From: a virus | Lineage: Duplodnaviria > Heunggongvirae > Uroviricota > Caudoviricetes | IMG/VR virus record: IMGVR_UViG_3300021400_005610 | DNA length: 64,000 nt | Reading direction: 5' to 3' (one strand) | Part shown: piece by piece, positions 1 through 64,000 of the stretch | How the letters are laid out: every line of letters begins with the position of its first letter | Numbering within the stretch: the stretch's first letter is position 1 | The notes under the pieces: generated by a model | What the model was told of the DNA's origin: nothing | The model's input: only the letters and a program-made list of their open reading frames with translations | Database searches by the model: none | Made by a program: the position numbers and the translations under genes

Positions 1-1
1 T

Positions 2-1033
2 CGTACGATGCGCTTGTTCGGTCAGCGTGCTGCCCGTTCTGGTAAGGCGATGGAAGAGTTTGATGTTGCATCATCTACTTCTAAGGCAATGCAGGATTTG
101 TCAGCAATGTTGGTCCTTGGATCATTGGCTGGTGCTGCTCTGCAGAGCTATTATGCTGATACCAAGACGCTTCCGACAGATATTCTGAAGGTAGATGCTC
201 GTATTGCGATTGCTCTGCCGATTACAGAGTACAAGACGTATCGTAAGATGTATATTGATAAATTCCGTGGAATCAAGCACATGGTTTCTGTGCATAATTT
301 CGAGGAGATTGTTCGTATTGAGATTATGATCTCTGATGTGCAGGTTCTTGCAGAAGGTGCCTCTGCTCAGTTTGCTATCGTCCAGTATGGCGAGGATCTG
401 ATGAAGGTGATGATGGATGACCTGAAAGCGCATGGCGAGAATCTGAAGGGAATTACTGCGCAGGATATTCTCGCAGCATCCAATACGATTGGTATCGATA
501 TTGGTGAAGGTACTGTTAACTTCCCAGTCTTCCAGGATGGCAGATTCAATGTTGATGCATCGATTACCTTCCCGAAAGGTTATGGTACGATTTTGGAACA
601 GGCTCGTGAGCGTCTGCAGATGGAAGGTATTCCGTTTGCTTCTCGTAAGCAGTTGGCTGATTTTCTTCTGTCTCCTACAAATGCATTGACTATGGGTCGT
701 AAGAACAAGGTCGAGCAGATTGTAAATGAGGAAACGGAAGGATTCGTTCAGGAACTTGGTATTCAGTTCAGAAAGGTGCTGGCTCGTGTCGGGTCTTACA
801 CCGAGGTCGTTTACGTCTACGGTGGTGGTGCGAATGCTGTGAAGGAACAGTTGTATCCGTTCCTTATCGATACTGTCCGTCAGTATGGCGGCGGTGAGAT
901 TACTTACCCGATTTTGTATCTGGGTTCAAGCTATTCAAGGCATCTGAACAAAGAAGGTCTGTTCATTATCGCACAAGAAGTGGCACAGGCTGCGAATGCT
1001 GCAAATGCTGGGAAACCTGCGAATACGAAGTAA
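2..1033 (+). CDS. ParM/actin-like plasmid segregation ATPase (5' partial, runs off window start)
   Basis: Frame is open from window start with no upstream start. It has IDIGEGT and GGGANA actin-fold (ParM/Alp) signatures. A hairpin plus T-run terminator follows at 1064-1098. Confidence 0.55.
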   Translation, partial: RTMRLFGQRAARSGKAMEEFDVASSTSKAMQDLSAMLVLGSLAGAALQSYYADTKTLPTDILKVDARIAIALPITEYKTYRKMYIDKFRGIKHMVSVHNFEEIVRIEIMISDVQVLAEGASAQFAIVQYGEDLMKVMMDDLKAHGENLKGITAQDILAASNTIGIDIGEGTVNFPVFQDGRFNVDASITFPKGYGTILEQARERLQMEGIPFASRKQLADFLLSPTNALTMGRKNKVEQIVNEETEGFVQELGIQFRKVLARVGSYTEVVYVYGGGANAVKEQLYPFLIDTVRQYGGGEITYPILYLGSSYSRHLNKEGLFIIAQEVAQAANAANAGKPANTK

Positions 1034-1144
1034 GTAAATTTATAATACGATAATAGGAAGACTAACGGGCGGTCTTTTGACTGCCCGTGTCTTTTTTTAT
1101 TGTTAAAATTTGTAACTTGTTGAAGTTTTAAGGAGTTGATTATC

Positions 1145-1909
1145 ATGCTAATTACAATCATCACGGTGTGTGTGACGATTGCAAGTCTTCTTGCGAATCA
1201 TTTTGCCTTTCGATATAGGCTGAATCGGAAAGAAACGAATGTTAGGAAACGTATTTTTCATGGCATTGGTAATTTCATAATTGTAATTGTATCTGCAAAC
1301 ATCTGCTTGGCACAGTTTGAATTTGGTCGAGCTGTGCAAGATTATATGCTGAAGAATGCTGCCTTTTTAGTTGCAATTTTTAGTTTTTCTATGCAACAGG
1401 TTCTCAGCGATTTAATCGGTGGTATGATGGTTGCTTGGTCGAAGCCATATGATATCGGGGAAAGAATCAATTTAGCTACAAAGGATATTACAGGTATCGT
1501 AGAGGATATAACGATTCGACATACTGTAATTAAATGTTATGACAATACGAGGTTGATTATACCAAATAGTGTGATCAATAAGGAGATGCTTCGTAATGCA
1601 GATTATGCGGATTGTCTTTGCGGAAACTTTGTGACGGTAACTGTAGCATTTGATTCCGATTTAGATAGGGCGATTCTTTTGATGAAGACGATTATTTATA
1701 ATGACCAGGATACTTTGTATAAGGGTAAGAAGGAAGGCGTTCATAAAGAATTGGATGTGCAGGTTTCGCAATTTAATAAAGATGGAATTGAATTGAAAGC
1801 GATTGTCTGGACGCCTGATACCGATACGAATTTCGCGGCTTGTAGCCGTATTCGTAAGGAAATTTGGTCGCAGTTTAAGACGTTAGGTATTCAGATTACA
1901 AGTGGATAA
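1145..1909 (+). CDS. MscS-family mechanosensitive channel
   Basis: N-terminal TM helices precede a PYDIGERI...GIVEDITIRHTVIKCYDNTRLIIPNSVI MscS beta-domain signature. AGGAG sits 9 nt upstream of ATG 1145 (the ORF track starts at in-frame TTG 1136). Confidence 0.65.
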   Translation: MLITIITVCVTIASLLANHFAFRYRLNRKETNVRKRIFHGIGNFIIVIVSANICLAQFEFGRAVQDYMLKNAAFLVAIFSFSMQQVLSDLIGGMMVAWSKPYDIGERINLATKDITGIVEDITIRHTVIKCYDNTRLIIPNSVINKEMLRNADYADCLCGNFVTVTVAFDSDLDRAILLMKTIIYNDQDTLYKGKKEGVHKELDVQVSQFNKDGIELKAIVWTPDTDTNFAACSRIRKEIWSQFKTLGIQITSG

Positions 1910-2062
1910 TGTTGTTGATGTTATATATCGTGTAGATTTTCTATGCGATATATAATTTTTTCTTGACGGTGACCATCCTTTGGTGTATAATAAAATCACA
2001 TAAATGAGTGTTTTCTCATTTGATGTGTAGATTTTGATTGTCAAATGGAGGGTCGTATTCTG

Positions 2063-2827
2063 ATGGGAAAGATAATTGGATTGATGAACGAAAAGGGTGG
2101 CGTTGGTAAGTCAGCTCTGACGTTTTCATGTGCTTGGTACTTGATGGAATCGGGTAAGAAAGTTCTTATCGTAGATATGGACGGTCAGCAAGCCAATATT
2201 ACGTATTTAAGTGGATTGCAGACAGATACAGCGACCAAGACGATGGAAGATGTCTTGATGAAGGATGTTGATCCGAAGGACTGTTGCGTAAATGTCGCAT
2301 CGTCTGAGAATGGCCTGTTGGATATGTTGCCCGCAACGATTCAAATGGCTGGTTTACCATCTACTGCTAAGATTAGTAAGATGAAGAAAGCGATGAAGTC
2401 GCTTGCGTCGAAATATGATTATGTTTTTTTGGATGTGAATCCGTCGCCAGACTGGAGACACGCTTTGGTTTTATCTGTTTTGGATAAAGTCTATATTGTT
2501 ATGCTTCTTGATGTTCTTTCTTTAGAGGCGAATAAGGGTATCTTTGAGTCCATCGAAGAAGTTCAGGATAGCACCAATTCGAATCTTGAGATTGGTGGTA
2601 TTATTTTGAATCAGACGGATCTTCGAACAAAACTTGCGAATGCTGTTTTGGAGAAGGTTAAGGAAATGGCTGATTTCTATCACACTGATGTGTGCGAAGG
2701 GGCTTTTGTTCGGAAAGCTGTGGCTTTTGCGGAGTCCGTCGCAGCACATCAGGGTATCACGGCATATGCAGCGAAGTCTGGTGTTGCCGATGATATTCGT
2801 AAGTTGACTGAAATTATCGTACGATAA
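2063..2827 (+). CDS. parA: ParA/Soj-family partition ATPase
   Basis: Deviant Walker A KGGVGKS, a typical ParA. GGAGGG RBS precedes ATG 2063. Confidence 0.85.
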   Translation: MGKIIGLMNEKGGVGKSALTFSCAWYLMESGKKVLIVDMDGQQANITYLSGLQTDTATKTMEDVLMKDVDPKDCCVNVASSENGLLDMLPATIQMAGLPSTAKISKMKKAMKSLASKYDYVFLDVNPSPDWRHALVLSVLDKVYIVMLLDVLSLEANKGIFESIEEVQDSTNSNLEIGGIILNQTDLRTKLANAVLEKVKEMADFYHTDVCEGAFVRKAVAFAESVAAHQGITAYAAKSGVADDIRKLTEIIVR

Positions 2828-2843
2828 GAAAGGAAAGAATATT

Positions 2844-3134
2844 ATGGGAAAGTTTAATTTGAACGAATTCGATATGGGCAAAAAGAAGGAAAAGGCTGTC
2901 AAGCCTGTAGAAGAGACGCAGGTCGCTGAAAAAGTTGTGACCCAGACTTCTGCGAAAAAGGTGCCGATGATGAATATCAGATTTTCTCCTGAAAATTATG
3001 AATATATGCGTCGTGAGGCAGCGATGAGAGGTTTGTCGGTTATCAAGTTTACGAACTGGATTATTGATCAGTATCGTAGTGATCCTGCGCATGTTCATAA
3101 TAATGATCTTTATATGAATGAAGAGAACTGGTAA
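2844..3134 (+). CDS. small RHH DNA-binding protein, ParG/CopG-like partner of ParA
   Basis: 96 aa, immediately downstream of parA. The C-terminal NIRFSPENYEYMRREAAMRGLSVIKF is ribbon-helix-helix-like. Function is by position and fold guess. Confidence 0.55.
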   Translation: MGKFNLNEFDMGKKKEKAVKPVEETQVAEKVVTQTSAKKVPMMNIRFSPENYEYMRREAAMRGLSVIKFTNWIIDQYRSDPAHVHNNDLYMNEENW

Positions 3135-3185
3135 TTTTCATCCATATGGTGTATAATAAGGATGCTCCTTTTGGGGCGTCCTTAT

Positions 3186-3350
3186 TTTTTTGGCCTTTTA
3201 CGAAACATCGTATTCAAAAAGATGTAGTCTAATACTAGAAAGAATACGATGAATACGATATTTTGCCATTTTTCATATTTTTCTTTTGTAAAATATGATG
3301 GCGAATATTATTTTTTGCCTGATTTATGGCGAAACATCGATTTACGTGGA
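3186..3350. repeat. AT-rich repeat region (iteron/centromere-like)
   Basis: Direct repeats cgaaacatcg x2 (about 3192 and 3333). Tandem gaatacgat x2 with an inverted partner atcgtattc. AT-rich and non-coding, between the par genes and the next operon. Confidence 0.4.
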
Positions 3351-3368
3351 ATTATATTGATTTATGTG

Positions 3369-3397
3369 TTGACTTTCTCAGAGTAAGTGCTTATAAT
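3369..3397 (+). promoter_or_regulatory. sigma70-like promoter (TTGACT-17-TATAAT)
   Basis: -35 TTGACT at 3369-3374 and -10 TATAAT at 3392-3397 with a 17 bp spacer, about 45 nt upstream of the CDS at 3441. Confidence 0.6.
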
Positions 3398-3440
3398 ATG
3401 AAATGTACCCGCACAATGAAAGAAAGGTTGGTCGTAATTT

Positions 3441-3662
3441 ATGAAGGATGAAGCGAAAGTGAGTCGCAGGGATGATACTCCTCTGTGTGAGAAACTTTGT
3501 TTGACTGTTTCTGAGGCATCAAAGTATTCGGGAATTGGTATTAATAAGATTAGTGAGTTGCTGAATGACCCATCTTGTCCGTTCGTGATGCGTGTCGGTC
3601 GTAAACGCATGGTCAAGCGCGAAGCGTTTGAGGAATTTATTAAGTCTGTAGAACAGATTTAA
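3441..3662 (+). CDS. HTH DNA-binding protein, excisionase/MerR-like (HTH_17 type)
   Basis: 73 aa. The LTVSEASKYSGIGINKISELL helix-turn-helix is followed by a basic tail. GAAAGG RBS. Confidence 0.6.
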   Translation: MKDEAKVSRRDDTPLCEKLCLTVSEASKYSGIGINKISELLNDPSCPFVMRVGRKRMVKREAFEEFIKSVEQI

Positions 3663-3682
3663 CGAGCGGAAGAGGTGATAAT

Positions 3683-5389
3683 ATGTCTGATGTAAAAACC
3701 ACTATGGTGAATACTGTCGGACAGCCTGTTCCAGCAAAGACCCGTCTCTCCGTGATTCGTAAAGCTACGATGGACACGCTGCACGCATTAACTGCTGCTG
3801 AGTTGAAAGACCCAACGGTGGTAGAGTCACGTGTTTTGCAAGCTGTCCATAATGAAATCGAACTGGAAAATGCCGTCAGAAAGGCGTCAAAGCAAGATAC
3901 GTGGAAACATATCAATGAGTTGATGCCATCGCAGATTGCTGATATCATCGTGTATTCATATCCGATACGCCGTATAGCGGGTGCGGGAAAAAATGCCGAT
4001 GAAGATCAAGATATCTTGGCTATTTATCAGTATAGCGGAGAAGCCGAAGGTACGTATGTGACATCCAACGTGATGTTTAGGCAGTTAATGCGTAGTTATA
4101 ATTATGCAATAACGTCGAAGCAAGCAGAGGAAGTTACGCAGGCAATGATGGAACAACTGCCGCGTGTCACTGTTTGCAAGGAGCGGAATCTCGTTGCAGT
4201 AAATAACGGTATTTTCGATTATGACACGAAAACTTTGTCTCCGTTCGATCCGAATTATGTGTTCTTGACAAAGTCTGGGGTGAATTATAATCCGAATGCG
4301 ACCAACCCAGTCATTCATAATGATGATGATGGCACTGATTGGGACGTAGAGTCATGGATGAAAGAGTTGTCCGATGATCCTGAGATTGTAAATCTTCTTT
4401 GGGAGATTATCGGTGCGATTATTCGTCCTCTTGTTCCGTGGAATAAGTCCGCATGGTTCTATTCCGAGACAGGTAACAATGGTAAGGGTACATTGTGTGA
4501 ACTGATGCGCCAGATTGTTGGCGATGGAACGTATGCGTCGATTCAGTTGTCTGAATTCAGTAAGGACTTTATGTTGGAGCCTTTGCTTCGTTCTTCGGCA
4601 ATTATTGTTGATGAGAATGATGTTGGTACTTATATTGATAAGGCGGCTAACTTGAAGGCTGTCATTACGGGTGATGTTTTGTCAATCAACCGTAAATATA
4701 AGGCCCCTGTTGCGTTTCAGTTTCGAGGTTTTATGGTTCAGTGTTTGAACGAAATGCCTCGTATTAAGGATAGATCAGATTCGTTTTATAGACGACAGCT
4801 GTTCATTCCGTTCACGAAGTGCTTTACGGGCGTTGAGCGCAAATATATCAAAGAGGATTATTTGAAGCGTAAGGATGTTCTGGAATATGTTTTGAAACGT
4901 GTTTTGAACATGAATTACTATACGCTTTCCGAGCCTGCGGCGTGTAAGAATGCTCTTGAAGAATATAAAGATTTTGTCGATACGACAAGGTCGTTTATGC
5001 AAGAGATTATGCCGAAACTTCAGTGGACTTTGGTTCCTTTTGATTTTCTTTTTGACCTGTATAAGGTATGGTATAAAGATACGGTCGGTAACGACCATAA
5101 TCAAAAGAGTAAGCCTGGTTTCGTGAAGGATGTCAAGCAGATTGTAATGTCATCATATCCTGAATGGGAAGTTTGCATGAATCCTGTGAGACCTGCGAGC
5201 AATATGAATGCAACTGAACCTTTAATTTACGAATATCGGTTGGATAAATGGAAAAATCCGTCCTATCATGGAACGGATATTGAAAAGATTTGTCATCCGA
5301 CACTTAGTACATCGTATCGTGGTATTCGTAAGACGGGTCTTCCCTATAGTATGCGGAATAAAGCATCTGATGGGGATGATGACAAATGA
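3683..5389 (+). CDS. phage/plasmid primase P4-family C-terminal domain NTPase (D5-like)
   Basis: The P-loop ETGNNGKGT is followed by a VDEND Walker B, typical of P4 alpha/D5 C-terminal NTPases. No primase N-terminal motifs were recognised. Confidence 0.6.
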   Translation: MSDVKTTMVNTVGQPVPAKTRLSVIRKATMDTLHALTAAELKDPTVVESRVLQAVHNEIELENAVRKASKQDTWKHINELMPSQIADIIVYSYPIRRIAGAGKNADEDQDILAIYQYSGEAEGTYVTSNVMFRQLMRSYNYAITSKQAEEVTQAMMEQLPRVTVCKERNLVAVNNGIFDYDTKTLSPFDPNYVFLTKSGVNYNPNATNPVIHNDDDGTDWDVESWMKELSDDPEIVNLLWEIIGAIIRPLVPWNKSAWFYSETGNNGKGTLCELMRQIVGDGTYASIQLSEFSKDFMLEPLLRSSAIIVDENDVGTYIDKAANLKAVITGDVLSINRKYKAPVAFQFRGFMVQCLNEMPRIKDRSDSFYRRQLFIPFTKCFTGVERKYIKEDYLKRKDVLEYVLKRVLNMNYYTLSEPAACKNALEEYKDFVDTTRSFMQEIMPKLQWTLVPFDFLFDLYKVWYKDTVGNDHNQKSKPGFVKDVKQIVMSSYPEWEVCMNPVRPASNMNATEPLIYEYRLDKWKNPSYHGTDIEKICHPTLSTSYRGIRKTGLPYSMRNKASDGDDDK

Positions 5390-5406
5390 TACGTTCTGAT
5401 TTGAAT

Positions 5407-5441
5407 GATCGGGCTTGCATATATTTGCAGGCCCGATTTTA
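5407..5441 (+). terminator. rho-independent terminator
   Basis: cgggcttgca...tgcaggcccg hairpin followed by a T-run. Confidence 0.55.
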
Positions 5442-5623
5442 TTGTTTCGATTGAATATCTGTGTCAGAAGTGTTTCAGTATTAGAATCTAATACTGAGTG
5501 ACACAGCTTTTTCGAAAAAACATTTTCGGAAAAGAGTTGATAATTGTGATTAATTATGGTATTCTGTTAGAAACAATTGATTCATCTGCGTCAATTTTTT
5601 TTAAGGAAAAAGGGGGTTATGAA

Positions 5624-5974
5624 ATGGCCGAGAAGAAAGAATTTGTGAAGAAAAATCCAGATCTTCGAGAGCGTGTAACGCTTCGTATGACTAAAGATGA
5701 GAAAGATAAGTTAGAATATTGGGCGAATAAAGCTGGATATTCTATCAATGAATTTGTGCTTCGACTTTTAGAGCGTTGGGTGGATATCGAAAATGGAAAT
5801 TATCAGTTGCCGACTTTGGAAGTGCAGAGACTGAATCAGTTGATTGAATCACAGACTGTTATGTCGAGAAATATGCAGGCTTTGGAGCAGGTTGTTATTA
5901 ACGGATTTGATTCATTATTGAGTTTGACTCGTGGTGATAACTATCTGTTGGAACAAACTGATGATGGAGAGTGA
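5624..5974 (+). CDS. RHH-type small DNA-binding protein (MobC/CopG-like)
   Basis: AAGGGGG RBS precedes ATG 5624 (the ORF track frame from 5498 is extended upstream). RVTLRMTKDEKDKLEYWANKAGYSINEFV is RHH-like. Confidence 0.5.
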   Translation: MAEKKEFVKKNPDLRERVTLRMTKDEKDKLEYWANKAGYSINEFVLRLLERWVDIENGNYQLPTLEVQRLNQLIESQTVMSRNMQALEQVVINGFDSLLSLTRGDNYLLEQTDDGE

Positions 5975-5985
5975 GGTAGATAATT

Positions 5986-6582
5986 ATGGCACAGGAGATG
6001 GGTAAACTTTCTGAGGGTAAGAAAGGTATTGAGATTTCATCGGATGTAGCTGATCGTATTCATGGTAGGAAGCGTACGAAGGCAGCAGACAATGGAAATT
6101 ATAGTGTTGTAAGGGAATTTCCTACGTTTATTCTTCGTATGGCTCGTGCTGCTTTTCCGAATGCTACGAATAATACTGATGCGCTTGTTGCATATTTAGC
6201 AACGATGTGTCCTGATGTTCAGGATAGTTCTGATTTTAACAAGTATGTTACAGATAATCAGAAGGATTTGATTGATGATGCGAATGCTGGTATGTATAGT
6301 GAATTATCAGATCGTATGCTGATGGTTAAAAAGAAATTGGATGCTATGGCAAATAATGATACTACAATTAAATTGCTTTTATATCTGTTAGTTGCTGATC
6401 GTTATAATCTGTCTACTAAGTTGACAGATTCGACAGGTTTTGGTTCAAAGCATGATCTTTCGCAGGAGAGTTTGGGCCCATTTATGGATGAACTTTATGC
6501 GTTAAGTACGTTCTTCGATAAGGAATCTACTGAATTCAGTCACATAAAGTCGAGACGAGATGGTCGTCCAATGAATTTTTGA
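5986..6582 (+). CDS. hypothetical protein
   Basis: 198 aa ORF with a GAGG RBS and no recognisable motif. Confidence 0.5.
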   Translation: MAQEMGKLSEGKKGIEISSDVADRIHGRKRTKAADNGNYSVVREFPTFILRMARAAFPNATNNTDALVAYLATMCPDVQDSSDFNKYVTDNQKDLIDDANAGMYSELSDRMLMVKKKLDAMANNDTTIKLLLYLLVADRYNLSTKLTDSTGFGSKHDLSQESLGPFMDELYALSTFFDKESTEFSHIKSRRDGRPMNF

Positions 6583-6611
6583 TTTTATTTTGTGATGTTT
6601 GAGAAAATCGC

Positions 6612-6640
6612 TTGAAAAATGCGATGATTTGCTGTAAAAT
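6612..6640 (+). promoter_or_regulatory. sigma70-like promoter (TTGAAA-17-TAAAAT)
   Basis: Hexamers with a 17 bp spacer upstream of the topoisomerase gene. Confidence 0.5.
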
Positions 6641-6704
6641 GATAACAGCGCATATTTTGTGATTTATGTCGATTTGAAAGTGAATATTGAAAGGAGCTTT
6701 GGTT

Positions 6705-8960
6705 ATGATAGGTATTCTGACGGAGAAACCGTCTGCTGGACGTAATTTTGCAAAGGCTTTAGGCGGTGCGTCTGGGAGTTATAATGGCGAGCAGTATATT
6801 ATTGTTGCTGCGAGAGGCCATTTGTATGAGTTTGCTGATCCTGAGAAGCAGGTCGCAAAAGCATTGGCTGATCAGTATTATTCTTGGAATTTGAAGCATC
6901 TTCCTTGGAATGAAACGGATTTTACTTGGAAACGAGTAAAGAAGCAGGATGCTGATAGTGCTCTTGGTCCTATTCAGCAGCAGTTGTCTAAGTGTGATGA
7001 GATCACCATTGCAACTGATGTGGACCCTACGGGAGAAGGTGAGCTGTTAGCTTGGGAGATTCTGGATGAGCTTGGGCTTCATCCGAAGAAGTGGTCTCGT
7101 ATGTATTTTACAGATGAGGCTCCGAAGTCTATTCAGCAGGCATTTGTAAATCGTAAGCCGTTGAAAGATATGGCCACTGACATGGATTATGTCAAAGCGG
7201 ATTATCGTTCCAAGTTTGACTTCTTGACCATGCAGTTTACACGTATTGCTACGCTTAATGGCGATGGTAGGAGTGTTCTTAGACAGGGTCGTCTGAAGTC
7301 AGCGATGGTTCTGATTGTAGGCAATCAGCTGAAGGCGATTGCCGAGTATAAGAAGGTTCCTTTCTATCAGAATAGGTTCAAGGATGAGAATGGCGTTGTC
7401 TATACGAATCCTGATGAACCTCAATATAAATCCAAGGACGAAGTTCCGAACAATTTACATCCGTCATCTGTGACGGTAGACAGCAAGACGATGAAATCGT
7501 CTGCTCCTCCTAAGTTGCTCGACCTTGCGGCTCTGTCTGCACGGTTGAGTTCTCGTGGCTATAAGGCTAAAGATGTGCTGGCTGTTTATCAGAAGATGTA
7601 CGAATCACAGGTTGTTTCGTATCCTCGTACGGAAGATAAGGTGATTACACCTGAACAGTTCAACGAACTGCTTCCGAAGATTGACCAGATTGCTGCCGTT
7701 GTTGGTGTCAACGCATCTGTATTGACCCATAGACAGCCTCGTGCGACCCATGTTAAGACGGGTGGCGCTCACGGTGCAAACCGTCCTGGTCCATCTGTTC
7801 CGTCTTCTTTGGCTGAGTTGTCTAAGTATGATGCTCCGAATACGAAGGGGTTGGCCGCTGCGATCTATGAGATTTTGGCGCGAAATTATTTGGCGACTAT
7901 CGCTGAGGACTACGAGTATGAGGCTCAGAAGGGTCATGTAACGGATTTCCCGAAGTTTACAGGTTCGGCAAGTGTTCCGAAGAAACTGGGTTGGAAGGAA
8001 GTCTTTGATGCAGACGATATCGATGAAGATGATTCTTCTGCTGGTCTTGGTCAGAATGCAGAACCGTTTATCCACGAAGGTTTCCCGCCGAAGCCTACTC
8101 AGCCTACGATGAAGTGGCTGATGGGTCAGCTTGAAAAGCATGATGTAGGTACAGGTGCAACTCGTACCAGTATTTATGCGGATGTTACGAATGAGAAAGC
8201 GAAGTATCCGCTTCTTCTGGAAACGAAGGGTAAGATTTCTATGACGCCATATGGCGATATGTCTTATAAACTTCTTCCAGATACGCATATTGGTGATCTT
8301 AAGATCACTGAACAGTTGCAGGCTGATATGCGTGATATTGCGGCGGGTAAGGTTGATCCAGCCGTATGTTTGCATCGTATGCAGCAGATGGTCAAGGATG
8401 ACCTTGCTACGATGGCTGCGAATGGTCTGAAGATGCGTGAGGAACTTGGTATTAAGCTGGTGTCCGACGTTGAGTATGTCGAAGGTACATGGAACGGACA
8501 GCAGGTGAAGTTCAAGAAGGTATGGGGTGGCCATACATTTACCGATGAAGAAGCGAAGAAGCTTCTTGATGGCGAAGAGATTCTGATTTTCAATGTACAG
8601 AGCCCGAAGGGAACGTACAATGTAAAGGGTAAATTGGACAACCAGACCTTTAAGGGGAAGAAGTTCTTCGGTTTTGTTCCGACAGGTTTCGTGAATGATG
8701 ATGGTTCGGAACGGACATCCAATAAGAATATGGATGATTATTACGAAGGAACTTGGAAGAAGAAGAAGGTCACATTTAAGAGAGTGTGGGGCGAGCATCG
8801 TTTCACTGATCAGGAATGTGAGGATTTGTTGGCTGGTAAGGAGATTTCCTTTGAAGCCAAGTCAAAGGGTGGTAAGACATATACCGCCAAAGGTAAGCTT
8901 GCAAATCAGTCTTATAATGGCAACAAGTTTGTTGGCTTTAAGCCTGATTTCAATAAATAA
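6705..8960 (+). CDS. topB: DNA topoisomerase III with C-terminal Toprim_Crpt-type repeats
   Basis: Toprim N-terminus TEKPSAGRNFAKALGG and the topoisomerase IA core. The C-terminus carries two repeats of the type GTWNGQQVKFKKVWGGHTFTDEEAKKLLDGEEI. AAGGAG RBS precedes ATG 6705. Confidence 0.9.
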   Translation: MIGILTEKPSAGRNFAKALGGASGSYNGEQYIIVAARGHLYEFADPEKQVAKALADQYYSWNLKHLPWNETDFTWKRVKKQDADSALGPIQQQLSKCDEITIATDVDPTGEGELLAWEILDELGLHPKKWSRMYFTDEAPKSIQQAFVNRKPLKDMATDMDYVKADYRSKFDFLTMQFTRIATLNGDGRSVLRQGRLKSAMVLIVGNQLKAIAEYKKVPFYQNRFKDENGVVYTNPDEPQYKSKDEVPNNLHPSSVTVDSKTMKSSAPPKLLDLAALSARLSSRGYKAKDVLAVYQKMYESQVVSYPRTEDKVITPEQFNELLPKIDQIAAVVGVNASVLTHRQPRATHVKTGGAHGANRPGPSVPSSLAELSKYDAPNTKGLAAAIYEILARNYLATIAEDYEYEAQKGHVTDFPKFTGSASVPKKLGWKEVFDADDIDEDDSSAGLGQNAEPFIHEGFPPKPTQPTMKWLMGQLEKHDVGTGATRTSIYADVTNEKAKYPLLLETKGKISMTPYGDMSYKLLPDTHIGDLKITEQLQADMRDIAAGKVDPAVCLHRMQQMVKDDLATMAANGLKMREELGIKLVSDVEYVEGTWNGQQVKFKKVWGGHTFTDEEAKKLLDGEEILIFNVQSPKGTYNVKGKLDNQTFKGKKFFGFVPTGFVNDDGSERTSNKNMDDYYEGTWKKKKVTFKRVWGEHRFTDQECEDLLAGKEISFEAKSKGGKTYTAKGKLANQSYNGNKFVGFKPDFNK

Positions 8961-9005
8961 TTAGACTACGGTAAACGTTAAAACTGAAAGGAGTTTTAGA
9001 GAATT

Positions 9006-9458
9006 ATGGCAGATCGGTTTACAGGTATGTGGAATGGTGAGAACGTAAGTTTCCCGAAAGAATGGCGTGGTGTTACACTTACGGATGCACAGTGCGAGGA
9101 TTTGCTCGCAGGTAAAGTTATTGAGGTTGTTGGTTTGACCAGTCAGCGTACTGGCAATCCGTATGGTGTTACTGCAAAGCTGGGACACCTGGTTTCAAAG
9201 ACTACTGGTAATGAGTATGTCGGTATTGAGCAGGTTGATTTCCTGCCGAGAGAGACTTTGGTCGCTCATGGTGTAAAGTTCCCTGTTCCTCGTTCTTTCT
9301 GTCAGCATGAGTTCACTGAAGATGAACGTATCATGCTTGAGTCTGGACGTAAGGTCAAGATTGATAATGCATATTCCAAGAAGAATGATAAGTATTTTTC
9401 TTGCACAGTCCATTATGACGAGGCAGAGCAGAGGATTGTATTTGACAACGACAAGTAA
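9006..9458 (+). CDS. standalone topoisomerase C-terminal repeat (Toprim_Crpt-like) protein
   Basis: 150 aa containing two copies of the same WNGENVSF..W.GVTLTDAQCEDLLAGK repeat found at the Topo III C-terminus. GAAAGGAG RBS. Confidence 0.6.
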   Translation: MADRFTGMWNGENVSFPKEWRGVTLTDAQCEDLLAGKVIEVVGLTSQRTGNPYGVTAKLGHLVSKTTGNEYVGIEQVDFLPRETLVAHGVKFPVPRSFCQHEFTEDERIMLESGRKVKIDNAYSKKNDKYFSCTVHYDEAEQRIVFDNDK

Positions 9459-9513
9459 TTGATGCGTCGTTGATTTTATATCGGAAATTTACAGTAAAGG
9501 AGGAAACCGTAAT

Positions 9514-10392
9514 ATGGCTGTTAAACCGAGTTATAGAGTGCCGTATTCTCTGAACCAGTCTTATACTGACATGACTATTGCTTTGCAGTCGAAAGACGGC
9601 TCTGTTGGTCGTGTTATTCCGATGATGGCAATGTTGGCATATGTTGTTTCATTCGTTGCATGCTTGATGTTGGTTACGAAATCGTTCATTGGGACGATGG
9701 GTTCCACTGGGCAGATTATTATCTTCATCATCTTGTGGATTGCGATTACTGTCGTATTGTGTAAGTATGATGGTACTCGTCGAATGAATATGCAGCGGAT
9801 TACAACATTATTTAATTATCTTCCGAAATCAGCACGCTATGTGTATACTCGAAACACACGTTCAGCAGTACCGTTTTGGAAGATTGTCGGTATCGAATCT
9901 GTTGCACCCGATGGTCTTGTGACGTATGCTGATAAGACATATGGCTATTTCTATAGAGTTGTCGGTAGTGCTTCTATTCTGTTGTTTGAGTCAGACCAAG
10001 ATGCCATTATCACTCGTGTTGATAACTTCTTTAAGAAGTGGCAGACCGATTCAGAAGTAATATTCATTACCGCGAAGGAAGGTCAGAAGGTATATCGTCA
10101 GTTGGCTGCGTTGCAGAGACGATATGAAAACCTTCAGAACGATGATCAGGATCTTCGTGATTTAGCGGAAGAGCAGTTCCGTATTTTGAGAGATTATGTC
10201 GGTAAGGAATTCAAATCTATTCACCAGTATATGGTGATTAAGTCCGACAATAAAGAGGCCCTTCGTGTTGCGAATGGTATTCTGCAGAACGAAGTCGAGA
10301 ACTCTGCTTTGTTTATCAAGCAGTGTGTGCCTCTTGAGAAAGAAGATACTCTTGAGTTTCTTCGTTCTATTTATCAGAAAGGAGGGGCGTAA
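9514..10392 (+). CDS. conjugation-module membrane protein (two TM helices near N-terminus)
   Basis: The hydrophobic segments MMAMLAYVVSFVACLMLV and IIFIILWIAITVVLC sit upstream of the large protein occupying the VirB4 position. AAAGGAGG RBS. Confidence 0.5.
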   Translation: MAVKPSYRVPYSLNQSYTDMTIALQSKDGSVGRVIPMMAMLAYVVSFVACLMLVTKSFIGTMGSTGQIIIFIILWIAITVVLCKYDGTRRMNMQRITTLFNYLPKSARYVYTRNTRSAVPFWKIVGIESVAPDGLVTYADKTYGYFYRVVGSASILLFESDQDAIITRVDNFFKKWQTDSEVIFITAKEGQKVYRQLAALQRRYENLQNDDQDLRDLAEEQFRILRDYVGKEFKSIHQYMVIKSDNKEALRVANGILQNEVENSALFIKQCVPLEKEDTLEFLRSIYQKGGA

Positions 10393-10395
10393 GTT

Positions 10396-12441
10396 ATGGC
10401 ACTTAAGAGAAGGAATGCGAATGGCGAGACCGAGGAGGTCATCGTCGATAATACTGCGCAGCGCTCCTTGGGTGGAAAGTTTGGTAAATCCAAATCTCGT
10501 GATAAGGTAGATGAAGAAACGGAAAAGAAGGGTCTCTTTGGTCGTAAAAAGAACAAAGATGAAGCTGATTTGAGTGATGTTGATTTTGAGTCGTATCCTC
10601 ATTTGCTGTATTTAAAGCCGAAAGAGCGTTATATTTTCCACTCTGATTATTTTGATATTGATAATCAGGTGGCAACGATTGTTGCGTTCTTCCATACAGA
10701 TGGTGCTTCTGATAACTTTGGTCCGTTCTGGGGCATTAACCGTATTCCTGCAGGACTTGGTGATAATATCGTCACATTTTCGTTCGAGCAGATTAGCCGT
10801 ATGTCTGAGGCTTGGATTCAAGACCATCAGACGAAGGCTGAAGGTATTGCTGCTACAGATGAACAGGAAACGGCTCGTGCTGGTACGACTACATCCAAAC
10901 AGCAGGCAAGTAGAAAGAGTTATGATTTTGAAGTCATTGCTCGTGAGTTGCAGGAAGGTGCAGCCTATCTGCAAGTTCATTATCGTCTGTTGATTAAAGC
11001 ACCGACAATTGATGATTTGGATTATGCTTTGGATCAGCTGAAGCGTTTGTATATGGACCGTTTCGGTACGTTGAGTATCGCTGCGTATGCTGGTGATGAG
11101 CGTACTGAACTTTCCACATTGTTCTCGAAGAATGCGAGAAAGATTGGTCGTGGATTCAACTTTACATCCACTGAGTATGCGGGTTCTTATAGTTTGGTAA
11201 CGCATGGTCTGGAAGACCCTCGTGGTGAATATGTTGGATACATGGTCGGTGATGTTAATAACTCTGCTGTGTTGTTTGATACGGATGGGTATTCACATCA
11301 TGCGGTTATCGTTAACGAGAACTATTTCGAGAAATTGGGTCGTGCGCACGTATCTGACATGTGGTGTTCAAAAATTAGCCAATCGGCGTTATTGAACAAC
11401 CATCGTGTCGTTCATATTTTGATGAACGGTTGTGATATCAATAAGCTCGGTCCGAAGTTTGAATCTCTGACATCTATTATTGATATGCAGCATGGTGCTG
11501 TTAATATGTTTGAGATGTTTGGTGAAGATGGCGATGAAATGACTATCTTCCCAGCGCAGATGCAGAAATTGATTTTGATGGCTGAACAGGCTTATGCTGC
11601 TACAGACAGTGACCGTTCCATCATTCGTGGTTCTTTGGAGGAAATTGCTACACAGTTCTATATTGATAGACGTATGTGGCGTGCGAATGCTAAGGAACAT
11701 CGTGAAGACCTTCGTGTTGTAGGTATTCCGCACTCTGAGATTCCTCTTTTACAGGAATTTGTTTCATACCTGGAGACAGGTTATAAGAAACAGGCTATGT
11801 CTGCCGCACGAGATGATGAAAAGTTGCACGCTATGAGCGTTTTGCTTTTGACTTTCCGTAACATGCTTTCGAATAATGGTGACTTGTTTAACATGATTAC
11901 CAGCGATGAGATTGATAATGCGGTCAATGGTCAGCGTGTACTTTACGATTTCAATGGTTTGATGCGTCGTGGTAAAGGTGTTGCTATGGCTCAGCTTGTA
12001 AATATCATCGGTTTTGCCGTTGGTACGTTGGGCGAAGGTGATGTTGTTATTTTCCACGGAGCGGATTTGATTGATAACGGTGTCAAGGATTACATTAATC
12101 AACAGCTTGCACATTTACATTCTCGTGGCGGTCGTGTCTTGTATTCTTATGACAATACTGATATAATGTTGGCAGATAAGAGTTTCTGTCGTTTTGATAA
12201 GGCTGATTTTACGATTTTCGGAAATCTGACCGATACGGCGGTGGTTGCTTATCAAGAAGAATTGGGGCAGACCATTCCGCCTGATCTTTCCCGCTTGATT
12301 ACATCGAAATCTGAGAGCGTATGTTATATTCGCCGTGGATTTGATAATGTTGTATTCAAGCAAGATTTGGCACTTGGCATCAGCTCTCGTAAGAGTACGA
12401 CAAAGAAAGGAGGCATGAAACGAAATGGTTTGGTGTCGTAA
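10396..12441 (+). CDS. large cytoplasmic conjugation protein in VirB4 position (no canonical Walker A found)
   Basis: 681 aa with a GGAGGGG RBS. Its position after the membrane protein and before the VirB6-like gene suggests a VirB4/TraE-like role. I found no GxxxxGK[ST] motif, so the ATPase call is uncertain. Confidence 0.5.
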   Translation: MALKRRNANGETEEVIVDNTAQRSLGGKFGKSKSRDKVDEETEKKGLFGRKKNKDEADLSDVDFESYPHLLYLKPKERYIFHSDYFDIDNQVATIVAFFHTDGASDNFGPFWGINRIPAGLGDNIVTFSFEQISRMSEAWIQDHQTKAEGIAATDEQETARAGTTTSKQQASRKSYDFEVIARELQEGAAYLQVHYRLLIKAPTIDDLDYALDQLKRLYMDRFGTLSIAAYAGDERTELSTLFSKNARKIGRGFNFTSTEYAGSYSLVTHGLEDPRGEYVGYMVGDVNNSAVLFDTDGYSHHAVIVNENYFEKLGRAHVSDMWCSKISQSALLNNHRVVHILMNGCDINKLGPKFESLTSIIDMQHGAVNMFEMFGEDGDEMTIFPAQMQKLILMAEQAYAATDSDRSIIRGSLEEIATQFYIDRRMWRANAKEHREDLRVVGIPHSEIPLLQEFVSYLETGYKKQAMSAARDDEKLHAMSVLLLTFRNMLSNNGDLFNMITSDEIDNAVNGQRVLYDFNGLMRRGKGVAMAQLVNIIGFAVGTLGEGDVVIFHGADLIDNGVKDYINQQLAHLHSRGGRVLYSYDNTDIMLADKSFCRFDKADFTIFGNLTDTAVVAYQEELGQTIPPDLSRLITSKSESVCYIRRGFDNVVFKQDLALGISSRKSTTKKGGMKRNGLVS

Positions 12442-15064
12442 GAAATCTGTAGTTCGATTTCTAACGTTGATTCTTGTGTTTGTAATGAGTTTCAGCATGT
12501 TTGTCGTACCAACATATGCGTCTGGTTCTCAAGCGTCGACTGAAGACGGGGTTGGAACATCGCTTTACGATGTAACGACTGCATTGACTGCTTACGCAAG
12601 TAATGTCGTTGGTTCAAATACCAACGATAAGCAGGTTGATGAGTCTAACAGTCCTGTAAGTGCGCATCAAGTTTGGATTCTGAAAAATGCGGATGTCGGA
12701 GATGCTGGTGCTATTGTTGGTTATGGTGATAAGCAAAAAGGATTTATTGCTTTCGTTACAGCAAATGAAACTCGATCAGTTACGACCTCGAACTACGCAG
12801 CGTATAAGAACATTGGTGATAATAATAAAACCTATGCATATGTGCGCTATGGTCGTTTGCTGACTACATTGGGTTTGGATGAGACTGGTAACCCTGCGTC
12901 CGCGGATTATCTTCGCTTTGCGGGTTATTTGGTCGAAGGCGCTCACATGGTTTCGCGTGCTGTGCCTTGGTTGTTTAGTGTTTCAATTAATATTTTAAGG
13001 TTTTTGAATCCATTCAGATTTTTGGTGGATTCCAGAGCAGTTAATGGTGTTATTACTGATGTAAGCGCCAGTAATGCTTATAATGCTGTAGATCCGTTTA
13101 ATCAGAGTCAAGGTTTACAGGGTGCCAGTGGTTTGGTTACTGGTGCTGCGCATGCTGACCCGATGACAGGTGTCAATGAATATAATGGCGCTTCGTCAAC
13201 CATTCAGTATGGTGGTAGTAAGTCATTTAATGTTGCAACGAGTGGTTTACAAAAGGTTGCTCGTATTACAACCATGCTTTATGTGTGGTGTCGAAATATC
13301 GGTATGTTTATTATTGTACCGTTCCTTACTTTGTTGTTGATTGCCAGCTTATTGCTGACACGTAGCAATGATAAGTGGGGTAAAGTCGCAACATATGCAA
13401 AGCGTTTGTTCTTTATTTTCGTAGGTGTGCCTTTCTTGGGTATTATTTATACTTCAGTGCTGGACACTGTCGAAGAAAATATTGTTACAAATGCACCGTC
13501 GTCACGTATTGTTGCAGCGACATTTGTTGACTTTGAAAACTGGGCGAAAATTGCTCGTTTGGATCCACCTGCCAGCATGACATCTGAAGTAGCAGATGAT
13601 ACGCCAGGTGGTAAGCCGAGTGCGGACACAATTCGTACTGTTCGTGACTATGCTTACACAGTCAATCGGAAAACTAACTTGTATTATTTACCAGTAAGTT
13701 CTGGTTTGGGTATTGGTTCTTCTGGTAGAAGTTTTGGCTTGAATGCAGGTATGTGGGACGATAATGGTTGGAAGACCATGGGAAGTTCTGGTGGTACTAT
13801 TCAAGCACAGTTTGATCGTATGAATGCTTTGCTGAGTACGTATGCCGCTGGTCATTTTTATACGGCTTCTGCTTGGGAGTCTGCAATTAATACTACATTG
13901 AAGGCGCTGTATGCGTCTGATATGGGTAGTTCACCGACTACGAGTGGTGCATCACCGAATAAGAACACAGTTTATCAGATGTATTTTGATACAGATGAAG
14001 TTGAAGACTGGATGAACCGTGCGGCAGTAGAAAGCCAGCATATTTTTAAGGGTGATTCTGCACCTGAGGAAGCACAATGGGCACCATCTTCGTTTAATAT
14101 CTTTAAGAATGGTGGTTCGCTTGGTCTTGGTGATGCAAGTGGTGGTGGCGATTATGAATATAGTGGTAGCGGTTGGGGTGGCCGTGTAGGTCTTGCTACT
14201 ACGGGCGCACAATTTGGATTATCAACTGTATCGATGTATAATTATTTGGCATCTGCCTTTAATGCATCAAATATCGCTGTATATTCTGCCGCGAATACGA
14301 CATCTGAATATACGAGAGTTCAGCATTATTCTGTTAATGCAGTTGGCTCTGGTTTGTTAGGTGCTCTGTTCATTATCAATACGATTGTGGTTCTTGGTAT
14401 CTTCTCGTTGGTTGCTTTGTGTTATTGCTTGGGTATGATTGGTCATAACTTGAAGACTGGTTTCTCCATGATTATGGCAATTCCTGGCGCAATGTTCGGT
14501 ATTATGAAGTCCATCGTGCAAGTTGTCGTATATGTCATTAATATGATCATTACGATTATCGCAACTGCAATTTTGTATAGTTTTATTTGCGATTTGATTA
14601 TCATCTTCGCATCGTTAATTGAATCGCCTGTCCAGTCGATAGTAGAGAATGTTACTGAAACGTCTATAGCTGGTGGCTTGTTTGCTTCTCTGGGCAGTTC
14701 CAATTTTGTGATGTCATTTGCAGAAAATACGAACTTGTTCGTTCTTGGCATTGGTGTTGTTACACTTGCCACTTTGGTTCTTGGTGTTGGCATGTATGCT
14801 ACACGTAGATGTGTATTGGTGGCAGAGGCTTATGCCTTTGACTATGCACTTAGATGTCAGACAGCTCGTGAGTTCTTGCCTGTATTTGATGAAATCATGG
14901 CAAAGAGAAAGTCAATGTACTTCTGGGATGAGTTGGCTTATGACGTAGATGATGTTGCATCAGCAAGTAAAGAAATTTTGGACGGTTTGTTGCCTGATGC
15001 CTTGCCTGAAGTTCAGGTTGTTCCTCAGGTTGTTCCGTCAGGAAGGAGTGTGGCTGGATTATGA
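12425..15064 (+). CDS. VirB6/TrbL-like polytopic membrane protein with large N-terminal extracytoplasmic domain
   Basis: An N-terminal signal/anchor MVWCRKKSVVRFLTLILVFVMSF, then a Gly/Ser-rich soluble region, then at least 6 predicted TM helices in the C-terminal half. The start overlaps the upstream stop. Confidence 0.55.
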   Translation: MVWCRKKSVVRFLTLILVFVMSFSMFVVPTYASGSQASTEDGVGTSLYDVTTALTAYASNVVGSNTNDKQVDESNSPVSAHQVWILKNADVGDAGAIVGYGDKQKGFIAFVTANETRSVTTSNYAAYKNIGDNNKTYAYVRYGRLLTTLGLDETGNPASADYLRFAGYLVEGAHMVSRAVPWLFSVSINILRFLNPFRFLVDSRAVNGVITDVSASNAYNAVDPFNQSQGLQGASGLVTGAAHADPMTGVNEYNGASSTIQYGGSKSFNVATSGLQKVARITTMLYVWCRNIGMFIIVPFLTLLLIASLLLTRSNDKWGKVATYAKRLFFIFVGVPFLGIIYTSVLDTVEENIVTNAPSSRIVAATFVDFENWAKIARLDPPASMTSEVADDTPGGKPSADTIRTVRDYAYTVNRKTNLYYLPVSSGLGIGSSGRSFGLNAGMWDDNGWKTMGSSGGTIQAQFDRMNALLSTYAAGHFYTASAWESAINTTLKALYASDMGSSPTTSGASPNKNTVYQMYFDTDEVEDWMNRAAVESQHIFKGDSAPEEAQWAPSSFNIFKNGGSLGLGDASGGGDYEYSGSGWGGRVGLATTGAQFGLSTVSMYNYLASAFNASNIAVYSAANTTSEYTRVQHYSVNAVGSGLLGALFIINTIVVLGIFSLVALCYCLGMIGHNLKTGFSMIMAIPGAMFGIMKSIVQVVVYVINMIITIIATAILYSFICDLIIIFASLIESPVQSIVENVTETSIAGGLFASLGSSNFVMSFAENTNLFVLGIGVVTLATLVLGVGMYATRRCVLVAEAYAFDYALRCQTAREFLPVFDEIMAKRKSMYFWDELAYDVDDVASASKEILDGLLPDALPEVQVVPQVVPSGRSVAGL

Positions 15065-18000
15065 TAAACGGTAGTTTGGCATTAGCTTCATCCATTTTCA
15101 ATGGTGAAGTAATGATGATCCTTGTACTTCTGTTGACAAGCGTCCTTCTGGTGTTGTTTGGCATTATGGCTATCCGCTTGCGTAAAGGTCTGATTGGTGC
15201 CTTGGGCGAGATTACGGACAATGTTGTTTCGAAATTTGTCCAGGGTACTGGTTCAGGCGGAGCTTCAGCTACTGTAGCCGCTGCATCTGGTGGTGTTATT
15301 TCTGGCGCTGGCGGTTCTTCAGGAGGCGGTGGTGGCGGCGGTTCTCTTACAGGTAATGTAATGGGAGCTAACACCATGGTATCGGCAGCAACTGGTGGTA
15401 AATCCAGTTTGGGCAAGATTGCTCTTGCTGGTGTTGGCGCGGCTGCTGGTGGTACATTGCTTGGCGGTGCGTTCGGACAGCGTGGCGAAGGTACTTCAAA
15501 CGAAGGTGAACATGGTATGGTTGCCACAGGTGCACTTGAAAATGAAGAAACGACACAAAATGTCGGCGAAGGCGAAGGTGCATTCTTCGGACAGGCTGGT
15601 ACAGCAGGTCAGGGAGGCCAAGGTGGCGAAGCTGGTCAGGCTGGTGCAGCAGCTCAGGTTACAGGCGAAGCTGGTGTTGATGGTCAGGCTGGCGTGAATG
15701 GTCAGGCTGGTGCTGATGCGACAACAATGAATGCTGACGGAACAGTTAATGCTAGGAATAGCAGTGTTGCGAATGTGGATTCCGCCGCTGAGATGTCTGG
15801 TTCTCGTAATGCATATTACGGTCAGGCTGGTGGATCAGACCATATGGTCGCTACTGGTGCTATGACGATAAAGAGTATGGCATCCGAGTCCAGTATGGAA
15901 CGTATGGATCGTCAGAATCAGAATGTTTATGAACAGGCTGATTCGTTGGCTGCTTTGTCAAGTAAGAAAACTGTTGGTCAGGCTGCATCTGGTGTATCTG
16001 CAGGTGCGAATGGCTTAAGTGGTGTGAACGGTATTGCTGGCGAGAACGCTCAGATTGGTAGTGCTAATGTTGGCGGTACAGTTAATGCTCAGAATGCAAA
16101 TGCTGTTAAGGGCGTTGTCGCTCAAGCTGCTCCTGGCGTCGGTGGTTACGCAACTTCTGTTGGCGGACAGGGCGTTGGCAGTCGAGGTGCAGGTGCTACA
16201 GCTGTTGCCGCAGGTTCAGTACAGAATGCTTCTGCACAGAATGTATCTGCGGGTCAAGCAGGTATTCGTGGAGTCTCTGCTCAGCAGAGTAATAATAATA
16301 TGGCCGTTGGCTCTGTCAATGGAGTGGACGGTGTGAATGGTCAAGGCGCTTCTGTACAATCGCAGTCTAAGACGCTTTCTGGCGGTTCTGTACACGGTGG
16401 TGTCAATGTGGCTTCTGCCGATGTAAATGGCGGTTTGAAGACCGTTAGTCCACAGAATGGTGTGTATCGTCAGAATGGTGCCGCTCAAGCAGCCGCTATT
16501 GGTGGTGTTGCAGGTGGCATGGTCGCAGGTGCGAATGGACAGGGTAGTCAAGTTGGACAGTCTGGTATCCGTGGTGTTTCCGCACAGGTTGCCGCAAATG
16601 CTAATGGTGTCGGTGGTCAGTCAGGTTCTGCTTCTGCATATGGACAGCAGGGAGCGAATGGTTTGGCTGGATCCGCACAGGCTGTTGCAGATGGTGAATA
16701 TCGTCATAGTGTTAATTCTGGTATCCGTGGCGTTTCTGCCCAGAGTACTGGCAATAGAATGACAGTGATGGGCGGTACCGTAAATGCGCAGGGTATTGGT
16801 GGTCAAGTAGGTTCTGCTGCAGCTTATGGACAGAATGGAGCCAATGGTGTTGCTGGTTCAGCACAGGCTGTTGCTTCTGGCGTATATCGTCAGAATGATG
16901 CAGGACTCCGCGGTGTTGCTGTTGGTGGTAATGCAAATGCCGTTGGTGCAAGTGGTGCAAACGGTGGTGTAGGTGCCGATGGTGGTATCCGTGGTGTGAG
17001 TGCTCAGAGTTCTGGTAACAGGATGGTTGTTGGCGGCGTTGTCGCTGGTGGAGCAAACGCACAGGCTACAGGTGGTCAGTCTGGTTTTGCAGCTGCGTAT
17101 GGACAGAATGGCGCAAATGGTGCTGGCGGTCCTGCAGGTGCGAATGGTACTGGAGCATATTATCGTCAGGGTGCTGATTCTGGTATCCGTGGGGTTGGAG
17201 CGCAGGTTTCAGCTAACGGTGGATATGGTGTTGGTGGTAATGGTGCAGGTGCGAATGCAAATGCAACTGGATCTAATGCTCATAAATCTAGTTCTGAACA
17301 GCGTAATGTAATGGCTGCTGGTATGGTTGTGCCTGGTAGTCAAGGAGTTACTGGACCGAATGGTACCGCTGGTGTAAACGGTGGACAGGGCGCAGATGCG
17401 GGTATCCGTGGAGTTGGTGCTCAGTCGTCCAATAATCGTATGTATGGCGGTGGAATGGCTGCTGGTACTGTACAGGGTGCTTCTGCTGCGGCACATGGTA
17501 TGAGTGTTGCTAATGGTGCTACTGGTCAGTCTGTTGGGTCTGGTGCGTATAGGGCTAGTTCTGAACAGCGTAACGTCATGGCAGCAGGTATGGTAATGCC
17601 TGGTGGTCAGACTGGTGCAAACGGTCGTGATGGTGTCAATGGCGTTGGTACAGACAGTGGTGTACGTGGTGTCGGTGCTCAGACAAGTCGTGATGTTGCA
17701 TCCGTTGGTGCACAGGGTGGTAGCGTGATTGCTTCTGCTCGTGGCGTGAACGGTGGTGCAGGTGCTAATGGTTATGCCAGTGCAAATGCTAATGGCGTTG
17801 GTGGTCAAGGACAGGGCGGTGCTTATTATAGAGCAGGCGCTGATCAGAGATCTGCTATTGGTGCTGGTACTGTGGCTGGTGTGGCTGGTGGTGCTGTACA
17901 GGGCCGTGATGGCGCATCTGGACGTGGTGCAGATACAGTTCGTAATGTTAATGGTCAAGTTGGAGCAAGTCATGAATATGCAGTTCCTGGTTCCGTAGGC

Positions 18001-19608
18001 GCATCAGGTGCTGGTGCATCCGCTCGTAGTGTTAATGGACAGAACGGTAGTAATGGCGTTGGTGGAGCTGCATTTGTCGCTGGCGGTATGTATAGAGCAA
18101 GCTCTGATGGACGTGGTGGTGTTGGAGCCGATGGTCGTGGCGGCGTAGGTCGTGACGGTCAGGGTGGTACAACTTCCGAACGTGGCGGTTCCGTAGGTTC
18201 TGTGGATCACAGAAATATTGGCAGTGGACAGTCTGGACCTGTACATTCTGGTGTTCCTGGTGCAAATAGCTATGCTTATGCAGTAGGTGGTGTTGGCGGA
18301 GCAGCAGGCGGTATGAGTGGTTCAGGTTCTCTGAGCCGTTCTGGTTCCAGTGTTTCGGATCGTGAGAGAAGTAACGAACATGATGCAGAATCTGATTATC
18401 GTCAGGTTGGTGGCTCAGTTGGTGCTTCTTCTGGTAGAGTTCGTACTGCTTCTGCATCGGCAAATCGTACTCCAGGTGGTGTGGATCGTCTGAATACGTC
18501 GTCTGATACAGCAGGTCGTTATACGGCTCGTTCTGGTGGTGTTGGTAGTGAACATGATGGTTTCGCTTCTGCTATTGGTGAGAGTGGTCGTGCAGGTGCT
18601 GCAGGAGCCGATGGTACAGCAGGACGTGATGGATTTGCAGGTAATGCAGGACGTGATGGTATGGCTGGTTCCGCAGGTTCCGTTGGTTCAAATAGCATGA
18701 ATGGTGCTCATGTCGCATCTTATGTCAATAATGCATCTTCAGGTGGTTATAGACAGGATGGCGCTGGTAGTGCTCATGGCGGTGTTGGCGGCGTAGGTCG
18801 CGACGGTCGTGATGCGAATGCAACAGCTTCTGGTATTGCAGGAGGTATTGCAGGAACGTCTGGCGCAGTTGCTAGTGCATCAGGACGTAACGGATTTGCA
18901 GGTAATGCAAGACGTGATGGTGCTGCAGGATCCGTAGGTTCCGCTGGTGCAAATGGCATGAATGGTGTTCATGTCGCATCTTATGTCAATAATGCACCTG
19001 TAGGTGGTCATAGAGAGGTTGGCGCTGGTAGTGCTAATGGCGGTGTTGGTGGCGTAGGCCGTGATGGTCGTGATGCGAATGCAACAGCTTCTGGTATTGC
19101 AGGAGCAGCTGGAGCAGCCGCTAATGCACGTGGCGGTCGTTCTGGTGCATCCAGTAGGGATACCGTTGGTGGATCGAGTCGTCAGGTTGGTTCTTACGCA
19201 TCTCGCGAAGGCGGTATGTTGCGTGGAGAATCTGAACGTAGTTTCGAACGTGCCTTTGGCAGTGATGGTGGACAGATGGGTGCTACTGGAGCCGCAGGTT
19301 CGACGGTTGTTAATAACACTAATACCACAGCTCGTTATGAGAGTGGTTCTGGCACTGGTACTGTTGTTCAGGGTCAGAGTAGACCGATGTCTGACCGTCC
19401 TATTGATAGAGAGAAAGAGAAAGAGAAGAAACCTGAGGTGCGTCGTCGTTCCTCGAATACAGGTGATAATGCCGACTTAGGTCATCTGAAAGGTATTGAC
19501 TTAGGCGAGAATGCATATGGACCTGGTAGTGAACAGGGTAACATGGAAATGAACCGTTCATTACATCGTGATGGTAGTAGTGATGCTGATGATGATGGAT
19601 TCATTTAA
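15061..19608 (+). CDS. giant Gly/Ala/Ser-rich repetitive membrane-anchored protein
   Basis: 1515 aa with an N-terminal TM MMILVLLLTSVLLVLFGIMAI. About 8 degenerate repeats are seeded by SGIRGVSAQ, and a collagen-like G-R-D-G region with a near-identical ~86 aa duplication lies near the C-terminus. The start overlaps the VirB6-like stop. Confidence 0.7.
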   Translation: MINGSLALASSIFNGEVMMILVLLLTSVLLVLFGIMAIRLRKGLIGALGEITDNVVSKFVQGTGSGGASATVAAASGGVISGAGGSSGGGGGGGSLTGNVMGANTMVSAATGGKSSLGKIALAGVGAAAGGTLLGGAFGQRGEGTSNEGEHGMVATGALENEETTQNVGEGEGAFFGQAGTAGQGGQGGEAGQAGAAAQVTGEAGVDGQAGVNGQAGADATTMNADGTVNARNSSVANVDSAAEMSGSRNAYYGQAGGSDHMVATGAMTIKSMASESSMERMDRQNQNVYEQADSLAALSSKKTVGQAASGVSAGANGLSGVNGIAGENAQIGSANVGGTVNAQNANAVKGVVAQAAPGVGGYATSVGGQGVGSRGAGATAVAAGSVQNASAQNVSAGQAGIRGVSAQQSNNNMAVGSVNGVDGVNGQGASVQSQSKTLSGGSVHGGVNVASADVNGGLKTVSPQNGVYRQNGAAQAAAIGGVAGGMVAGANGQGSQVGQSGIRGVSAQVAANANGVGGQSGSASAYGQQGANGLAGSAQAVADGEYRHSVNSGIRGVSAQSTGNRMTVMGGTVNAQGIGGQVGSAAAYGQNGANGVAGSAQAVASGVYRQNDAGLRGVAVGGNANAVGASGANGGVGADGGIRGVSAQSSGNRMVVGGVVAGGANAQATGGQSGFAAAYGQNGANGAGGPAGANGTGAYYRQGADSGIRGVGAQVSANGGYGVGGNGAGANANATGSNAHKSSSEQRNVMAAGMVVPGSQGVTGPNGTAGVNGGQGADAGIRGVGAQSSNNRMYGGGMAAGTVQGASAAAHGMSVANGATGQSVGSGAYRASSEQRNVMAAGMVMPGGQTGANGRDGVNGVGTDSGVRGVGAQTSRDVASVGAQGGSVIASARGVNGGAGANGYASANANGVGGQGQGGAYYRAGADQRSAIGAGTVAGVAGGAVQGRDGASGRGADTVRNVNGQVGASHEYAVPGSVGASGAGASARSVNGQNGSNGVGGAAFVAGGMYRASSDGRGGVGADGRGGVGRDGQGGTTSERGGSVGSVDHRNIGSGQSGPVHSGVPGANSYAYAVGGVGGAAGGMSGSGSLSRSGSSVSDRERSNEHDAESDYRQVGGSVGASSGRVRTASASANRTPGGVDRLNTSSDTAGRYTARSGGVGSEHDGFASAIGESGRAGAAGADGTAGRDGFAGNAGRDGMAGSAGSVGSNSMNGAHVASYVNNASSGGYRQDGAGSAHGGVGGVGRDGRDANATASGIAGGIAGTSGAVASASGRNGFAGNARRDGAAGSVGSAGANGMNGVHVASYVNNAPVGGHREVGAGSANGGVGGVGRDGRDANATASGIAGAAGAAANARGGRSGASSRDTVGGSSRQVGSYASREGGMLRGESERSFERAFGSDGGQMGATGAAGSTVVNNTNTTARYESGSGTGTVVQGQSRPMSDRPIDREKEKEKKPEVRRRSSNTGDNADLGHLKGIDLGENAYGPGSEQGNMEMNRSLHRDGSSDADDDGFI
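16250..17700 (+). repeat. tandem degenerate coding repeats (GIRGVSAQ-seeded, ~60-70 aa period)
   Basis: The DNA motif ggtatccgtggtgt(t/g)tc(c/t)gc(a/t)cag recurs at about 16561, 16723, 16981, 17173, 17401 and 17641. Confidence 0.6.
18625..19108 (+). repeat. ~258 bp near-identical internal duplication in the Gly-rich gene
   Basis: Copy 18625-18850 and copy 18883-19108 share long identical runs, e.g. catgtcgcatcttatgtcaataatgca and gatgcgaatgcaacagcttctggtattgcagga. Confidence 0.7.
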
Positions 19609-19667
19609 GAATCCATCATCAATCAGATGGTAAAAACTTGATAAAAGTTTTTTTGAAAAAACATGTA

Positions 19668-19696
19668 TTGACAAACGAATATGCCCTGTTTATAAT
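19668..19696 (+). promoter_or_regulatory. sigma70-like promoter (TTGACA-17-TATAAT) for pilin-like gene copy 1
   Basis: Perfect consensus hexamers with a 17 bp spacer. The downstream 5'UTR contains the 12 bp palindrome ATTGACGTCAAT (about 19738-19749). Confidence 0.65.
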
Positions 19697-19780
19697 TATA
19701 GTGATCAGAGGGGGAGTGGGGTTTTCTTCCCGTACTGATTGACGTCAATCGTAAAATTTCGAAGAAAGGAGGAAGACGCC

Positions 19781-20122
19781 ATGTATAATGTTATCTTAAG
19801 TGCAACGATTGGTAAGTTTATCGGTGCTCTGCAGGGTTCCCTTGCTAACTATGCACTGATGATTGCTTCTCTGATTGGTATCGCGATGGTTGTCGTAGGT
19901 ATCTTCCAGCTTGCAAAGAACCTTATCTCCCATGGTAAGGGTCAGGCGAACTGGGCTGTTACATTTGGACTGATTATCGTTGGTTCCATGGTTGCCATGG
20001 GAACTGGTTGGAAGTTCGTTGGTGACATGGGTAAGACTGGTGGTAAAACTCTTGATGACGCAGCTATTAGTGGTCAGGCTGATGATTCCACTGGTGACTT
20101 CACAAGCGACCCGTTCAATTAA
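19781..20122 (+). CDS. small two-TM membrane protein, VirB2/TrbC- or TcpE-like (copy 1)
   Basis: 113 aa with two hydrophobic helices separated by HGKGQ and a Gly-rich acidic tail. AAAGGAGG RBS. About 90% identical to the downstream paralog. Confidence 0.6.
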   Translation: MYNVILSATIGKFIGALQGSLANYALMIASLIGIAMVVVGIFQLAKNLISHGKGQANWAVTFGLIIVGSMVAMGTGWKFVGDMGKTGGKTLDDAAISGQADDSTGDFTSDPFN

Positions 20123-20143
20123 TTTGATTTGATTTGATTGGAC

Positions 20144-20178
20144 AGACCCTTAATGTTCATCATTAAGGGTCTTTTTTC
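20144..20178 (+). terminator. rho-independent terminator
   Basis: gacccttaatg...cattaagggtc hairpin plus TTTTTT. Confidence 0.7.
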
Positions 20179-20227
20179 CAGTAAGGAATTATGTTGATTG
20201 TTGCAAAATAAAGTTTTATTTTGTGAC

Positions 20228-20255
20228 TTGCGAATTTAAAAACATGTGATATAAT
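20228..20255 (+). promoter_or_regulatory. promoter (TTGCGA-16-TATAAT) for paralog 2
   Basis: -10 TATAAT at 20250-20255 with a TG extension, and -35 TTGCGA. Confidence 0.45.
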
Positions 20256-20336
20256 GTAGTAGAAGCAGTTGATAAGATTGCTTTTGTTTATATTATTGAA
20301 ATCACATGGAATGCGTGTAGAAAGGAGAAAGACGCC

Positions 20337-20678
20337 ATGTACAATGTTATCTTAAGTGCAACGATTGGTAAGTTTATCGGTGCTTTGCAGGGTTCTCTTG
20401 CTAACTATGCACTGATGATTGCTTCGTTGATTGGTATCGCGATGGTTGTCGTTGGTATCTTCCAGCTTGCTAAGAACCTTATCTCTCATGGTAAGGGTCA
20501 GACTAACTGGGCTGTTACCTTTGGATTGATTATCGTTGGTTCCATGGTTGCCATGGGTACTGGTTGGAAGTTCGTCGGTGATATGGGTAAGACTGGTGGT
20601 AAGACACTTAGTAGTGCAGCAATCACTGGTAAGGCCGATGATCAGAAGGGCGACTTTACGAGCGATCCATTTAACTAA
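20337..20678 (+). CDS. small two-TM membrane protein, VirB2/TcpE-like (copy 2, tandem paralog)
   Basis: Near-identical to 19781-20122 including the RBS region. It has its own terminator at 20701-20740. Confidence 0.6.
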   Translation: MYNVILSATIGKFIGALQGSLANYALMIASLIGIAMVVVGIFQLAKNLISHGKGQTNWAVTFGLIIVGSMVAMGTGWKFVGDMGKTGGKTLSSAAITGKADDQKGDFTSDPFN

Positions 20679-20700
20679 TTTTATTATAATTTGATTGGAT

Positions 20701-20740
20701 AGACCCTTAAAGATTTTTCTTTAAGGGTCTTTTTTTTTCT
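20701..20740 (+). terminator. rho-independent terminator
   Basis: agacccttaaag...ctttaagggtct hairpin plus T9. Confidence 0.7.
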
Positions 20741-20818
20741 TTTTTTGTGTGTTATAATGTTTCTAGCATTTACTTGATAAATGAGAGCAAATTGTTTTTA
20801 TGAAAGGAGTTCATACAT

Positions 20819-22153
20819 ATGTCGTTTCTGCGAAAGGTCGTTGGATCTCATTATGCTATTGAGCGCTTTGGTATTTTATTCCTTACATTGATGTTTTGTA
20901 TGGGCTTATTGGTAAGCTCTATTTTCGGAAAACAAGTGGAATATAATAACAAGGCTTTGTCTGGTAATGCGATTTATACACGTAGTTTTACGATGTCCCA
21001 GACAAAGAGTACAGGTTCTGTCATTGGTGTTTATACGAACAATGATAGGACAAAATGTTTTGTGCTTTTGCAATTTCAAGATATGTCAATGCTGCCTATT
21101 GATGCTAATGATTATACTATGTTCTTGACAGGTTCATCCAAGGGTGGTGCAAATGAAGAATTGAAGTCTACTCCGTCAGGAATGTTTTATCTGTTTGGTA
21201 GTACTGGCTATGCGGGTATTTATCTGCAAGATATTAATGGTTTCCCGTCACAGATTGTGAATCTGTATTTGCGTGCTACATCAAACTTTACAGGTAGTAC
21301 AGCGTCTGGTTATTCTGATAAAACTTTTGAAAATTATAATCAGGCATCTATTTATTTCAATCCAGGGGGATTGTATGCTACACATGCTAACTTCTTGGAA
21401 GGTCAGTGGTCTATCTTCGACATGGTTGAAGAAATTATGACTCGTTCAAGAGAGAAATCTATTCGTACTCAGTTACGTTCAGATTTGTATGAAATGGCAA
21501 AACAGCAGTTGTTAATTCAGGAATATAAGACTCGTTTGGATAGTTACGGTGTTGTTATTCCAGAACTTCCTGAATCTGTCGATGATGAGATTTATGCGAT
21601 TTCTTCGAAAGATTCCACAAAGAGCCGTCTGCATTATATTTCCGAATATGGTGGCGGCTGGGTCAGTGATGATGGCAAAGTTGCAGAAAAGTCAGTCGAG
21701 AATTTGGTATTCTATTTGGATAGTGATTATGTGCTTCCGAAGGGATATGATTTCAACTGGCAAGATGGTCGTATTTTAACGGGTTATCTTGAATATCTGT
21801 CTGGATATTCTGATTTGCAGCATTGGCTGTCATACATGTATGAAGTAGCGAATGATTCCAGAAAGGATACATTCCTTGATACTATGTCACGTATGTCGTG
21901 GGTTATGACAGATGGTTCTGTTGCGCCTACATTGATAGGAAATGCTGCTGCCAATTATTCTCAGAGAGAGAAAGAGATTTCGACTACGATCGATGCATTT
22001 AAGACTGCATTGACGCAGTATCATACTCTGAAGGAACAGTATGAATTGACAGATTTGAATTCATTGTTGCAGTTGGAATTGGACGGTCGTACATCTCTTG
22101 ATTCTTACACCGTTAATACAGGTGAGAAGGGTCCTGTTCTGACAATTTGGTAA
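20819..22153 (+). CDS. membrane-anchored conjugation-module protein, hypothetical
   Basis: 444 aa with an N-terminal TM FGILFLTLMFCMGLLVSSIF followed by a soluble domain. Confidence 0.5.
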   Translation: MSFLRKVVGSHYAIERFGILFLTLMFCMGLLVSSIFGKQVEYNNKALSGNAIYTRSFTMSQTKSTGSVIGVYTNNDRTKCFVLLQFQDMSMLPIDANDYTMFLTGSSKGGANEELKSTPSGMFYLFGSTGYAGIYLQDINGFPSQIVNLYLRATSNFTGSTASGYSDKTFENYNQASIYFNPGGLYATHANFLEGQWSIFDMVEEIMTRSREKSIRTQLRSDLYEMAKQQLLIQEYKTRLDSYGVVIPELPESVDDEIYAISSKDSTKSRLHYISEYGGGWVSDDGKVAEKSVENLVFYLDSDYVLPKGYDFNWQDGRILTGYLEYLSGYSDLQHWLSYMYEVANDSRKDTFLDTMSRMSWVMTDGSVAPTLIGNAAANYSQREKEISTTIDAFKTALTQYHTLKEQYELTDLNSLLQLELDGRTSLDSYTVNTGEKGPVLTIW

Positions 22154-22211
22154 TGATAGTTGAGTTCAGAACGGCATATATTAAATTCTCAAGAAAGGAG
22201 GACGGTGTATA

Positions 22212-24059
22212 ATGGCTGAGACAGATAATAATCTCAAGAAGGCACAACCTGTATCTGCAGATCCTGTATCAGATGGTTCAGGTAGTGATTCTGGTGCAGA
22301 AAAGCCTGTTGCTCATACCAATGCTGGTAATTTTGTTGCACAGGCTAAAGATTTTGCAGGTTCAGCTGCCAACACGGCTGGTGGTGCTATGAAAAATGCT
22401 TTTTATAGCGCAAAGAACAGTTGGTTTGGTATTAGACCTGTGACTGTAGCCATTTCTAACGGTGTTGGAAAGGCTGCATCATTCATGAATATTTCAAAGA
22501 AATCAATGGGCATCGCATTGGCAGTGATCCTCTTGGGCGGTGGTTCAGCAGGTGTAATTGGTCTTGTTAATTATCAGCATCAACAGTTGATTTTTAAGCA
22601 GGAGGATTATTATGATCCTTGTGCAGACGAGTTAGCTGATGCTGAGAAAGGTAAAAAGGTTACTACAGCACCTGGTGATGTAAATGCTCAGGTTATGGAA
22701 AATGCAAAGATTGCGTGGGCTCTTGGTAAAGCATATGGTATGACGGACGAACAGTGTGCTGGTATGCTTGGTAATATGCAGCAGGAGTCTGGTTTTGATC
22801 CATATTCAGTTGAAGCTATTTTTGATGAACCGTTCCAGATTGGACCGAGGAAAGCGGCTTTGTTTACGAGTGATTTTAATAATATCACGCCAGCTATGGA
22901 AGAATGGACAAAGGCTTTGCCTGGAAAGTATTCGGTGTCGATTAACTTAGAGGCGTATCGTTTTAGTGATGGCCGTTATTGTGCAGGTCTTGGTCTGATT
23001 GGTTTTACAGGCCCATATGCCGAGGATTTGATGGCAACGGCAGCATCTGAAGGCAAGGAATGGTTCGATTATAATATTCAGTTAGCTGAAATGATTAGTG
23101 GTGGTGAGCATAATTCTTGGCGTTTTAATAAGTTTTTGCAGGATGATGCTCATGCAAATTCGGTTGATGATGCGACCGCCGCTTGGTATGGTTATATGGA
23201 ACGTGGTATGGACCATCCTGTTTACGATACTATGACTGGTGGTTTTACTCAGCGTGCTCGTTATGCACACGACTGGTATGAGAGATTGTCACCAATGTCG
23301 AATCAGATTGCTCGTGAGTATGGTGATGTAGCTGATGATGTTATGGCATTGGTTGAAAAGTTGAATGCTGCTCATGGCGCTGGTGTTTTGACACGTAAGG
23401 CTGCTGGTAAGCATGCTGATATGCTGTCCGAAGAGTGTGGTCTTGAAGAAGAAAAGTATGATAATTCTTCATTGGCTGCCGCAGCGGTTGCGTATGCATG
23501 GCCAACGAGAGAAGCTGGTCGTTGTAATGATGGTACTCAGTTATATCAAGAGGTTCATGATGCTGTAGCGCCTGGTGATCCTTGGTATCAGTCTTGTGAC
23601 CGTGGTGTCACAACGGCGGTTCGTTGGTCTGGTGCTGACGATAATATGGACATGGGTGCTTGTACGAATATTATGGCTCATTGTGTTGCAAATCCAGATT
23701 TGTGGGACGATCTTGGTGTATATGGTTCTTCTATCACATATGACCAGTTGGAGCCTGGTGATATTCTTTGTGGTCCTCACCATGTTCATATGTATACAGG
23801 CTATGAAGAAATTGCTAAGAAGTATCCTGATGCACCGAGTGATTACAATACGGTATCTGCTTCTATTGGTGATCAGCAGCGGAATGGTGGTCCTGGCACA
23901 GGTACAACGAGTAGATCGCCTGGTTGTTGTAATGGTATTGGCCCGTCCAATATTGAAAATATGAGTGACTGGGGTGTTGCGCATATCTATCGTTATAAAG
24001 GCGATTATAGTGGTGCATTGAAAAATGCTTATACAGGTAATGCCAGTGGTACTTCTTAA
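22212..24059 (+). CDS. bifunctional peptidoglycan hydrolase (lysozyme-like domain + C-terminal NlpC/P60-CHAP-like domain), VirB1/CwlT analogue
   Basis: TM anchor MGIALAVILLGGGSAGVIGLV, then the AWALGKAYGMTDEQCAGMLGNMQQESGFDPY phage-tail-lysozyme-like motif. The C-terminal Cys/His papain-like segment is ...QSCDRGV...HHVHMYTG. Confidence 0.7.
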   Translation: MAETDNNLKKAQPVSADPVSDGSGSDSGAEKPVAHTNAGNFVAQAKDFAGSAANTAGGAMKNAFYSAKNSWFGIRPVTVAISNGVGKAASFMNISKKSMGIALAVILLGGGSAGVIGLVNYQHQQLIFKQEDYYDPCADELADAEKGKKVTTAPGDVNAQVMENAKIAWALGKAYGMTDEQCAGMLGNMQQESGFDPYSVEAIFDEPFQIGPRKAALFTSDFNNITPAMEEWTKALPGKYSVSINLEAYRFSDGRYCAGLGLIGFTGPYAEDLMATAASEGKEWFDYNIQLAEMISGGEHNSWRFNKFLQDDAHANSVDDATAAWYGYMERGMDHPVYDTMTGGFTQRARYAHDWYERLSPMSNQIAREYGDVADDVMALVEKLNAAHGAGVLTRKAAGKHADMLSEECGLEEEKYDNSSLAAAAVAYAWPTREAGRCNDGTQLYQEVHDAVAPGDPWYQSCDRGVTTAVRWSGADDNMDMGACTNIMAHCVANPDLWDDLGVYGSSITYDQLEPGDILCGPHHVHMYTGYEEIAKKYPDAPSDYNTVSASIGDQQRNGGPGTGTTSRSPGCCNGIGPSNIENMSDWGVAHIYRYKGDYSGALKNAYTGNASGTS

Positions 24060-24073
24060 TGAGGTGAATGTCT

Positions 24074-24832
24074 ATGAAAAAGCGTGTTGATTATATTCGA
24101 GTCGTTTGGACTTGTATATGTGCTGTTCTGTGCATTGTGGGGGCTGTGTTCTTCATGAATGCACAGAACGCAGTCAACAGAGTTGGCGATGAAGAGATTG
24201 TTGATCGTCCTGATGTCGTACAACCTGTTACAAATGTTCCAAAGGCTGTTGTTGGTCAGACGGTTACGGCTGAACAACGTCATTTAGATTATACTGAGGT
24301 AGAAAAATCTGTTGAACATGTGGCTACCCTTCAGAATGAATATGCTGTAATTGTTCATGGTTGGGATGAAAAGCCCGAAACTTATGATGCATGGGCAAAT
24401 GGTATTCGTGAGTGTGCTGATGAGCTTCGTGCAATGTCTTCCGATATCGGATGGTTTGTTGATGTTTGGTTCCCTTGGGATAAGAAATTTGATGACCGTG
24501 TGCATTGGGAAGGTTATGTAGATCATTCTGATGTGTTAACAGATTATATTCCTGTGGTATGGCTTTGTCGTAATGATAAAGGCGAGATTTTAGGATATAC
24601 CAAAGCATTTTATGGTTGTGCTGATGGGTTGTATTCAGGCGGTACTCGTACATATACGATATATGGTAGCGCTTGGTTAGCCTATACAGATGAACGACCT
24701 GTAGATTCAGCGAAAGATGAACGTACAGTGCTTGGTAATGTTTACGATATTTTGGAGCGTAAGGGAGCATTACCTCCTGGAACGAACAAAGAGGATTTTG
24801 TTTCGTATGGAGAGGATGGTGATGCAGAATGA
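24074..24832 (+). CDS. bitopic membrane protein, hypothetical (T4SS scaffold candidate)
   Basis: N-terminal TM VWTCICAVLCIVGAVFF. ATG 24074 has better RBS spacing than ATG 24068. Confidence 0.5.
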   Translation: MKKRVDYIRVVWTCICAVLCIVGAVFFMNAQNAVNRVGDEEIVDRPDVVQPVTNVPKAVVGQTVTAEQRHLDYTEVEKSVEHVATLQNEYAVIVHGWDEKPETYDAWANGIRECADELRAMSSDIGWFVDVWFPWDKKFDDRVHWEGYVDHSDVLTDYIPVVWLCRNDKGEILGYTKAFYGCADGLYSGGTRTYTIYGSAWLAYTDERPVDSAKDERTVLGNVYDILERKGALPPGTNKEDFVSYGEDGDAE

Positions 24833-25482
24833 ATAAAGTAACAGCTTTTTTTCAGAGTAATTTTTGGAAGCGTTTTGGTATAGGTTTCGTGTTGCTTGTA
24901 TTAACTGGTGGATTTTTTCTGGCAGGTGTGATTACAACGTCACGAGCAGCAAAGACGGATGTCGATCAGACGCAACAGGGTGTAACGGATGAAGAACAGC
25001 AAGCGATTGTTGATAATCGTGCGCAAACTATCGCAGACGTGAAGACCGTTTCTGGTGCGGATGTCAGTCGAAAAGACAATGATGATAGGATTGCATCATC
25101 TTTATTTCAGTATGCCACTACGTGGGATTCTGAAGATTCGTATGCGGTATCAAGAAGTAATCTTCTTCGTAAATTTGAATATTTAGACGAAGATTGCATG
25201 CTGTTAAGTCAGTTTTTTCCGCCTCTCGAATCTATGATTACAAAGGATGCTTCTGGTAATGTTATATATAACCCATTTAATTATGGTATCAATTTGCAGT
25301 TTGTTTCTATGCAAACATGGGTTATTGCTATTGATGGTGATATATATACGTATTTCGGGGAAGTAGAAGTTCAGTCCAGTGGACCGTATGGCGGTTCTGC
25401 AACAGGTCATGTTGCAACGATGTATAGCACGGATAAGGATGGGCACATCATTAATCCTATATGTTATATGGTTGGAGTGTAA
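24829..25482 (+). CDS. bitopic membrane protein, hypothetical
   Basis: N-terminal TM FGIGFVLLVLTGGFFLAGVI. Start overlaps the upstream stop. Confidence 0.5.
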   Translation: MNKVTAFFQSNFWKRFGIGFVLLVLTGGFFLAGVITTSRAAKTDVDQTQQGVTDEEQQAIVDNRAQTIADVKTVSGADVSRKDNDDRIASSLFQYATTWDSEDSYAVSRSNLLRKFEYLDEDCMLLSQFFPPLESMITKDASGNVIYNPFNYGINLQFVSMQTWVIAIDGDIYTYFGEVEVQSSGPYGGSATGHVATMYSTDKDGHIINPICYMVGV

Positions 25483-25555
25483 TTTTCTATTGATTTTGAA
25501 ATATAGACGTGCTATAATATTTTCATAAATGAGAGTTTTTTGGAGGACTGAGCTT

Positions 25556-26203
25556 ATGGGTGATTTAACCAAAAAGATTGTTCGATATGGTGCGATCGCT
25601 GTGGGCATTATCTTTCTGATTATCGTGGTATTACGTTTTGGTAAGGCATTTACGAGTTTTCAAACAGATATGAGTGATGCAGACTTGCGTATTGCAAACT
25701 ATCAAAAAGAGATTATGTCCGAAAACGCAAAGTTAGAAGAAGCTGATAACGCGTTGGAGGCTTCAAAGACTGGCGTATATAGCATGAAAGATCCTGGTAC
25801 CGCTGTGGCTGTGTTACAGACCAAGATGGTTACCATGCCAATATCAATTAAATTGGCTAAACAAGAGGAATTGAATGATAAGCAACAGTCGTTAACGGAT
25901 GCGCAACATTCGTTAGGCGATTATTTCTCGGACAATGAATCTCGTGTTTGGTTTTCATATAATCAGCCAAATACAGGTCGTCTGGTTTGGAAGTGTATTA
26001 CAACGTATGATACGAAACAAACCGATTTGAAGGGTGTATGGATTTGTTACGCAAATAATGCGACAGATACACAGTTGGTCGCATATGCAACTGCTGATTA
26101 TAATGTAGAAACGAAGCTCTTTTCAAATGCTAAGGTCTATGTTACGGAGTATGGTAAAACTCTTTTGTTAGTAGATGAGGAGGGCGACGAATATGGCGAT
26201 TAA
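25556..26203 (+). CDS. bitopic membrane protein, hypothetical
   Basis: GGAGGA RBS. TM YGAIAVGIIFLIIVVL. Preceded by a TTGATT-18-TGcTATAAT promoter-like site. Confidence 0.5.
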   Translation: MGDLTKKIVRYGAIAVGIIFLIIVVLRFGKAFTSFQTDMSDADLRIANYQKEIMSENAKLEEADNALEASKTGVYSMKDPGTAVAVLQTKMVTMPISIKLAKQEELNDKQQSLTDAQHSLGDYFSDNESRVWFSYNQPNTGRLVWKCITTYDTKQTDLKGVWICYANNATDTQLVAYATADYNVETKLFSNAKVYVTEYGKTLLLVDEEGDEYGD

Positions 26204-26867
26204 ACGAGGTCGTAAGAGAAATTCAATGACTACGGCCATTTGGCGTGAACGTATTCAATGGGTTGGTGAGTTCATTAAGAATGGTCTTATTGGTTGGTTG
26301 ATTTGTTTTGTTGCTATAGGTTTCTTGATTGCCTCCAATATTGTTATTGGTGGTTGGAATCAGCAATTACAAACAAAATTGGCTGAGGTGAACAGTCTTG
26401 CCGCATCGTTGAATGATGTTTTGGTTCGTAATCAGCGTGCTACGGATTCTGTAAAATATCAGTTAACTAGTATTGACTTGGATCGTGTGGCACAAGATAA
26501 TTCTGTATATGAACCTTTGGTTCAGAAGATGTTCACTTGGGATAACACGACATATCGTTCTGTGGCGGATGAGATTGACACTCGATATGATTTCGATGAT
26601 ACTTACGTGCGTTTTGCACAACGTAGTATTAGAGAATGGTATAGTCGACATCCGAATGATAAGACGACAATTTTCTGGTCAGAATTTGTTTCATACCGTT
26701 CTTATGTTAAGAGTTATGCTGCAGAAACGTATGTATATGTTGGAGAGATTGAAACTCGTCAGATGGATGCTGATCAGGTCGAAAAAACTGTCAGATATGT
26801 TATGACATATGCTGTACAGAAGGACGGTGCAATTCGTATTGATGGGTTACAAAAAATTGTAGATTGA
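26193..26867 (+). CDS. bitopic membrane protein, VirB8-like candidate
   Basis: GAGGAGGG RBS. N-terminal TM GLIGWLICFVAIGFLIASNIVIGGW followed by a soluble domain. Function is by architecture only. Confidence 0.45.
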   Translation: MAIKRGRKRNSMTTAIWRERIQWVGEFIKNGLIGWLICFVAIGFLIASNIVIGGWNQQLQTKLAEVNSLAASLNDVLVRNQRATDSVKYQLTSIDLDRVAQDNSVYEPLVQKMFTWDNTTYRSVADEIDTRYDFDDTYVRFAQRSIREWYSRHPNDKTTIFWSEFVSYRSYVKSYAAETYVYVGEIETRQMDADQVEKTVRYVMTYAVQKDGAIRIDGLQKIVD

Positions 26868-26905
26868 TAGTTATTAATTGAAAGGTATTGAAAGGGTCGT
26901 GAATT

Positions 26906-27340
26906 ATGAGCGTTAAGAACAAAGATGTTAATGTAGAAAACAAGTCGAATGATACGGTTACTGCTTCAAAGACAGGTGGCAATCATGCATCTCTGCTCCG
27001 CAAAGTAATTGCGGTAATGATTACATTTGTTGCGATGATTTTATTGATTGCTGAGACATATACTTATGTCACATGGTTTGTGCCATGGATTTCCATCAAT
27101 ATTTTTCAGATTACTGGCATTGCGGTGGCCGATGGCTTGACATTTTCCGAATTTTCCGTTGGTGATACGGTAGTCATGATTATGATGTGGTTGTTACCAT
27201 CTTTGGCTATGGTTGGTATCACAACGGCTTGCCAGTGGGTATTTATTAAATGGGTTGTTCGTAAGTTAAAAAAGATTTGTACGAACGCTTTTTTCAGGAA
27301 GTATACAAATGATATTAACACGAATAATAAAACGCTGTGA
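26906..27340 (+). CDS. small polytopic membrane protein, hypothetical
   Basis: 144 aa with three hydrophobic helices. Confidence 0.5.
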   Translation: MSVKNKDVNVENKSNDTVTASKTGGNHASLLRKVIAVMITFVAMILLIAETYTYVTWFVPWISINIFQITGIAVADGLTFSEFSVGDTVVMIMMWLLPSLAMVGITTACQWVFIKWVVRKLKKICTNAFFRKYTNDINTNNKTL

Positions 27341-27389
27341 CAGAGTTTGTTGCGAAGCGTAAGTGAAAAGAAAGGAGCAAATTACAGTT

Positions 27390-29045
27390 ATGAGTATGCG
27401 ACTTCAGGCGAAACTTCTCGACAAGCTTTCGTCCCATATTGAAGAATCGTACTTGAGGAACGAAGATACGATTATTCTTCACAATGTACCTGCTGAGATG
27501 GTTTTTGTGGCCTCGCAGGGTTTCATGGAACATGAATCTCAGAAACACGATTACCTGCCTTGTTATCATATGACGGGTAAGATTACGGAAGTTCGTGGTG
27601 ATTTTCCGTTTAATGTTTCAGCTGTCTATTTTAGTGCGGCAGATGACCAGAGGATGATGAAGGATATTATTTATTATCCGAGTCCTGAGGAATTGGCACA
27701 TATTATTCAGACAGGTAAGTTTTATTCAAAACACTTTCAGATTCCGCAGATTTTAAGTCAGAATACTTATAATCTGCCGTGTTTGGTAGATTTGATGATT
27801 GTTCCGCCACCAAATCAGGTTGCGTATGAGAACAATCTCGCCAACAACTTTGTGGATCTTGAAGAGGAAGACAAGGTGAACCTTCCGATTGTTTATATCG
27901 GTATTTTGGGTACAGGTGTCGATCGTCGTAGAGATAAGTTGCTGGATTATTATGGTATTGATGTTGAGCCAGGATATCAGAGTTTCTTGTTGACGGCTGA
28001 ATCGTCTGGTTATACAGACCCTCCGTTGCTTGCATATATGCAGGAACCTGTTATCGAAGAGCAGGAAGAGCGCGAGAATATGGCTCAGTATTACATCACT
28101 CCAGAAGAAGAAGCACAGATGCTTCATTCTCAGCAGGAACAGAGAGCGAGAGAAGAGAAAGCAGCTATGGCTCAGGTTTCTCTCGATGCTCAGGCAGATT
28201 TCCATCAGGCGTCGCCAGAAGATGCAGTTATTGCACAGGCAGACCGTGCCGTTCTGCGTCGTATGGAAGCCAAGTTTGGCAATACCCGCGTAATGTCGCT
28301 TGATGCAAAGCGTGAGTTTGATAAGCAACAGGCTGCACAGGAAGCTGCGGAAGCGTTAGCTGAACCTGAGGAGCAGAAGTTGACTGAACCTGATACGAAT
28401 GAGCAGAAGGCAGAAGTCAAGATGGATCTTAGCGCCGAATCGAATACTTATGTAACAGAGGCTCGTGAAGAGAAGAAGGAACATGAAGAACAGGGAGAAC
28501 CTGTTGAGGATCATTATGAAGTAGCGAAAGAGCAGGGTGCTGATGTCAAGGATGCTGAAGAGCAGACGAAGATTGATGAAGCCCATGCAAAGGATATTGC
28601 TCTTGATGCGGCTCGTGAGAAGCAGCAGGCTGCAGTTGCAGCGGATGATGCACAGAAGGCTGGTCAGAATGGTGTAGCGGAATCTCGTTTGGGTGAGCCC
28701 GATACACCTCAGAAGAAGGCTGATGTTAAGATGGATCTGAATCCAGAGTTTAATCAGCAGACTCAGCCTGGTGGTCAGAAGAAGGACAAGGCTAATACTC
28801 AACAGACTCAGGATGTTATGAAGGCTGATAATTTCGAGCTGGAGCATAAGGAAGGTGCTGATGTATCGGATGCTCGTGCGCAGACGAAGGTTGATGAAGC
28901 TCGTGCAAGGGATGCCGCAAGGGATACCGCTGTTGGCAAGCAGCAGGAGCATCGTGAAGCGCCTGACACAATGAAAGATATTACGGAGCAGTATGATAAA
29001 TCGAAATCTGACGCTCAGGCAGGGAACGAATCGGAGTACATTTAA
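27390..29045 (+). CDS. acidic protein with ~100 aa internal repeats, hypothetical
   Basis: AAAGGAG RBS. The C-terminal half is highly acidic with two related repeats (EPDT(N/P)..K(A/K)(E/D)VKMDL... ending Q/TKVDEAR/HAKD). A GC-rich terminator hairpin follows at 29059-29092. Confidence 0.55.
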   Translation: MSMRLQAKLLDKLSSHIEESYLRNEDTIILHNVPAEMVFVASQGFMEHESQKHDYLPCYHMTGKITEVRGDFPFNVSAVYFSAADDQRMMKDIIYYPSPEELAHIIQTGKFYSKHFQIPQILSQNTYNLPCLVDLMIVPPPNQVAYENNLANNFVDLEEEDKVNLPIVYIGILGTGVDRRRDKLLDYYGIDVEPGYQSFLLTAESSGYTDPPLLAYMQEPVIEEQEERENMAQYYITPEEEAQMLHSQQEQRAREEKAAMAQVSLDAQADFHQASPEDAVIAQADRAVLRRMEAKFGNTRVMSLDAKREFDKQQAAQEAAEALAEPEEQKLTEPDTNEQKAEVKMDLSAESNTYVTEAREEKKEHEEQGEPVEDHYEVAKEQGADVKDAEEQTKIDEAHAKDIALDAAREKQQAAVAADDAQKAGQNGVAESRLGEPDTPQKKADVKMDLNPEFNQQTQPGGQKKDKANTQQTQDVMKADNFELEHKEGADVSDARAQTKVDEARARDAARDTAVGKQQEHREAPDTMKDITEQYDKSKSDAQAGNESEYI

Positions 29046-29096
29046 TTTGTCTCTCTGTAAACGGGGGCGGGAATGTCTGCCCGTCCCCGTTATTTT

Positions 29097-29303
29097 ATGA
29101 GAAGAAGGGAGGATGAACTTGTGGGTCCGAATTCAAAGAAAATGACACGTAAACAGTACGTGAATTATCGCCTGCGTGTTCTCCGTGAGTTATATATCGC
29201 TCCGCCCCCTAAAGAAAAGATTGAAGAAATGTTAGATGAAAAGAAAATGTCTGAGATAGCGGTTGATGCTGTATTTCTTCAGTGTATAAAGAATGCGAGG
29301 TGA
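29097..29303 (+). CDS. small basic protein, hypothetical (start uncertain; GTG 29121 or ATG 29142 alternatives)
   Basis: The ORF track frame is 29073-29303 and no strong RBS was found for any candidate start. Confidence 0.3.
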   Translation: MRRREDELVGPNSKKMTRKQYVNYRLRVLRELYIAPPPKEKIEEMLDEKKMSEIAVDAVFLQCIKNAR

Positions 29304-29310
29304 ATGAGCG

Positions 29311-31410
29311 ATGGGCTTGAAACAGGATATCGTGGTAAGGAGTCGTTTTTCTGTACCGTCAAGCCCTGGTCACGGTTCAAGAGGCGGTACTCCAGGCGAG
29401 TTTATTATGAGATACATGTCTCGTCCGACGGCTATTGAGAATATTATGCCGACACGTGTGTCTGAGGCTGAAGAGGCTTTGCATCGTTTTGAAGTGCGAG
29501 ATGCAGCTTCGAAGGAAGAGGACGATGTACCGTCTATTCGACATCGTATTCGTAAGTCCCAGAAGAAAGGTGGCGTAGCATTTTGCAATGACGATCCGTC
29601 ATTGTCTGACGCAAAGTTAAAGGTCGTCAGTAAAGAAATGCAAGACCGTTTTGATCGAGGACATACTGCCATTGAAACGATTATTTCGTTTACGGATGAT
29701 TATCTTCGTGATAATGGCGTTTTGGATCCAGATGTTGTATTAGAAAAACCTGGTGATTTTGCAGGGCATGTTGATCAATTGAAATTGCGTAGAGCCATTA
29801 TGAATGGCATGGATAAGCTTGGTCGCAATTTTGATGATTTGCGATATGTTGGTGTTATTCAGGTAGATACGAAGAAGATACATTGTCATATCGTAATGTC
29901 TGATTTCGGTTATGGTCGTCGTATGGATGATGGTTCGCAAAAAGGTAAGTTATCTTCTAAGGATAAGATGACGATTCGTCGTGGTATTGATACCTTTTTG
30001 GACGATAAGCAGTCCGTGCGTATGATGAGTAGTTCGGTAATGCATGATAAGCGTAATGCTTTATGTTATATCAAACGATTTACGCATAAGACTATGGCAC
30101 AGCAAGGTTTGCCACAATTTTTGTTAGCTTGTTTGCCTGATAATCGAAATTATTGGTCTGCAAATTCTAATAGACAAGAGATGCGTAAGGCAAATGCTAT
30201 TGTTCGAGAATTTGTTTCGGACATTTTGCAGCCTGTAGGCCAGCAACCTTCACCAATGTATCGAAAAGCACATCAGAGTATCGTAGATTATGCAGATACA
30301 AGAAAGGCTCGTGAGGGCATTTCGGATGATGAGTACATGAAGTTGATACGTGATGGTGAAGAGCGTTTGATTACGGATTGTATGAATGGTGTGTATTCGG
30401 TTTTGAAACAGATTCCAAAGGAACAGATGACTGTACGAACACCGATGCTGGAGGCTATGTCGATGGATTATGAATCCATGGCAATGGCTGTGCAATCTCG
30501 AACAGTTGAAGATCCGATGATGGAATTTGGTTTTAAGTTAAGGTCTTATGCAAGTCGTTTAGATTATCATAGGCGTGAATATCATCGGTTTAAACAGGAA
30601 TACGAGGAATATGAGAATACGCCTGATAAGAGCGAAGAGTCAAAGGCTCTTGGCGATCATCTTGCATTAGAACGTGATTATCAGATGATGTTGATGGTTA
30701 AGTATCAACATTTCCTGACTTTCTTGCCACCAGATGATGATTTCGAAGATGATTTTGATGCTTTGATGAAACAGCAAGAACGTATCGTTAAGATGGATCA
30801 GATGGGGCGAGACCCTTCGTTTATGAGGATGGGAACGATTGCAGCGGATAATTATGGTTTATCTGTATATGGTATTCCGCGTGGATCGATGATTAAGTCT
30901 CTTCCAGCGGTTTGGGAACGACGTGTGGAAAATGAACAGCACAAGTATGATGCGATGCTTAGTTCATTTAATGATAAGTTACTTGATGCTGGTTTACATT
31001 TCGATGGTAAAGGTGTTACGAAGGAAAAGGCGTTTCCGTTTGATGATGTGAAAGCGTTAGATTTACATCATCTTGGATATGATTTTCCAACAGATATTAT
31101 GATTAGTAAACGAAATATCGATCGTTTTGTAGAAGTGGCGAATCATCGTTACCAATCATTCTTGGGAGCAAAAGAGTATCTGGAACGTACAGGTCAGTCG
31201 GCTGGCTTGTCTGCTTTGTTAGACCGTGATGTTATGGTCATGAAGGAAATGGCCGATAAGTTTAGTGCAGGTGATTACAGATTGACATCGGTTAGACCGA
31301 ATGAAGGTCTGTCACATGACGGTTCGACGGTACGTCTCGGAGTTGATTATGCAACGAATATGCGTGAAGCTGTGCGTTCAACGGTTGAAGCTACTCGTGT
31401 ATTTGAATAA
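29311..31410 (+). CDS. conjugative relaxase (MOBP/MOBQ-like nuclease domain)
   Basis: N-terminal Tyr-containing region MRYMSRP. The motif-III-like stretch VIQVDTKKIHCHIVMSDF matches the H/QxDTxxxHxH pattern. GAGGTG RBS. Confidence 0.6.
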   Translation: MGLKQDIVVRSRFSVPSSPGHGSRGGTPGEFIMRYMSRPTAIENIMPTRVSEAEEALHRFEVRDAASKEEDDVPSIRHRIRKSQKKGGVAFCNDDPSLSDAKLKVVSKEMQDRFDRGHTAIETIISFTDDYLRDNGVLDPDVVLEKPGDFAGHVDQLKLRRAIMNGMDKLGRNFDDLRYVGVIQVDTKKIHCHIVMSDFGYGRRMDDGSQKGKLSSKDKMTIRRGIDTFLDDKQSVRMMSSSVMHDKRNALCYIKRFTHKTMAQQGLPQFLLACLPDNRNYWSANSNRQEMRKANAIVREFVSDILQPVGQQPSPMYRKAHQSIVDYADTRKAREGISDDEYMKLIRDGEERLITDCMNGVYSVLKQIPKEQMTVRTPMLEAMSMDYESMAMAVQSRTVEDPMMEFGFKLRSYASRLDYHRREYHRFKQEYEEYENTPDKSEESKALGDHLALERDYQMMLMVKYQHFLTFLPPDDDFEDDFDALMKQQERIVKMDQMGRDPSFMRMGTIAADNYGLSVYGIPRGSMIKSLPAVWERRVENEQHKYDAMLSSFNDKLLDAGLHFDGKGVTKEKAFPFDDVKALDLHHLGYDFPTDIMISKRNIDRFVEVANHRYQSFLGAKEYLERTGQSAGLSALLDRDVMVMKEMADKFSAGDYRLTSVRPNEGLSHDGSTVRLGVDYATNMREAVRSTVEATRVFE

Positions 31411-31448
31411 TATAATGATATTTGATTTTATAAAGGAGGATATGAAAT

Positions 31449-32558
31449 ATGCCGTGGTTAATTATCATTCTGGTGCTGATTATTACGGTTATCGCATTTA
31501 ACGTTCGAATTGTTCCGCAGGCGAATTGTTTCGTTATCGAACGTCTTGGTGAATATCATGCGACGTGGAATGCTGGTTTGCACGTAAAGATTCCTATCAT
31601 TGATCGCATTGTTCGTCGAGTCAATTTGAAGGAACAAGTGCTGGATTTTCCACCTCAGCCTGTTATTACAAAAGATAACGTCACAATGAATATTGATTCT
31701 GTTGTGTATGCACATGTTTTTGATCCAGCAAAATTCCAGTATGGTATTGTTGATGCAAGAGTTGGTTTAATGAATCTGACTGCTACGACTTTGAGAAGTG
31801 TTATTGGTGAAATGGAATTGGACCAGACCTTGTCATCTCGTGCAGAAATTAATAGTAAGATGCAGACCATTCTTGATGAAGCTACAGATAACTGGGGTTT
31901 GAAAGTTACTCGTGTTGAAATTAAGAATATTCAACCTCCGAAAGAGATTGAAGAGGTCATGACGAAGCAGATGCGTGCTGAGCGTGAACGTCGTCAGACG
32001 ATTTTGGAAGCACAGGCTCACCAGGAAGCTGTCGTTTCGAGAGCAAAGGGTGATAAGGAGGCTAAGGTGCTTGCAGCTGAAGCTGAGAGAGATGCTCAGA
32101 TTGCATTGGCAATTGGTCGTGCAGAGGCCATCGAAAAGATTTCGATTGCTGAAGCGGCTAGTTTGAAGCGTCTTGCTGATTCTGGTATGACACAGGAAGT
32201 TCTTCGTCTGAAGTCTATTGAAGCAATGAAGGATATTGCTGATGGTCAGGCAACAAAGATTTTTATTCCGAATGATTTGGCTAATAATTTAGCTACATTC
32301 GGTGTTATGGGCGATATGCTTGGTACTACTAAGGATATGCCGTCTCAGCCGAGAGCACAGGTTCGTCGTGATGCAGTTGCGTCTGCTGCTCGTGCATCTG
32401 TGGCTGAGGATGATTGCATCAAGTCTGGTACGACTGCAGCGTCCCGTTCGGCAGCTAATGTGAATGCTCATAATGATGCTGTTGCATCGTTGAGATCACA
32501 GAATCCAAATAGTCGTCCCATTTCACAATCTCCGTCATCTAAATATTTAGATAAGTAA
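31449..32558 (+). CDS. SPFH/band-7 (stomatin/HflK-like) membrane protein
   Basis: N-terminal TM, then a VIERLGEYHATWNAGLHVKIPIIDR...TKDNV SPFH signature. The C-terminus is a coiled coil. AAAGGAGGA RBS. Confidence 0.85.
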   Translation: MPWLIIILVLIITVIAFNVRIVPQANCFVIERLGEYHATWNAGLHVKIPIIDRIVRRVNLKEQVLDFPPQPVITKDNVTMNIDSVVYAHVFDPAKFQYGIVDARVGLMNLTATTLRSVIGEMELDQTLSSRAEINSKMQTILDEATDNWGLKVTRVEIKNIQPPKEIEEVMTKQMRAERERRQTILEAQAHQEAVVSRAKGDKEAKVLAAEAERDAQIALAIGRAEAIEKISIAEAASLKRLADSGMTQEVLRLKSIEAMKDIADGQATKIFIPNDLANNLATFGVMGDMLGTTKDMPSQPRAQVRRDAVASAARASVAEDDCIKSGTTAASRSAANVNAHNDAVASLRSQNPNSRPISQSPSSKYLDK

Positions 32559-32720
32559 TTTTTCGGTGTTGTATAGACGGATTGGGTTTAGTTTTATACT
32601 AAACCCGTCCGTCTTTAGAAAAATTGTTGATATATCAGTTTGATTGTGTTAAAATGGGGGAGATGGCAATTGTGCTATAGATGTTTGGATAGGCCGAATT
32701 ATCCGAAAGGAGTATATTTC

Positions 32721-33200
32721 ATGCTTAAAAGGGTATTAGCATTTATCCTGTGTTGTTTGATGATTGTATCATTATCAGCATGTGGAAATGATGAACCAAA
32801 AACAAAAGAATATGCGATTACGAATAGTCTTGGTACACAAATTGATGTTTCTCTTTTAGTAGGACTCGGAACCAAAGTTAAGACAGAAGGCGATTCGATT
32901 TCTATTTCGACTCGGGCTGGTGATGTTAAAGGTAAAGCTCTTACATTTGAGGATATTAATTCGTATCGTGTAGATCATTATAATGATATGGATTTTTTTG
33001 AATACACCATAAATGGTTTCGATTGCTTTGGTTATGGCGGCGAAGGTGATGGTGCGACGGCATTTACGCATGTTATTGTCGTAAGTGATAACGCTGGTGT
33101 TATCTTAGTTGCATCAAGCCAAGACGCTATGTATGACGCTGAAGCGACAGTAACCTTTAGTGTTGAGGGCGCTGTAGCAAGTACAGAAAGTGAGTCCTAA
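32721..33200 (+). CDS. lipoprotein, hypothetical
   Basis: The signal peptide has an LSAC lipobox. GAAAGGAG RBS. Confidence 0.6.
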   Translation: MLKRVLAFILCCLMIVSLSACGNDEPKTKEYAITNSLGTQIDVSLLVGLGTKVKTEGDSISISTRAGDVKGKALTFEDINSYRVDHYNDMDFFEYTINGFDCFGYGGEGDGATAFTHVIVVSDNAGVILVASSQDAMYDAEATVTFSVEGAVASTESES

Positions 33201-33341
33201 GAGTTTCTTGTTATTTTTTCTTTATGATAATAAGATTTCTTTGATTTATGAGTTGATTTTAAAAGCAATTCATGATAAAATAATGAGTAGTTACAAGGAA
33301 TTGTTCTTTGTATTAGTGATATAAGGAGTGGGAAACGGCAT

Positions 33342-35144
33342 ATGATTTTTGATAGAAAATTTCCGCGTGATGCTGATGATAAGCCGTTATATCCGTTTCT
33401 GGAAACCTATACGTCGCCTGTAAAACGGGCTGAGAGAGAGATTGTTGGACGTGAAGTAGAGAAAGCAAGAGTTATGGCTGCTATGCAGCGTCCTGAATTG
33501 TGTAACGTTATTCTCTTGGCTGAAGCTGGTTCTGGTAAAACGGCATTGGTACAAGGTATTATGTTAGATGATCCTGACAGGTATTATCTGGAAGTAGACT
33601 TGTCCCATATGATTGCCGATTTGCGTGATAAGAACCAAATGGCTGATAAGTTGAAAAATCTTTTTGATGAAACTCAGCGATACTGTAAGCAAGAGTCTTG
33701 CCAAGTAGTTCTGTTTATAGATGAGTTTCATCAGGTTGTAGAACTTTCTCCTGCAGCCGTTGAAGCACTGAAGCCTTTGTTGGCTGATTCAGGTACACGT
33801 GGTATTCGTGTTATTGCCGCCACGACGTTCGTAGAGTTCCGTAAATGGATTTCACCTAACCAGCCGTTGGTTGAACGTTTGCAGCGTATCAATTTGGAAC
33901 CACCGTCAAAGAAGATGGTTGTAGCCATCTTAAGGGGTATGGCGAGACGCTATGGTGTTGAGCAACAATTCTATAATGATATGCTCTTTGAAGATATATT
34001 CGATTTAACAAACCGATATATTCCTGCTAACGCACAGCCTCGTAAGTCCATTCTTGTGTTGGATGCTATGGTTGGTTGGTACAGGTACAGCAGACGTAGG
34101 CTTGATAGGAAACTGTTAGCTGATGTTATTTACGAATCTGAGGGCGTTAATATCGCATTCCGTGTGGATGCAACAAGGATTAAGCAAGAACTGGATGCGC
34201 ATGTGTATGCACAGGAACTTGCATCAACTATTATTCAAGATCGTTTGCAGATTTGTGTTGCGGACTTGAATGATAAGAGTAAGCCAATGAGTTCGTTCCT
34301 GTTTACAGGATCTACTGGTGTCGGTAAAACTGAAATGACGAAACAGTTGGCTCAGATCTTATTTAATGATAGTCGTAGATTGATTCGTTTCGATATGACG
34401 GAATATGCTAATGAGAGTTCGCTTGATTTGTTCCGTCATGAGCTTACGAACCGTGTTTGGGAGCGTCCTTACAGTATTATTCTGTTGGACGAGGTTGAAA
34501 AAGCTTGTGCTCCTGTTACACGTATTCTTTTGCAGGTATTGGATGATGGTCGTTTGACTGACGAAAATAACCGTGAGGTGCCATTTGTCAACTCATATAT
34601 TGTTATGACCACGAACGCAGGTAATGAGGTTTATAAGGACATTGCACAATACGCGGCATCTGATACAGGTTCGGGTGAGAACCTGAAGAAATATGAGAAG
34701 TTAATTCGTAATTCAATCAGTCAGACAACGGGTGACAATAGGTTCCCGCCTGAATTGTTAGGACGTATAGACTGTATCGTTCCGTTCCAGCCGTTGTCAG
34801 AAAATACACAGAAACTGATTGTTAAGAATAAGTTGACCAAGCTGAGAGACCAGGTTAAAGAGAAGCATGGTATCGAGCTGAAGATTAAGGAACGTATTGT
34901 AGACTATATTGTCAAAGACAATTTGGATACAGAATCTGACGCTGGTGGTGCTCGTGCTGTTATTTCCAAACTGGAATCTGAAGTGGTTACAGCGGTCGCA
35001 CAGGCGATTAACACTTATCCAGATGTACAGGCATTACTGATTGATTACGAAGGTACGCCTGCTTATCAGAACAAGCATCAGCTTGAGTCATCTGCACGTA
35101 TTGTGGTGACACCTGTTACAGTTAATTCTGCGGCACGCAGATAA
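33342..35144 (+). CDS. ClpA/ClpB-like AAA+ ATPase with two NBDs but lacking N-terminal and middle domains
   Basis: NBD1 Walker A LLAEAGSGKTAL and Walker B LFIDEFHQV. NBD2 Walker A FLFTGSTGVGKTEMTKQLAQ and Walker B ILLDEVEKA. It is only 600 aa. Confidence 0.7.
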   Translation: MIFDRKFPRDADDKPLYPFLETYTSPVKRAEREIVGREVEKARVMAAMQRPELCNVILLAEAGSGKTALVQGIMLDDPDRYYLEVDLSHMIADLRDKNQMADKLKNLFDETQRYCKQESCQVVLFIDEFHQVVELSPAAVEALKPLLADSGTRGIRVIAATTFVEFRKWISPNQPLVERLQRINLEPPSKKMVVAILRGMARRYGVEQQFYNDMLFEDIFDLTNRYIPANAQPRKSILVLDAMVGWYRYSRRRLDRKLLADVIYESEGVNIAFRVDATRIKQELDAHVYAQELASTIIQDRLQICVADLNDKSKPMSSFLFTGSTGVGKTEMTKQLAQILFNDSRRLIRFDMTEYANESSLDLFRHELTNRVWERPYSIILLDEVEKACAPVTRILLQVLDDGRLTDENNREVPFVNSYIVMTTNAGNEVYKDIAQYAASDTGSGENLKKYEKLIRNSISQTTGDNRFPPELLGRIDCIVPFQPLSENTQKLIVKNKLTKLRDQVKEKHGIELKIKERIVDYIVKDNLDTESDAGGARAVISKLESEVVTAVAQAINTYPDVQALLIDYEGTPAYQNKHQLESSARIVVTPVTVNSAARR

Positions 35145-35168
35145 ATTTAAAGAAAGGAATGTAAAGAA

Positions 35169-37442
35169 ATGGCACTTTTTGGTAAGAAAAACGCCGCTGC
35201 TGAAGCAGCAGAAGATTCTGCACAGGTTTCTTCTAAGGGCAAAGCCTCAAAGAAGAAGTCATCTGGCATGTCGCAGATTCTTCACGAGTCAGTTCTCGAA
35301 ACTGCGCTCGACAAGTTTAAGGAGAATGATGCGTTCATTCGCTATGAACATGGCGAACAGAAGTATGTGGGTCTTGTTCTCGATACCGCCGATATTGGCG
35401 GCTTAGATAAGAAGTCACGGAAAGATGAAGCTAAGGGTAGCATCATTGAATGCATTAACTCTGGTCGAATTCAGACTTATATCACACAGGACTTAATGGA
35501 TGCAGAGTGTATTTGTATCATTCCTGATGCAGGCACTTTGACTGCTATGGATGAGTTCAGTCTTTTGACTGATGCTCCATATGAGTTCTGTCAGGTTGAT
35601 GAATCTGGTGATATTGAGTTGCTGGGTGTGAAGACTACGTTCGCACAGGTGAGCGATCTGGTCGCAGATGACGGTCACATCGATGATATTCTCGGAGATT
35701 CTGATGATGATGCCTCTGGAGATGATGACGACGATTTTTTCGGGGCAGAGATGGACGACGCAAGCGCTACGTCTGGTAACACTGAAGTTCCTGCTGAGAC
35801 TGTAGAGGAAGATATCCCTGCGGAGGATGATATTCCTTCCGTTGATGATGATATCCCAGCATTTGATGATACATCAGCTGATGCATGGACTGCTCAGTCG
35901 TCGGATATGGGTGTTGCGGAAGAAGATGTTCCGCAGGAAGATGATGCATATGATCCATATGCCGCTGCTTTAGCTGCTGATGAAGTCCCAGAGCAGACTA
36001 TTCCTGAGGACTTTAGTAATCAGGTCGTTGTTCGTAAATTCTATTCTGAAGACCTTGGTCTTGAGGTTACGTCTGAGCCGTTTGATGCTCAGTTTATGCA
36101 GAGTAACCCGTATATTCCGTTTGAGGAACATCGTGGACCTGGTTGGATTAACGACCAGTTGAACGAGATGAGCCGTGCTGCTAATGTCGAGCTTGCGAGA
36201 TTGCATAGCGAGAACCAGTGGCAGATGCGTGAACGTTACTTCAAGCTTGTTTCTATGGCTTGTGAACGTATTCGTGAATCTCTTGATATTCACGATCCTG
36301 ATACACAGTATGGTCAGATGTATAATGGTATCGAAGCTGATAAGCGCGAAGCCATGGATGGCATTGACCGTCGTATCATGAAACGTAAGGAAGAGATTGA
36401 GACGAACTGGAGACAGCGTCTGCAGGAAGTCGGTATGGAAGCCGCTCGTGCTGCTCAGCATCAGTATCGTGAGCGTTATGGTCGTCAGCATGACCTTGAG
36501 ATTTATAATATTGAGGCTTCTGAAAAGGCCGCTATCGAAGATGAATATCAGGATGCTCTGCATGATATGTATGAGCGCCGTCGTATTGAGGCGGCTTCAT
36601 TGCTCGACCTGAATATCACGGAAGTTCTGGATGAGATTTCAGATATGTATCTGACTTCTCTTACTGACGAGAGACAGCGTTATAAGGAACTTGACGATGA
36701 GATGCGTAAGTTCGTTGACGATAATCGTCAGGATGATGTGGCTCGTAGTGCAGTTCTTGCTGAGGAGCTTCGTCAGAGCGAACGTGCCGATAAGGTTCTT
36801 GCAGAACAGACGGCTAAGATGCAGGCTCTCTCTGAGGAATATCGTCAGAAGAGAGAAGGTCTGCTTGAGGATATCGAACAGCTTAAGCGTGAGAATGCTC
36901 AGCGTATTGCTTCCCTTAAGGAAGATAACGATCATAACATGGAGCGTGCTGCTAACGAGCGTAAGGCTCTTGAAGCGAAGTATGATGAACTTCTTGATAA
37001 GTATCAGAAGCTCGATGCTACAAAGGATGCCGAGTATGCTACTCGTTTTGAGCAGATGCGTGATATGAACGATGCTCTTGAAGATAGATGTGATCATCTT
37101 ATGGAAGTTCATCGTCGTAGTAACCTTGTTTCTACCTTCCTTATTATCGCTATTGCGATTGCTACTCTGGCTATCGGCTTTATCGGTGGTGAGTATATTA
37201 ATACTCAGCATCAGACGAAGATGCAACAGCAGGAGATTCTTGACGAGTTCAAGACTAATCAGAATACGACTGTTGAGCCTTCTGAGTCTGAGGTTCAGAC
37301 CGATGAGAAGGTTGATGAGAAGAAGGTTGAAAATGCAGCTGATAGTGCTGAAGAGGCAAAGGATGAAGCAAATTCTGATACAGAGGATGCTGCTGATGCT
37401 CAGCCCGAAGCCAATGAAGCTGATGCCGAAGGTCAGAACTAA
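35169..37442 (+). CDS. acidic coiled-coil protein with C-terminal TM anchor, hypothetical
   Basis: 757 aa. An Asp/Glu-rich N-terminal third is followed by a long coiled-coil region and the TM LVSTFLIIAIAIATLAIGFIGG near the C-terminus. Confidence 0.5.
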   Translation: MALFGKKNAAAEAAEDSAQVSSKGKASKKKSSGMSQILHESVLETALDKFKENDAFIRYEHGEQKYVGLVLDTADIGGLDKKSRKDEAKGSIIECINSGRIQTYITQDLMDAECICIIPDAGTLTAMDEFSLLTDAPYEFCQVDESGDIELLGVKTTFAQVSDLVADDGHIDDILGDSDDDASGDDDDDFFGAEMDDASATSGNTEVPAETVEEDIPAEDDIPSVDDDIPAFDDTSADAWTAQSSDMGVAEEDVPQEDDAYDPYAAALAADEVPEQTIPEDFSNQVVVRKFYSEDLGLEVTSEPFDAQFMQSNPYIPFEEHRGPGWINDQLNEMSRAANVELARLHSENQWQMRERYFKLVSMACERIRESLDIHDPDTQYGQMYNGIEADKREAMDGIDRRIMKRKEEIETNWRQRLQEVGMEAARAAQHQYRERYGRQHDLEIYNIEASEKAAIEDEYQDALHDMYERRRIEAASLLDLNITEVLDEISDMYLTSLTDERQRYKELDDEMRKFVDDNRQDDVARSAVLAEELRQSERADKVLAEQTAKMQALSEEYRQKREGLLEDIEQLKRENAQRIASLKEDNDHNMERAANERKALEAKYDELLDKYQKLDATKDAEYATRFEQMRDMNDALEDRCDHLMEVHRRSNLVSTFLIIAIAIATLAIGFIGGEYINTQHQTKMQQQEILDEFKTNQNTTVEPSESEVQTDEKVDEKKVENAADSAEEAKDEANSDTEDAADAQPEANEADAEGQN

Positions 37443-37581
37443 TCTAAGTTGAATAGTTTGACACAATTGTTGAAAGTACGGAATTGTTGAGAGTACGGCG
37501 ACGGTGATCATAAATTGATGGTTGCCGCCGCCGTTTCTAATATGCTTTGTATTATTTTATGGGAAGGAGGCGCTGACAAAT

Positions 37582-40500
37582 ATGCCAAAGTCTACGTCGA
37601 ATTGGGACCGACTGCGTGGTAGGAATGTTCAAGACACGATGCAATTTCGTGACGTATATGAAGATCAGCAGCTTGAGCGTACCAGGATAGGCGAGAAGCA
37701 AACAATGACATCGCGTAATATTTTGAATGCGGTGTTGACTGTGGTTGTGTTCTTTGTGTCATATTATATGATTGGTATTGTAAAGGCCATATCGTCATAT
37801 CTGTATGGCTACGATCAGCAGTCACACTCGTTCGCATATTATGTCGGTCATTTCTCGTTCACTCGTGTATTAATCTGTTTGATTATTTCAGCAGTGTTTT
37901 ATGGCGTCATGTATTTGGTGCTGAAGCATAATTTGGATGTTCAGAACGGTACGTTAGATACATCTGATATTAACCAGTATCAGAACGACCAACATATTGC
38001 ATTGCCTGAAGAAATTCAGAGAAAATTCGACTGGTTCCCTGATGTCGGTGCTACATCTGATGTGCAATTTTCTTCTATGATTTCGCATTGTGCTTTAAGT
38101 AATAAAGGGTTGAATGAAGTTGAGGTTGCTCGTCGTGTTCCACAGGATATTAAAGATGATGATGGTGATGTAGTCTTATATAAAGGTGAGATTCTTCGTG
38201 ATGAAGATGATAATATCTTGTATGAGACGAAACCGATGATTGATATTGATTTCATGAATGCGTTGTATGACGCTTCAGGCTTGCCGAATGTCAAGGGTTT
38301 GCGTAAGTTCTATAACGCAACGATGATTCCTTATAATCCTGATAATAAAGACCGTGATAAGCTGAAAGGTTATGACACGGTCGCAGATTTGATTAACGGT
38401 GACTGGCAATTACCTGCTTACGAGCCGCAGAGACCAGGCGGAGCGTATCTGGTTGATACGGCACCTGTCAACACGATGGTGTTGGCTATTACTCGTGCTG
38501 GTAAAGGTCAGACGGTTATCGAGCCTACGCTCGATATGTGGACGAGAGAACGTAGACCAAATAATATGGTCATTAACGATCCTAAGGGTGAGTTGTTGGT
38601 TAAGTTCTATGTGCGTTCCACGGTGCGTGGTTTCCAAGTTGTTCAGTTCAACTTGATTAACGCTATGAAGACGGATATTTATAATCCGCTCGGTTTGGCT
38701 GCTGAGGCGGCTCGTGAAGGTGACTTTACGAAAGCTGCACTGTATGTTGAAAATATTGCGGACGTTTTCTTCCCTGTTGATGGCGGTGATGACCCTGTGT
38801 GGCCGAACGCTGCTAATAACGCATTTAAGCGTGCTGCATATGGTCTTATTGACTATTATCTGGAAGAAGAGAAAGAACTTCGTAGTTTCGCTGAAAAGAC
38901 CCGTATGGATGAGAAGGTTTTGGAAACAAAACTGGATGCTATGTGGGGCAAAGTCACACTGTATAATACCTATCAGTTATTCGTACAGTTGACATCCAGA
39001 AAGCTTAAGAACCCTGCTGTTGAGTTTACAAAAGACGCAAAGGCAGGTAAGTTCGACTCTATGTCGGATGAAGAATATCAGGACAAACTGGCAGAAGTAG
39101 AAGCCAAGTCGAAGTTGTGGGAAGATAAGCCAGAGGCTGACTTGTTGACGTTGTATTTTAATGCAACGGATACGCTTCCTACGAACTCAATGAGACGACT
39201 TGTTAGTAACGCTAACAATGCGTTGCGTTCAATGGCTGGTGCTGAAAAGATGTTGGCATCCGTTTACGGTATTGCTATTACGGCTATGTCGTTCTTTACA
39301 GACCCGACGATTTCAACACTTACTTCTGGTACTCCTTCGCAGAATGCTGACCTTCCAGGTTTGTCGTTCCCAAGAACATTTGGTATTCGATTCCATTCTG
39401 ATTTCTTGGCTAAGTACCATTTGATTGGTATGCAGGCACAGTGGATGTCTTATCATGATAAGGACTTCACACAAGAAATGGGTAAAGATTTCTACCACGA
39501 GGATACGATTTCTCGTGAAGGTTGGGCGAAATATTATTTCAAGGGCAAATATCCGAAGGATATTGCTTATGTGAGATTGCAGATTGTCAATCCACAGACG
39601 GGTATGTTAATTCGCTCCTTCTATTTCCAGTTCAAGAAGTCGTATCAGACTTCTTTGGATGCGAGATATTATATAACGGATCCTATTCTTGGCGATAAGA
39701 TCGTAAAGAATGGTGTTTTGGTTGAGCTGCGTCAGTTCAAAACGAAAGATGGTAAGATTGTCTATCGTAAAGCAAAGACTCAGTTCAAGCAAATGAAGAT
39801 TCCTGATGTTTTGACCAGTAAGCGTTTAGAGTCTGTAAATACAGTGGCAATTATCAGAACGCAAGTGCGTTACAGTGAGAAGCCAAAGATGGTGTTCCTC
39901 GTTACGCCTCCGCATTTGATGAAATACGCCAAATTGATTCTTATTTTGGTCAAACAGTTGGTTGACTTGAATTTTGATAAGTCATACATGACAAAGTCGA
40001 ATCAGAAACCTTTGTATAAGACACGATTCATGCTTGATGAGTTGGGTAACTTACAGTCTGAAGGACATGGTATCTCTGGTTTTGCTACGATGCTTTCCAT
40101 CGGACTTGGTCAGGAACAGCAGTTTACTTTGATTCTGCAGACGTTGCAGCAGTTAAGAGACGTTTACGGTGATTCTGTTGATAAGATTGTTCAAGGTAAT
40201 ACCTCGAACATCGTGTTCCTTAAGTCTACCGATGACTCGATGCTTGATACATTGCAGAAGATGTCTGGTACGACACATAGGACGTTCAAAGATAGTAAGA
40301 CAATTACGGTCGATAAAGAGCGTCTGTTTATGCAGAACGATCCGAAGCAGACTGTAACTATGACGACGAAGGAAGTTCCTGTTATTTCTTACAACGATAT
40401 GGCGTTTATTTCGGAACGTAACTCTATCGTGTTCCGTGCTGGCGATAGTCCTGTTTGGAACCGTAATGAAATGATTCTTCCGATGTCTTGGCGTCTGTTT

Positions 40501-41313
40501 AGTAATACGATTGTTCATGCTGGTCATGACTATTCGTTGCAGACGATTCCTACGTTGTCTTCCGCTTTGGACTTTGACGTTCGTAAGAATCAGCCTGATT
40601 TTATGAAGATGTTGAATAAGCGTATCGAACAGTCTACGATGTCTGAACCTGCTAAGATTGCGTATCAGCAAGCTTATGGTTATTCTGATTATGAGATTGA
40701 ACAGCTTGACCCAGATAACTATGCAGATGAGATTATGACGATTATCAATAATTATCTGCGTAAGAGGGAAGAAGCTACGAATGAGCAGGACGAGAATGAG
40801 TTCGAGATGGATTTTTCTGATGATTGGATGGGCGACGTTGAGGAGAACACGGAGCAGTTACAGGCTAATGCCGAGGCTGCTGCACAACAGTCCAATAAGG
40901 ATCAGAAGCGTTATGCTGGCAATATGCTGTCTCGTGAAGACCTCGTATCTTCAACGTCTGGTGTTAACCACTCGTTAGATAAGGATATTATCGAGAGTTA
41001 TCTTGAAGTGAAGCGTTATATGTGGAACGATACTACGAAGTTCGTTAATATGCATGGCGATTTGTATGGCTTGAATAGCGAACCGTATATCATTCGTTCG
41101 TCTACATCTGAAGATTTGGCTGAATTGCAGAAAGCCGCTGAGGATAAGGATTCTAAGGTTTATTCCGAGGGTAAGATTAACGAGAAAGATTTGAATTCTC
41201 TTGGTTCTTACGAGGTAACAGATGCGTTCTATCGTTTCTTGGTGTCGCTTGACCGTTGGGATTTTGCACAGGGTCGTTTTGATACAGAAATGGCGCGTCG
41301 TATGAATGCTTAA
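37582..41313 (+). CDS. type IV coupling protein (TraG/VirD4 family)
   Basis: Two N-terminal TM helices. Walker A AITRAGKGQT matches the T4CP APTRSGKG type, and Walker B is FMLDELGNL. GGAAGGAGG RBS precedes ATG 37582. Confidence 0.8.
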   Translation: MPKSTSNWDRLRGRNVQDTMQFRDVYEDQQLERTRIGEKQTMTSRNILNAVLTVVVFFVSYYMIGIVKAISSYLYGYDQQSHSFAYYVGHFSFTRVLICLIISAVFYGVMYLVLKHNLDVQNGTLDTSDINQYQNDQHIALPEEIQRKFDWFPDVGATSDVQFSSMISHCALSNKGLNEVEVARRVPQDIKDDDGDVVLYKGEILRDEDDNILYETKPMIDIDFMNALYDASGLPNVKGLRKFYNATMIPYNPDNKDRDKLKGYDTVADLINGDWQLPAYEPQRPGGAYLVDTAPVNTMVLAITRAGKGQTVIEPTLDMWTRERRPNNMVINDPKGELLVKFYVRSTVRGFQVVQFNLINAMKTDIYNPLGLAAEAAREGDFTKAALYVENIADVFFPVDGGDDPVWPNAANNAFKRAAYGLIDYYLEEEKELRSFAEKTRMDEKVLETKLDAMWGKVTLYNTYQLFVQLTSRKLKNPAVEFTKDAKAGKFDSMSDEEYQDKLAEVEAKSKLWEDKPEADLLTLYFNATDTLPTNSMRRLVSNANNALRSMAGAEKMLASVYGIAITAMSFFTDPTISTLTSGTPSQNADLPGLSFPRTFGIRFHSDFLAKYHLIGMQAQWMSYHDKDFTQEMGKDFYHEDTISREGWAKYYFKGKYPKDIAYVRLQIVNPQTGMLIRSFYFQFKKSYQTSLDARYYITDPILGDKIVKNGVLVELRQFKTKDGKIVYRKAKTQFKQMKIPDVLTSKRLESVNTVAIIRTQVRYSEKPKMVFLVTPPHLMKYAKLILILVKQLVDLNFDKSYMTKSNQKPLYKTRFMLDELGNLQSEGHGISGFATMLSIGLGQEQQFTLILQTLQQLRDVYGDSVDKIVQGNTSNIVFLKSTDDSMLDTLQKMSGTTHRTFKDSKTITVDKERLFMQNDPKQTVTMTTKEVPVISYNDMAFISERNSIVFRAGDSPVWNRNEMILPMSWRLFSNTIVHAGHDYSLQTIPTLSSALDFDVRKNQPDFMKMLNKRIEQSTMSEPAKIAYQQAYGYSDYEIEQLDPDNYADEIMTIINNYLRKREEATNEQDENEFEMDFSDDWMGDVEENTEQLQANAEAAAQQSNKDQKRYAGNMLSREDLVSSTSGVNHSLDKDIIESYLEVKRYMWNDTTKFVNMHGDLYGLNSEPYIIRSSTSEDLAELQKAAEDKDSKVYSEGKINEKDLNSLGSYEVTDAFYRFLVSLDRWDFAQGRFDTEMARRMNA

Positions 41314-41423
41314 TGAGAAGTCGGTGAGATTTTTATCTCACCGACTTTTTTATTGATTTTTGGTTGATAAATGAATATAATGATAATGTATTATCAATAA
41401 ATAAATAGCGAGGTGGGTTTGAA

Positions 41424-41603
41424 ATGTTTGATCGAGCGTATGTGAAAGATATTACATTTAATGAGGATAAAACGAGAGCTACGTTACATTATAGTGACGG
41501 TGATTCGTTTGATGTGAAATATGAGGACTATGCACGTGCTCTTATGACGTTGGTGAATTCCAATAAGGAAGATATCCGTCGAGATTTTGCGATTGCTTCT
41601 TAA
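41424..41603 (+). CDS. small hypothetical protein (59 aa)
   Basis: GAGGTGGG RBS. Below the ORF-track size cutoff. Confidence 0.35.
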   Translation: MFDRAYVKDITFNEDKTRATLHYSDGDSFDVKYEDYARALMTLVNSNKEDIRRDFAIAS

Positions 41604-41625
41604 TTTTTAAATAGAAGGTGCTGCC

Positions 41626-41883
41626 ATGTTGAGGGTGAAGTTGCGGAGTAAGGCTGAACGAAAATATCGGCAGAAGAAGAAACTTCTTCGAAAACAGAAA
41701 CTTAGATATAAGACTGTTGGAGAGGCGATTGATGATAATCCTGAATGTGATTATGTTGCTGTCATGACGTCGTATGAGGACGATATTTATTTAGGTCCGA
41801 TTCAGTGTATGCCGATAATAGTGAGAGATAGAACGGTAAATCATGCAGATCTTGATGGACGAACATTACTTTTGATGACATGA
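41626..41883 (+). CDS. small basic hypothetical protein
   Basis: 85 aa with a GAAGGTG RBS. Followed by the terminator at 41886-41915. Confidence 0.45.
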   Translation: MLRVKLRSKAERKYRQKKKLLRKQKLRYKTVGEAIDDNPECDYVAVMTSYEDDIYLGPIQCMPIIVRDRTVNHADLDGRTLLLMT

Positions 41884-41885
41884 AA

Positions 41886-41915
41886 AAACCGTGACATGAG
41901 TCACGGTTTTTCTTC
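41886..41915. terminator. bidirectional rho-independent terminator
   Basis: aaaaaaccgtgac atga gtcacggttttt is an A-run, hairpin, T-run arrangement that can serve the convergent + and - transcripts. Confidence 0.65.
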
Positions 41916-42152
41916 GTTTATTGGTTTGCCACATAAGCGATCTTTGCAATTTGAGCATCGTAATGCACAATTTGTGATTTCATGAAATCGTTCTGGGTGC
42001 AATGTACATGCAACTTCCCAAACGATAAGGATTACAATGGATAATGCAAGTAATGTATACGTCCATATGCCTGGAATTGCGATGAGCGGTAGAAACATCA
42101 TGGCATGGTCCCAATTGAAGATTCGACATGTGGTACAACATTTGTTGTGCAT
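41901..42152 (-). CDS. small Cys-rich membrane protein, hypothetical
   Basis: 83 aa with CCTTC and C..C..C motifs flanking a hydrophobic core. One of the only two minus-strand ORFs with a plausible context. Weak RBS. Confidence 0.3.
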   Translation of the reverse strand: MHNKCCTTCRIFNWDHAMMFLPLIAIPGIWTYTLLALSIVILIVWEVACTLHPERFHEITNCALRCSNCKDRLCGKPINEEKP

Positions 42153-42267
42153 GAAGAATGCTTTGAAAGGACACCATATGATGACGCAAATTAAATCACA
42201 GACATAAAAAGCTGTTGTGCATAAAATGACGACTTGATATGATATTGTGTGGGTGAGATAAAGAATA

Positions 42268-42477
42268 TCAATGATTGCACAGTTGCAATATCATATCTAT
42301 CATCCATATACCCCATAGAATGTGCAGGGGTGAAAATTTGGTTATGAAATTGAAACCCGTAGCTACATCAAAGTCATTTTTGCGGAAGATGTATAGTAAT
42401 ATCATGCTTATAAAAATGAGGCTTCGAAAGATGAGCCGACGGATATAAAGGGTTCGAAATCTTGATTTGGTACTCAT
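42268..42477 (-). CDS. small membrane protein, hypothetical
   Basis: 69 aa. A GAGG RBS and a TTGAAA-17-TGcTACAAT promoter lie on the minus strand at 42480-42530. Confidence 0.35.
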   Translation of the reverse strand: MSTKSRFRTLYIRRLIFRSLIFISMILLYIFRKNDFDVATGFNFITKFSPLHILWGIWMIDMILQLCNH

Positions 42478-42563
42478 TAGATTCGCCTCATTTATGTGAA
42501 ATTTCTTTTATCATTGTAGCATAAAAAAGTTCGTATTTCAATGAATTTTTTTTATTAAACCTG

Positions 42564-42592
42564 TTGACAATGCTTTGGGGAAAGAGTATAAT
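42564..42592 (+). promoter_or_regulatory. sigma70-like promoter (TTGACA-17-TATAAT) driving the leader of the tRNA array
   Basis: Consensus hexamers at 42564-42569 and 42587-42592. Divergent from the minus-strand promoter described above. Confidence 0.65.
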
Positions 42593-42668
42593 ACGGATAG
42601 GTGGTATGGAATAGCGGTTTCGTCTGATATATCCGTCCTCACTAAATTCAAAGAAGGAGAGCAAAACG

Positions 42669-42839
42669 ATGATTACACGTATTTCTGTTATAAGAAATCA
42701 TAAGTCATTTGAGGCGTACCTTGGTATGCCTGGTTTTGCATGCCCGAATTTAGAAGGACAGGATACACTGGCCAACTTGTATAAAGATGGAAAGTTTAAT
42801 AGGACACACAGGAACCGCAGCGTTGTAAGGCTGACGTAA
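42669..42839 (+). CDS. small ORF (56 aa) in tRNA-array leader transcript
   Basis: Strong RBS AGAAGGAGAG 7 nt upstream of the ATG. The protein is MITRISVIRNHKSFEAYLGMPGFACPNLEGQDT... Confidence 0.4.
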   Translation: MITRISVIRNHKSFEAYLGMPGFACPNLEGQDTLANLYKDGKFNRTHRNRSVVRLT

Positions 42840-42879
42840 GTCACCTGAAGCCCATGCACCTTTTCACATAAGGACCGAA

Positions 42880-42950
42880 GTATGGAAAGGAAATATGGGT
42901 AGAGCATATGGAACCGACATATGGAAACGACATGTGGAATTGAATCGCCT
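42880..42950 (+). repeat. short direct repeats (c)atatggaa x4-5 at ~15 bp spacing
   Basis: agtATGGAAagg aaATATGGGtag agcATATGGAAccgac ATATGGAAacgac ATGTGGAAttgaa, immediately upstream of the terminator. Confidence 0.45.
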
Positions 42951-42952
42951 GT

Positions 42953-42998
42953 GTGAGGAAACTCGAAAGAGACCAAAGCACAGGCGATTTTTATTTCA
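42953..42998 (+). terminator. rho-independent terminator
   Basis: cgcctgtg ...25 nt loop... cacaggcg followed by atttttattt. Confidence 0.6.
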
Positions 42999-43006
42999 TT
43001 GAATAT

Positions 43007-43081
43007 TGGTTCGTAGCTCAATGGCAGAGCAATCGGCTGTTAACCGATAGGTTGGGGGTTCGAGTCCCCCCGTTCCAGCCA
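43007..43081 (+). tRNA. tRNA-Asn (GTT)
   Basis: Cloverleaf with D-stem gctc/gagc and anticodon loop ctGTTaa. T-arm ggggg-ttcgagt-ccccc and an encoded CCA. The acceptor stem has two central U-U mismatches. Confidence 0.5.
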
Positions 43082-43101
43082 TGGTTCATAGGAGGTACGA
43101 T

Positions 43102-43368
43102 ATGAAATTACGACATGTGTGCGAAGTCTGTGGGAAAGAGGAAGTATTGACTCCTGATGAAGCATTTGAAAAAGGATGGGATTATCCTCCGAGAATGGGG
43201 ATGTTTGGAGTGTTATCGCCAAGAACCTGTGGTGATTGTGCGATGGTCGATACGATCTGGTGGAAATTGATGTATCAGAATGTGAAATCTGAAGATTTAT
43301 CTGATAAAGATAAGTTGACTTTGTCTCGTATCTTGAATGAACCAGCAAGTATTTTAGTTGATGAGTGA
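43102..43368 (+). CDS. Zn-ribbon protein (CxxC...CxxC), hypothetical
   Basis: AGGAGG RBS precedes ATG 43102. Contains CEVCGK...CGDC. Confidence 0.5.
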   Translation: MKLRHVCEVCGKEEVLTPDEAFEKGWDYPPRMGMFGVLSPRTCGDCAMVDTIWWKLMYQNVKSEDLSDKDKLTLSRILNEPASILVDE

Positions 43369-43376
43369 ATGGGTAT

Positions 43377-43453
43377 GGACTGGAAGCTAACTCGGTAGAA
43401 GCGCTTGGTTGAAGCCCAAGAGGAGCGGGTTCGACTCCTTGCCTAGTCCACCA
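43377..43453 (+). tRNA. aberrant tRNA-like element (Phe-like GAA anticodon arm), possible pseudo-tRNA
   Basis: Ends in CCA. The anticodon arm is cttgg-ttGAAgc-ccaag. The T-like arm aggag-cgggttcga-ctcct has a 9-nt loop. The acceptor ggactgg/cc(t)agtcc needs a 1-nt bulge and there is no variable loop. Confidence 0.3.
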
Positions 43454-43467
43454 TAGTTTGAAAGGAG

Positions 43468-43977
43468 ATGTTTAATTTGGGCGAAATGTTTATGAGGCCA
43501 AATGGTCAAGCAGTATTGCTGCAGGACATTGCGAAAATCGCAGCGGAATATATGGCGCGTAGTCCTATGTCACATTATGAGGTGACGGTAGGTACCGATA
43601 GCCAGAATTTCGATAAGACAAAGATGGTTGAGGTTATCGCATTACACCGTGTTGGTAGCGGTGGCATCTTCTTCTATCGTGTGAACTATGTGCGTCGTAT
43701 TGATAATCTGCGTCAGAAGATTCAAGAAGAAACGCAACGTAGTTTGTCCGTGGCGGACGGTTTGTTTAGTGAGATTGAAACGCAGTTAACTCACTTTGGT
43801 GTGGACATCAATGATATGGATATTCATTTCCAGATTCATTGCGACGTCGGCTACAACGGAAGCACGAAGGCTCTGATCCAAGAAATTGTTGGATGGGTTC
43901 AAGCAATGGGCTATGATTGTGCAATTAAGCCAAACAGCTATGCTGCAAGCGGAATTGCCAATAAATATAGCAAATAA
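43468..43977 (+). CDS. DUF458/YkuK-like RNase-H-fold protein (tentative)
   Basis: AAAGGAG RBS. TVGTDSQNF...MVEVIALHRVGSGGIFFY resembles the YkuK family. The family assignment is from memory and not verified. Confidence 0.45.
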   Translation: MFNLGEMFMRPNGQAVLLQDIAKIAAEYMARSPMSHYEVTVGTDSQNFDKTKMVEVIALHRVGSGGIFFYRVNYVRRIDNLRQKIQEETQRSLSVADGLFSEIETQLTHFGVDINDMDIHFQIHCDVGYNGSTKALIQEIVGWVQAMGYDCAIKPNSYAASGIANKYSK

Positions 43978-43981
43978 AAGG

Positions 43982-44014
43982 TTTCGGAGCGGAGATTTCG
44001 CTCCCGTTCCGAAA
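43982..44014 (+). terminator. stem-loop terminator
   Basis: tttcggagcgg agattt cgctcccg ttccgaaa is a nested inverted repeat. Confidence 0.45.
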
Positions 44015-44020
44015 TCATAT

Positions 44021-44098
44021 GTTGGCGGTAGCTCAATTGGTGAGAGCATCGGGTTGTGGCCCCGAAGGTTGCGAGTTCGAGTCTCGTCCGTCACCCCA
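44021..44098 (+). tRNA. tRNA-His (GTG)
   Basis: Anticodon loop ttGTGgc. An extra 5' G(-1) pairs with discriminator C, the His hallmark. T-arm gcgag-ttcgagt-ctcgt and an encoded CCA. Confidence 0.75.
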
Positions 44099-44136
44099 TG
44101 ATGGCGTAAGTCATCAAAAGAAAGGACTTTATTGGA

Positions 44137-44733
44137 ATGTTTTCAGAGAAAAATAGAAAGTTGGTCGAAGCATACCAGAATGGGTATCATCCGACAGGAC
44201 AAAATTATGAATATTATGTTGCTTGTGAATTTGAAGCATTGGGCTATAAGACCTATGTTACTCGTGCAACAGGGGATTTTGGTACGGATGTGATTGTGGA
44301 GATCAATCGCTATTTTAAGATCATTTTTCAATGTAAGTATTATAGTTCAAAGATTGGAAATCATGCTGTACAGGAGATATGTGCAGCAAAAGAGTATTAC
44401 AAGGCACAATTGTGTGTTGTAATTACAAATAACACATATACAGAAGCAGCTATGCAACTTGCTGAAGCAAATCATATACTTTTGATTCAAAATTTTGACG
44501 TAGGCGATAATATTGAGTCGGTATGTGAAGTGTTAGGGTTAATCCCTGAAAAGTACGTTACGTTAAACAAATTGAAGCTAAATGATGCATCTGCGGAGCG
44601 AGATTATCTTGTGAAACAAGTGCATGCTTTGGAAGAGGAGTTATTTGATTATCGAGTGGATCCGTGGTGGAATCCTGTTTCGATGTGGGATGACGAACCT
44701 GAGATTGAAGAGTCTGATGAAAATAGTGGTTAA
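44137..44733 (+). CDS. Mrr-cat (restriction endonuclease-like) domain protein
   Basis: GDFGTDVIVE...FQCKYY is the D-(E/Q)xK PD-(D/E)xK-like core typical of the Mrr N-terminal catalytic domain. Confidence 0.55.
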   Translation: MFSEKNRKLVEAYQNGYHPTGQNYEYYVACEFEALGYKTYVTRATGDFGTDVIVEINRYFKIIFQCKYYSSKIGNHAVQEICAAKEYYKAQLCVVITNNTYTEAAMQLAEANHILLIQNFDVGDNIESVCEVLGLIPEKYVTLNKLKLNDASAERDYLVKQVHALEEELFDYRVDPWWNPVSMWDDEPEIEESDENSG

Positions 44734-44734
44734 T

Positions 44735-44809
44735 GCGTGTGTCGTCTAACGGTGAGGATATCAGCCTTCCAAGCTGAGGGTACGGGTTCAATTCCCGTTA
44801 CACGCTCCA
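44735..44809 (+). tRNA. tRNA-Gly (TCC)
   Basis: Acceptor gcgtgtg/tacacgc, anticodon loop ctTCCaa, T-arm acggg-ttcaatt-cccgt, CCA. Confidence 0.8.
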
Positions 44810-44810
44810 T

Positions 44811-44886
44811 GGCAGAGTTAAGGAAGTGGTTGCCTTGCAGGTCTCATAAACCTGATATACGGGTTCGAATCCCGTCTCTGCTACCA
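44811..44886 (+). tRNA. tRNA-Met (CAT) elongator (or Ile-lysidine)
   Basis: Anticodon loop ctCATaa, T-arm acggg-ttcgaat-cccgt, CCA. Confidence 0.75.
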
Positions 44887-44889
44887 TAT

Positions 44890-44965
44890 GCTCTTGTAGC
44901 GCAACAGGTAGCGCGGCTGATTTGTAATCAGTAGGTTGCAGGTTCGATTCCTGTCGGGAGCTCCA
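44890..44965 (+). tRNA. tRNA-Thr (TGT)
   Basis: D-arm gcgc-aacaggta-gcgc, anticodon loop ttTGTaa, T-arm gcagg-ttcgatt-cctgt, CCA. Confidence 0.8.
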
Positions 44966-45053
44966 GCTGTTGTGGCGGAATGGAAGACGCGATAGGCTCA
45001 AACCCTATTGTCATGGAAATGGCGTGTGAGTTCAAATCTCACCAACAGTACCA
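44966..45053 (+). tRNA. tRNA-Leu (CAA), type II
   Basis: Long variable arm. Anticodon arm atagg-ctCAAac-cctat, T-arm gtgag-ttcaaat-ctcac, CCA. Confidence 0.75.
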
Positions 45054-45141
45054 GCCGATGTGGTGGAATCTGGTAGACACCCCAGACTTAAAATCTGGTG
45101 TTCGTATGAGCGTACGGGTTCGAGTCCCGTCATCGGTACCA
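45054..45141 (+). tRNA. tRNA-Leu (TAA), type II
   Basis: Anticodon arm ccaga-ctTAAaa-tctgg, long variable arm, T-arm cggg-ttcgagt-cccg, CCA. Confidence 0.75.
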
Positions 45142-45162
45142 CGAACATTAGAGAAAGGATGT

Positions 45163-45305
45163 ATGAAAAGATGTGCAAGCAGCTATCTATGGATGATATA
45201 GGATATTTTCTCTATATGCAGTCGCAAGAAGAGAAAGATGAAGATTTAGAAAATACAGAAGATGAAACATGCATCAGTGACGGAATGGAAGACGTGACAG
45301 GCTAA
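45163..45305 (+). CDS. small acidic ORF (47 aa), doubtful
   Basis: GAAAGGA RBS plus an ATG between two tRNAs. The longer track ORF 45060-45305 overlaps a tRNA and is rejected. Confidence 0.25.
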
Positions 45306-45358
45306 GAACCTGTTGTCCTTAACGGGGCGTGTGAGTTCGAATCTCACCTGATGTACCA
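45271..45358 (+). tRNA. tRNA-Leu with apparent AAG anticodon, type II
   Basis: Same architecture as the Leu(CAA) gene. The anticodon arm acagg-ctAAGaa-cctgt reads AAG at 34-36, which is unusual for bacteria. T-arm gtgag-ttcgaat-ctcac, CCA. Confidence 0.6.
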
Positions 45359-45444
45359 GGGTCGGTGAGCGGAATTGGTAACGCAGCGGGCTGTAACCCC
45401 GTGGCCTTTTGGCATTCCTGGTTCAAGTCCAGGTCGACTCACCA
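45359..45444 (+). tRNA. tRNA-Tyr (GTA), type II
   Basis: Acceptor gggtcgg/tcgactc with two G-U pairs. Anticodon loop ctGTAac, long variable arm, T-arm cctgg-ttcaagt-ccagg, CCA. Confidence 0.75.
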
Positions 45445-45450
45445 ATATTT

Positions 45451-45538
45451 GCACGAATGGCGGAACGGAAGACGCGCTGGTTTCAGAGGCCAGTGTCACG
45501 AAAGTGGCGTGAGAGTTCAAATCTCTCTTTGTGCACCA
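45451..45538 (+). tRNA. tRNA-Leu (CAG), type II
   Basis: Anticodon arm ctggt-ttCAGag-gccag, long variable arm, T-arm gagag-ttcaaat-ctctc, CCA. Confidence 0.75.
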
Positions 45539-45630
45539 GGGTTGGTGTGGCGAATTGGTGAAGCCAGCGGACTGTAAATCCGTCACCCACAGGGTAAACA
45601 TTGGAGGTCCGAGTCCTCCCCAGCCCACCA
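45539..45630 (+). tRNA. tRNA-Tyr (GTA) second copy, type II
   Basis: Acceptor gggttgg/ccagccc, anticodon loop ctGTAaa, long variable arm with a ccc-aca-ggg hairpin, T-arm ggagg-tccgagt-cctcc, CCA. Confidence 0.7.
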
Positions 45631-45633
45631 TAT

Positions 45634-45710
45634 GGCTCTGAGGGAAAACAGGTTGATCCGCCTGCCTGTCACGCAGGAGATAGCGGGTTCGAGCCCCGCC
45701 AGAGTCGCCA
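45634..45710 (+). tRNA. tRNA-Asp (GTC)
   Basis: Acceptor ggctctg/cagagtc, anticodon arm cctgc-ctGTCac-gcagg, T-arm gcggg-ttcgagc-cccgc, CCA. Confidence 0.75.
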
Positions 45711-45711
45711 T

Positions 45712-45802
45712 GACTGTGTGGTGTAATGGAAGTCGACTTAAATATATAGCACACCAAGTGGTCTCTTAGGAGGTTCAGGTTCGATTCCTGACACAGTCGC
45801 CA
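45712..45802 (+). tRNA. aberrant ~91 nt tRNA-like element (acceptor and T-arm intact, no canonical anticodon arm found)
   Basis: Acceptor gactgtg/cacagtc, T-arm tcagg-ttcgatt-cctga and CCA are all clean. The internal ~60 nt contains a ggtgt...acacc helix and I could not locate a 5-7-5 anticodon stem-loop. Confidence 0.3.
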
Positions 45803-45862
45803 AGTCCATAGGGCAATAGCAGAGGTATCGTGACAATCACTATTGCCGACGATCTATGGACT
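45803..45862 (+). ncRNA. 60-nt perfect extended hairpin (not a tRNA)
   Basis: agtccatag-ggcaatag ... ctattgcc-gacgat-ctatggact forms 9 bp + 8 bp helices around a 20 nt loop, wedged between two tRNAs. Confidence 0.35.
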
Positions 45863-45867
45863 AATCT

Positions 45868-45943
45868 GGGGTTGTAGCTCAACTGGGAGAGCGCCTGCCT
45901 TGCAAGCAGGAGGTAGAGGGTTCGACACCCTTCAGCTCCACCA
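45868..45943 (+). tRNA. tRNA-Ala (TGC)
   Basis: A G3-U70 pair (Ala identity) is present. Anticodon arm cctgc-ctTGCaa-gcagg, T-arm gaggg-ttcgaca-ccctt, CCA. Confidence 0.85.
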
Positions 45944-46032
45944 GGTTAGGAAAGCCGTTAAGAAACGAGATATCTGTTTCGATGTTACTGATATGGACGG
46001 ACAAGTGAGTTGTGATGGTTCGGCTCACATAT

Positions 46033-46108
46033 GGATTGATAGCTCAGATGGTAGAGCAGGGGACTGAAAATCCCCGTGTCGCTGGTTCAATTCCAGCTCA
46101 ATCCACCA
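46033..46108 (+). tRNA. tRNA-Phe (GAA)
   Basis: Acceptor ggattga/tcaatcc, D-arm gctc-agatggta-gagc, anticodon arm gggga-ctGAAaa-tcccc, T-arm gctgg-ttcaatt-ccagc, CCA. Confidence 0.85.
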
Positions 46109-46185
46109 GGACCGTTAGGTCAATTGGTTAGACCACTCGGCTCATAACCGAATAGTTCTGGGTTCGAGTCCCAGGCGGTCCACCA
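46109..46185 (+). tRNA. tRNA-Met (CAT) second copy (elongator, or Ile2-lysidine)
   Basis: Anticodon loop ctCATaa. It lacks the initiator GGG/CCC anticodon-stem signature. T-arm ctggg-ttcgagt-cccag, CCA. Confidence 0.7.
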
Positions 46186-46190
46186 TCGAT

Positions 46191-46267
46191 GTCCCATTAG
46201 CTCAGTGGACAAGAGTAGTACTCTCCTAAAGTACAAGTCGATGGTTCGAATCCATCATGGGACGCCA
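46191..46267 (+). tRNA. tRNA-Arg (CCT)
   Basis: Acceptor gtcccat/atgggac, anticodon arm gtact-ctCCTaa-agtac, T-arm gatgg-ttcgaat-ccatc, CCA. Confidence 0.8.
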
Positions 46268-46276
46268 AATAAATAT

Positions 46277-46354
46277 GGTGCCATAGTCGAACTGGTTGAA
46301 GACACTGGCCTTTCAAGCCAGAGAGTCGGGGTTCAAGTCCCCGTGGCATCACCA
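46277..46354 (+). tRNA. tRNA-Glu (TTC)
   Basis: Acceptor ggtgcca/tggcatc, anticodon arm ctggc-ctTTCaa-gccag, T-arm cgggg-ttcaagt-ccccg, CCA. Confidence 0.8.
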
Positions 46355-46357
46355 TAT

Positions 46358-46433
46358 GCGGTAGTAGCGCAATTGGTAGCGCACCACCTTGCCAAGGTGG
46401 ATGTTGCGGGTTCAAGCCCCGTCTACCGCTCCA
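46358..46433 (+). tRNA. tRNA-Gly (GCC)
   Basis: Acceptor gcggtag/ctaccgc, anticodon arm ccacc-ttGCCaa-ggtgg, T-arm gcggg-ttcaagc-cccgt, CCA. Confidence 0.85.
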
Positions 46434-46511
46434 GGTCCCTTCTTCTAATTGGTTTAGGAAGTTGGCCTCTCAAGCCAAAAATGCTGAGTTCGAGTCTCGC
46501 AGGGATCACCA
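46434..46511 (+). tRNA. tRNA-Glu (CTC)
   Basis: Acceptor ggtccct/agggatc, anticodon arm ttggc-ctCTCaa-gccaa. The T-arm has one mismatch. CCA. A C34 Glu isoacceptor is uncommon in low-GC bacteria. Confidence 0.65.
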
Positions 46512-46588
46512 GTGCCCGTAACTCAATGGAATAGAGTAACGGTCTTCTAAACCGTAAGTTATGGGTTCGAATCCCATCGGGCATGCCA
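46512..46588 (+). tRNA. tRNA-Arg (TCT)
   Basis: Anticodon arm acggt-ctTCTaa-accgt, T-arm atggg-ttcgaat-cccat, CCA. Confidence 0.8.
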
Positions 46589-46622
46589 TGGGTTTGTATA
46601 AATCAAAGAAAGGATGTGAAAA

Positions 46623-46859
46623 ATGGTATCTGTAAGGGTGTTATTGAATTCATTGGAAAAGGTTAAGTCTTTTGTTTCGATTGTCGGTAAGTTTGATGCA
46701 GATATGGAAATTGTTTCTGGTAAGTATATTGTTGATGCAAAGTCTATTATGGGTTTATTCAGTATGAATTTGTTAGAGCCAATGACGTTGGTTATTAAAG
46801 CAGACAATCCTGCTTGTGTGAATGTATTGGATGATATTAGACCATATGTTTATGGTTGA
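46623..46859 (+). CDS. HPr/Crh-like phosphocarrier-fold protein lacking the His15 active site
   Basis: 78 aa with a GAAAGGA RBS. GKYIVDAKSIMGLFSMNL matches the HPr Ser46 region (KSIMG), but the His15 position is replaced (LNSLEK), as in Crh. Confidence 0.55.
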   Translation: MVSVRVLLNSLEKVKSFVSIVGKFDADMEIVSGKYIVDAKSIMGLFSMNLLEPMTLVIKADNPACVNVLDDIRPYVYG

Positions 46860-46862
46860 TAT

Positions 46863-46940
46863 GCGCTTGTAGCTTAATTGGTAGAGCAGCGGACTCTTAA
46901 TCCGAAGGTTTTGGGGGTTCAAGTCCCTTCAGGCGCACCA
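46863..46940 (+). tRNA. tRNA-Lys (CTT)
   Basis: Acceptor gcgcttg/caggcgc, D-arm gctt-aattggta-gagc, anticodon arm gcgga-ctCTTaa-tccga, T-arm ggggg-ttcaagt-ccctt, CCA. Confidence 0.75.
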
Positions 46941-46988
46941 TCGAGTCCTACTATTGTCATTAGGCTGTTGAGCCGTAAGGAGGACATT

Positions 46989-47585
46989 ATGAGTTATTAC
47001 TATAATTATTATGTCGGATATAAGAAAGATGGAAAGATTTATCCGTGGGGTCCTTACAATGCGAATGGTAAGTTAGAACCAATGGTCAGTCGTTCCAGAT
47101 CTTTTGCTTCGGATTTACATGAGGAGTTTGATACTGTATCTGATAAGGAAGTTTCAGAAGAACTTCGTAAAGAATTTGAGTATGAGGATTGGAATAAGGT
47201 CAAGCATCTTGATGTAAAATATCTTTCCGAAAAGGATTTACCGACAGGAAGTTATATTAGGACAGGTTATTTTTTGATTAAAGATGTCCAAGCATATGAG
47301 CATGATGAGTATGGTAATTTCGAAGGTTTTTATGATGTCCTTAGTCCTGAAGTTTATGCGGCAAAATTACAGCATGAAATGATGTTTGGTAAGAATCAAC
47401 CTGAGAAAGACGATGAAGGCAATGAATATACAGAGCCAAATGCATCGGATTATATGTACTATGCGTATCCTAATTATGAGACGAAAGAGTACGAATCGTT
47501 CATTCTTCGGCAGTTAATTGAGGCTTTGCGTGATTATCGTTTGGGTAATGATATTGAGTATGTCGTTTTAGAAACGGAAGGTTGA
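46989..47585 (+). CDS. hypothetical protein (Tyr-rich N-terminus)
   Basis: Strong RBS GTAAGGAGG. The track ORF start at 46878 overlaps the tRNA and is rejected in favour of ATG 46989. Confidence 0.55.
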   Translation: MSYYYNYYVGYKKDGKIYPWGPYNANGKLEPMVSRSRSFASDLHEEFDTVSDKEVSEELRKEFEYEDWNKVKHLDVKYLSEKDLPTGSYIRTGYFLIKDVQAYEHDEYGNFEGFYDVLSPEVYAAKLQHEMMFGKNQPEKDDEGNEYTEPNASDYMYYAYPNYETKEYESFILRQLIEALRDYRLGNDIEYVVLETEG

Positions 47586-47596
47586 TCCTTTCGTAT

Positions 47597-47670
47597 CGAG
47601 ATGGTGGTGTAATGGTAGCACGCATCGTTCGGGACGATGAGGCGACGTTCAAATCGTACCATTTCGACCA
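47597..47670 (+). tRNA. tRNA-Pro (CGG)
   Basis: Acceptor cgagatg/catttcg, anticodon arm catcg-ttCGGga-cgatg with G37. The T-arm is weak at 3 bp. CCA. Confidence 0.6.
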
Positions 47671-47696
47671 ATTTCTTATGTAAAGGGGTTAACGGT

Positions 47697-47966
47697 ATGT
47701 TCCATAACATTGTGATTGGCAGACCTTTGGTTGAGCCGTGGAAGTTAATTTCAAGTTCTAAAGAAGAGTTTGAAAGATTTGATAAACGCGATACGTTATT
47801 TACCAATGAGAGGTTTCTTCCAGCTGTGCTTGTAGAAGCAAATGTCGTATCTTCTCGTGGAGAAGTTCGAAGAAATAAACCAGAATTATGTAAGGAACTG
47901 AATAATTTGGATTGTTTGTGGGTAAAATGGGGGAAACAGAAGATTTATGTGATTGTTGGTGAGTAA
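47697..47966 (+). CDS. hypothetical protein
   Basis: ATG 47697 is preceded by AAAGGGG. The track ORF start at 47637 overlaps the tRNA. Confidence 0.45.
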   Translation: MFHNIVIGRPLVEPWKLISSSKEEFERFDKRDTLFTNERFLPAVLVEANVVSSRGEVRRNKPELCKELNNLDCLWVKWGKQKIYVIVGE

Positions 47967-47969
47967 TTT

Positions 47970-48045
47970 GCGTCTGTAGCTTAGGCGGTAGAGCAGCGGA
48001 CTTTTAATCCGAAGGTCGGGAGTTCAAGTCTCCCCAGACGCACCA
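47970..48045 (+). tRNA. tRNA-Lys (TTT)
   Basis: Perfect acceptor gcgtctg/cagacgc, anticodon arm gcgga-ctTTTaa-tccga, T-arm gggag-ttcaagt-ctccc, CCA. Confidence 0.85.
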
Positions 48046-48340
48046 GTGTGTTGGTAGCCAAGCAATAAAAGGCAGTAAGACAATAGCGGTTCCATTAAGC
48101 AGAACACTTGGAGAACGAACTCCAGAGCGCATGGCGGCTAAGAGAGACTCTGTATAGTAAAATGACCGAGTGCTGAAGCATTTATATTATGCAGAGGGAG
48201 ACCCAATCGACAAGGTGAATGAGGTCGAGCCTACGCAGTTTCACCAAATAACGTTGTGTCACTCTGTATGGAACGTCGTGTGATTGATGTCGAAACCTGC
48301 GTCGTGGATGCAGAAGTCGACTACTGCACACCCAACACAC
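48046..48340 (+). ncRNA. candidate ~295-nt structured non-coding RNA between tRNA-Lys and tRNA-Pro
   Basis: No credible ORF on either strand. A terminal 9-bp helix gtgtgttgg(48046)/ccaacacac(48332) closes the element. Internal helices are tggag-aacgaa-ctcca, tcgac-13nt-gtcga, a long-range acgcagtttc/gaaac-c-tgcgt pairing (48234/48292), and tgcag-10nt-ctgca. Confidence 0.4.
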
Positions 48341-48345
48341 ATTAT

Positions 48346-48421
48346 CTGGGTGTAGTGCAATTGGTAGCATGCGTGATTTGGGATCACGTGGTTGTGGGTT
48401 CAAATCCCGCCACTCAGACCA
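48346..48421 (+). tRNA. tRNA-Pro (TGG)
   Basis: Acceptor ctgggtg/cactcag, anticodon arm cgtga-ttTGGga-tcacg with G37, T-arm gtggg-ttcaaat-cccgc, CCA. Confidence 0.8.
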
Positions 48422-48498
48422 AATTTGTGTATTGTGTTATCTCCGTGGCGGATTTATAATTTTTGTAGAAATAAATCCAGAAAGGATGGTAAGTTGAT

Positions 48499-48972
48499 AT
48501 GGCAAATGAAATCAAAAACGGAAGATTGCATGTTGATGGGAAGAGAATTCCGTTGTCTATGGATGAAGCTCGTTCTATGAAGATGAATGCCTTTACAGGA
48601 CGACAGGTATCTGAAGAAGCATCGGTTGAAATTCCTGAAGATAAGAAGGGTCAATATGCTTTTACACAGGATATTCTGCAGAAGAAGATGAAGCCTGATA
48701 AGGAATTGTCGTATACGGAAGATGAATATAAAGCTGCTGAAGATGTGTATGGCAGAATGCGTACAGCACAATCCATGGCTATGGATAGTTTGATGCCATC
48801 TGATGAAGAGTTTAAGGCTTTAAATACCGATGCGTTTACGGCTGTTACGAGGGATGCTGCTGAGAGAGAAGCTGAAGCAAAGCGTCAGGAGCGTTTGAAG
48901 AAAGCCGAAGAATTGTCGTCACGTGTTAGTGAACCGACAGAATCTCCACTGGCAGAGTACGGAATTTATTAA
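48499..48972 (+). CDS. hypothetical protein
   Basis: 157 aa with an AAAGGATGG RBS. Charged and probably helical. Confidence 0.5.
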   Translation: MANEIKNGRLHVDGKRIPLSMDEARSMKMNAFTGRQVSEEASVEIPEDKKGQYAFTQDILQKKMKPDKELSYTEDEYKAAEDVYGRMRTAQSMAMDSLMPSDEEFKALNTDAFTAVTRDAAEREAEAKRQERLKKAEELSSRVSEPTESPLAEYGIY

Positions 48973-49220
48973 AACTTTTTTCTCGAAATCTATTGATTTC
49001 TGAGTAAAAGTATGGTATTATATAGTTGCGTCGGAAAGACGAGAAGAAATGAGAAAGGATGTCACGAAAATGATGAATTTCACTATGAGTCAAAGTTCAC
49101 AGGTCATTATTCGCTGGTCGCAGGTATGCTCCCAGTTTATTTGTCGTGGACGGGTAACTCATTCCTAATGTGAGATCATCTGATTTTCTTTGTGATATTT
49201 GAGAAAAAGGGGAATCACAA

Positions 49221-49270
49221 CACCGTTCGCGATAGGATAGGATTATCCGAAGCGAGCGGTGTTTTTTATT
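49221..49270 (+). terminator. rho-independent terminator
   Basis: caccgttcgc ...21 nt... gcgagcggtg followed by ttttttatt. Confidence 0.6.
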
Positions 49271-49277
49271 AAAAAAT

Positions 49278-49366
49278 GGTAGTGTCGCTCAATGGTGGAG
49301 CAACTGCCTTGAAAGCAGCCAGTCGAGGGCCTCGACCTGCAGGTTCGAATCCTGCCACTACCGCCA
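49278..49366 (+). tRNA. tRNA-Ser (TGA), type II
   Basis: Perfect acceptor ggtagtg/cactacc. Anticodon loop ctTGAaa. Variable-arm hairpin gtcgagg-gcc-tcgac. T-arm gcagg-ttcgaat-cctgc, CCA. Confidence 0.8.
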
Positions 49367-49461
49367 GGTGATATAAACCTAATTGGTAAGGTCCCTGTCT
49401 CGAAAACAGGTAGTAGCCCTGTTAAAGGGGTGTTTCGGTTCAAGTCCGAATATCACCGCCA
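49367..49461 (+). tRNA. tRNA-Ser (CGA), type II
   Basis: Acceptor ggtgata/tatcacc, anticodon arm cctgt-ctCGAaa-acagg, long variable arm, T-arm ttcgg-ttcaagt-ccgaa, CCA. Confidence 0.8.
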
Positions 49462-49466
49462 CAAAT

Positions 49467-49560
49467 GGAGTCGTAAGCCTAATTGGTAAGGCGCCGATTT
49501 GGAAGGTCGGTAGTAATCCTGCTGAGGGGTGTGTTGGTTCGAGTCCAATCGACTCCGCCA
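49467..49560 (+). tRNA. tRNA-Ser (GGA), type II
   Basis: Acceptor ggagtcg/cgactcc, anticodon arm ccgat-ttGGAag-gtcgg, long variable arm, T-arm gttgg-ttcgagt-ccaat, CCA. Confidence 0.8.
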
Positions 49561-49580
49561 TTTGAAAGGATGTGTGAAGT

Positions 49581-49871
49581 TTGACAGAACAAAGAGTATT
49601 GGAATTTATTCATAGACGCTTTCCTCAGGATTGTAACTGGAAGAATGGAAATTGTTATTTCTTTGCAGTGATTCTAAAAAGTAGATTTCCAGAAGGAATT
49701 ATTCTTTACGATGTGATTGACGGTCATTTTGTGACACACATCGATGGACGAAATTATGACTGGTCGGGTGTTGTTTCTGATGAAGGAAAGCATTATTATG
49801 TTGAGTGGGATTATTTCGATGAGTATGATTCTAATCAGAAGAAATCTGTGATTGACGGATGTATTCTTTGA
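49581..49871 (+). CDS. hypothetical protein (TTG start)
   Basis: GAAAGGA RBS 10 nt upstream of TTG 49581. The only upstream in-frame ATG is immediately followed by a stop. Confidence 0.45.
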   Translation: MTEQRVLEFIHRRFPQDCNWKNGNCYFFAVILKSRFPEGIILYDVIDGHFVTHIDGRNYDWSGVVSDEGKHYYVEWDYFDEYDSNQKKSVIDGCIL

Positions 49872-49876
49872 TAAAT

Positions 49877-49951
49877 AGGGGTATGGTGTTAACGGTAGCA
49901 TATCGGTCTCCAAAACCGCAGGTGAGGGTTCGAGTCCTTCTGCCCCTGCCA
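49877..49951 (+). tRNA. tRNA-Trp (CCA)
   Basis: Acceptor aggggta/tgcccct, anticodon loop ctCCAaa on a 4 bp stem, T-arm gaggg-ttcgagt-ccttc, CCA. Confidence 0.7.
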
Positions 49952-50093
49952 CGTTCAGAGTCATGAACTGAACGATATCTTAACGATTCGTAAGTGACGT
50001 AATCAGCTGTAAAGACGTGCCACCTGAAGCATTCGATATGTACGGTGCTTTGGGTGAGATCCGACTATGAATCGGCGAAGACGAATCGGATAT

Positions 50094-50170
50094 AGGGTGT
50101 TAGCTCAGCTGGGACGAGCATTTGTCTTACAAGCAAAAGGTCGTGGGTTCGATCCCCACACACCCTACCA
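50094..50170 (+). tRNA. tRNA-Val (TAC)
   Basis: D-arm gctc-agctgggac-gagc, anticodon arm tttgt-ctTACaa-gcaaa, T-arm gtggg-ttcgatc-cccac, CCA. Confidence 0.8.
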
Positions 50171-50245
50171 TGGGATATGGCGTAATTGGTAACGCATCGG
50201 ACTCTGACTCCGAAGTTACAGGTTCAAGTCCTGTTGTCCCAGCCA
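50171..50245 (+). tRNA. tRNA-Gln (CTG)
   Basis: A U1-A72 pair as in bacterial tRNA-Gln. Anticodon arm tcgga-ctCTGac-tccga, T-arm acagg-ttcaagt-cctgt, CCA. Confidence 0.8.
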
Positions 50246-50320
50246 TGGGTTATAGCGTAAGTGGTAGCGCACGGGACTTTGACTCCCGACGTACAGGTTC
50301 GAGCCCTGTTAGCCCAGCCA
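50246..50320 (+). tRNA. tRNA-Gln (TTG)
   Basis: Acceptor tgggtta/tagccca, anticodon arm cggga-ctTTGac-tcccg, T-arm acagg-ttcgagc-cctgt, CCA. Confidence 0.8.
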
Positions 50321-50414
50321 GGAGACGTAGCATAGTCGGTCGAATGCACCCGCCTGCTAAGCGGGAGAACGGTGAATAATCGTTCCGAGGGTTCGAATCC
50401 CTCCGTCTCCGCCA
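50321..50414 (+). tRNA. tRNA-Ser (GCT), type II
   Basis: Perfect acceptor ggagacg/cgtctcc, anticodon arm cccgc-ctGCTaa-gcggg, long variable arm, T-arm gaggg-ttcgaat-ccctc, CCA. Confidence 0.85.
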
Positions 50415-50453
50415 TGTTGTATTGATTGGCTTTTATTATGAAAGGTTGTGATT

Positions 50454-50960
50454 ATGAGTATAGAAACTGCAGAAGCGTTATTTAAGAAATATGATGGTCA
50501 TATTAATCTTTTACGGAAAAACGAACCGTCATCGTATGCAATCATAAGCGCTGCGTGCTTGAGTGATGATTGTTACGAAGAGTGGCGTAAAGAAATTTTG
50601 GACGGCATAACGCAAATGGGTGTTTCTGATATTTTCAATATTACATGGTTTATTCGTTTTGTGTCTGTATTTAAAGAAATGAATCGGAATGAAACATATC
50701 GGTTTGATTGTTTGGTTGATTTATTGAGAGCATATGTGAAGAGCAATGATTCTTGTAAGATCGAGATATTGCGTAAGATGGTTGGTAATGTTCGTTTCGG
50801 TTATCGAGATGGCTTGCTTTATTGGGTGTTACGAAATACTTCTGGATTTAGTGTCGTAGAGGCTATTATGCAGCAGAATTATGTAAATGTAGATTCTAAT
50901 AATCCTTCTTTAGTTGATCTGAGTGAGCAATATAAGAAGGCTGTATATAAATTTGTGTGA
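50454..50960 (+). CDS. hypothetical protein
   Basis: ATG 50454 has a GAAAGG RBS. The track start GTG 50448 is also possible. Confidence 0.5.
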   Translation: MSIETAEALFKKYDGHINLLRKNEPSSYAIISAACLSDDCYEEWRKEILDGITQMGVSDIFNITWFIRFVSVFKEMNRNETYRFDCLVDLLRAYVKSNDSCKIEILRKMVGNVRFGYRDGLLYWVLRNTSGFSVVEAIMQQNYVNVDSNNPSLVDLSEQYKKAVYKFV

Positions 50961-50965
50961 TATTT

Positions 50966-51042
50966 GACTGCGTACCCAAGTGGCTTAAGGGGGCAGACTG
51001 CAAATCTGTTATTCGTTGGTTCGAATCCAACCGTAGTCTCCA
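50966..51042 (+). tRNA. tRNA-Cys (GCA)
   Basis: Acceptor gactgcg/cgtagtc, anticodon arm gcaga-ctGCAaa-tctgt, T-arm gttgg-ttcgaat-ccaac, CCA. Confidence 0.75.
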
Positions 51043-51119
51043 TCTGGAGTAGCTCAGACGGTTAGAGCGTCCGCCTGATAAGCGGGAGGTCGGCAGTTCA
51101 AGTCTGCCCTTCAGAACCA
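51043..51119 (+). tRNA. tRNA-Ile (GAT)
   Basis: D-arm gctc-agacggtta-gagc, anticodon arm tccgc-ctGATaa-gcggg, T-arm ggcag-ttcaagt-ctgcc, CCA. U1-A72 is unusual. Confidence 0.75.
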
Positions 51120-51195
51120 GTCCCCATAGGCTAATGGAATAGACCCTTCGGCTACGAACCGAACAGTGGAGGTTCGAATCCTCCTGGGGATGCCA
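51120..51195 (+). tRNA. tRNA-Arg (ACG)
   Basis: Acceptor gtcccca/tggggat, anticodon arm ttcgg-ctACGaa-ccgaa, T-arm ggagg-ttcgaat-cctcc, CCA. Confidence 0.8.
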
Positions 51196-51261
51196 TTGCA
51201 TAAGACGTTATGCAATCACATGTTATGGTATACCAGAAATTGAGAAAGGAGCTCCTGTGTA

Positions 51262-51912
51262 ATGAAAGAAAATTTAACTGAGTTGGTGTTTATTCTGGAT
51301 AGAAGCGGTTCTATGAGTGCTTTGACAGATGACACAATTGGTGGGTTCAATTCTTTGATTGAGTCCCAGAAAGCAGAAGAGGGCGAAGCGTTCGTCACAA
51401 CTGTATTGTTTGACGATAAGTACGAATTATTGCATGATCATGTGAATATCAAGGATGTTCTGCCTTTGACACGGAAAGAGTATTTCGCAAGAGGTATGAC
51501 AGCATTGTTAGATGCGATTGGTCGTACCATCAATACGATTGGTGAGAGACTTGCAAAGACGCCTGAAGAGGAACGTCCGAGTCGTGTTGTAATTGCCATC
51601 ACGACAGATGGCTTTGAAAATGCAAGTAAGGAATTTACGAAGAAACAGATTAAGGACATGATTGAGCATCAGCAGTCCAAGTATTCTTGGGTGTTTATGT
51701 TCCTTGGTGCAAATATGGACGCTGTTTCTGAGGCTGAGTCTCTTGGTATTCGTGGAACGATGGCAAGAACGTATACGAATTCGAGCAGAGGTGTGGAAAC
51801 TGTTTACACAGCAATGTCTGCTTCGATGAGCTTGGCTCGTGAGGCTAAGTCTTCTGTATGTTTGGATGATTTGGCTGCAGAAATGAGTTCTGCATTGGAT
51901 GAAGTCGAATAA
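51262..51912 (+). CDS. von Willebrand factor type A (vWA) domain protein
   Basis: MIDAS motif DRSGSMS near the N-terminus (ILDRSGSMSALTDD), then conserved T and D positions. GAAAGGAG RBS. Confidence 0.8.
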   Translation: MKENLTELVFILDRSGSMSALTDDTIGGFNSLIESQKAEEGEAFVTTVLFDDKYELLHDHVNIKDVLPLTRKEYFARGMTALLDAIGRTINTIGERLAKTPEEERPSRVVIAITTDGFENASKEFTKKQIKDMIEHQQSKYSWVFMFLGANMDAVSEAESLGIRGTMARTYTNSSRGVETVYTAMSASMSLAREAKSSVCLDDLAAEMSSALDEVE

Positions 51913-52058
51913 TTTGATGATTCTGGATGGCGAGAAGTCTTTTGGCTTCTCGCTATTTTTGTTGGAAATGATATATTGCGTTATTACAGAAACGCATTTA
52001 TAATTAAGTTTAGAAATGAATGTATTTTTAATGTTTGACAGAAAGTGAGGTTATTCTT

Positions 52059-52889
52059 ATGTTATCGGATTCCACTGTTGGAAAGTTTTTAGAGTCTACG
52101 GGTGAAAATCCTATATTTGCACAAGTTGATCTCTACGATACACCGTCGTTTTATCGTGATGATTTTGAAGTGCCATATGCTCGTGCTCAGGTTGCTGTTT
52201 TAAATTGCAGTCGTGATCTAGCAGATGATAATGTTTATGCACGTATGGCAGTTTTAGATGTTGATAATATTGGTACGAGTTATATTTATCGTCAATTGTC
52301 TCATGGTGACTATTTGACGCGTGATGTTACGGATCTTGAGGGTTCTATTTTGGAACCGACTAAAGATTTGAAAAATAAGTATAATGATTTTATAGCATTG
52401 CATGAGCAGTCTCCCTATGTGGTGCATGGTTGTCTTTATGAGCCAACGAAACCAAATATGGAACATGTTGAACCGATTCCAGGTACGGAACGTGAGTTTG
52501 ATTTGGAAGGTAAGACATTAAAAGATGGTCGTGCAATTACGTCAGTGGATTTAGCATGTCAGTGGCTTTTGGAAAATCAGCATGCATATATTCAGGGTGC
52601 TCATTTTTCTCAACATTATCCTGGTGATGTGAATAGACCTATTCCATCAGGAAATTTCTTGTATGTTGAAGTTCCTCATGGATGCAGTTCGTATCCAGAT
52701 GGTGCGTTTGAGACTTTTGAAAATCGTCGTAAATATGCTGAGATTCAGGCTCAGAATTTTGGTACAAAGATTGGTGGTCCAACAGCAGAAGAAATTCTTA
52801 GAGAACAGAGGACGAAGGAACGTCCTTTACCTGTCAGTCCTAATAAGTATGGTCAGAAACAGACTGAAGGTCAGTTGACTTTAGAGTAA
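52059..52889 (+). CDS. hypothetical protein
   Basis: ATG 52059 has a GTGAGG RBS. A TTGCGT-17-TATAAT promoter lies at 51976-52004. The terminator hairpin at 52953-52987 follows. Confidence 0.55.
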   Translation: MLSDSTVGKFLESTGENPIFAQVDLYDTPSFYRDDFEVPYARAQVAVLNCSRDLADDNVYARMAVLDVDNIGTSYIYRQLSHGDYLTRDVTDLEGSILEPTKDLKNKYNDFIALHEQSPYVVHGCLYEPTKPNMEHVEPIPGTEREFDLEGKTLKDGRAITSVDLACQWLLENQHAYIQGAHFSQHYPGDVNRPIPSGNFLYVEVPHGCSSYPDGAFETFENRRKYAEIQAQNFGTKIGGPTAEEILREQRTKERPLPVSPNKYGQKQTEGQLTLE

Positions 52890-52952
52890 TTCTATACGAA
52901 AATAATGCGACAATTATGGGTCCAAAACCTAGTTTTTGAGTTGTTGAAATTG

Positions 52953-52987
52953 AAACGGAGAGGTTTTTATCCTCTCCGTTTTTTTAT
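52953..52987 (+). terminator. rho-independent terminator
   Basis: aaacggagagg-ttttat-cctctccgttt plus a T-run. Confidence 0.7.
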
Positions 52988-53030
52988 TGTGTTTCAGACT
53001 ATGTTTTTTGGAAATATCTTATATTTTTTA

Positions 53031-53059
53031 TTGATAAATGAGCCTTTCTATGCTATAAT
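53031..53059 (+). promoter_or_regulatory. sigma70-like promoter (TTGATA-17-TGcTATAAT)
   Basis: Extended -10 with consensus -35, upstream of the helicase gene. Confidence 0.6.
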
Positions 53060-53110
53060 ATTTGTAGCTTAAATGGGCTTTAGTTCGCATTTAGGAAAGG
53101 ATTGAATGGA

Positions 53111-55672
53111 ATGTCGGAACACATTGAAGGAATTATTACTCGTTTAGTAAAAGGTACTCCGAAAGCAAACCGTTGGTTTGCAGGTAGTGTTCGTTTATCC
53201 GATGGAAGTTACGTTCGTGTTGCTGGTACAGCTAACGTGCGTGTAAATATAGGAATGACCATTGAGTTTAATGGTGATTTGGTTAGCACCAATTATGGTG
53301 ATCAGTATGAGCCTGTTTCAGGTGAATTGATTCGTCGTCGTTTAGTGACGAAATTTGAAATAATTTCGTTTTTGACGAGTCCTGTTTTTCCTGGTATTGG
53401 TGAGAAATCAGCAAAGCTGATTTATGAGAAATATAAAGACCAAACGATGCCTATGCTGGAACAGCATATGGATCAAGTTATTGCAGATTGTAAGCTGAAT
53501 AAGTCTCAAGCTGCTGGTTTGGTCAAAGGTATTTCTTCTACTTCTGGTTTGGCAAAGCTGAAGTATACATTTCCGCATATGAAGCAGTATCTTTTGGATA
53601 GAATTTTAGATACTGTCGATGTACGTCATTTGGATGATGTTGTCGATAGGATTTGTAGAAATCCATATACTGCGTTATATGGTGATACTGGTTTCAATGT
53701 GTCATTGTATGATACAGATGAGATTGCCCTTTTGGATGTTGGTTTTGATGAATATGCGAAAGAACGTATTGATTTGGTGGTGTATGCTGCTTTGTCAGAA
53801 TTTATGGGTGACAAGAACGCTACTTACGTGAAGATTGATTATGATCATAATTTTGCGGAATATACTTGGTTTTTTAACAAGTATGTTCGTGCGGTTAGAC
53901 TTTTCAAGCCGTTGCCGATATATTGGGATGGCATGTTGTTTGATGCCAACTGTTTAGCTATGAAGTTTCAACAGTATTGGGATGATATTCATAGTTTTTC
54001 GTCCTGTGTTTGTTCGGATAGACGAATCAACCCTGATGGAACAGGGGAGTTTGATTTGTATCAGAAGAAAATTTATTTGGCAGAAAAGTCTTTAGTGGAA
54101 CAAATCAATCGTTCTTACAATGATACGATGAATACGGCTTATATGAAGAGAACGGTTAAGTTCGTTCAATGGTATAAGGCGATGAAAGCGGAAGGTGTTT
54201 ACACAAACACGAATCCTGATCAAGATCAAGTTGCTGCTGTAAGGCAAGTATTTGGTTCTTGTATGTCATTTTTGTCAGGCGGACCTGGTCGTGGTAAGAC
54301 CGCAACCATTGGTTTTTTGATTAATGCGTGGAAACAGTCTGTTGGTAATCATATTCTGTTGCTTGCACCTACAGGTAAGGCTGTGAATAAGGTGAAGGAT
54401 GCAACGAAGTACGTGAATGCTGAGACCATTCGTCGTTTCATTTTAATCAATAAATTGAAACGTACTAAAGATTCAGATTATATCTTGGATATGTATGGCG
54501 ATAAGATGCCTATTGGTCTGAATACATTAGTTGTTATTGATGAAACGTCCATGTTGGACTTTGTGGAAGCAAGCGATCTGTTGTCTGTTATTGACGGTTG
54601 TACGATTGTGTTTTCTGGTGATAAGGATCAGTTATCTCCGATTAGTCCTGGTTCATTTCTTTCGGAAATGTTGGATAGTCATAAGATTAATCTGTCTCTT
54701 TTGACACATAACTATCGTACTGATGTCCCTGAGTTGGGCGAGAATGCAGATAAGATATTAGCTGGTTGTAAGGTTACGGATTTGACTTTGACAGATAATT
54801 TTAGTATTATTCCATCAAAGGAACGTGCGGATGATGGCGGTTTGTCGCCAGCTGAAAAGTACATTCTGAATGAATATGCTGATCGCATGGCAGAAGGTGC
54901 TGATTTTTCGGACATTCTTGTTGTTGCGCCATTTACGAATAGTAAGTATGGTTTGTCAGCAGGCCATTTGAATTATGTCTTACAGGCAAGATTTAATCCA
55001 CAAGATGATAAGGCGTATTATAAGTATGGCCAGGATGATTACGGACGGTATATCGATAAGAGAGGTAAGGAATGCCCTGTCTTAGATAAGTCTGGTAATC
55101 GTGTGCGTCTTGGTGATCGTGTTATTAACAATCGTAATAACATGGATGCGTCTTGGCATAGTTTTAAGAATGATAATGTTGGTTACGAATCGTCTTTGGA
55201 CGATCCAATAGATAGTGCGATTAACACGGGTGTGTTTAATGGCGATATGGGTACCATCGAGCGTTATTACGAAGCAACGGATTCTGATGGTCCGAGGATT
55301 TTGGTCTGTTTGGATCAGCTTTCTCCGTATGGAAAGCGTCGTTATGTGTGGGTTGATTGCGAGTCTGATTTTCATGGTGTATGGCATTTAGCCGATTGGA
55401 CTTTAGGTTATGCACTTAGCGTACACAAAGCACAGGGTAGTGAGGCTCGCCATGTAATTGTGGCTTTATCTGAAGAAGGTTATAAAGCCGTCAGTTGGCG
55501 TGTTATGAATGGTTCAGCTCCATTCTTGACGAGAAACATGTTGTATACAGCTGTGACTCGTGCAAAAGAATCAGTACGGATTATCGGTAGTTTAGTTGCG
55601 TTGCAAGCTTGTTTAGATATGCCGTATTACTACTGTAATGTTCGTTTGGCTGAGGCGTTAGATAAAGCATAA
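53111..55672 (+). CDS. RecD2-like superfamily-1 DNA helicase
   Basis: Walker A SGGPGRGKTATIG and Walker B VVIDETSMLD. The C-terminal VHKAQGSEARHVIV is a RecD/TraA-like motif. The N-terminal ~300 aa extension includes an HhH-like segment. Confidence 0.85.
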   Translation: MSEHIEGIITRLVKGTPKANRWFAGSVRLSDGSYVRVAGTANVRVNIGMTIEFNGDLVSTNYGDQYEPVSGELIRRRLVTKFEIISFLTSPVFPGIGEKSAKLIYEKYKDQTMPMLEQHMDQVIADCKLNKSQAAGLVKGISSTSGLAKLKYTFPHMKQYLLDRILDTVDVRHLDDVVDRICRNPYTALYGDTGFNVSLYDTDEIALLDVGFDEYAKERIDLVVYAALSEFMGDKNATYVKIDYDHNFAEYTWFFNKYVRAVRLFKPLPIYWDGMLFDANCLAMKFQQYWDDIHSFSSCVCSDRRINPDGTGEFDLYQKKIYLAEKSLVEQINRSYNDTMNTAYMKRTVKFVQWYKAMKAEGVYTNTNPDQDQVAAVRQVFGSCMSFLSGGPGRGKTATIGFLINAWKQSVGNHILLLAPTGKAVNKVKDATKYVNAETIRRFILINKLKRTKDSDYILDMYGDKMPIGLNTLVVIDETSMLDFVEASDLLSVIDGCTIVFSGDKDQLSPISPGSFLSEMLDSHKINLSLLTHNYRTDVPELGENADKILAGCKVTDLTLTDNFSIIPSKERADDGGLSPAEKYILNEYADRMAEGADFSDILVVAPFTNSKYGLSAGHLNYVLQARFNPQDDKAYYKYGQDDYGRYIDKRGKECPVLDKSGNRVRLGDRVINNRNNMDASWHSFKNDNVGYESSLDDPIDSAINTGVFNGDMGTIERYYEATDSDGPRILVCLDQLSPYGKRRYVWVDCESDFHGVWHLADWTLGYALSVHKAQGSEARHVIVALSEEGYKAVSWRVMNGSAPFLTRNMLYTAVTRAKESVRIIGSLVALQACLDMPYYYCNVRLAEALDKA

Positions 55673-55692
55673 AGTTTGGAGGTTTGTGATTA

Positions 55693-57075
55693 ATGGCTGA
55701 TGTTTTTATAAGAGATGATAATTCGCTTGATGATTCTCAAGCGTATTACAAAGTAAAGATTAAGAAAGCATGGTTTCGTGGTCGAGACGTTTTTACGGAA
55801 CGACTGCATTACTATGAAAAGCAGTTGATTCGCAATCCTGTTGTGTATATTCCGCTGAATGCAGGAAATATGATTTATACCATGATGCACCGTCTTGAGA
55901 CGGGTGTTGAATGGGAAAAGCAGGCGGCTCTTATGGCATCGTATAGAAATCTGGTGTATCGTTTGTCGTACACACAGGTTTCTTGGCATAAGGATGATGC
56001 TCAATTTATTGTTTTTGAGGGTCAGAAGTCTGACGTTATGTGGTCTATGGCTTTCATCACGCAGGTCTTCTTTGAAGATCCTATGCTGTGTATGACGATT
56101 CCATCTCGTCCAGACGAACCTGTGATTGCGTTTGCAATTCAGAATGGTGAGTATGTTGGTAAGAACGCTGTGATTTCACAGAAGACAAATGCTCTTCCAG
56201 ACATTTGGTCTACAGAAGCGGCGGGTGTTGTTACTGATGATATGCAGTATGATCCGACACATGAACCACAAGGTGGCGAAGTATTTGCTATTCCTGATGG
56301 TCGTATTGCTCAGTATATTCGTATGGATGAACGGTTCTATCATGCGAATCGTACAGGTCCAAAGACCGATGCTATTACACGGCATAACATTTCTGCGAGT
56401 CTTATTAAAGACTTTGAAGACCTTATTTATTCGCAGACAAAGACTGCGTTTGATGTCTATCAGTTGCGTTATGTAGCGTTCATGAATAAGGTACATGATT
56501 TGGAAAACAAGCTTGGCGGTTTGGAAATTACATGTTATGATGTGCTGCCTATCGCTGAGAGAGGTTTGCCACTTGCGTCTATTGATACGATTTCCCGTAC
56601 CAATTCTTTGGATTGTAACTCTTTGAAATACATTTTGGATTCTATTCAACGAGATGGTGTGGAGGAGTCTGAGCGAAAGATGATTGCGAAGAATGCGGCT
56701 CGATCTGTGTCGATGCGTCAGAAAGGATACGAAGATGAATATCGTATGTATTTAGCGACAGGTACGCCTGAGAATCTGGCTGCTGAAATGTATAAACGTA
56801 TGATTTCTGAATTGTATAATGATTTCGCTCGTTTGGATGCTATTAGAGCATTTGGTTTCTCTCCAAATATTTATCGTGATTTGTGTAATGTGCCTGCATC
56901 AGGTGGTCCTGTTATGACAGACTGGGAGCGTCAGCGTATTCGTCTGTTTGGCAAAGGTTATTTGGACTTTTTGAATTATCAGATTAAGATGAGTCAAAAT
57001 AAGGCAAAAGGTCGTGTTTGGGTAGAAGCAAAGCGTCTTTTAGATGCCCGATTTATGAGGGCTGTTCGAAAATAG
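55693..57075 (+). CDS. hypothetical protein co-transcribed with helicase
   Basis: 460 aa. Starts 21 nt after the helicase stop with a GGAGG RBS. No recognisable motifs. Confidence 0.5.
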   Translation: MADVFIRDDNSLDDSQAYYKVKIKKAWFRGRDVFTERLHYYEKQLIRNPVVYIPLNAGNMIYTMMHRLETGVEWEKQAALMASYRNLVYRLSYTQVSWHKDDAQFIVFEGQKSDVMWSMAFITQVFFEDPMLCMTIPSRPDEPVIAFAIQNGEYVGKNAVISQKTNALPDIWSTEAAGVVTDDMQYDPTHEPQGGEVFAIPDGRIAQYIRMDERFYHANRTGPKTDAITRHNISASLIKDFEDLIYSQTKTAFDVYQLRYVAFMNKVHDLENKLGGLEITCYDVLPIAERGLPLASIDTISRTNSLDCNSLKYILDSIQRDGVEESERKMIAKNAARSVSMRQKGYEDEYRMYLATGTPENLAAEMYKRMISELYNDFARLDAIRAFGFSPNIYRDLCNVPASGGPVMTDWERQRIRLFGKGYLDFLNYQIKMSQNKAKGRVWVEAKRLLDARFMRAVRK

Positions 57076-57175
57076 TTTGACTATTTAAGAAAAAGCGGTT
57101 GATATATGAATAAAATCGTGTTATACTTTCCTGTGAAAATGTTGGTTTTGACAACAAGAAGGGAGTTGAATCACG

Positions 57176-57367
57176 ATGGGCATTGGACATAAACTTTTGC
57201 TTGTTACTTGTGGTGTCGGATTAGGATTCGGCCTTGCAAAATTACTTGATAATGTGTGTGTCATCAAAATTGAAGATGATGACAAAGAAGTTCCTGATGA
57301 GGAACTGGAAGATGAAGATGATTCTATCTTTGAAAACGAAGAGGGAAAAACGACTGCGGAAGCGTAA
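57176..57367 (+). CDS. small membrane/acidic-tail peptide
   Basis: 63 aa with an AAGGGAG RBS. One hydrophobic helix is followed by a poly-acidic tail. Confidence 0.45.
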   Translation: MGIGHKLLLVTCGVGLGFGLAKLLDNVCVIKIEDDDKEVPDEELEDEDDSIFENEEGKTTAEA

Positions 57368-57477
57368 ACGCTCCGTGTCTGGTTGGCGAATGTCAGAGGG
57401 GGCAGCGGGTTACGTATCACTGCCCCTCTCTTTATCGCAAAAAAAAAAATACGCAGTAGTTGGAAAGGATGTTAGAC

Positions 57478-60051
57478 ATGCCAAAGAAAGATCATAAGGT
57501 ATCGTCCAATGGACAACAGGGTGGTAAATCATCTTCGGTTCGTATTAAGAGCTGGGATGATTGGTTTAATCTTTGTGGCACGTTAATTGCTGATTTACAA
57601 GCGTATGAAAAGTTAATGCAAGAGTATTATTTTGATACTCAGTATCAGAATGATAGTGACTCACAACATGCTGCGCAGTTAGCTTATCAATCAAAGCATA
57701 ATAAACGATTCTTTGAGTCGGATAGGCAGATTCCGAAATGGATGCAGACAAAAGCTTTGACGAGCGGTGCGGTTGGTGTAGTTGTTGGTCTTGTTGTTGC
57801 AGCTTTTCTTAGTATTATAGCTGGTATGAAAGCAACTGGTGGTATAGCTTTCACTGGTTTCGGTTGGCGTGCTATTGTATTTGGACTGATTTTTGGTGGC
57901 TTGTTCGGTTATCTGCCGATTTTCTTACATAAGAACAAGTTACGGAAGATTTTCTCACAGATGCGGGTTATCGAAGATCGTATCTCAGATAAGATTACGT
58001 ATATTCCGCCGAAATATAGAAATAGTCAATCTGTCAATACCTTTTACGATTTGTATTGTAGTTATGGTATTGTGACGTTCAATCAGGCAATTGAAGCTTG
58101 TGATGATTATCTGACGAGCAACAATTTGGTTGGTGCATATATGGCGGAATTATTTGATTTGCCTTATATGAACGGTTTATCTGCAGATGAACGTAATGGT
58201 TTTGATAAAGATGAGGCTCTGAAAGATCCGAATCTTCCTGATGATATTGCAAGCAAAACCTTTACTGGTGTTGAGAATGCAGACGAACAGTTGGATGCAT
58301 TGATTGGTCTTTCCAATGTGAAAGAACAGATTCGTCAGATGAAGAACCGTATGAATTTTTATGGTTCAAAAGGAACTGCAGATAGTATTTCAGGAAATCA
58401 TATGGTCTTCCTTGGCCCTCCAGGTACAGGTAAAACGACAGTTGCTCGTATCATCACACGTATTCTTTATGACTTTGGTTATATCAAAGAGAATAAATGC
58501 GTCGAGATTGACGGTGGATATTTGAAGTCTCCGTATTCTGGTCAGACAACAGAACGTGCAAATGCGATTATTAAATACGCATTGGGTGGTGTTTTGTTGA
58601 TTGATGAAGCTTATATTTTGACTGAGGATAAGAATGGTTCTCAGGGTGCCGAGGCTGTTGGTGTTCTGTTGAAAGCAATGGAAGATCATAAGAATGACTT
58701 CGTTTGTATTCTTGCTGGTTATGAGGACAATATGAATAGAATGTTGGCTTCAAACGAAGGTTTCCAGTCTCGTATTAAATATAAGATTTATTTTGAGAAT
58801 TTCACTGTTGATGAAATGGGTGAGATTTTCCGTCAGCTTATGAAGAAGGGAAGTTCCCATAGGTATAAGATTGAGAAAGAAGCATTTGAGACGTTGAAAC
58901 AGCATTTTGCTCGTGAGCGTCGTATTGCTGGTTTCGGTAATGCTCGTGTTGTTCGTACTGCGTGGGATTCCATCTTGGATGTTCATGCTGATCGTTATAT
59001 GCGGAAGGAAGTAGACGAAGAGCACAAGTTTGTTATTACGAAGGAAGATATTGAGCAATATACAGAGGTTCGTCGTAAACAGATGGTGGAAGACGGACGT
59101 AACTTTATTGCAAGTCGTAATCTTGATTCGACGGTTATTTCTCTGACTGAGTTAAAGCAGAAGACAAAGCCTGGTTCAGAGGATCCTGATAAGGACCTTG
59201 CTGCCTTGACAGGTTTGAATGTGGTTAAGGATGAGATCAAGCGTATGAAGGCGCAGTTTGCTTTCTATGATGGTAATCTTGAAAACAATGGTTACCACAT
59301 GGTATTCCTTGGTCCTCCTGGAACGGGTAAGACGACTGTTGCTGGTATCATGACTGGTTATCTGTATCAGATGGGCTTGATTCAGGAGAACAGTTATGTT
59401 GATATCAACGGTGATTTCTTGAGAGGTATGTATCTTGGACATACTGGTAAGCGTACAGAAGCTGTTGTTCAGTATGCACAAGGAATGGTTTTGTTTGTTG
59501 ATGAAGCATATTTGCTGACGTCATCTGGCGGTCAGTCTGACTCGTTTGGTCAGGAAGCTGTTGGTGTATTGATTGATGCGATGGAGAAGTATCGTCATAA
59601 TTTTGTGGTTATTTTTGCGGGTTATGAAAAGGAAATGTCTAATTTCTTAGATATGAACTCAGGTCTTCGTAGCCGTATCAATCTGGAATTCCATTTTGAA
59701 TCTTATACACCACATGAACTTGCTGGCATGTTTAGGAATGTTGCTAAGAATGAAGGATTTACGGTTGCTAAGGATGTTTGGGTTCCGATGCAACGCTACT
59801 TTAAGGATAAAGTGGCTGATCCGAAGTTTGGTAATGGTCGTTTCGTTCGTCAGTTCTTTGAGTCAATGAAGAAGCAGCATATTTTGAATTTTGCTGATGG
59901 CATGTATAGTGCCGATGAAAAGTATGTGTTTACATTAGACGATTTGAAGTCTGTTATCGATGCTGATACGGCTTTGACGGAACCAACGCCATATAATGAA
60001 TCTGCAAATGGTTCAGCATATGGTGGGGAAGAGGGTAACGATATTGTATGA
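57478..60051 (+). CDS. membrane-anchored tandem AAA+ ATPase (two SpoVK/CbbX-like modules)
   Basis: Two hydrophobic helices around aa 95-160. Module 1 has Walker A MVFLGPPGTGKTTVARI and Walker B LLIDEAY. Module 2 has MVFLGPPGTGKTTVAGI and LFVDEAY. GGAAAGGA RBS precedes ATG 57478 (the track starts at in-frame TTG 57460). Confidence 0.8.
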   Translation: MPKKDHKVSSNGQQGGKSSSVRIKSWDDWFNLCGTLIADLQAYEKLMQEYYFDTQYQNDSDSQHAAQLAYQSKHNKRFFESDRQIPKWMQTKALTSGAVGVVVGLVVAAFLSIIAGMKATGGIAFTGFGWRAIVFGLIFGGLFGYLPIFLHKNKLRKIFSQMRVIEDRISDKITYIPPKYRNSQSVNTFYDLYCSYGIVTFNQAIEACDDYLTSNNLVGAYMAELFDLPYMNGLSADERNGFDKDEALKDPNLPDDIASKTFTGVENADEQLDALIGLSNVKEQIRQMKNRMNFYGSKGTADSISGNHMVFLGPPGTGKTTVARIITRILYDFGYIKENKCVEIDGGYLKSPYSGQTTERANAIIKYALGGVLLIDEAYILTEDKNGSQGAEAVGVLLKAMEDHKNDFVCILAGYEDNMNRMLASNEGFQSRIKYKIYFENFTVDEMGEIFRQLMKKGSSHRYKIEKEAFETLKQHFARERRIAGFGNARVVRTAWDSILDVHADRYMRKEVDEEHKFVITKEDIEQYTEVRRKQMVEDGRNFIASRNLDSTVISLTELKQKTKPGSEDPDKDLAALTGLNVVKDEIKRMKAQFAFYDGNLENNGYHMVFLGPPGTGKTTVAGIMTGYLYQMGLIQENSYVDINGDFLRGMYLGHTGKRTEAVVQYAQGMVLFVDEAYLLTSSGGQSDSFGQEAVGVLIDAMEKYRHNFVVIFAGYEKEMSNFLDMNSGLRSRINLEFHFESYTPHELAGMFRNVAKNEGFTVAKDVWVPMQRYFKDKVADPKFGNGRFVRQFFESMKKQHILNFADGMYSADEKYVFTLDDLKSVIDADTALTEPTPYNESANGSAYGGEEGNDIV

Positions 60052-60530
60052 CATCGACATTAGAGTTCCAAACGGTTGCTAAACAGTGGTTATATAATGA
60101 GAAGATTGAGCAGATGCGAGATCTGGAGCATCATAGAGGAACTACTATTTATGATCATGTGTGTCATGTAGCTCAAAAGAGTTATAATTTTGCTAAGCGC
60201 TGTCCGTTCCATGTGGATACGGACAGTGTCTTAACAATCGCATTCTTGCATGATTATTTTCTGTATGATAGGAAGGTTCCGCATAGCAGGTTGTATCATA
60301 GTTATCGACATCCTGTGATTGCTGCAGAAAATGCATTGCGTGATTTTAATATAGGGAAAAAAGAATATCTTGGTATTCTTACACATATGTGGCCTCAGGT
60401 GCCTTGGTTGTTTCCACGAAGTAGGGAGGCTTGGATTGTTTGCTTTGCCGACAAAGTGTGTGCGATTCAAGAATATGCAAGACGTGATTGTGCACGGAAT
60501 CGTAAAGTCCAGAAAAAACCTCATAAATGA
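60048..60530 (+). CDS. HD-domain phosphohydrolase
   Basis: H..H (HRGTTIYDHVCHV) and the HD motif (AFLHDY). The start ATG overlaps the AAA+ stop (ATGA), implying translational coupling. Confidence 0.7.
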   Translation: MTSTLEFQTVAKQWLYNEKIEQMRDLEHHRGTTIYDHVCHVAQKSYNFAKRCPFHVDTDSVLTIAFLHDYFLYDRKVPHSRLYHSYRHPVIAAENALRDFNIGKKEYLGILTHMWPQVPWLFPRSREAWIVCFADKVCAIQEYARRDCARNRKVQKKPHK

Positions 60531-60634
60531 GGTGAAAATACTGGACTTTATTTTAATTATCTGATATAATGTATATGAACCTATGATGAAATATTCTTGT
60601 GAAAACAAGTTTTGTGTTAGAGGAGTTTTGAAAT

Positions 60635-63064
60635 ATGGCCGTTGATTTAAAAAGTGTTGATAGCAAGAGCAGGTATATGCTTAAAAGAGATATGTCTCTT
60701 TTAAAGAAGGTAAATGATTTATCTGATTCGATTAGCAGTATGACCGATGACGGTTTGCGTGAATTGGCAAGAGATTTGCGTAAGCGTTCACTTCGTTGTA
60801 AATCTTTGGATGAATTGTTACCTGAAGCGTTTGCGTTGGTGCGTGAAGCGTCTCTGCGTACAACAGGTTTGTATCCTTATGATGTTCAGATTCTTGGTGG
60901 AATTGAACTCTATCGAGGACGTATTGCTGAGATGAAAACAGGTGAAGGTAAAACTCTCGTTGCTGCTATGCCGTCATTTTTAATGGCTTTGTCGGGAAAA
61001 GGCGTACATGTGGTTACGGTCAATGATTATTTGGCAAAGCGTGATGCTGCAGACATTGGACGAATTCATACGTTCCTTGGATTGAGTGTTGGTTGTGTAA
61101 CAAACGATACTAATCCGACTGACCGTAAGAAAGCATATCAGTGCGATATCACGTATGTGACAAACACAGAACTTGGGTTTGATTATTTGCGTGATAATAT
61201 GGTTGTAAAGCCTGAGCGTAGAGTTCAGAGAGGTTTGCATTATTGTATCATTGATGAGGTCGATTCAATTTTGATTGATGAGGCTCGTACACCTTTGATT
61301 ATTTCTGGAGCACAGACGAAAGAAATGAATATCTATCAGCATTGTGATATGATTGCTAGTATGCTGGTGAAGGGCAAGAAAAGTCCTGAAGTTTCAAAGG
61401 TTGATATGATTTCTGGTGTTCGTGAACAAGAAGAAGGCGATTATATCGTCGATGAGAAGGAACATACGGTTCATTTGACAGATGCAGGTGTTGCAAAAGT
61501 CGAAAAAATGCTTGGTATTTCAAATTATTCTTCTGATCGATATGGTGACGTGAGACACCATTTACAGATGGCTTTGCAAGCACATGGTTTGATGCATCGA
61601 GATAAAGATTATATCGTGCGTGATGGCGAGGTTGTTATTGTTGATGAATTCACAGGTCGTGTGATGCCTGGTCGTGTTTTTTCTGATGGTTTACATCAGG
61701 CGATTGAGGCCAAGGAGCACGTAGAGGTTCATCCAGAGACGAACACTTTGGCGACAATCACGTATCAGAATTTCTTTAATAAATATGCCATTAAGTGTGG
61801 AATGACGGGTACGGCGAAGACATCTGCTGAAGAATTTAAGACCATTTATGGCTTGGTCGTTTGTGTTGTGCCGACAAATGTTCCTGTTCGGCGTGTTGAC
61901 GAAGGCGATGTTGTTTTTTTAACACGAGAGGCGAAGCGTAAAGCCGTAGTTAATGAGATTTTAGATGCGTATAAGAGACGACAGCCTGTTTTGGTTGGTA
62001 CTACTACCATTAAGGAATCAGAGATTTTATCAGAACATTTGAAGGCGTTTAATATTCCGCATAATGTTTTAAATGCAAAATATCATAAGCAAGAAGCTGA
62101 GATTATTTCTCATGCTGGTGAGGCTGGTCGTATTACGATTGCTACGAATATGGCTGGTCGAGGAACGGATATTAAGTTGACAGACGAGGCAAAAGAAGCT
62201 GGTGGTCTTTATGTGATTGGTACGGAACGTCATGAGGCTCGTCGTATCGACAATCAGCTGAGGGGTCGTTCTGGTAGGCAGGGGGATCCTGGTAAGTCTA
62301 AGTTCTTTTTGTCTTTAGATGATGATGTAATGAGACTGTTTGGCTCATCTAAGATTTTGGATATGCTGAAGTCGATGGGTCTTGATGAATGGGCACCAAT
62401 TGAACATAAATCAATCACAGGACTTGTTGATAAGGCACAGAAGAAGATTGAAGGTGTTAACTTCGGTATTCGTAAGTCTCTGTTAGATTTTGATGAGGTT
62501 AACAATGAGCAGCGTGAGTTGATTTATGCTCAGAGGAATGCCATCATGAATGGTGGCGATCCATCAAAAGCTATTACCGATATGATGATTGCCGTTGCTT
62601 GTGCAAAAGGTAAGAAGTATTTCGTGAAGAATTCGCCGAAAGAGTGGGATCTTTATCATTTCGGTAAGGATTGGAGCGATGTATTCCCGAAGCAACCTGT
62701 GATTGGAAAGAACAGAGCGAAGATGTTTGACAATTTGGAAGCATCTGTTTATACGCAGTATCAAGAACATTTTGCGGAGTTCGGTACGACAGAGCAGGGT
62801 CGAGAGTCTTTGAGATATGTACTGTTGAAGTGCATTGATCGAAATTGGATCAAACATTTGAATACATTGGAACATTTGAAACAAGCTGTAAATTTTGTTG
62901 GCTATGGTCAGAAAAATCCTGTGACGGTATATCGTGACAAATCGTATGATGCGTTTGAAGATATGCTCAAGACGATTCAGTATGAAACGGCTAAGTTCTG
63001 GTTTGTTATCAGACCGATGGCTGTTGAAGTTGTTTCGGCTGAGGGAAGTTCACCAAAATCATAA
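60635..63064 (+). CDS. secA2: SecA-family translocase ATPase, short form lacking C-terminal Zn-finger tail (SecA2-like)
   Basis: The N-terminus matches SecA DEAD motor motifs (KTGEGKTLVA, TVNDYLAKRDA, DEVDSILIDEARTPLIISG). It is 809 aa and ends without the Cys-rich CTD, like accessory SecA2. AGGAG RBS. Confidence 0.8.
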   Translation: MAVDLKSVDSKSRYMLKRDMSLLKKVNDLSDSISSMTDDGLRELARDLRKRSLRCKSLDELLPEAFALVREASLRTTGLYPYDVQILGGIELYRGRIAEMKTGEGKTLVAAMPSFLMALSGKGVHVVTVNDYLAKRDAADIGRIHTFLGLSVGCVTNDTNPTDRKKAYQCDITYVTNTELGFDYLRDNMVVKPERRVQRGLHYCIIDEVDSILIDEARTPLIISGAQTKEMNIYQHCDMIASMLVKGKKSPEVSKVDMISGVREQEEGDYIVDEKEHTVHLTDAGVAKVEKMLGISNYSSDRYGDVRHHLQMALQAHGLMHRDKDYIVRDGEVVIVDEFTGRVMPGRVFSDGLHQAIEAKEHVEVHPETNTLATITYQNFFNKYAIKCGMTGTAKTSAEEFKTIYGLVVCVVPTNVPVRRVDEGDVVFLTREAKRKAVVNEILDAYKRRQPVLVGTTTIKESEILSEHLKAFNIPHNVLNAKYHKQEAEIISHAGEAGRITIATNMAGRGTDIKLTDEAKEAGGLYVIGTERHEARRIDNQLRGRSGRQGDPGKSKFFLSLDDDVMRLFGSSKILDMLKSMGLDEWAPIEHKSITGLVDKAQKKIEGVNFGIRKSLLDFDEVNNEQRELIYAQRNAIMNGGDPSKAITDMMIAVACAKGKKYFVKNSPKEWDLYHFGKDWSDVFPKQPVIGKNRAKMFDNLEASVYTQYQEHFAEFGTTEQGRESLRYVLLKCIDRNWIKHLNTLEHLKQAVNFVGYGQKNPVTVYRDKSYDAFEDMLKTIQYETAKFWFVIRPMAVEVVSAEGSSPKS

Positions 63065-63234
63065 TAAGTTTCGTCTTAGTATAGCCCCATGGAACTTTTT
63101 GTTCTCTGGGGCTAATTTTTTATCATTCTTAACATTATTTCTTATTGATTTATCACAGTTTTTGTGGTAAACTTCAGCTTGTAGAAACCCTGTGAAAATC
63201 TAATACATCATCATTCTTGGAAGGAGATAGTGCT

Positions 63235-64000
63235 ATGAAGAGGATGAGAACAAAATGGATGGCTATGTCATCCGTCTTTTTGGTGTTGTCGTTGTTGTTA
63301 GTAACTGTTCTCCCCGCATCAATAGCTGGTGCCGAAGAATCGGCGTCTGGAAATATTGCGGAGGCTATTGCGGATCCAGATACATCCGACATGTATGTGG
63401 ATTATTTTGATGATATTGATGTCTCTCCAAGGTTTTGGAGTGACAAGAGTGTTACGGCTAATGAAGATGGCAGTATGTCGGTTGTCTATTCATTAATGGT
63501 CCGTAACAGCGTAACTGAAGACGAGACAATGTTGTCTGTCTTAAACCAAGAATCTGATGTTGAAATCAAGGATGTTATTGGGAAAGGTTTTGAACTTGGT
63601 TCCGATATTGTGATTCGCAATGAGGACGGTGTATTTACTGCACAGAAAGACGAGTTCAATGTGACGTCGGAGATGAGCGGCGACAGCGAGGCGGTGCCTT
63701 CTGTATCGTATGATTATGATACGAAAGAAATAGTCGTAAATATGCGTGCTGCATCAATAGGAAATATTGATAATGGTTCATGTACGACGATTGCATTTTC
63801 ACTTGTTCCGAATCCTGAGGAGTTTGAGAGTGGTACACTTGAGTATTATGCTGATGGTAATTCTGTTGTAACTGGACTGTTGTCAGACGGTGTTGTGTTA
63901 GAACCTGAGACTCTTGAGAAATCGGAAGATGTGACTGGTCTTACATCTTTGTATAAGACGAGAGAAGTCTTTGATGGTTATGTTGTAGATACAATCTACA
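63235..64000 (+). CDS. secreted protein with N-terminal signal peptide (3' partial, runs off window)
   Basis: GGAAGGAG RBS. Signal peptide MKRMRTKWMAMSSVFLVLSLLLVTVLPASIAGA. The frame is open to the window end. Confidence 0.65.
   Translation, partial: MKRMRTKWMAMSSVFLVLSLLLVTVLPASIAGAEESASGNIAEAIADPDTSDMYVDYFDDIDVSPRFWSDKSVTANEDGSMSVVYSLMVRNSVTEDETMLSVLNQESDVEIKDVIGKGFELGSDIVIRNEDGVFTAQKDEFNVTSEMSGDSEAVPSVSYDYDTKEIVVNMRAASIGNIDNGSCTTIAFSLVPNPEEFESGTLEYYADGNSVVTGLLSDGVVLEPETLEKSEDVTGLTSLYKTREVFDGYVVDTIY

Follow-up and report, generated by a model that had tools for sequence, protein, structure and literature searches.

The window, meaning the whole 64,000-nt stretch of DNA that was analysed, is part of a 284-kb conjugative-type element (a megaplasmid) and not an obvious phage, and the location on a mobile element given in the first-pass annotation is borne out by a MobL relaxase, a VirD4-like coupling protein, a topoisomerase, and ParA/ParM-like genes. 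A 78-aa ORF, running from ATG to TGA, lies within a long tRNA array, flanked, as had been described, by tRNA genes (for tRNA-Arg and tRNA-Lys), and it is a real gene. The features of the region are as follows, with the basis for each in parentheses:

42564..42592 (+), sigma70-type consensus promoter TTGACA-17-TATAAT upstream of the array, 12/12 matches (consensus scan)
43007..51195 (+), array of 36 tRNA genes for all 20 amino acids, with small ORFs interspersed (ARAGORN; Rfam)
46512..46588 (+), tRNA-Arg(tct), CCA encoded, ending 34 nt ahead of the ATG (ARAGORN; RF00005, 68.4 bits)
46609..46614 (+), Shine-Dalgarno sequence AAAGGA, with the ATG 8 nt downstream (direct reading of the sequence)
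46623..46859 (+), gene of the short His-less HPr-fold protein, 'sHPr' (ORF, Pfam, AF2, Foldseek, dN/dS)
46863..46940 (+), tRNA-Lys(ctt), separated from the stop codon by 3 nt (ARAGORN; RF00005, 61.6 bits)
52952..52982 (+), strong hairpin resembling an intrinsic terminator, past the final ORF of the array region (terminator scan)

Judging from this arrangement, the promoter at 42564..42592 probably drives a transcript that carries the gene, and the hairpin at 52952..52982 is probably the end of the transcription unit; a consensus scan of the plus strand from 44511 to 48162 detected no promoter-like site.

The gene product is an HPr-fold protein in which the PTS site is lost and the serine regulatory site is intact. 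Residues 16-72 of the 78 match the Pfam family PF00381 (E=1.2e-6, 28.9 bits against a gathering cut-off of 23), the score against the NCBIfam HPr model TIGR01003 is 19.1 bits (cut-off 47.9), and the profile of the short family described below aligns by hhalign with B. subtilis HPr and Crh over the full length (probability 98%, E=5e-13). The AlphaFold2 (AF2) model (pLDDT 93.9, pTM 0.83) has the HPr topology, with strands at residues 2-6, 27-32, 35-38, and 54-59 and helices at 11-21, 42-46, and 62-71, and the first 40 Foldseek matches in the PDB are all HPr or Crh (TM 0.70-0.74 for most of the significant ones), non-HPr matches having probabilities below 0.35. Both profile comparison and structure prediction thus return the fold that had been proposed for this protein, and the extent of the Pfam and hhalign alignments rules out a short fortuitous motif. 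Matches in the PDB include complexes of HPr with Rsd, glycogen phosphorylase, and FruR.

The gene occupies the same position in L165, a related element from another sample, and the comparison of the two copies points to purifying selection (dN/dS=0.16, from small counts of 9 synonymous and 6 nonsynonymous differences). Seven variants of the protein from the element lineage are 86-100% identical, with residues 37-62 essentially invariant. A defence or antidefence role was considered and rejected, since the protein has no match in PADLOC and no PHROG.

The absence of the catalytic histidine and the retention of the Ser46-type loop, both read from the sequence earlier, hold up. In the residue register taken from HMMER (residue 16 of the query being HPr 21), the positions that matter are encoded as follows:

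46641..46661 (+), codons of L7-K13, shortened loop and N-terminus of helix A replacing the HPr active-site loop (HMMER, AF2, hhalign)
46650-46652 (+), codon of S10, at the His15 N-cap position
46737..46766 (+), codons of A39-M48, Ser46-type loop and helix B (HMMER register, conservation)
46740-46742 (+), codon of K40
46743-46745 (+), codon of S41, equivalent to HPr Ser46

The 78-aa protein is devoid of histidine, and the equivalent of His15 is Ser10. The loop that carries His15 and Arg17 in HPr has a 3-residue deletion by hhalign, so that the motif G-I-H-A-R-P is shortened and both residues are gone; E12 stands at the position equivalent to Arg17 in the HMMER register, within helix A (residues 11-21) of the AF2 model. 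Over 103 diverse family members, which are otherwise approximately 35-55% identical, position 10 is S, T, or N, and position 12 is D, E, or N (D or E in 74%). Since there is no histidine at all in the protein, a PTS phosphocarrier role is impossible as judged from the sequence, that is, the protein cannot be a PTS phosphocarrier. The loop AKSIMGLFSM (residues 39-48), on the other hand, falls in the near-invariant stretch of the family, D-A-K-S-I-M-G-x-F-S-L-D-L, which spans the Ser46 loop and helix B. K40, S41, and I42 are 100% conserved in the 103 members and D38, A39, M43, G44, S47, and L50 are 93-99% conserved, figures that are partly biased by the seeding of two of the family searches on the peptide DAKSIMG. 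The family also has conserved residues of its own that are absent from canonical HPr, namely R/K34 (92%), Y35 (92%), K15 (83%), and D29 (75%).

In Gram-positive bacteria, HPr and Crh are classic hubs of carbon regulation, and in B. subtilis both are substrates of HPr kinase/phosphorylase (HprK/P). With B. subtilis HPr (PtsH; PDB 2FEP chain S), the protein shares the open-faced beta-sandwich, homology over the full length, and a nearly identical Ser46 loop and helix B (LKSIMGVMSLG in HPr, AKSIMGLFSMN here). It differs in lacking His15 and Arg17, in a loop 3 residues shorter, and in an overall length 10 residues shorter; HPr accepts phosphate from enzyme I and passes it on, which the 78-aa protein cannot do. 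There are also no ptsI or other PTS neighbours, the window gene lying between tRNAs and its chromosomal relatives between mtaB and thiI.

The conceptual model for an HPr-like regulator that works through serine only is Crh (PDB 2RLZ and 1ZVV), which is likewise an HPr paralogue without a phosphorylatable histidine and likewise keeps AKSIMG. The first-pass annotation had equated the two situations, and this equation is not supported. Crh (85 aa) has a full-length loop, Gln15-Ala-Arg17-Pro (LQARPA), and so keeps Arg17, whereas the 78-aa protein has the shortened NSLEKV with an acidic residue at the Arg17 position, and the whole short family has the 3-residue deletion with Asp or Glu there. NF010354, which we take to be the Crh model, is the best NCBIfam match of the protein, but the score is 26.3 bits against a cut-off of 123. 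Crh is found in Bacillaceae, while the short family is found in Lachnospiraceae and their mobile elements, in another genomic context (mtaB/thiI, not a crh-type operon). The protein is therefore not an orthologue of Bacillus Crh and belongs to a distinct short (approximately 78 aa) family, a third and structurally distinct type beside HPr and Crh, in which the loop is shortened, His15 and Arg17 are lost, and the Ser46 site does not vary.

This short family comprises 1,736 clusters (at 50% identity; E<=1e-10) and at least 591 loci in species-representative genomes, of which the best 80 are almost all from Lachnospiraceae. Its hallmarks are a length of approximately 74-82 aa, the shortened active-site loop, and the motif G-R/K-Y-x-x-D-A-K-S-I-M-G-x-F-S-x-x-L; the window protein, with 78 aa, has every hallmark motif position and is 43-57% identical to chromosomal members among the matches listed. 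On chromosomes, the neighbours are mtaB, thiI, nifS, rsmE, and prmA, the family gene being convergent with thiI and divergent from mtaB (64 of 80 Lachnospiraceae loci); the divergent arrangement with mtaB recurs in Monoglobus, a member of another taxonomic order, where a nucleoside deaminase is nearby. On its strand the chromosomal family gene stands alone, and it is served by a σA promoter of its own (54 of 59 loci have AGGAGG together with a σA-type promoter, versus 0.2 in shuffles). Present on the chromosomes of Lachnospiraceae and related bacteria, the short family seems to be a σA-promoted part of the gene core in Lachnospiraceae, which rank among the dominant families of the gut in humans. 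Three modes of control found no support: (i) sporulation-specific expression, an idea that came from SleB-type neighbours, in view of these vegetative σA-type promoters; (ii) control of the chromosomal gene by CcpA, since cre boxes are absent from its upstream regions (0 of 59, as in shuffles); and (iii) a riboswitch or leader RNA, since the chromosomal leader is only approximately 40 nt long and Rfam matches in 41000-53500 of the window are tRNAs only. In databases the family goes under 'HPr family phosphocarrier protein' and carries a GO term for the PTS, an assignment that must be wrong for a protein without the phosphotransfer histidine. Our search of the literature on His-less HPr paralogues in Clostridia found nothing on the short family, and passages from the paper on the B. 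cereus 'Hpr-like' protein Bc1009 (PMC9912610) offer no link to it.

The window copy, surrounded by tRNA genes on a conjugative-type element, has no mtaB/thiI synteny and so counts, as do the phage copies, among the mobile copies of the family. The phage copies are numerous enough that calling the gene an unusual cargo went too far, with relatives known from 125 IMG/VR contigs, BFVD, and Enterocloster phages that have been isolated. The automatically annotated phage HPr-like proteins, such as the 'phosphocarrier protein' of Enterocloster phage PMBT24 (WDQ45469.1; this copy goes unmentioned in the PMBT24 paper) and the BFVD entries A0A8S5S213, A0A8S5PSI8, and A0A8S5S9E0 (TM 0.76-0.85 to the AF2 model), are of the same short family; tblastn matches in phages are 38-42% identical over residues 1-50 and have the DAKSIMG motif in common. 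One difference is seen in the Enterocloster phage group, where a histidine (FHTPEEV) immediately precedes the His15-equivalent position, while the window protein has none. Host DNA in contigs classed as viral was rejected as the source of these copies, as mtaB/thiI synteny was found in 0 of 80 viral loci; a separate GenBank entry labelled as a phage, MT835522, looks bacterial. In a plasmid database there were three matches only, all on large chromid-like replicons. The family gene has been captured repeatedly by large phages and by a conjugative-type element.

In the tailed phages, the neighbours of the family gene are Hydrolase_2 and nucleotide-metabolism genes. Often the gene directly follows Hydrolase_2: in three phage groups with distinct sequences, Hydrolase_2 precedes it on the same strand with a gap of 16-40 nt, and two further groups have it within 1.3-3.3 kb; the window copy differs in its tRNA array and its conjugative-type element. 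No recurrent kinase, phosphatase, or regulator was seen beside the phage copies, and no neighbour gene is common to the chromosomal, phage, and plasmid contexts. Neither the chromosomal and phage neighbours nor the search for cre boxes revealed a link to carbon metabolism.

The explanation that we favour overall, and to which we would give an even chance, is that this large unnamed family has its Ser41 read by the host HprK/P, acts through a noncanonical partner or through competition for the kinase, and is carried by mobile elements as extra host activity. The proposed mechanism has the following steps: (i) Ser41 would be recognised by the host HPr kinase/phosphorylase; (ii) in a protein without His15, the seryl-phosphorylation state would report only the metabolic inputs of the kinase (ATP, fructose-1,6-bisphosphate, and phosphate) and not PTS transport; (iii) the phospho or dephospho form would act on a partner, probably not CcpA in the canonical geometry, or, alternatively, the protein may simply compete with HPr for the kinase; and (iv) with every family-conserved residue retained in them, the mobile-element copies probably supply extra host activity, coexpressed here with the tRNAs of the element, and not a specialised inhibitor. 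Phosphorylation of the 78-aa protein by HprK/P is plausible from its sequence, KSIMG being common to B. subtilis HPr and Crh while E. coli HPr has AKSLFK instead. The second of the contacts that HprK/P makes with HPr is at the His15/helix-A region, and as that region is remodelled in the 78-aa protein, recognition could be lost. HprK/P binds HPr with two subunits, through the catalytic site of one and the C-terminal helix of the second (PMC9399212), and the phosphorylations of His15 and Ser46 are mutually antagonistic (PMC3526391).

An alternative, which we consider unlikely, is that the protein is a phosphorylation-independent binder that modulates an enzyme or regulator through its helix-B face together with K15, F17, G33-R34-Y35, D27, and D29, Ser41 having a structural or contact role only. 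The family-own conserved residues listed above would fit such a surface, HPr is known to bind many proteins, as the three PDB complexes illustrate, and Ser46 is conserved in E. coli HPr, where HprK is lacking, so that its conservation may be partly structural. Genomic context suggests cell-wall hydrolysis and phage nucleotide metabolism as candidate areas, Hydrolase_2 being close to the family gene in five phage groups. Against this, K-S-I-M-G matches the form found in HprK/P substrates and not the enterobacterial one, and the chromosomal, phage, and plasmid contexts share no single neighbour.

Rather improbable is a Crh-like corepressor, in which HprK/P would phosphorylate Ser41 and the P-Ser form would bind the host CcpA and drive cre-dependent repression or activation. 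The HPr fold, the intact KSIMG loop, and the NF010354 match are all compatible with it, but the score of that match, the genomic context, and the loop itself, 3 residues shorter and with Glu in place of the Arg17 of the Crh A-R-P-A, are not what a Crh-like protein would have. According to what Horstmann 2007 and the CcpA-HPr-Ser46-P structure are said to show, CcpA is contacted by both His15 and Arg17, the latter forming pairs with aspartates of CcpA, so that the reversal of charge at the Arg17 position should be unfavourable for this contact; with neither His15 nor Arg17 available, corepression through CcpA in its known geometry is doubtful. Crh demonstrates that His15 as such is dispensable for CcpA-dependent regulation (PMC3526391). 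A further parallel is HPr2 of Faecalibacterium prausnitzii, also a regulatory paralogue of gut Clostridia that works via Ser46 phosphorylation, which acts as P-Ser on the non-CcpA partner FruR and does not bind the CcpA-like protein, but which differs in that His15 is still present and the length is that of a normal HPr (PMC11906611).

A function linked to tRNA or translation, suggested by the tRNA array in the window and by the chromosomal tRNA-modification neighbours (mtaB, thiI, nifS, and the Monoglobus deaminase), is very unlikely. The gene does lie between tRNAs here, three other viral contigs (L103, L106, and L107) have a tRNA-array gene within approximately 1 kb, and the divergent arrangement with mtaB is frequent. 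However, tRNAs occur within 6 kb at no more than 5 of 80 viral loci (75 have none), an association no greater than that of a random gene in large phages, and tRNA association was rejected as a general feature of the family; the chromosomal gene, alone on its strand and served by a separate σA promoter, does not form an operon with the tRNA-modification genes, and the fold gives no hint of RNA binding. That the gene is a decaying passenger without function on the element is extremely improbable, as its greater nucleotide divergence between the two element copies (6.3% versus approximately 2% in the flanks) is set against the low dN/dS, the near-invariance of residues 37-62, an intact frame with a Shine-Dalgarno sequence, and the identical position of the gene in L165.

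Returning to the favoured explanation, in which Ser41 would be read by HprK/P, a bolder form of it can be put forward tentatively, as a possibility with clearly less than an even chance: the short family may be an unrecognised output branch of HprK/P in gut Clostridia, serine only, insulated from the PTS, and directed at a non-CcpA partner, with large phages and megaplasmids repeatedly bringing a copy of their own to set the switch in the cell that they infect or inhabit. On such a reading, the phage copies would often travel with a SleB-type hydrolase, and the window copy would be cotranscribed with a complete tRNA set. Should HprK/P indeed act on the family and a dedicated partner exist, catabolite signalling in gut anaerobes would gain a new branch, one that mobile elements tap.

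Direct tests are within reach, as an isolated phage-host pair, PMBT24 and Enterocloster bolteae, is at hand. The peptide SIMGIFSLDLSK is a tryptic peptide of the short His-less HPr family protein. The copy in L. eligens has AKSMLG, is located in a gluconate-symporter/dehydratase operon, and may represent a separate subtype.

The window protein, MVSVRVLLNSLEKVKSFVSIVGKFDADMEIVSGKYIVDAKSIMGLFSMNLLEPMTLVIKADNPACVNVLDDIRPYVYG (78 aa), is a true HPr-fold protein and belongs to a defined family. Pfam model PF00381 (PTS-HPr) matched residues 16-72 (E=1.2e-6; 28.9 bits, exceeding the gathering score of 23), and sequence matches in the PDB, which were weak (at best E=0.003, for B. megaterium HPr 1RZR), set the register, window residue 16 corresponding to HPr residue 21; a search of PHROGs with the protein gave no match. 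An AlphaFold2 model built on an alignment of ten relatives (pLDDT 93.9, pTM 0.83) has the secondary-structure order of HPr, and its top 40 Foldseek matches in the PDB were HPr or Crh without exception, with TM 0.70-0.74 for most of the significant ones. A profile of 103 family members aligned over its full length with HPr and Crh of B. subtilis (98% probability, E=5e-13), the reference sequences having been verified against PDB chains 2FEP_S and 2RLZ_A. The HPr likeness proposed in the first-pass annotation is thus upheld by both structure prediction and alignment.

The profile alignment requires a 3-residue deletion in the family, located in the His15/Arg17 loop. By residue equivalences that rest on the HMMER register and on helix A of the model (residues 11-21), His15 corresponds to Ser10, the helix A N-cap (family: S 51%, T 31%, N 7%), and Arg17 to Glu12 (D 38%, E 36%, N 10%). 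The catalytic histidine had been reported missing at first pass, and there is indeed no histidine in the whole protein; judged from its sequence, it cannot serve as a PTS phosphocarrier. Within the family, a histidine near the site occurs only in the Enterocloster-phage subgroup (FHTPEEV), one residue earlier than the His15 equivalent. The Ser46 region, comprising the previously noted loop AKSIMGLFSM (confirmed as residues 39-48), is where constraint is strongest across the 103 members: K40, S41 and I42 are 100% conserved, followed by G44 (99%), D38 (97%), S47 (96%), L50 (95%), A39 (94%), M43 (93%) and F46 (88%), values inflated for the DAKSIMG peptide, on which two of the sequence-supplying searches were seeded. 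Matches from the exhaustive profile search, which was not seeded on this peptide, retain the serine site too, mostly as KSIMG. Conserved residues specific to the family are K15 (83%), F17 (95%), G33 (82%), R/K34 (92%) and Y35 (92%). The KSIMG form is present in B. subtilis HPr and Crh; since E. coli HPr has its Ser46 in AKSLFK, Ser46 by itself is not diagnostic, with KSIMG as the version seen in known HprK/P substrates.

We rate as an even chance that the window protein is an HprK/P-linked switch or competitor. HprK/P is, to our knowledge, the sole enzyme acting on the KSIMG serine site, and since this site is invariant, recognition by HprK/P would be its best explanation. A phosphorylation-independent binding role for the protein we consider unlikely. 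Counting against the HprK/P link are the second-subunit contact of the kinase, which presumably falls on the region remodelled in the family, and the surroundings of the gene, where no context indicating sugar metabolism was found. Through this contact, made by the C-terminal helix of the second subunit, HprK/P takes a further grip on its substrate (PMC9399212). If HprK/P recognises the window protein at the KSIMG serine, phosphorylation there would, without His15, be free of the antagonism that PTS-dependent histidine phosphorylation exerts on the seryl phosphorylation of HPr (PMC3526391), so that the protein would report the kinase's metabolic inputs alone; a partner other than CcpA is conceivable, as Faecalibacterium HPr2-Ser-P, which co-activates FruR, provides a precedent (PMC11906611).

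The likeness to Bacillus Crh drawn in the first-pass annotation stands in concept, the window protein functioning most like Crh in being a Ser-only HPr paralogue; membership does not, as the Crh tests that were run, on profile score, the loop with Arg17, length and genomic context, all came out negative. NCBIfam NF010354, which we take to be the Crh model, matched weakly (26 bits; cut-off 123), as did the NCBIfam HPr model TIGR01003 (19 bits; cut-off 47.9). A true Crh-like CcpA cofactor is slightly less probable than a phosphorylation-independent binder, and canonical CcpA co-repression is doubtful, because His15 and Arg17 both take part in the structure of CcpA with HPr-Ser46-P (as the title of a 2007 study by Horstmann reportedly also says), whereas the window protein has a shorter loop and an acidic residue in the place of Arg17.

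The family, of which the window protein is a mobile representative, has no name of its own and is handled by databases as generic HPr; literature searching found no description of it. A word-indexed search returned 11 relatives only; exhaustive profile searching returned 4,419 cluster representatives when the threshold was E<=0.001 and 1,736 when it was E<=1e-10, the inspected ones having the common consensus MKTVKISLNSIDKVKSFVN..FD.DFDLVSGRYVIDAKSIMGIFSLDLSKPIDLNIHA. Species-representative genomes hold at least 591 confirmed loci, the best 80 of which are nearly all from Lachnospiraceae (Blautia, Dorea, Faecalicatena, Butyrivibrio, Hungatella, Lacrimispora, Roseburia and others), with 43-57% identity to the window protein; NCBI labels the chromosomal relatives 'HPr family phosphocarrier protein'. 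By our own ORF calling and clustering, the neighbourhood is very stable over these 80 loci (L005-L084): the HPr-like gene is the sole gene on its strand, divergent from a radical-SAM gene (64/80) and convergent with thiI (57/80), then nifS/iscS, rsmE and prmA (identified by eye). Upstream, 54 of the 59 usable regions contain TTGAC[AT]-N16-18-TAnnAT, against an average of 0.2 in shuffles, the -10 element ending a median of 41.5 nt from the ATG, with an AGGAGG ribosome-binding site; a cre box was found in 0/59, equal to shuffles. With this σA-type promoter, short leader and lone strand, the chromosomal gene looks vegetative and σA-dependent, and it shares no operon with the genes beside it. In Monoglobus pectinilyticus, which belongs to another order (Monoglobales), the gene is likewise divergent from the corresponding radical-SAM gene, annotated mtaB, and followed by a nucleoside deaminase gene and ppdK; the mtaB pairing thus outlasts the remaining synteny. 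Two variants also occur: a 157-aa protein from one metagenome contig (P0012) fuses two short HPr-like domains in tandem, each with GKSLMG, and a 627-kb replicon of Lachnospira eligens (L170, 6001-6234) encodes a divergent 77-aa paralogue with AKSMLG, placed on the same strand between genes for a gluconate:H+ symporter and for an ilvD-type dehydratase, the one setting observed to suggest sugar-acid metabolism.

By tblastn against GenBank phages, the family was found in phage contigs from human faeces and in six Enterocloster bolteae phage isolates; the PMBT24 copy is annotated 'phosphocarrier protein' and is undiscussed in the PMBT24 paper. In IMG/VR, a relative is present on 125 contigs, many of which are 80-400 kb long, and the 80 loci analysed comprise at least 36 distinct sequences. 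Since the chromosomal synteny is present at none of these 80, the viral-contig copies are true mobile contexts. All family-conserved residues are retained in the mobile copies, which argues that they would do the host protein's job and not exert a specialised antagonism. Neighbours in phages, assigned either by eye or through precomputed Pfam matches, belong mostly to nucleotide metabolism (NrdD/NrdG, ThyA/ThyX, DHFR, dUTPase, guanylate kinase). In three sequence-distinct phage groups, the HPr-like gene is preceded at 16-40 nt, on its own strand, by a gene for Hydrolase_2 (a SleB-type cell-wall hydrolase), and two further groups have such a gene 1.3-3.3 kb or less away (phage loci L001, 3542-4237; L163; L164; L108; L173, 5318-6246; L174). 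Three phage proteins of the family in BFVD have TM 0.76-0.85 to the model, better than real HPr. The 81-aa gut-phage member A0A8S5PSI8 bears the evidently mis-transferred name 'Catabolite control protein A', and GenBank MT835522 ('Bacteriophage sp.', UNVERIFIED), with gcvPA, gcvPB, gcvH and gcvT-like ORFs around its HPr-like gene (by eye), looks like bacterial chromosome and not phage.

The features of the window around the gene and along its element are as follows.

46623-46859, + strand: HPr-like gene (ATG start, TGA stop, 78 aa)
46512-46588, + strand: tRNA-Arg(tct), its CCA end 34 nt ahead of the HPr-like gene start
46863-46940, + strand: tRNA-Lys(ctt), beginning 3 nt past the TGA
43007-51195, + strand: array of 36 tRNA genes, all with encoded CCA, for all 20 amino acids
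41315-41350: strong terminator, ahead of the promoter
42564-42592: perfect sigma70 consensus promoter TTGACA-17-TATAAT, between that terminator and the first tRNA
52952-52982: strong terminator after the tRNA array region
29311-31410, 37522-41313, 6687-8960, 2045-2827 and 8-1033, among others: genes for MobL relaxase, VirD4/TraG-like protein, topoisomerase, ParA-like protein, ParM/Alp and D5-type primase-helicase
33342-35144 and 57460-60051: ClpB-like double-AAA protein and SpoVK/CbxX-type AAA+ protein (AAA plus AAA_lid_6)

The coupling protein (VirD4/TraG-like) has 1,263 aa, the topoisomerase is of type IA, ParM/Alp is actin-like and the ParA-like protein is an ATPase; a Phage_lysozyme2-domain protein and RecD2 are also encoded. 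Every long ORF lies on the + strand, and no phage structural genes were seen among those scanned. The element resembles a giant conjugative plasmid or giant integrative element, and its host would be a member of the Bacillota, probably one close to Lachnospiraceae. It also encodes a full-length SecA (60635-63064; SecA_DEAD E=9e-118, preprotein-binding and wing/scaffold domains), an uncommon gene for a plasmid or phage.

As first described, the gene lies between two tRNAs, both members of the same-strand array, with a Shine-Dalgarno AAAGGA 8 nt ahead of its ATG. Because neither a promoter-like nor a terminator-like site was found on the + strand over 44511-48162, and a promoter and terminators bracket the array, the gene is probably cotranscribed with the tRNAs, in which case its mRNA ends would arise by processing of the flanking ones. 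A tRNA-linked role is nevertheless highly improbable: tRNA context is no general feature of the family, as a tRNA lies within 6 kb at 5/80 viral loci, with arrays at three only. That the gene is a dead passenger has a close to negligible chance. The identical protein is encoded on a 284,210-bp metagenome scaffold, from which the window derives, and a 61.7-kb contig from another sample (L165, 6001-6237) has the same layout and a copy 92% identical, with dN/dS 0.16; the gene has diverged by 6.3% of nucleotides and its flanks by about 2%, the elements being otherwise 97.5-98.4% identical. The two copies differ at six amino acids, clustered in residues 28-33 and 63-64 and clear of the invariant Ser loop, and residues 37-62 are nearly unchanged over seven close variants.

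The full 20-amino-acid array itself sits on a conjugative plasmid-like element, seemingly not a phage, and has about a dozen small ORFs between its tRNAs, mostly without family match. One array protein of 198 aa (44137-44733) has an Mrr_cat nuclease domain and matches the PADLOC models for Zorya ZorD and type IV restriction at their Mrr-like nuclease ends (E=2.5e-15). A second tRNA-Tyr(gta) call (45539-45630; 92 nt; Rfam 29.3 bits against a threshold of 29, model positions 10-63) may represent a tRNA that is atypical or degenerate.

What the first reader, a model, noticed from the sequence alone, without database searches (positions are those of the whole stretch)
48046..48340. Candidate ~295-nt structured non-coding RNA embedded in the tRNA array
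This 295-bp gap between tRNA-Lys(TTT) and tRNA-Pro(TGG) has no credible ORF on either strand. It is closed by a perfect 9-bp terminal helix, gtgtgttgg at 48046 pairing with ccaacacac at 48332. It contains several internal helices, including a 10-bp long-range pairing 48234/48292 and three local hairpins. This is the profile of a folded RNA. Large ncRNAs of unknown function (ROOL/GOLLD-type) are known to sit next to tRNAs in phage or plasmid DNA, but this element is smaller and I cannot match it to RNase P, tmRNA, 6S, SRP or a group I intron.
Basis: seen in the sequence. Interest (0 to 1): 0.75.

Follow-up and report, generated by a model that had tools for sequence, protein, structure and literature searches.

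The report
New tRNA-shaped RNA in tRNA arrays
The 295-base gap between two tRNA genes encodes a real folded RNA, the largest member found so far of an undescribed family of over 100 tRNA-shaped RNAs that occupy "tRNA slots" in the tRNA gene arrays of large mobile elements from uncultivated microbes, apparently gut or rumen; its function is unknown.

Summary
Folding energy alone is unremarkable: z is -3.78, and 7 of 90 coding windows of this replicon fold as well. Comparative data settle the question. A covariance model built from the window found a 201-nt relative. Motifs shared by the two retrieved 107 distinct homologues (104-295 nt) from IMG/VR, JGI metagenomes and three MAGs. They share a cloverleaf-like core:
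- P1 is a 7-8-bp terminal helix (9 bp in the window).
- A UA linker leads to P2, a 3-bp D-arm-like hairpin with loop AAGCAUUAAAA.
- A conserved loop AAGANAAUA follows.
- The P3-P5 arm is variable and carries a small pseudoknot.
- A short AUGC linker leads to P6, a 5-bp T-arm-like helix stacked directly on P1.

On 87 distinct sequences, 94% of cells form pairs, against 26-41% when partners are slid. 28 of 32 pairs show compensatory changes.

The genes always lie on the tRNA strand (474 tRNAs to 0) and often abut tRNAs with tRNA-like spacing. They lack an encoded CCA and match no Rfam 15 family.

The window copy is the core plus a ~120-nt insert and a 35-nt hairpin. Most likely it is co-transcribed with the tRNAs, cut out by tRNA-processing enzymes, and acts as a non-decoding tRNA mimic. 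Its function is unknown.

The parts
42564..42592 (+). Promoter-like site (TTGACA-17-TATAAT, 12/12) upstream of the tRNA array. It is a candidate start of the polycistronic transcript that would contain the element.
   Evidence: This is a consensus match only, not shown to be used. No terminator-like site lies between 47970 and 48421.
47970..48045 (+). tRNA-Lys(UUU) with encoded CCA. Its last base directly abuts the first base of the element (0-nt spacer).
   Evidence: 70.7 bits.
48046..48054 (+). P1 5' strand (GUGUGUUGG), the acceptor-stem-like terminal helix.
   Evidence: Perfect 9 bp with 48332-48340. Family P1 is most often 7-8 bp. All 8 modelled pairs covary with 4-6 pair types each.
48055..48056 (+). 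J1/2 dinucleotide UA, corresponding to tRNA positions U8-A9.
   Evidence: UA in 97 and UG in 9 of 106 parsed members.
48057..48073 (+). P2 hairpin, D-arm-like: GCC / AAGCAAUAAAA / GGC.
   Evidence: Outer pairs G-C and C-G are near-invariant. The middle pair covaries (AU 38, GC 29, CG 15). The loop AAG[C/U/A]A[U/C/A]UAAAA is conserved, including in members ascertained with a 3' pattern.
48074..48088 (+). J2/3 with the conserved 9-nt loop AAGACAAUA (48077-48085), possibly closed by 2 bp (48075-48076 with 48086-48087).
   Evidence: AAGA[C/A/G]AAU[A/G] is present in all 107 members. The closing pairs are 73-79% paired with 4 pair types, which is weak support.
48089..48095 (+). P3 5' strand (GUUCCAU).
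   Evidence: Perfect 7 bp with 48268-48274. All 4 modelled family P3 pairs covary. C48093->U in L034 keeps a G-U pair.
48099..48107 (+). P4 (GCAGA) and P4b (ACAC) 5' strands, the window's version of the family motif GGAACAC.
   Evidence: They pair with 48263-48267 and 48256-48259. The family helices covary (helices 4-6).
48108..48125 (+). P5 hairpin UUGGAG-AACGAA-CUCCAG. Loop bases ACG (48115-48117) are proposed to pair with CGU at 48252-48254 as a pseudoknot.
   Evidence: P5 covaries. The pseudoknot is 82% paired in the 15-sequence seed, and all 3 pairs show double changes. This is a small sample.
48126..48245 (+). Insertion domain of ~120 nt, absent from most members. It contains hairpin 48148-48196 and, in the near-identical relatives, helix 48127-48133 / 48230-48236.
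   Evidence: Most members have only 10-40 nt at this position. L035 carries a compensatory U48151-A48193 to C-G change and a C48150-G48194 to U-G change. The motif GCGCAUnnCGGCUAAGAGAG recurs in L140.
48252..48254 (+). 3' strand of the proposed pseudoknot (CGU within AAUAACGUU).
   Evidence: The assignment in the window was read from the sequence.
48256..48267 (+). P4b 3' strand (GUGU), a CAC bulge where the family has AAA, and the P4 3' strand (UCUGU).
48268..48274 (+). P3 3' strand (AUGGAAC).
48275..48277 (+). J3/6 linker GUC, comparable to a tRNA variable loop. The family consensus is (G/A)AUGC.
   Evidence: GAUGC or AAUGC in 73 of about 100 parsed members. ACGUC occurs only in the window lineage.
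48278..48331 (+). P6, T-arm-like: GUGUG (48278-48282) pairs with CACAC (48327-48331). Loop A-UUGA...ACU-G carries a 35-nt inserted hairpin (48288-48322).
   Evidence: 4 of 5 P6 pairs covary and 98.5% of cells are paired. The loop is AUUGAAACUG in 64 members and GUUGAAACUA in 8. About 20% of members carry a hairpin inserted at the same point. P6 abuts P1 with 0 nt between them.
48332..48340 (+). P1 3' strand (CCAACACAC).
48341..48345 (+). Trailer AUUAU with no CCA, the 5-nt spacer before tRNA-Pro.
   Evidence: CCA lies within 5 nt after P1 in only 1 of 106 members, although all 36 tRNAs of the window encode CCA.
48346..48421 (+). tRNA-Pro(UGG). RNase P cleavage at its 5' end would set the 3' limit of the element's precursor.
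   Evidence: 64.9 bits. The processing step is inferred.

Best explanation
Window 48046-48340 (+) is a gene for a tRNA-shaped non-coding RNA. It belongs to a previously uncatalogued family found in the tRNA arrays of large mobile elements: jumbo-phage-like contigs and, in this window, a conjugative-plasmid-like replicon.

Shown:
- The family exists, with 107 distinct members.
- It has a conserved multi-helix junction fold: P1, P2, the AAGANAAUA loop, the P3-P5 arm and P6. Compensatory changes are extensive.
- It lies on the tRNA strand and often sits at tRNA-like spacing from neighbouring tRNAs.

Inferred:
1. The core mimics tRNA. It has a 7-8-bp acceptor-like P1 stacked directly on a 5-bp T-like P6. 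It has a UA linker and UAGNCAAG at the place of tRNA positions U8 A9 G10...A14 R15. It has a 3-bp D-like stem and a 4-nt variable-loop-like linker ending in C.
2. The RNA is co-transcribed with the tRNAs. The tRNA-processing nucleases release it: RNase P at its own 5' side and at the next tRNA, and RNase Z or RNase E plus exonucleases at the 3' side.
3. The mature RNA cannot decode. The anticodon arm is replaced by a variable pseudoknotted arm and no CCA is encoded. It therefore most likely works as a tRNA mimic that occupies or recruits a tRNA-binding factor (a processing or modification enzyme, a translation factor, the ribosome, or a host tRNA-directed defence protein) for the benefit of the mobile element.

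My probabilities: real structured RNA family, 0.97. tRNA-like architecture, 0.75. Release by tRNA-processing enzymes, 0.6. tRNA-mimic mode of action, 0.35.
For: How the family was found: CM R1, built from the window plus 3 near-identical copies, hit L037:3745-3945 (E about 1e-6 to 1e-7) with compensatory changes in P1 and P2. A 20-base 5' motif shared by the two retrieved 26 IMG/VR loci, 108 metagenome stretches (80 fetched) and 11 genome loci. R1 confirmed full-length matches in all 26 IMG/VR loci (one of them cut by a contig end), 76 of the 80 and 3 of the 11. An independent 3' motif gave 24 further loci that keep the 5' motifs.

Structure: RNAalifold on a plain MAFFT alignment of 15 compact members gives 32 pairs, 22 of them with compensatory changes. 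On 87 distinct rows, 94.0% of cells pair against 26-41% with partners slid. 28 of 32 pairs show double changes. The covariation score is 0.555 against 0.04-0.09, and 0 of 500 shuffles reach it. G-U pairs (for example UG 11, GU 12) fix the strand.

Context: of 86 loci, 71 have tRNAs within 3 kb, 474 on the same strand and 0 opposite. 14 elements start <=5 nt after a tRNA and 13 end <=12 nt before one. The window has a 0-nt spacer upstream and a 5-nt spacer downstream. A promoter-like site lies upstream of the array and no terminator-like site lies inside this stretch.

tRNA-like details: UA linker in 97 of 106; P1 length mode 7-8 bp; P6 abuts P1.

Not a decoder: no encoded CCA in 105 of 106, although all 36 window tRNAs encode it. 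There is no anticodon arm.

Within the window lineage: a U-A to C-G change occurs in the insert hairpin. Divergence of 2.0-3.3% lies between tRNA (1.3-1.8%) and intergenic or third-codon sites (3.5-6.4%).
Against: - No expression or processing data exist. Transcription, RNA ends and stability are all inferred.
- The tRNA model does not score these RNAs (no hit at E<=1), and ARAGORN does not call them.
- The P6 loop (A-UUGAAAC-UG, 10 nt) is not a canonical T-loop. It tolerates a hairpin inserted in its middle. The D-like loop lacks GG.
- About 60% of members are not directly adjacent to a tRNA, so tRNA-neighbour processing cannot define both ends everywhere.
- No conserved protein neighbour points to a partner; the best cluster occurs in 9 of 107 loci.
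- The 5' motifs were partly fixed by the search pattern. Their conservation is independently supported only by the 24 loci found through the 3' pattern.
- Constraint within the window lineage is statistically weak, with only 6-10 substitutions.
- The window copy breaks two pairs of an insert helix that its relatives keep.
Confidence: 0.55

Rival explanations
1. It is a cis-acting processing or insulator module. The folded element exists only to organise maturation of the long polycistronic tRNA precursor. It could act as an entry or measuring site for RNase P, RNase E or RNase III, or keep neighbouring tRNAs from misfolding, and would be degraded afterwards.
For: It sits inside arrays on the tRNA strand and often abuts tRNAs. 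The terminal helix brings the 3' end of one tRNA close to the 5' end of the next. There is one copy per locus.
Against: A processing signal would not need about 40 near-invariant unpaired nucleotides, a pseudoknot and a five-element junction conserved across very divergent arrays. tRNAs in the same arrays are packed 0-5 nt apart without any such module. About 60% of members are not adjacent to a tRNA, and 15 of 86 have none within the available flanks.
Confidence: 0.12
2. It is the RNA subunit or cofactor of an RNA quality-control or translation-rescue particle. This would be a Y-RNA-like or tmRNA-like role in which a tRNA-like module docks the RNA onto a Ro60-like protein, SmpB/EF-Tu or the ribosome.
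For: The core is tRNA-like with the anticodon arm replaced by a pseudoknotted domain, as in tmRNA. Related arrays also carry tmRNA (L013) and an 82-nt tmRNA-model hit (L041). A DUF2828+DUF7788 protein with a vWA/MIDAS-like DVSGS motif lies within 1-2.5 kb in 4 of 107 loci. Bacterial YrlA Y RNAs mimic tRNA, and at least one is cut by RNase P (PMC4201824).
Against: Rfam tmRNA and YrlA models and ARAGORN give no match. There is no G3:U70: GU occurs in 2 of 87 rows at the modelled P1 pair (columns 5/340) that I take as the third acceptor pair. There is no CCA, no conserved tag ORF, and no canonical T-loop. The DUF2828 association is rare, its relation to Ro60/TROVE was not established (no PDB sequence hit), and no such gene was seen in the 64-kb window.
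Confidence: 0.12
3. It is a ribozyme or a ligand- or RNA-sensing RNA whose resemblance to tRNA is incidental. The conserved junction and loops would form an active site or binding pocket.
For: There are many invariant unpaired nucleotides around a multi-helix junction, plus a pseudoknot and A-rich internal loops (GGAACAC / GUGAAAUCC). The peripheral elements are variable. This pattern is typical of ribozymes and riboswitch aptamers.
Against: No known ribozyme or riboswitch family matches. There is no consistent downstream gene to regulate. No sequence feature indicates a cleavage site. The positional equivalence to tRNAs is better explained by mimicry.
Confidence: 0.08
4. It is non-functional DNA: a decayed tRNA or ORF remnant, ordinary spacer, or a miniature inverted-repeat transposable element whose 9-bp terminal inverted repeats mimic a helix.
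For: Folding z-score is within this replicon's background. Divergence among the four near-identical copies is not significantly below the intergenic rate. The 9-bp ends could be read as terminal inverted repeats.
Against: There are 107 distinct homologues with 28 of 32 pairs showing compensatory changes, including G-U pairs that work on one strand only. There is a single copy in the window and in each locus. No direct repeats flank it. tblastx finds no ORF remnant. The terminal helix varies freely in sequence while staying paired.
Confidence: 0.02

Closest known systems
Phage T4 RNAC and RNAD (species 1 and 2 small stable RNAs in the T4 tRNA cluster)
   Same: These are non-tRNA RNAs of 139 and 119 nt encoded in tRNA slots. 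They sit 1-6 nt from tRNA-Arg and from each other, on the tRNA strand. Their functions are still unknown (PMC3014915, PMC9697503). They are the best analogy in position and presumably in processing.
   Different: No homology: CM R2 finds nothing in the T4 tRNA region. T4 RNAC ends in a canonical T-arm (CCGGGUUCGAAUCCCGG) and RNAD ends in CACCA. The new family has a non-canonical 10-nt P6 loop and no CCA.
tRNA (Rfam RF00005)
   Same: The layout is cloverleaf-like. There is a 7-8-bp terminal helix stacked on a 5-bp 3' arm with no linker. UA occupies the place of U8-A9. There is a 3-bp D-like stem opening with AAG (A14, R15), and a 4-nt variable-loop-like linker ending in C.
   Different: There is no anticodon arm; a variable pseudoknotted P3-P5 arm takes its place. 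An extra conserved 9-nt loop follows the D-like arm. There is no GG in the D-like loop, no UUCRANY T-loop and no CCA. Neither the tRNA model nor ARAGORN detects it.
tmRNA (including reduced forms that keep only the tRNA-like domain)
   Same: A tRNA-like acceptor and T-like module whose anticodon side is replaced by pseudoknotted RNA. tmRNA genes occur in related tRNA arrays (L013:17938-18225).
   Different: No G3:U70, no CCA, no tag reading frame and no canonical T-loop. It is much smaller (as little as 104 nt). Rfam and ARAGORN give no match.
Bacterial and phage Y RNAs of the YrlA type
   Same: A tRNA-mimicking non-coding RNA found in bacteria and phages. At least one YrlA is an RNase P substrate (PMC4201824).
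   Different: YrlA is circularly permuted relative to tRNA, with its ends on the anticodon side. It has canonical, modified D and T loops and is encoded next to Ro60 (rsr). The new family has its ends at the acceptor-like helix, has no rsr neighbour, and does not match RF02553.
ROOL and GOLLD large ornate RNAs
   Same: They share the genomic niche: phage, prophage or plasmid tRNA islands, with unknown function (PMC5737381, PMC12286853). A true ROOL sits in a related array (L041:3224-3810, 280 bits).
   Different: ROOL is about 580 nt and GOLLD more than 800 nt, with different folds that assemble into multimeric cages. The new family has a core of about 105-140 nt and does not match either model.

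Membership tests
tRNA (RF00005) | Scores at or above the tRNA covariance-model gathering threshold (29 bits), or is called by ARAGORN. | tested here: not met
   No tRNA hit inside 48046-48345 at E<=10. None on 20 homologues at E<=1. ARAGORN calls only the flanking tRNAs.
tRNA (RF00005) | 7-bp acceptor stem stacked on a 5-bp T stem, with U8 and a D stem. | tested here: met
   P1 length mode is 7-8 bp. The 5-bp P6 abuts P1. The UA linker occurs in 97 of 106. The 3-bp P2 covaries. This is a resemblance in layout, read from the alignment.
tRNA (RF00005) | Anticodon arm (5 bp plus a 7-nt loop), T-loop UUCRANY, and G18G19 in the D-loop. | tested here: not met
   The P3-P5 arm is variable (a few tens to about 180 nt) and pseudoknotted. 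The P6 loop is AUUGAAACUG. The P2 loop is AAGCAUUAAAA.
tmRNA (RF00023 and relatives) | Match to tmRNA models or ARAGORN; G3:U70; 3' CCA; tag-peptide reading frame. | tested here: not met
   No model hit. GU occurs in 2 of 87 rows at the modelled P1 pair (columns 5/340) that I take as the third acceptor pair. CCA in 1 of 106. Candidate start codons after AGGAG fall in different frames in different members (read by eye).
Y RNA-like YrlA (RF02553) | Match to the YrlA model and a gene next to Ro60/rsr (TROVE). | tested here: not met
   The only YrlA hit (36.6 bits, L094:3060-3124) spans two adjacent tRNAs, not the element. No conserved neighbour was found. A DUF2828/DUF7788 protein occurs in 4 of 107 loci, and its relation to TROVE was not established.
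ROOL (RF03087) / GOLLD | Match to the family covariance model; size of about 580 nt or more than 800 nt with multiple multistem junctions. | tested here: not met
   No hit in the window, although the same search detects ROOL in L041 at 280 bits.
T4 RNAC/RNAD-type stable RNAs of tRNA clusters | Sequence or structure homology to T4 rnaC or rnaD. | tested here: not met
   CM R2 finds no match at E<=1 in T4 68000-76000.
T4 RNAC/RNAD-type stable RNAs of tRNA clusters | Non-tRNA gene occupying a slot in a tRNA cluster, on the same strand, a few nt from neighbouring tRNAs. | tested here: met
   Window spacers are 0 and 5 nt.
T4 RNAC/RNAD-type stable RNAs of tRNA clusters | Accumulates as a discrete stable RNA processed from the tRNA precursor. 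| not testable with these tools
   No transcript data are available.
RNase P RNA, 6S RNA, SRP RNA, group I/II introns, known ribozymes and riboswitches | Match to the Rfam family model. | tested here: not met
   No hits at E<=10 on 47900-48500, nor at E<=1 on 20 loci holding members with all types of central domain.
MITE / small transposable element | Terminal inverted repeats of conserved sequence, target-site duplication, multiple copies. | tested here: not met
   One copy in the window and one per locus. The terminal helix varies in sequence while staying paired and includes G-U pairs. No flanking direct repeat is present.

The most novel reading that the evidence does not exclude
The family is a new functional class of tRNA mimic that large mobile elements carry alongside their tRNA sets. 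It would be cut out by the tRNA-processing machinery. It would then act in the conflict over translation, for example by blocking, diverting or recruiting a tRNA-binding host factor or defence nuclease, or by acting on the ribosome. The conserved AAGANAAUA loop and the pseudoknotted arm would be its functional surface. If so, it gives a small (about 105 nt), tractable model for the old question of why non-tRNA stable RNAs (T4 RNAC/RNAD, ROOL, GOLLD) live in the tRNA islands of mobile elements.
Probability: 0.3. Interest if true: 0.88.

Novelty: new variant of a known kind. Interest (0 to 1): 0.78.

Why it matters
tRNA islands of phages and plasmids repeatedly harbour non-tRNA RNAs whose roles are unknown. 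T4 RNAC and RNAD remain unexplained decades after their discovery. ROOL and GOLLD now have cage-like structures but no known function.

This finding adds a third kind to that niche: a compact RNA with strong covariation support. It has more than 100 natural variants, a minimal form of 104-107 nt and modular insertions.
- It is small enough for crystallography, cryo-EM with scaffolds, probing and RNase P or RNase Z assays.
- It is varied enough for robust comparative analysis.
- It shows that tRNA-gene finders and Rfam leave real genes unannotated inside tRNA arrays.
- It gives a concrete covariance model for annotating rumen and gut mobile elements.

If the tRNA-mimic idea holds, it would reveal a new way in which mobile elements manipulate tRNA biology.

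Tried and rejected
- **blastn of the 300 nt against GenBank phages:** no match. A compact member against phages and PLSDB plasmids also gave no match.
- **Sequence searches in related loci:** blastn and nhmmer against about 520 kb found only four near-identical copies. Two exact 18-mers taken from the window-specific insert found nothing in IMG/VR. These failed because the insert is specific to this lineage.
- **Synteny through flanking ORFs:** the 89/109-aa and 157-aa ORFs led to relatives with shuffled arrays that lack the element at that position.
- **Folding z-score as evidence:** rejected after the background control.
- **Relative substitution rates among the four close copies:** inconclusive.
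- **Pseudogene of an ORF:** tblastx was negative.
- **Paralogues in the window:** none.
- **Small ORF behind the AGGAG in J2/3:** AGGAG is not universal and the candidate frames differ between members.
- **MITE:** rejected (single copy, covarying ends).
- **Homology to T4 rnaC/rnaD:** none.
- **Conserved partner protein in the neighbourhood:** none; the top cluster occurs in 9 of 107 loci. The DUF2828/DUF7788 lead covers 4 loci, has no PDB sequence relative and no useful literature.
- **Kissing pair CAAU (J2/3 loop) x AUUG (P6 loop):** not supported, because the C varies to A or G while the P6 loop stays the same.
- **GCAU (P2 loop) x AUGC (J3/6):** not detected by mutual information.
- **Literature searches for a prior description:** nothing found.
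- **CM R2 on the window copy:** it mis-places the 3' end because of the large insert. The window mapping rests on R1 and on reading the motifs.
Full report
**1. The observation**

ARAGORN and Rfam place 36 tRNA genes at 43007-51195, all on the + strand. tRNA-Lys(UUU) lies at 47970-48045 and tRNA-Pro(UGG) at 48346-48421. The 300 bases between them hold no plausible ORF: the largest + strand ORF wholly inside is 37 aa.

- A perfect 9-bp helix, 48046-48054 with 48332-48340.
- A perfect 7-bp helix, 48089-48095 with 48268-48274.
- A 9-bp pairing at 89% complementarity, 48233-48241 with 48294-48302.

A perfect 9-bp helix joining the two ends arose in only 75 of 400,000 shuffles of the gap.

The + strand folds to -95.4 kcal/mol with z = -3.78; the - strand gives z = -1.75. 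This is not a distinguishing feature here. Ninety 300-nt coding windows of the same strand average z = -1.87, and 7 of them are as low as the element. Thermodynamics alone would not have justified the claim.

**2. No known family**

Rfam 15 gives nothing in the gap, either at gathering thresholds or at E<=10 on 47900-48500. The same holds at E<=1 for 20 loci whose homologues cover all variants of the central domain. blastn against GenBank phages and PLSDB plasmids finds nothing.

**3. Finding relatives**

Exact-protein look-ups identified the source as a 284-kb ENA scaffold. Protein-guided look-ups found three other contigs that carry the element at 96.7-98% identity in the same Lys-element-Pro arrangement. 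These genomes are about 97% identical overall, so they say little about selection.
- Element divergence is 2.0-3.3%. tRNAs diverge by 1.3-1.8%, intergenic DNA by 3.5-4.1% and third codon positions by 5.5-6.4%.
- They do contain one compensatory change, U-A to C-G, with an adjacent C-G to U-G, in the hairpin 48148-48196.

Relatives reached through the flanking 89-aa ORF have thoroughly shuffled arrays and lack the element at that position.

The breakthrough came from a covariance model of the four copies (R1). It matched L037:3745-3945 (32 bits, E about 1e-6 to 1e-7). Three pairs of the terminal helix and one pair of the first hairpin were changed on both sides, while several unpaired stretches were identical.

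A 20-base motif common to the two (CAAGNANTAAAAN{0,1}GNCNNNAAGACAAT) was then scanned:

| Collection | Stretches matched | Confirmed by R1 |
|---|---|---|
| IMG/VR | 26 | all 26 (one cut by a contig end) |
| JGI metagenomes | 108 (80 fetched) | 76 of 80 |
| Species-representative genomes | 11 | 3 |

The three confirmed genome hits are all MAG contigs, labelled Bacteroidales, Methanobrevibacter (goat ileum) and Bacillus. These are probably binned mobile-element contigs.

An independent 3' motif (GCGYGTGATTGAAACTGCACRC) added 24 new IMG/VR loci. A second model (R2) matches all of them, and they keep the 5' motifs.

In total there are 107 distinct sequences. Among the first 86, lengths run 104-295 nt with a median of 174, and the window copy is the longest of all.

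The three IMG/VR contigs first found through the 89-aa ORF (L001-L003) each carry a member elsewhere in their arrays (L214, L060, L062).

**4. The fold**

RNAalifold on a plain MAFFT alignment of 15 compact members predicts 32 pairs, 22 of them with compensatory changes.

On the model-guided alignment of 87 distinct sequences:
- 94.0% of cells form standard pairs, against 26-41% when partners are slid by 1-3 columns.
- 28 of 32 pairs show changes on both sides.
- The covariation score is 0.555 against 0.04-0.09, and no shuffle in 500 reaches the observed values.

The architecture, 5' to 3':
- **P1.** A terminal helix, most often 7-8 bp and 9 bp in the window.
- **J1/2.** The dinucleotide UA, in 97 of 106 members.
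- **P2.** G-N-C / G-N-C with loop AAG[C/U/A]A[U/C/A]UAAAA.
- **J2/3 loop.** A segment carrying the invariant-looking AAGA[C/A/G]AAU[A/G], weakly closed by two pairs (73-79% paired).
- **P3-P4-P4b-P5 arm.** It has the conserved internal loops GGAACAC / GUGAAAUCC and a hexaloop. Loop bases 2-4 pair with a downstream linker (82% paired, all three pairs with double changes).
- **J3/6.** The linker (G/A)AUGC.
- **P6.** 5 bp plus an A.G juxtaposition that swaps to G.A in 8 members, with loop UUGAAACU.
- **Junction.** P6 is followed directly by the 3' strand of P1.

About 20% of members carry a hairpin inserted in the middle of the P6 loop. Two carry one in the P2 loop. The P3 arm comes in several alternative modules. 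G-U pairs in several helices fix the transcribed strand.

**5. The window copy**

Mapping the motifs gives:

| Feature | Window coordinates |
|---|---|
| P1 | 48046-48054 / 48332-48340 |
| UA | 48055-48056 |
| P2 | 48057-48073 |
| AAGACAAUA loop | 48077-48085 |
| P3 | 48089-48095 / 48268-48274 |
| P4 and P4b | 48099-48107 / 48256-48267 |
| P5 | 48108-48125 |
| Pseudoknot | ACG 48115-48117 with CGU 48252-48254 |
| J3/6 | GUC, 48275-48277 |
| P6 | 48278-48282 / 48327-48331 |

Two expansions explain its size: an insert of about 120 nt at 48126-48245, and a 35-nt hairpin at 48288-48322 inside the P6 loop.

Part of the insert (GCGCAUnnCGGCUAAGAGAG) recurs in L140, so it is a reusable module. The window differs from its three close relatives at three insert positions. 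The relatives form a perfect 7-bp helix there, and the window breaks two of its pairs.

With only four near-identical sequences it cannot be tested.

**6. Context**

- In 86 loci, 71 have tRNAs within 3 kb. All 474 of those tRNAs are on the element's strand and none is opposite.
- 14 elements begin <=5 nt after a tRNA, 13 end <=12 nt before one, and 5 are flanked closely on both sides.
- In the window the spacers are 0 and 5 nt, the same spacing as between tRNAs in this array.
- A perfect TTGACA-17-TATAAT lies at 42564-42592, upstream of the array. No terminator-like site lies between the two flanking tRNAs.
- No CCA follows P1 in 105 of 106 members, and the trailers are A/U-rich. Yet all 36 window tRNAs, and the tRNAs of most other arrays, encode CCA.
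- No protein family is consistently nearby; the best cluster occurs in 9 of 107 loci.

The window itself is rich in conjugative-plasmid functions: a MobL relaxase, a VirD4/TraG coupling protein, ParA, a ParM-like actin, a topoisomerase, NikA-like and DUF3945 proteins, and SecA. Its large ORFs have no PHROG matches.

Other members sit among genes typical of jumbo phages: a Pol III alpha subunit, NrdD, PolA, Lon, GyrA and a gp4-like primase-helicase.

**7. Interpretation**

What is shown: a conserved, covarying RNA family on the tRNA strand of tRNA arrays.

What I infer from the layout is tRNA mimicry:
- A 7-8-bp acceptor-like helix is stacked without a linker on a 5-bp 3' arm.
- UAGNCAAG sits where tRNAs have U8 A9 G10...A14 R15.
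- There is a 3-bp D-like stem.
- There is a 4-nt variable-loop-like linker ending in C.

The anticodon arm is replaced by a variable pseudoknotted arm, and an extra conserved loop is added. This layout, together with the tRNA-like spacing, makes release by RNase P and the 3' tRNA-processing enzymes the most economical model.

The RNA has no anticodon arm, no CCA and no canonical T-loop, so it is not a decoder. I therefore favour a non-decoding tRNA mimic that engages a tRNA-binding factor.

Alternatives are a purely cis-acting processing module, a Y-RNA/tmRNA-like RNP component, or a ribozyme or sensor. They are ranked in the rivals section. Non-functional spacer, tRNA pseudogene and MITE are effectively excluded by the covariation.

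**8. Comparison with known RNAs**

The closest analogy is T4 RNAC/RNAD. These occupy the same kind of slot next to tRNA-Arg and their roles are still unknown (PMC3014915, PMC9697503). They are not homologous, and RNAC has a canonical T-arm.

tmRNA and YrlA share the idea of a tRNA-like module fused to other RNA, but every defining feature that was tested is absent. ROOL and GOLLD share the niche, and a ROOL is present in a related array, but not the fold or the size.

I found no description of this family in Rfam 15 or in the searchable literature. Absence from those sources does not prove that nobody has seen it.

**9. Verdict**

The element is a genuine, previously uncatalogued tRNA-shaped RNA family, and the window holds its largest, most elaborated member. 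Its biochemical role is unknown. The proposed processing and mimicry are inferences that simple experiments can test.

Noticed in passing
window 8-41313 and 53102-63064: The replicon looks like a conjugative megaplasmid or phage-plasmid rather than a phage. It carries a ParM/ALP-like protein (8-1033), MscS (1136-1909), ParA (2045-2827), a D5-like primase-helicase (3683-5389), a NikA-like protein (5498-5974), a topoisomerase (6687-8960), DUF3945 (9006-9458), a MobL relaxase (29311-31410), a VirD4/TraG coupling protein (37522-41313), a RecD-like helicase (53102-55672) and a full-length SecA (60635-63064). Ten large ORFs have no PHROG match. The best plasmid relatives are Gram-positive.
   Followed up: partly
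L041:3224-3810 and L041:2997-3078: A related element carries a bona fide ROOL RNA (280 bits). Just upstream is an 82-nt match to the tmRNA model (48 bits), possibly a reduced form that keeps only the tRNA-like domain.
   Followed up: no
L013:17938-18225: A 285-nt tmRNA gene (tag DNTQYALAA) lies within the tRNA array of another related contig.
   Followed up: no
L039:14773-14900, L039:16396-16533, L121:105-237: tRNA-model matches of 128-138 nt. These may be tRNA genes with long insertions or introns in related arrays.
   Followed up: no
L049:486-558, L054:313-389, L058:1467-1540, L062:4363-4438, L066:6534-6608, L069:4966-5055: Many related arrays carry a CUA-anticodon (amber suppressor) tRNA, labelled 'Pyl' by ARAGORN. 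This suggests TAG recoding in those elements. The window has none.
   Followed up: no
window, whole: All long ORFs are on the + strand and GC skew is about +0.2 throughout. Ordinary coding windows fold much better than their shuffles (mean z -1.87), so folding z-scores are poor evidence for RNA genes in this replicon.
   Followed up: partly
window 43468-43977, 44137-44733, 46623-46859, 49581-49871: Small protein genes are interspersed in the tRNA array: an RNaseH-like protein (PF04308), an Mrr-type restriction endonuclease domain, an HPr-like protein and a YunG-like protein.
   Followed up: no
window 45539-45630: ARAGORN calls a second tRNA-Tyr(gta) of 92 nt. The Rfam tRNA model scores it only 29.3 bits over a partial match, so it may be a degenerate or unusual tRNA copy.
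   Followed up: no
L099, L161, L152, L097 (within 1-2.5 kb of the RNA): A protein of about 519 aa with DUF2828 and DUF7788 domains and a vWA/MIDAS-like DVSGS motif lies near the RNA in 4 of 107 loci. It has no sequence relative in the PDB. A link to Ro60/TROVE-type RNA-binding proteins is only a guess.
   Followed up: partly
L047:2452-4680: A 742-aa protein with a weak match to the eukaryotic-type RdRP family (PF05183, E 9e-9) lies near one member. It might be a phage RNA polymerase, but this is a guess and was not examined.
   Followed up: no
L102:1075-1129: A weak match to the type-P1 twister ribozyme (25 bits, E 0.11, far below the gathering score) lies about 150 nt downstream of one member. 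It is probably chance.
   Followed up: no
window 51262-51912: A 216-aa protein just after the array matches phrog_7371 (E 4.5e-61) and weakly matches VWA_2. Relatives in 24 IMG/VR contigs mostly have no tRNAs nearby.
   Followed up: no

Follow-up and report, generated by a model that had tools for sequence, protein, structure and literature searches.

Gene content of the locus

The region under study lies within a window of 64 kb (the whole stretch of DNA that was analysed) and contains the genes for a tandem AAA+ ATPase and an HD-domain protein, flanked upstream by genes for a helicase and two further proteins and downstream by a secA gene. The following features were assigned:

53102-55672 (+): RecD2-like SF1B helicase, the first gene of a conserved syntenic block (Pfam AAA_30, AAA_19, UvrD_C_2, SH3_13)
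55693-57075 (+): p460, member of a 460-aa element-specific family that travels with RecD2 and the ATPase
57099-57127 (+): sigma-70-like promoter, TTGATA-17 nt-TATACT with a TG extension, ahead of the 63-aa gene (consensus match)
57176-57367 (+): predicted 63-aa single-pass membrane protein with a strongly acidic tail (from sequence)
57395-57429 (+): G+C-rich hairpin between the 63-aa and ATPase genes, followed by CTTTAT and a run of 11 A
57478-60051 (+): predicted membrane-anchored tandem AAA+ ATPase, 857 aa (ATG start; the longest reading frame opens at TTG 57460)
57478-57753 (+): ATPase residues 1-92, N-terminal helical segment, predicted cytoplasmic, with the motif WDDWF..CG..YE
57754-57927 (+): transmembrane hairpin consisting of TM1 (93-117), a short variable loop and TM2 (130-150), from hydropathy and AlphaFold2
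57928-58260 (+): juxtamembrane stalk and PPxYRNS domain (motif residues 176-183), then an acidic linker modelled with low confidence
58261-59112 (+): AAA+ module 1 with AAA_lid_6 lid, residues ~262-545
59113-59997 (+): AAA+ module 2 with AAA_lid_6 lid, residues ~546-840
60048-60530 (+): stand-alone HD-fold protein, 160 aa, predicted phosphohydrolase, probably an accessory gene in a variable slot
60542-60570 (+): promoter-like site, TGGACT-17 nt-TATAAT with TG, ahead of secA (consensus match only)
60635-63064 (+): element-encoded SecA paralogue, 809 aa, without the Cys-rich C-terminal tail (four of four SecA Pfam domains)

The 63-aa protein has one hydrophobic helix and a tail in which 18 D/E and 3 K/R occur among 39 residues, and its gene is preceded by its own ribosome-binding site and promoter-like site. 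The latter matches the consensus at 10 of 12 positions, a resemblance to the consensus only, as such sites are not enriched compared to shuffled sequence. The hairpin following the gene may weakly terminate or attenuate transcription; folding of the complete sequence between the 63-aa and ATPase genes gave no significant result (z = -1.6). For the ATPase, the likely start is ATG 57478, which is preceded by the ribosome-binding site GGAAAGGA and is shared by the database protein P0001 (857 aa, 99% identical to the ATPase). The HD start codon at 60048 overlaps the ATPase stop codon TGA (60049-60051) as ATGA, an arrangement that also occurs at two further gene pairs in the window. Thus, the acidic-tailed transmembrane peptide ahead of the pair and the ATGA overlap, both described in an initial annotation of this DNA, were confirmed.

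Architecture and clade of the ATPase

Hydropathy analysis identified two hydrophobic segments in the ATPase, residues 93-117 and 130-150, which correspond to long helices (87-118 and 125-173) in the AlphaFold2 model (pLDDT 83). Both cytoplasmic ends of this hairpin are flanked by K/R residues. Because of these flanks, and since the AAA domains would have to face the cytoplasm, we infer an N-in/C-in topology. In the segment preceding the hairpin, helices 26-55 and 60-71 were modelled with pLDDT > 90, and W26, W29, F30 and E44 are invariant or nearly so in the family alignment. No TPR match was obtained within the N-terminal 262 residues, which are modelled as a helical membrane module. The remainder of the protein consists of two AAA+ modules that are 40.5% identical to each other (E = 4e-66); Pfam assigns AAA (PF00004, 113.7 bits) and AAA_lid_6 (PF17866, 72.7 bits), each in two stretches. 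Both modules contain the Walker A motif GPPGTGKTTVA (residues 313-323 and 612-622) and the Walker B motif DEAY (residues 376-379 and 675-678). Hydropathy, structure prediction, Pfam and the duplicated motifs therefore agree with the initial description of a double transmembrane N-terminus followed by two complete AAA+ modules. The ATPase showed no DNA-binding domain, and its Pfam matches include no peptidase family (e.g., M41).

The family is large, with more than 120 full-length homologue clusters (at 90% identity) that are 40-99% identical and reside on metagenomic contigs of up to 364 kb; IMG/VR lists two relatives of 133 and 165 kb. Among representative cellular genomes and PLSDB plasmids, the closest matches found span the AAA part only, at ~31-43% identity. 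In an alignment of 121 sequences, K319 of Walker A and D376/E377 of Walker B are invariant or nearly so in module 1, and GY415, N426, R432 and the sensor-2 residue R490 are conserved. Module 2 retains K618 in 120, D675/E676 in at least 118 and the pore-loop residue Y652 in 119 of the 121 sequences, and R733 in 115. Degenerate Walker motifs are confined to a few divergent members, e.g., P0120 and P0112.

Classical AAA+ proteins that fall into the SpoVK-EccA-like clade are characterised by a GY in sensor 1, an Asn four residues before the first Arg finger and a sensor-2 Arg (PMC11513918). The GY signature (AGYE) is present at residues 413-416 and 714-717, with Y415 in 121 and Y716 in 115 of the 121 sequences. 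The clade Asn is found in 120 (N426) and 119 (N727) sequences. The Arg four residues further on occurs in module 2 (R or K at position 731 in 93/121) and is absent from module 1, where the corresponding position (430) is A, S, N, Q or E and in no sequence Arg. The sensor-2 Arg is kept in both modules (GNAR, R490, 121/121; GNGR, R788, 117/121), and in each the AAA domain is followed by the four-helix AAA_lid_6 that is typical of the clade. Taken together, the lid, the GY and the sensor-2 Arg place the ATPase in the SpoVK/CbbX/EccA clade.

The characterised members of this clade act on defined clients, namely RuBisCO (CbbX), MurG (SpoVK) and type VII secretion substrates (EccA) (PMC11513918). 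Because of the analogy with these three relatives, we propose that the ATPase is probably a membrane-tethered protein remodeller of narrow specificity. The two-helix hairpin would anchor the protein with both ends in the cytoplasm, and the two complete AAA+ modules would hang from this anchor at the inner face of the membrane, most likely assembled as a double-ring hexamer. Driven by ATP, the protein might thread or remodel a few clients close to the membrane, with either ring as a candidate motor given the absence of the first Arg finger from module 1, while the N-terminal module (WDDWF helices, transmembrane hairpin and PPxYRNS domain) may select the clients or the site of action.

Neighbouring genes and the nature of the element

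Gene order is broadly collinear among the giant elements that carry the family, and because of this collinearity synteny with RecD2, p460 or SecA is weak evidence for a common function. The product of the downstream secA gene passes the NCBIfam cut-offs of the SecA models PRK12904 (1005.5 vs 814) and TIGR00963 (954.3 vs 800) but scores below those of the SecA2 models TIGR04397, TIGR03714, NF012136 and TIGR04221, and its initial designation as SecA2-like was dropped. The gene is adjacent to the ATPase gene or one gene off in the window and in lineages L001/2, L007, L008, L172 and L173, and a Cna_B adhesin gene begins right after it; a sortase gene is present in L008. The ATPase, tethered to the membrane where SecA operates, might hence be a dedicated chaperone or unfoldase for the SecA pathway of the element, in the manner of EccA or of SecA2 accessory proteins, that holds, unfolds or hands over element-encoded surface proteins such as Cna_B/SHIRT adhesins, a collagen-like giant protein or sortase substrates. 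The narrow-specificity chaperones of the clade, including EccA in secretion, would fit such a role (PMC11513918). However, SecA is located 9.5 kb off in L005 and was not found within 5-10 kb downstream of the ATPase in L003/4, L010/11, L092 and L180. In addition, the gene is separated from the HD gene by 104 nt containing the promoter-like site, and SecA2-type accessory genes (Asp, SecY2) gave no signal. Given also the small weight of adjacency in collinear elements, we regard this function as unlikely. Of the earlier suggestion that the ATPase and HD genes are associated with secretion or defence, a link to secretion through the adjacent SecA is conceivable, whereas the defence role is without support.

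The HD protein scores 17.3 bits against Pfam HD (PF01966), below the gathering cut-off of 22, and a precomputed PF01966 match exists for five of 13 database homologues. Its metal ligands H37, H68-D69 and D135 are invariant among 14 sequences, as are H84, H88 and H113, and the HD fold is present. Owing to the invariant H..HD..D ligands and the fold, the protein is probably active as a metal-dependent phosphohydrolase. The family has motifs of its own (FLHDYFLYD and THMWP); identity to small stand-alone HD phosphohydrolases (PDB 2pq7; YqeK, 8wmy; the PgpH HD domain, 4s1b; YedJ, 3gw7) does not exceed 24%, and none of the characterised subfamilies is a clear best match. The gene is conserved as a reading frame of its own in L007, L008 and L173 and as a stand-alone protein of 146-164 aa in bacteria, and is thus not a miscalled continuation of another frame. 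The nearest relatives outside the element (40% identity) come from a genome assembly and metagenome contigs, where genes of housekeeping type surround them, and a homologue at this identity is coupled to a different membrane protein (PF06541).

The gene following the ATPase could be read in 11 independent lineages. HD occupies this position in three, all within a clade of ~69-99% ATPase identity, with an HD identity of 52-95%. Eight other states of the slot were seen, the contents including a DAGK_cat (lipid-kinase domain) gene, SecA directly, bPH_1, HU, a SprT-like gene and unknown small genes. L180 has, in this slot, a separate copy of the ATPase N-terminal module and, after it, a type I-C CRISPR-Cas system. 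A profile of the HD family matched in nine of 178 loci, six of them ATPase loci of the close clade and three chromosome-like loci that had been fetched via the HD homologue; within the 178 loci, no match was obtained at more distant tandem CbbX-like ATPase loci.

This distribution suggests, with moderate confidence, that the HD gene is one of several interchangeable occupants of a hypervariable cargo slot and, although it is co-transcribed and its packing is tight, no dedicated partner of the ATPase. Both genes are real and, as we are inclined to believe, do not form a dedicated two-gene system. The opposite view, that the two constitute a true unit in this sub-clade, with HD making or removing a nucleotide or second-messenger signal that gates the ATPase or with the pair acting in defence against phages or plasmids, would account for the tight junction retained in three lineages despite HD divergence (a 4-nt overlap in the window, 1 nt in L008 and an overlap in L173) and for the intact catalytic residues, and the CRISPR-Cas genes in L180 indicate that the position is able to host defence cargo. 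However, HD is absent from eight of the 11 lineages, where unrelated genes take its place, the family adjoins no more distant tandem CbbX-like ATPase in the 178 loci, and the related HD gene in a chromosome-like context lies beside a different membrane protein. PADLOC-DB 2.0 returned no match for HD, the 63-aa protein or p460 and, for the ATPase, only generic partial AAA matches of at most 47 bits (IetA, 47 bits; mad8; TRIP13). A two-gene unit is therefore improbable. As judged by PADLOC, the AAA+/HD pairing, called unusual in the initial annotation, is not a known annotated system, but the proposal that it defines a functional module found no support.

The steadiest local partners of the ATPase are found upstream, these being the RecD2-p460 pair and the small acidic-tailed single-pass protein. 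RecD2 was detected upstream of the ATPase by tblastn in L001/2, L005, L007, L008, L010/11 and L092 and in the gene tables of L172, L173 and L180. The p460 protein, which has no match in Pfam, PHROG, NCBIfam or PADLOC, has 77 homologues, mostly of 445-500 aa and without any Pfam domain, some of which are encoded on the same giant contigs as the ATPase. A small protein with a transmembrane helix and an acidic tail is encoded directly upstream of the ATPase in six of the 11 lineages (L007, L008, L172, L173, L010/11 and L092), with a low sequence identity of 14-28%. In L005 and L180, the gene immediately preceding the ATPase encodes an M50 membrane protease.

The order RecD2-p460-ATPase is the most conserved synteny, maintained down to 52% ATPase identity. 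Together with the shared contigs of the p460 family and the relaxase and VirD4-like coupling protein encoded in the window, this would be consistent with a role of the ATPase, alongside RecD2 and p460, in processing DNA at the membrane, e.g., by tethering or remodelling a replication, partition or conjugative-transfer complex. However, L003/4, of the 40% clade, lacks RecD2 and p460 directly upstream and has RecD2 9.5 kb downstream, and in L005 and L180 variable genes amounting to up to ~6 kb lie between p460 and the ATPase. The missing DNA-binding domain also speaks against this role, as does the fact that action on DNA machinery is not known for any SpoVK/CbbX/EccA-clade protein (cf. PMC11513918), and we give it little chance.

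The window, with a G+C content of ~41%, encodes a MobL relaxase, a VirD4-like region, ParA and an actin-like partition protein, a D5-type primase-helicase and a topoisomerase, as well as 36 tRNA genes in one array. Based on the 64-kb window and the ~10-kb flanks examined for each relative, from which the type of element (plasmid or phage-plasmid) is deduced, our favoured reading, held with reasonable though not high confidence, is that the locus belongs to the conserved backbone of a giant extrachromosomal element that resembles a conjugative plasmid and comes from a gut Gram-positive (Bacillota) host, with the ATPase as a backbone gene and HD as cargo. The least probable alternative, a jumbo phage whose ATPase serves host takeover or virion or compartment assembly at the membrane, could draw on the two IMG/VR viral contigs among the relatives, on matches to phrog_4339 (ATPase, E = 7e-50) and phrog_32805 (SecA), and on the tRNA array, D5-type primase, a Phage_lysozyme2 domain and inteins in some homologues, all of which suit large phages, but has against it that 20 large window reading frames gave no match to capsid, portal, terminase or tail-sheath proteins, that none of 50,697 phage records is similar at the DNA level, and that the relaxase, VirD4-like and partition proteins suggest a plasmid lifestyle.

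Comparison with known systems

By description, the plasmid-like element envisaged here resembles the Inocles, giant extrachromosomal elements of ~350 kb and 24-32% G+C in oral Streptococcus (PMC12340149). Like the Inocles, it would be a giant, circular, plasmid-like element of a Gram-positive commensal known through metagenomics only, and the two also have in common tRNA genes, RecD-like helicases, a sortase and a replichore-like GC skew (PMC12340149). In contrast to the Inocles, the window has ~41% G+C and the samples are from gut or faeces rather than the mouth.

The best NCBIfam matches of the ATPase are SpoVK, EccA and CbbX, all below cut-off, and its best solved-structure matches are CbbX and EccA1. 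CbbX, the activase of red-type RuBisCO (PDB 3syk, 3zuh), is the closest among the latter; 3syk aligns with module 1 end to end across AAA domain and lid (E = 1e-38), and both proteins have the pore-loop Tyr context GxYxGxT, GY, SN.GF.SR and the sensor-2 motif GNAR. However, CbbX is soluble, has ~300 aa and a single module, and acts on RuBisCO, whereas the ATPase has two modules behind a membrane anchor. It was not classified as CbbX, as it scores 326.7 bits against a cut-off of 459.25 (TIGR02880) and a RuBisCO gene is absent from the scanned window reading frames and the flanks.

SpoVK, the top NCBIfam match, has the same clade and phylum-level host range as the ATPase. It is an AAA+ protein of Bacillus sporulation that promotes the activity of MurG, a membrane-associated envelope enzyme, at a defined site (PMC11513918). 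An assignment as SpoVK was rejected at 358.2 bits versus a cut-off of 422.95 (TIGR02881) and because of the two modules and the membrane N-domain: SpoVK itself is soluble, sporulation-specific and composed of one AAA module and a short beta-rich N-domain, while the N-terminus of the ATPase is a helical membrane module.

The initial annotation had pointed to EccA-type secretion chaperones. The AAA domain of EccA, the chaperone-like ATPase of type VII secretion (PDB 9lur, E = 2e-36), is of the same clade and the protein has a secretion-linked role, so that this part of the comparison holds. However, judged by sequence the resemblance is homology at the level of the clade only. The ATPase scores 340.1 bits against a cut-off of 466.65 (TIGR03922) and lacks the TPR N-domain, and no type VII secretion family (EccC/EssC, WXG100 or other) was found by Pfam in the scanned window reading frames or the gene tables of the flanks. 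Unlike the ATPase, EccA is soluble and actinobacterial, with a TPR/beta-helix N-domain and a single AAA module.

The SpoVK-EccA clade is sister to the AAA domains of FtsH (PMC11513918), and in FtsH, too, an N-in/C-in anchor of two TM helices precedes an AAA module of the classical clade on the inner membrane face. FtsH differs by its M41 protease domain, single AAA module and periplasmic domain, compared to two modules, no M41 and a short external loop in the ATPase, and usually lacks the sensor-2 Arg which the ATPase has kept. The ATPase was thus not assigned to the FtsH-like membrane AAA proteases, with which it has only the topology of two TM helices plus AAA in common. Compared to all of these systems, what is novel is the architecture, in which an undescribed membrane module (WDDWF, two TM helices and PPxYRNS) is fused to tandem CbbX-like rings.

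Architecture and clade of the tandem AAA+ ATPase

Four consecutive genes on the plus strand had been described in the initial annotation, and this layout was recovered by ORF calling:

57176-57367, plus strand: 63-aa ORF (p63)
57460/57478-60051, plus strand: long ORF encoding the tandem AAA+ ATPase
60048-60530, plus strand: 160-aa ORF (HD gene)
60635-63064, plus strand: SecA, 809 aa

The ATPase likely starts at ATG 57478, as GGAAAGGA is located 8 nt upstream and an 857-aa protein in the database, with 99% identity, begins at the same position. An exact protein look-up of an 863-aa version starting at TTG returned no match, the database copy beginning at the ATG. The start of the HD gene and the ATPase stop share positions 60048-60051, which corresponds to the ATGA overlap noted earlier; overlaps of this type also occur at two further junctions inside the window. 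The transmembrane segment and poly-acidic tail ascribed to p63 were likewise found, i.e., one hydrophobic helix and a tail in which 18 of 39 residues are D or E, and the gene has its own promoter-like site and its own ribosome-binding site. The initial observation as a whole was confirmed and its interpretation held in part: the placement of the ATPase within the SpoVK/EccA/CbbX-type clade stood, the proposed AAA+/HD module did not.

The N-terminal double transmembrane segment is apparent from hydropathy, with hydrophobic stretches at residues 93-117 and 130-150 (numbered from ATG 57478), and from an AlphaFold2 prediction of residues 1-262 (pLDDT 83), which yielded long helices at 87-118 and 125-173, together demonstrating a membrane anchor. 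K/R residues are present at both cytoplasmic ends of this hairpin and, considering also the need of the ATPase domains for ATP, we infer an N-in, C-in topology. Both AAA+ modules possess the predicted Walker A (GPPGTGKTTVA, residues 313-323 and 612-622) and Walker B sequences (DEAY, residues 376-379 and 675-678) and share 40.5% identity (E = 4e-66). Two AAA and two AAA_lid_6 domains were identified by Pfam. The top NCBIfam matches were SpoVK (358 bits), EccA (340) and CbbX (327), all three below the equivalog cut-offs, and the top solved structures were CbbX (E = 1e-38) and EccA1 (E = 2e-36), with alignments spanning the complete AAA domain and its lid.

The SpoVK-EccA-like clade differs from FtsH in having a GY signature at sensor-1, an Asn placed four residues ahead of the first Arg finger and a sensor-2 Arg that is retained (PMC11513918). 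In both modules, conservation over 121 family members extends to the GY Tyr, the Asn and the sensor-2 Arg as well as to the Walker A Lys, the Walker B Asp-Glu and the pore-loop Tyr, showing that the motifs are intact. The first Arg-finger position in these members is occupied by A, S, N, Q or E, but never by Arg, in module 1 and by R or K (93/121) in module 2. The scores below cut-off together with the conserved clade signatures indicate that the ATPase, as judged from its sequence, belongs to the SpoVK-EccA-like clade and is not an orthologue of SpoVK, EccA or CbbX. It is a new architectural variant within a known AAA+ clade.

Three homologues of about 1200 aa (P0094, P0100 and P0102) carry Hom_end/LAGLIDADG families (PF05204, PF14528), which probably represent intein insertions in the ATPase gene. 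At locus L092, the ATPase gene (5705-8289 on a 260-kb contig) is broken into three ORFs of 84, 320 and 398 aa, reflecting either a pseudogene or assembly indel errors.

The N-terminal module of the ATPase is new. When its profile was searched against 1.84 billion representative proteins, only 43 proteins were obtained at E <= 1e-10, which were full-length ATPases (745-1200 aa) or their fragments. Weaker matches were membrane proteins that stand alone and are about 225-340 aa long; some have an N-terminal zinc ribbon, and they have in common the juxtamembrane motif [YF]VPPxYRxS...EA...D.Y. One of these proteins is encoded directly downstream of the ATPase at locus L180, and another resides in a bacterial-looking context; the contig encoding the stand-alone N-module protein P0264 is just 1.5 kb long and its context uninformative.

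Clustering at 90% identity divides the conserved ATPase family into more than 120 clusters. Among the matches listed for its profile in GTDB genomes and JGI metagenomes, most were distant tandem CbbX-like ATPases (24-45% identity, AAA part only), and two, L092 and L093, were clear family members. No full-length relative was identified in PLSDB by tblastn, and the closest matches listed there and in GTDB representative genomes covered the AAA part only. Single-protein scans of viral contigs gave no match, and the family-profile scan yielded two IMG/VR contigs with relatives. A membrane-anchored tandem CbbX/EccA-like ATPase was not found described in the literature searched.

The HD gene and the position downstream of the ATPase

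The possibility that the HD ORF is a mis-called frame was dismissed, since it is retained as a separate ORF in relatives; stand-alone HD homologues of 146-164 aa are also present outside these elements. No characterised subfamily stood out for the HD protein, and the predicted enzyme is probably active.

That ATPase and HD protein constitute a functional module, as initially proposed, was not supported by gene order. The downstream context was readable for eleven independent ATPase-family lineages, and the HD gene was next to the ATPase in three of these.

Gene following the ATPase in relatives (loci; slash pairs are one lineage; ATPase identity to that of the window)
Window and L007, 99%: HD
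L008/9, 70%: HD
L173-175, 69%: HD
L172, 67%: DAGK_cat gene
L001/2, 62%: SecA directly
L180/1, 60%: stand-alone N-module paralogue, then DUF3592 and Cas3/5/8c/7
L092, 55%: 200-aa gene of unknown function
L005/6, 53%: bPH_1
L010/11, 52%: 94-aa gene of unknown function, then DUF2130
L003/4, 40%: HU
L093, 35%: SprT-like gene

The HD-family profile matched 9 of 178 loci, i.e., six close-clade loci and three chromosome-like loci that had been retrieved via the HD homologue P0131; the tandem CbbX-like ATPase loci of more distant kind among the 178 were all without a match. A 40% identical HD homologue is surrounded by housekeeping-type neighbours (ATP synthase, LDH, amylase), where it overlaps the stop of a PF06541 (CmpB-type) membrane-protein gene by 4 nt (L176-L178, 7072-8480; a genome assembly and metagenome contigs). 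Thus, the position of the HD gene after a membrane-protein gene is true of both settings seen, element and chromosome-like. The HD enzyme probably acts independently of the ATPase, as exchangeable cargo that is co-transcribed with it. A defence reading of the pair was rejected on the PADLOC result, which gave no match for the HD protein and generic AAA matches only for the ATPase. For the question as posed, the useful outcome is negative: the AAA+/HD pair does not merit listing as a new module for defence or secretion.

At L180 (10001-17245), the N-module paralogue is a 278-aa stand-alone copy of the ATPase's own N-terminal membrane module, after which DUF3592 and a type I-C CRISPR-Cas system (Cas3, Cas5d, Csd1, Cas7) are encoded.

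Conserved neighbours and the surrounding element

Upstream of the ATPase, a RecD2-like helicase (53102-55672) and the p460 family are retained in relatives whose ATPase identity is as low as 52%. The 460-aa protein p460 (55693-57075) had no counterpart in Pfam, PHROG, NCBIfam, PADLOC or PDB; among the matches listed, its family comprised 77 proteins, mostly of 445-500 aa, that are always encoded just after RecD2, some of them on giant contigs that also carry the ATPase. The ATPase itself is a backbone gene. Directly upstream of it, a small protein with N-terminal transmembrane segment and acidic tail occurs in six lineages (window/L007, L008, L172, L173, L010/11 and L092), with mutual identities of 14-28% and conserved position and build.

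Within the clade of 62-99% ATPase identity, SecA is adjacent to the ATPase or one gene off; outside this clade, it is located further away or was not seen within the flanks. The earlier assignment was correct with respect to a SecA gene after the pair but not to its SecA2-like nature, as the protein passed the NCBIfam SecA cut-offs and failed those of SecA2. It lacks the Cys-rich zinc-binding tail that housekeeping SecA typically has, and matched phrog_32805 (E = 1e-240). Directly after SecA (63235-63999), a large Cna_B/SHIRT-type surface adhesin gene starts that is cut by the window end; its full-size product in L007 has 978 aa.

All sizeable window genes are on the plus strand, and the GC skew stays near +0.25 over the whole window (0.17-0.32 in each block of 2 kb); with this uniformity of strand and skew, the window resembles a single replichore of a large replicon. 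ARAGORN and Rfam agreed on all of 36 tRNA genes, all on the plus strand (43007-51195) with small ORFs between them, including a tRNA-Tyr of 92 nt (45539-45630) with an Rfam score of only 29.3 bits. The Rfam scan of the window identified nothing besides tRNAs. Further genes were as follows:

8-1033, plus strand: actin-like (ALP/ParM-type)
1136-1909, plus strand: MscS channel
2045-2827, plus strand: ParA
3683-5389, plus strand: D5/DUF5906 primase-helicase
6687-8960, plus strand: Toprim topoisomerase
29311-31410, plus strand: MobL-family relaxase (182 bits)
31449-32558, plus strand: Band_7/flotillin
33342-35144, plus strand: ClpB-like two-module ATPase
37522-41313, plus strand: 1263-aa ORF with VirD4-like region (by sequence identity to related loci)
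L003 17726-20556, relative: PspA
L005 8606-9940, relative: M50/PDZ site-2 protease

The actin-like, ParA, primase-helicase and topoisomerase genes form a plasmid-style maintenance and replication block. MscS, Band_7, the ClpB-like ATPase, PspA and M50 amount to a toolkit for membrane and proteostasis functions in the element lineage; in L005 and L180, the M50 gene is located directly upstream of the ATPase. The middle of the 1263-aa ORF (38545-40170) shares 64-84% identity with VirD4/T4SS-DNA_transf-like proteins encoded at related loci. Contigs of relatives originate from gut or faecal metagenomes, reach up to 364 kb and additionally encode sortase, Cna_B adhesins, PspA, the M50 protease and, once, a type I-C CRISPR-Cas system.

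Our reading is that of a giant, conjugative-plasmid-like element whose gut host is Gram-positive. It may instead be a phage-plasmid. A Phage_lysozyme2-domain protein is also encoded in the window; none of the 20 large window ORFs matched capsid, portal or terminase families in a PHROGs scan, and megablast of 52-64 kb against phage records gave no match. Inocles are alike in kind, but identity with them was set aside because of their different G+C content (24-32% compared to 41% in the window). Giant gut elements with SecA were not found described in the literature searched, and the conjugative-plasmid-like lineage is apparently undescribed.

Conjugation-type genes and tRNA genes occur here together on one giant element. 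In addition, two very large ORFs of 879 and 1515 aa, joined by an ATGA overlap, are located at 12425-19608, the most G+C-rich part of the window (0.46-0.53 compared to about 0.41 elsewhere), and had no family matches beyond a weak collagen-repeat one.

A possible role at the membrane

By analogy to CbbX, SpoVK and EccA, the ATPase most likely assembles as a hexameric double ring on the membrane's inner face, where ATP would drive the remodelling or threading of a narrow, membrane-proximal client set and the N-terminal module would select the client or the site. Potential clients may be the small protein with the acidic tail, substrates or components of the SecA pathway that the element encodes, or the conjugation or partition machinery. 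It is conceivable, albeit rather unlikely, that the p63-type protein and the ATPase with its PPxYRxS module constitute a new machine for membrane-protein extraction or assembly, i.e., an FtsH-like motor without protease that is paired with an M50 membrane protease gene in some lineages and is brought by giant elements, together with SecA, flotillin, PspA, MscS and ClpB of their own, for the construction and upkeep of their envelope-associated apparatus in the host, and that the variable slot (HD, lipid kinase, others) provides accessory enzymes for the same membrane site.

The ATPase is also a marker of a lineage of giant plasmid-like elements, found in gut Bacillota, that brings a SecA of its own, an array of 36 tRNA genes and genes for membrane stress. 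A picture of narrow-specificity chaperones is emerging for the SpoVK/CbbX/EccA clade, each with one client to activate and one cellular site, and a double-ring member that is tethered to the membrane and has a new N-terminal module would carry this theme to the membrane.
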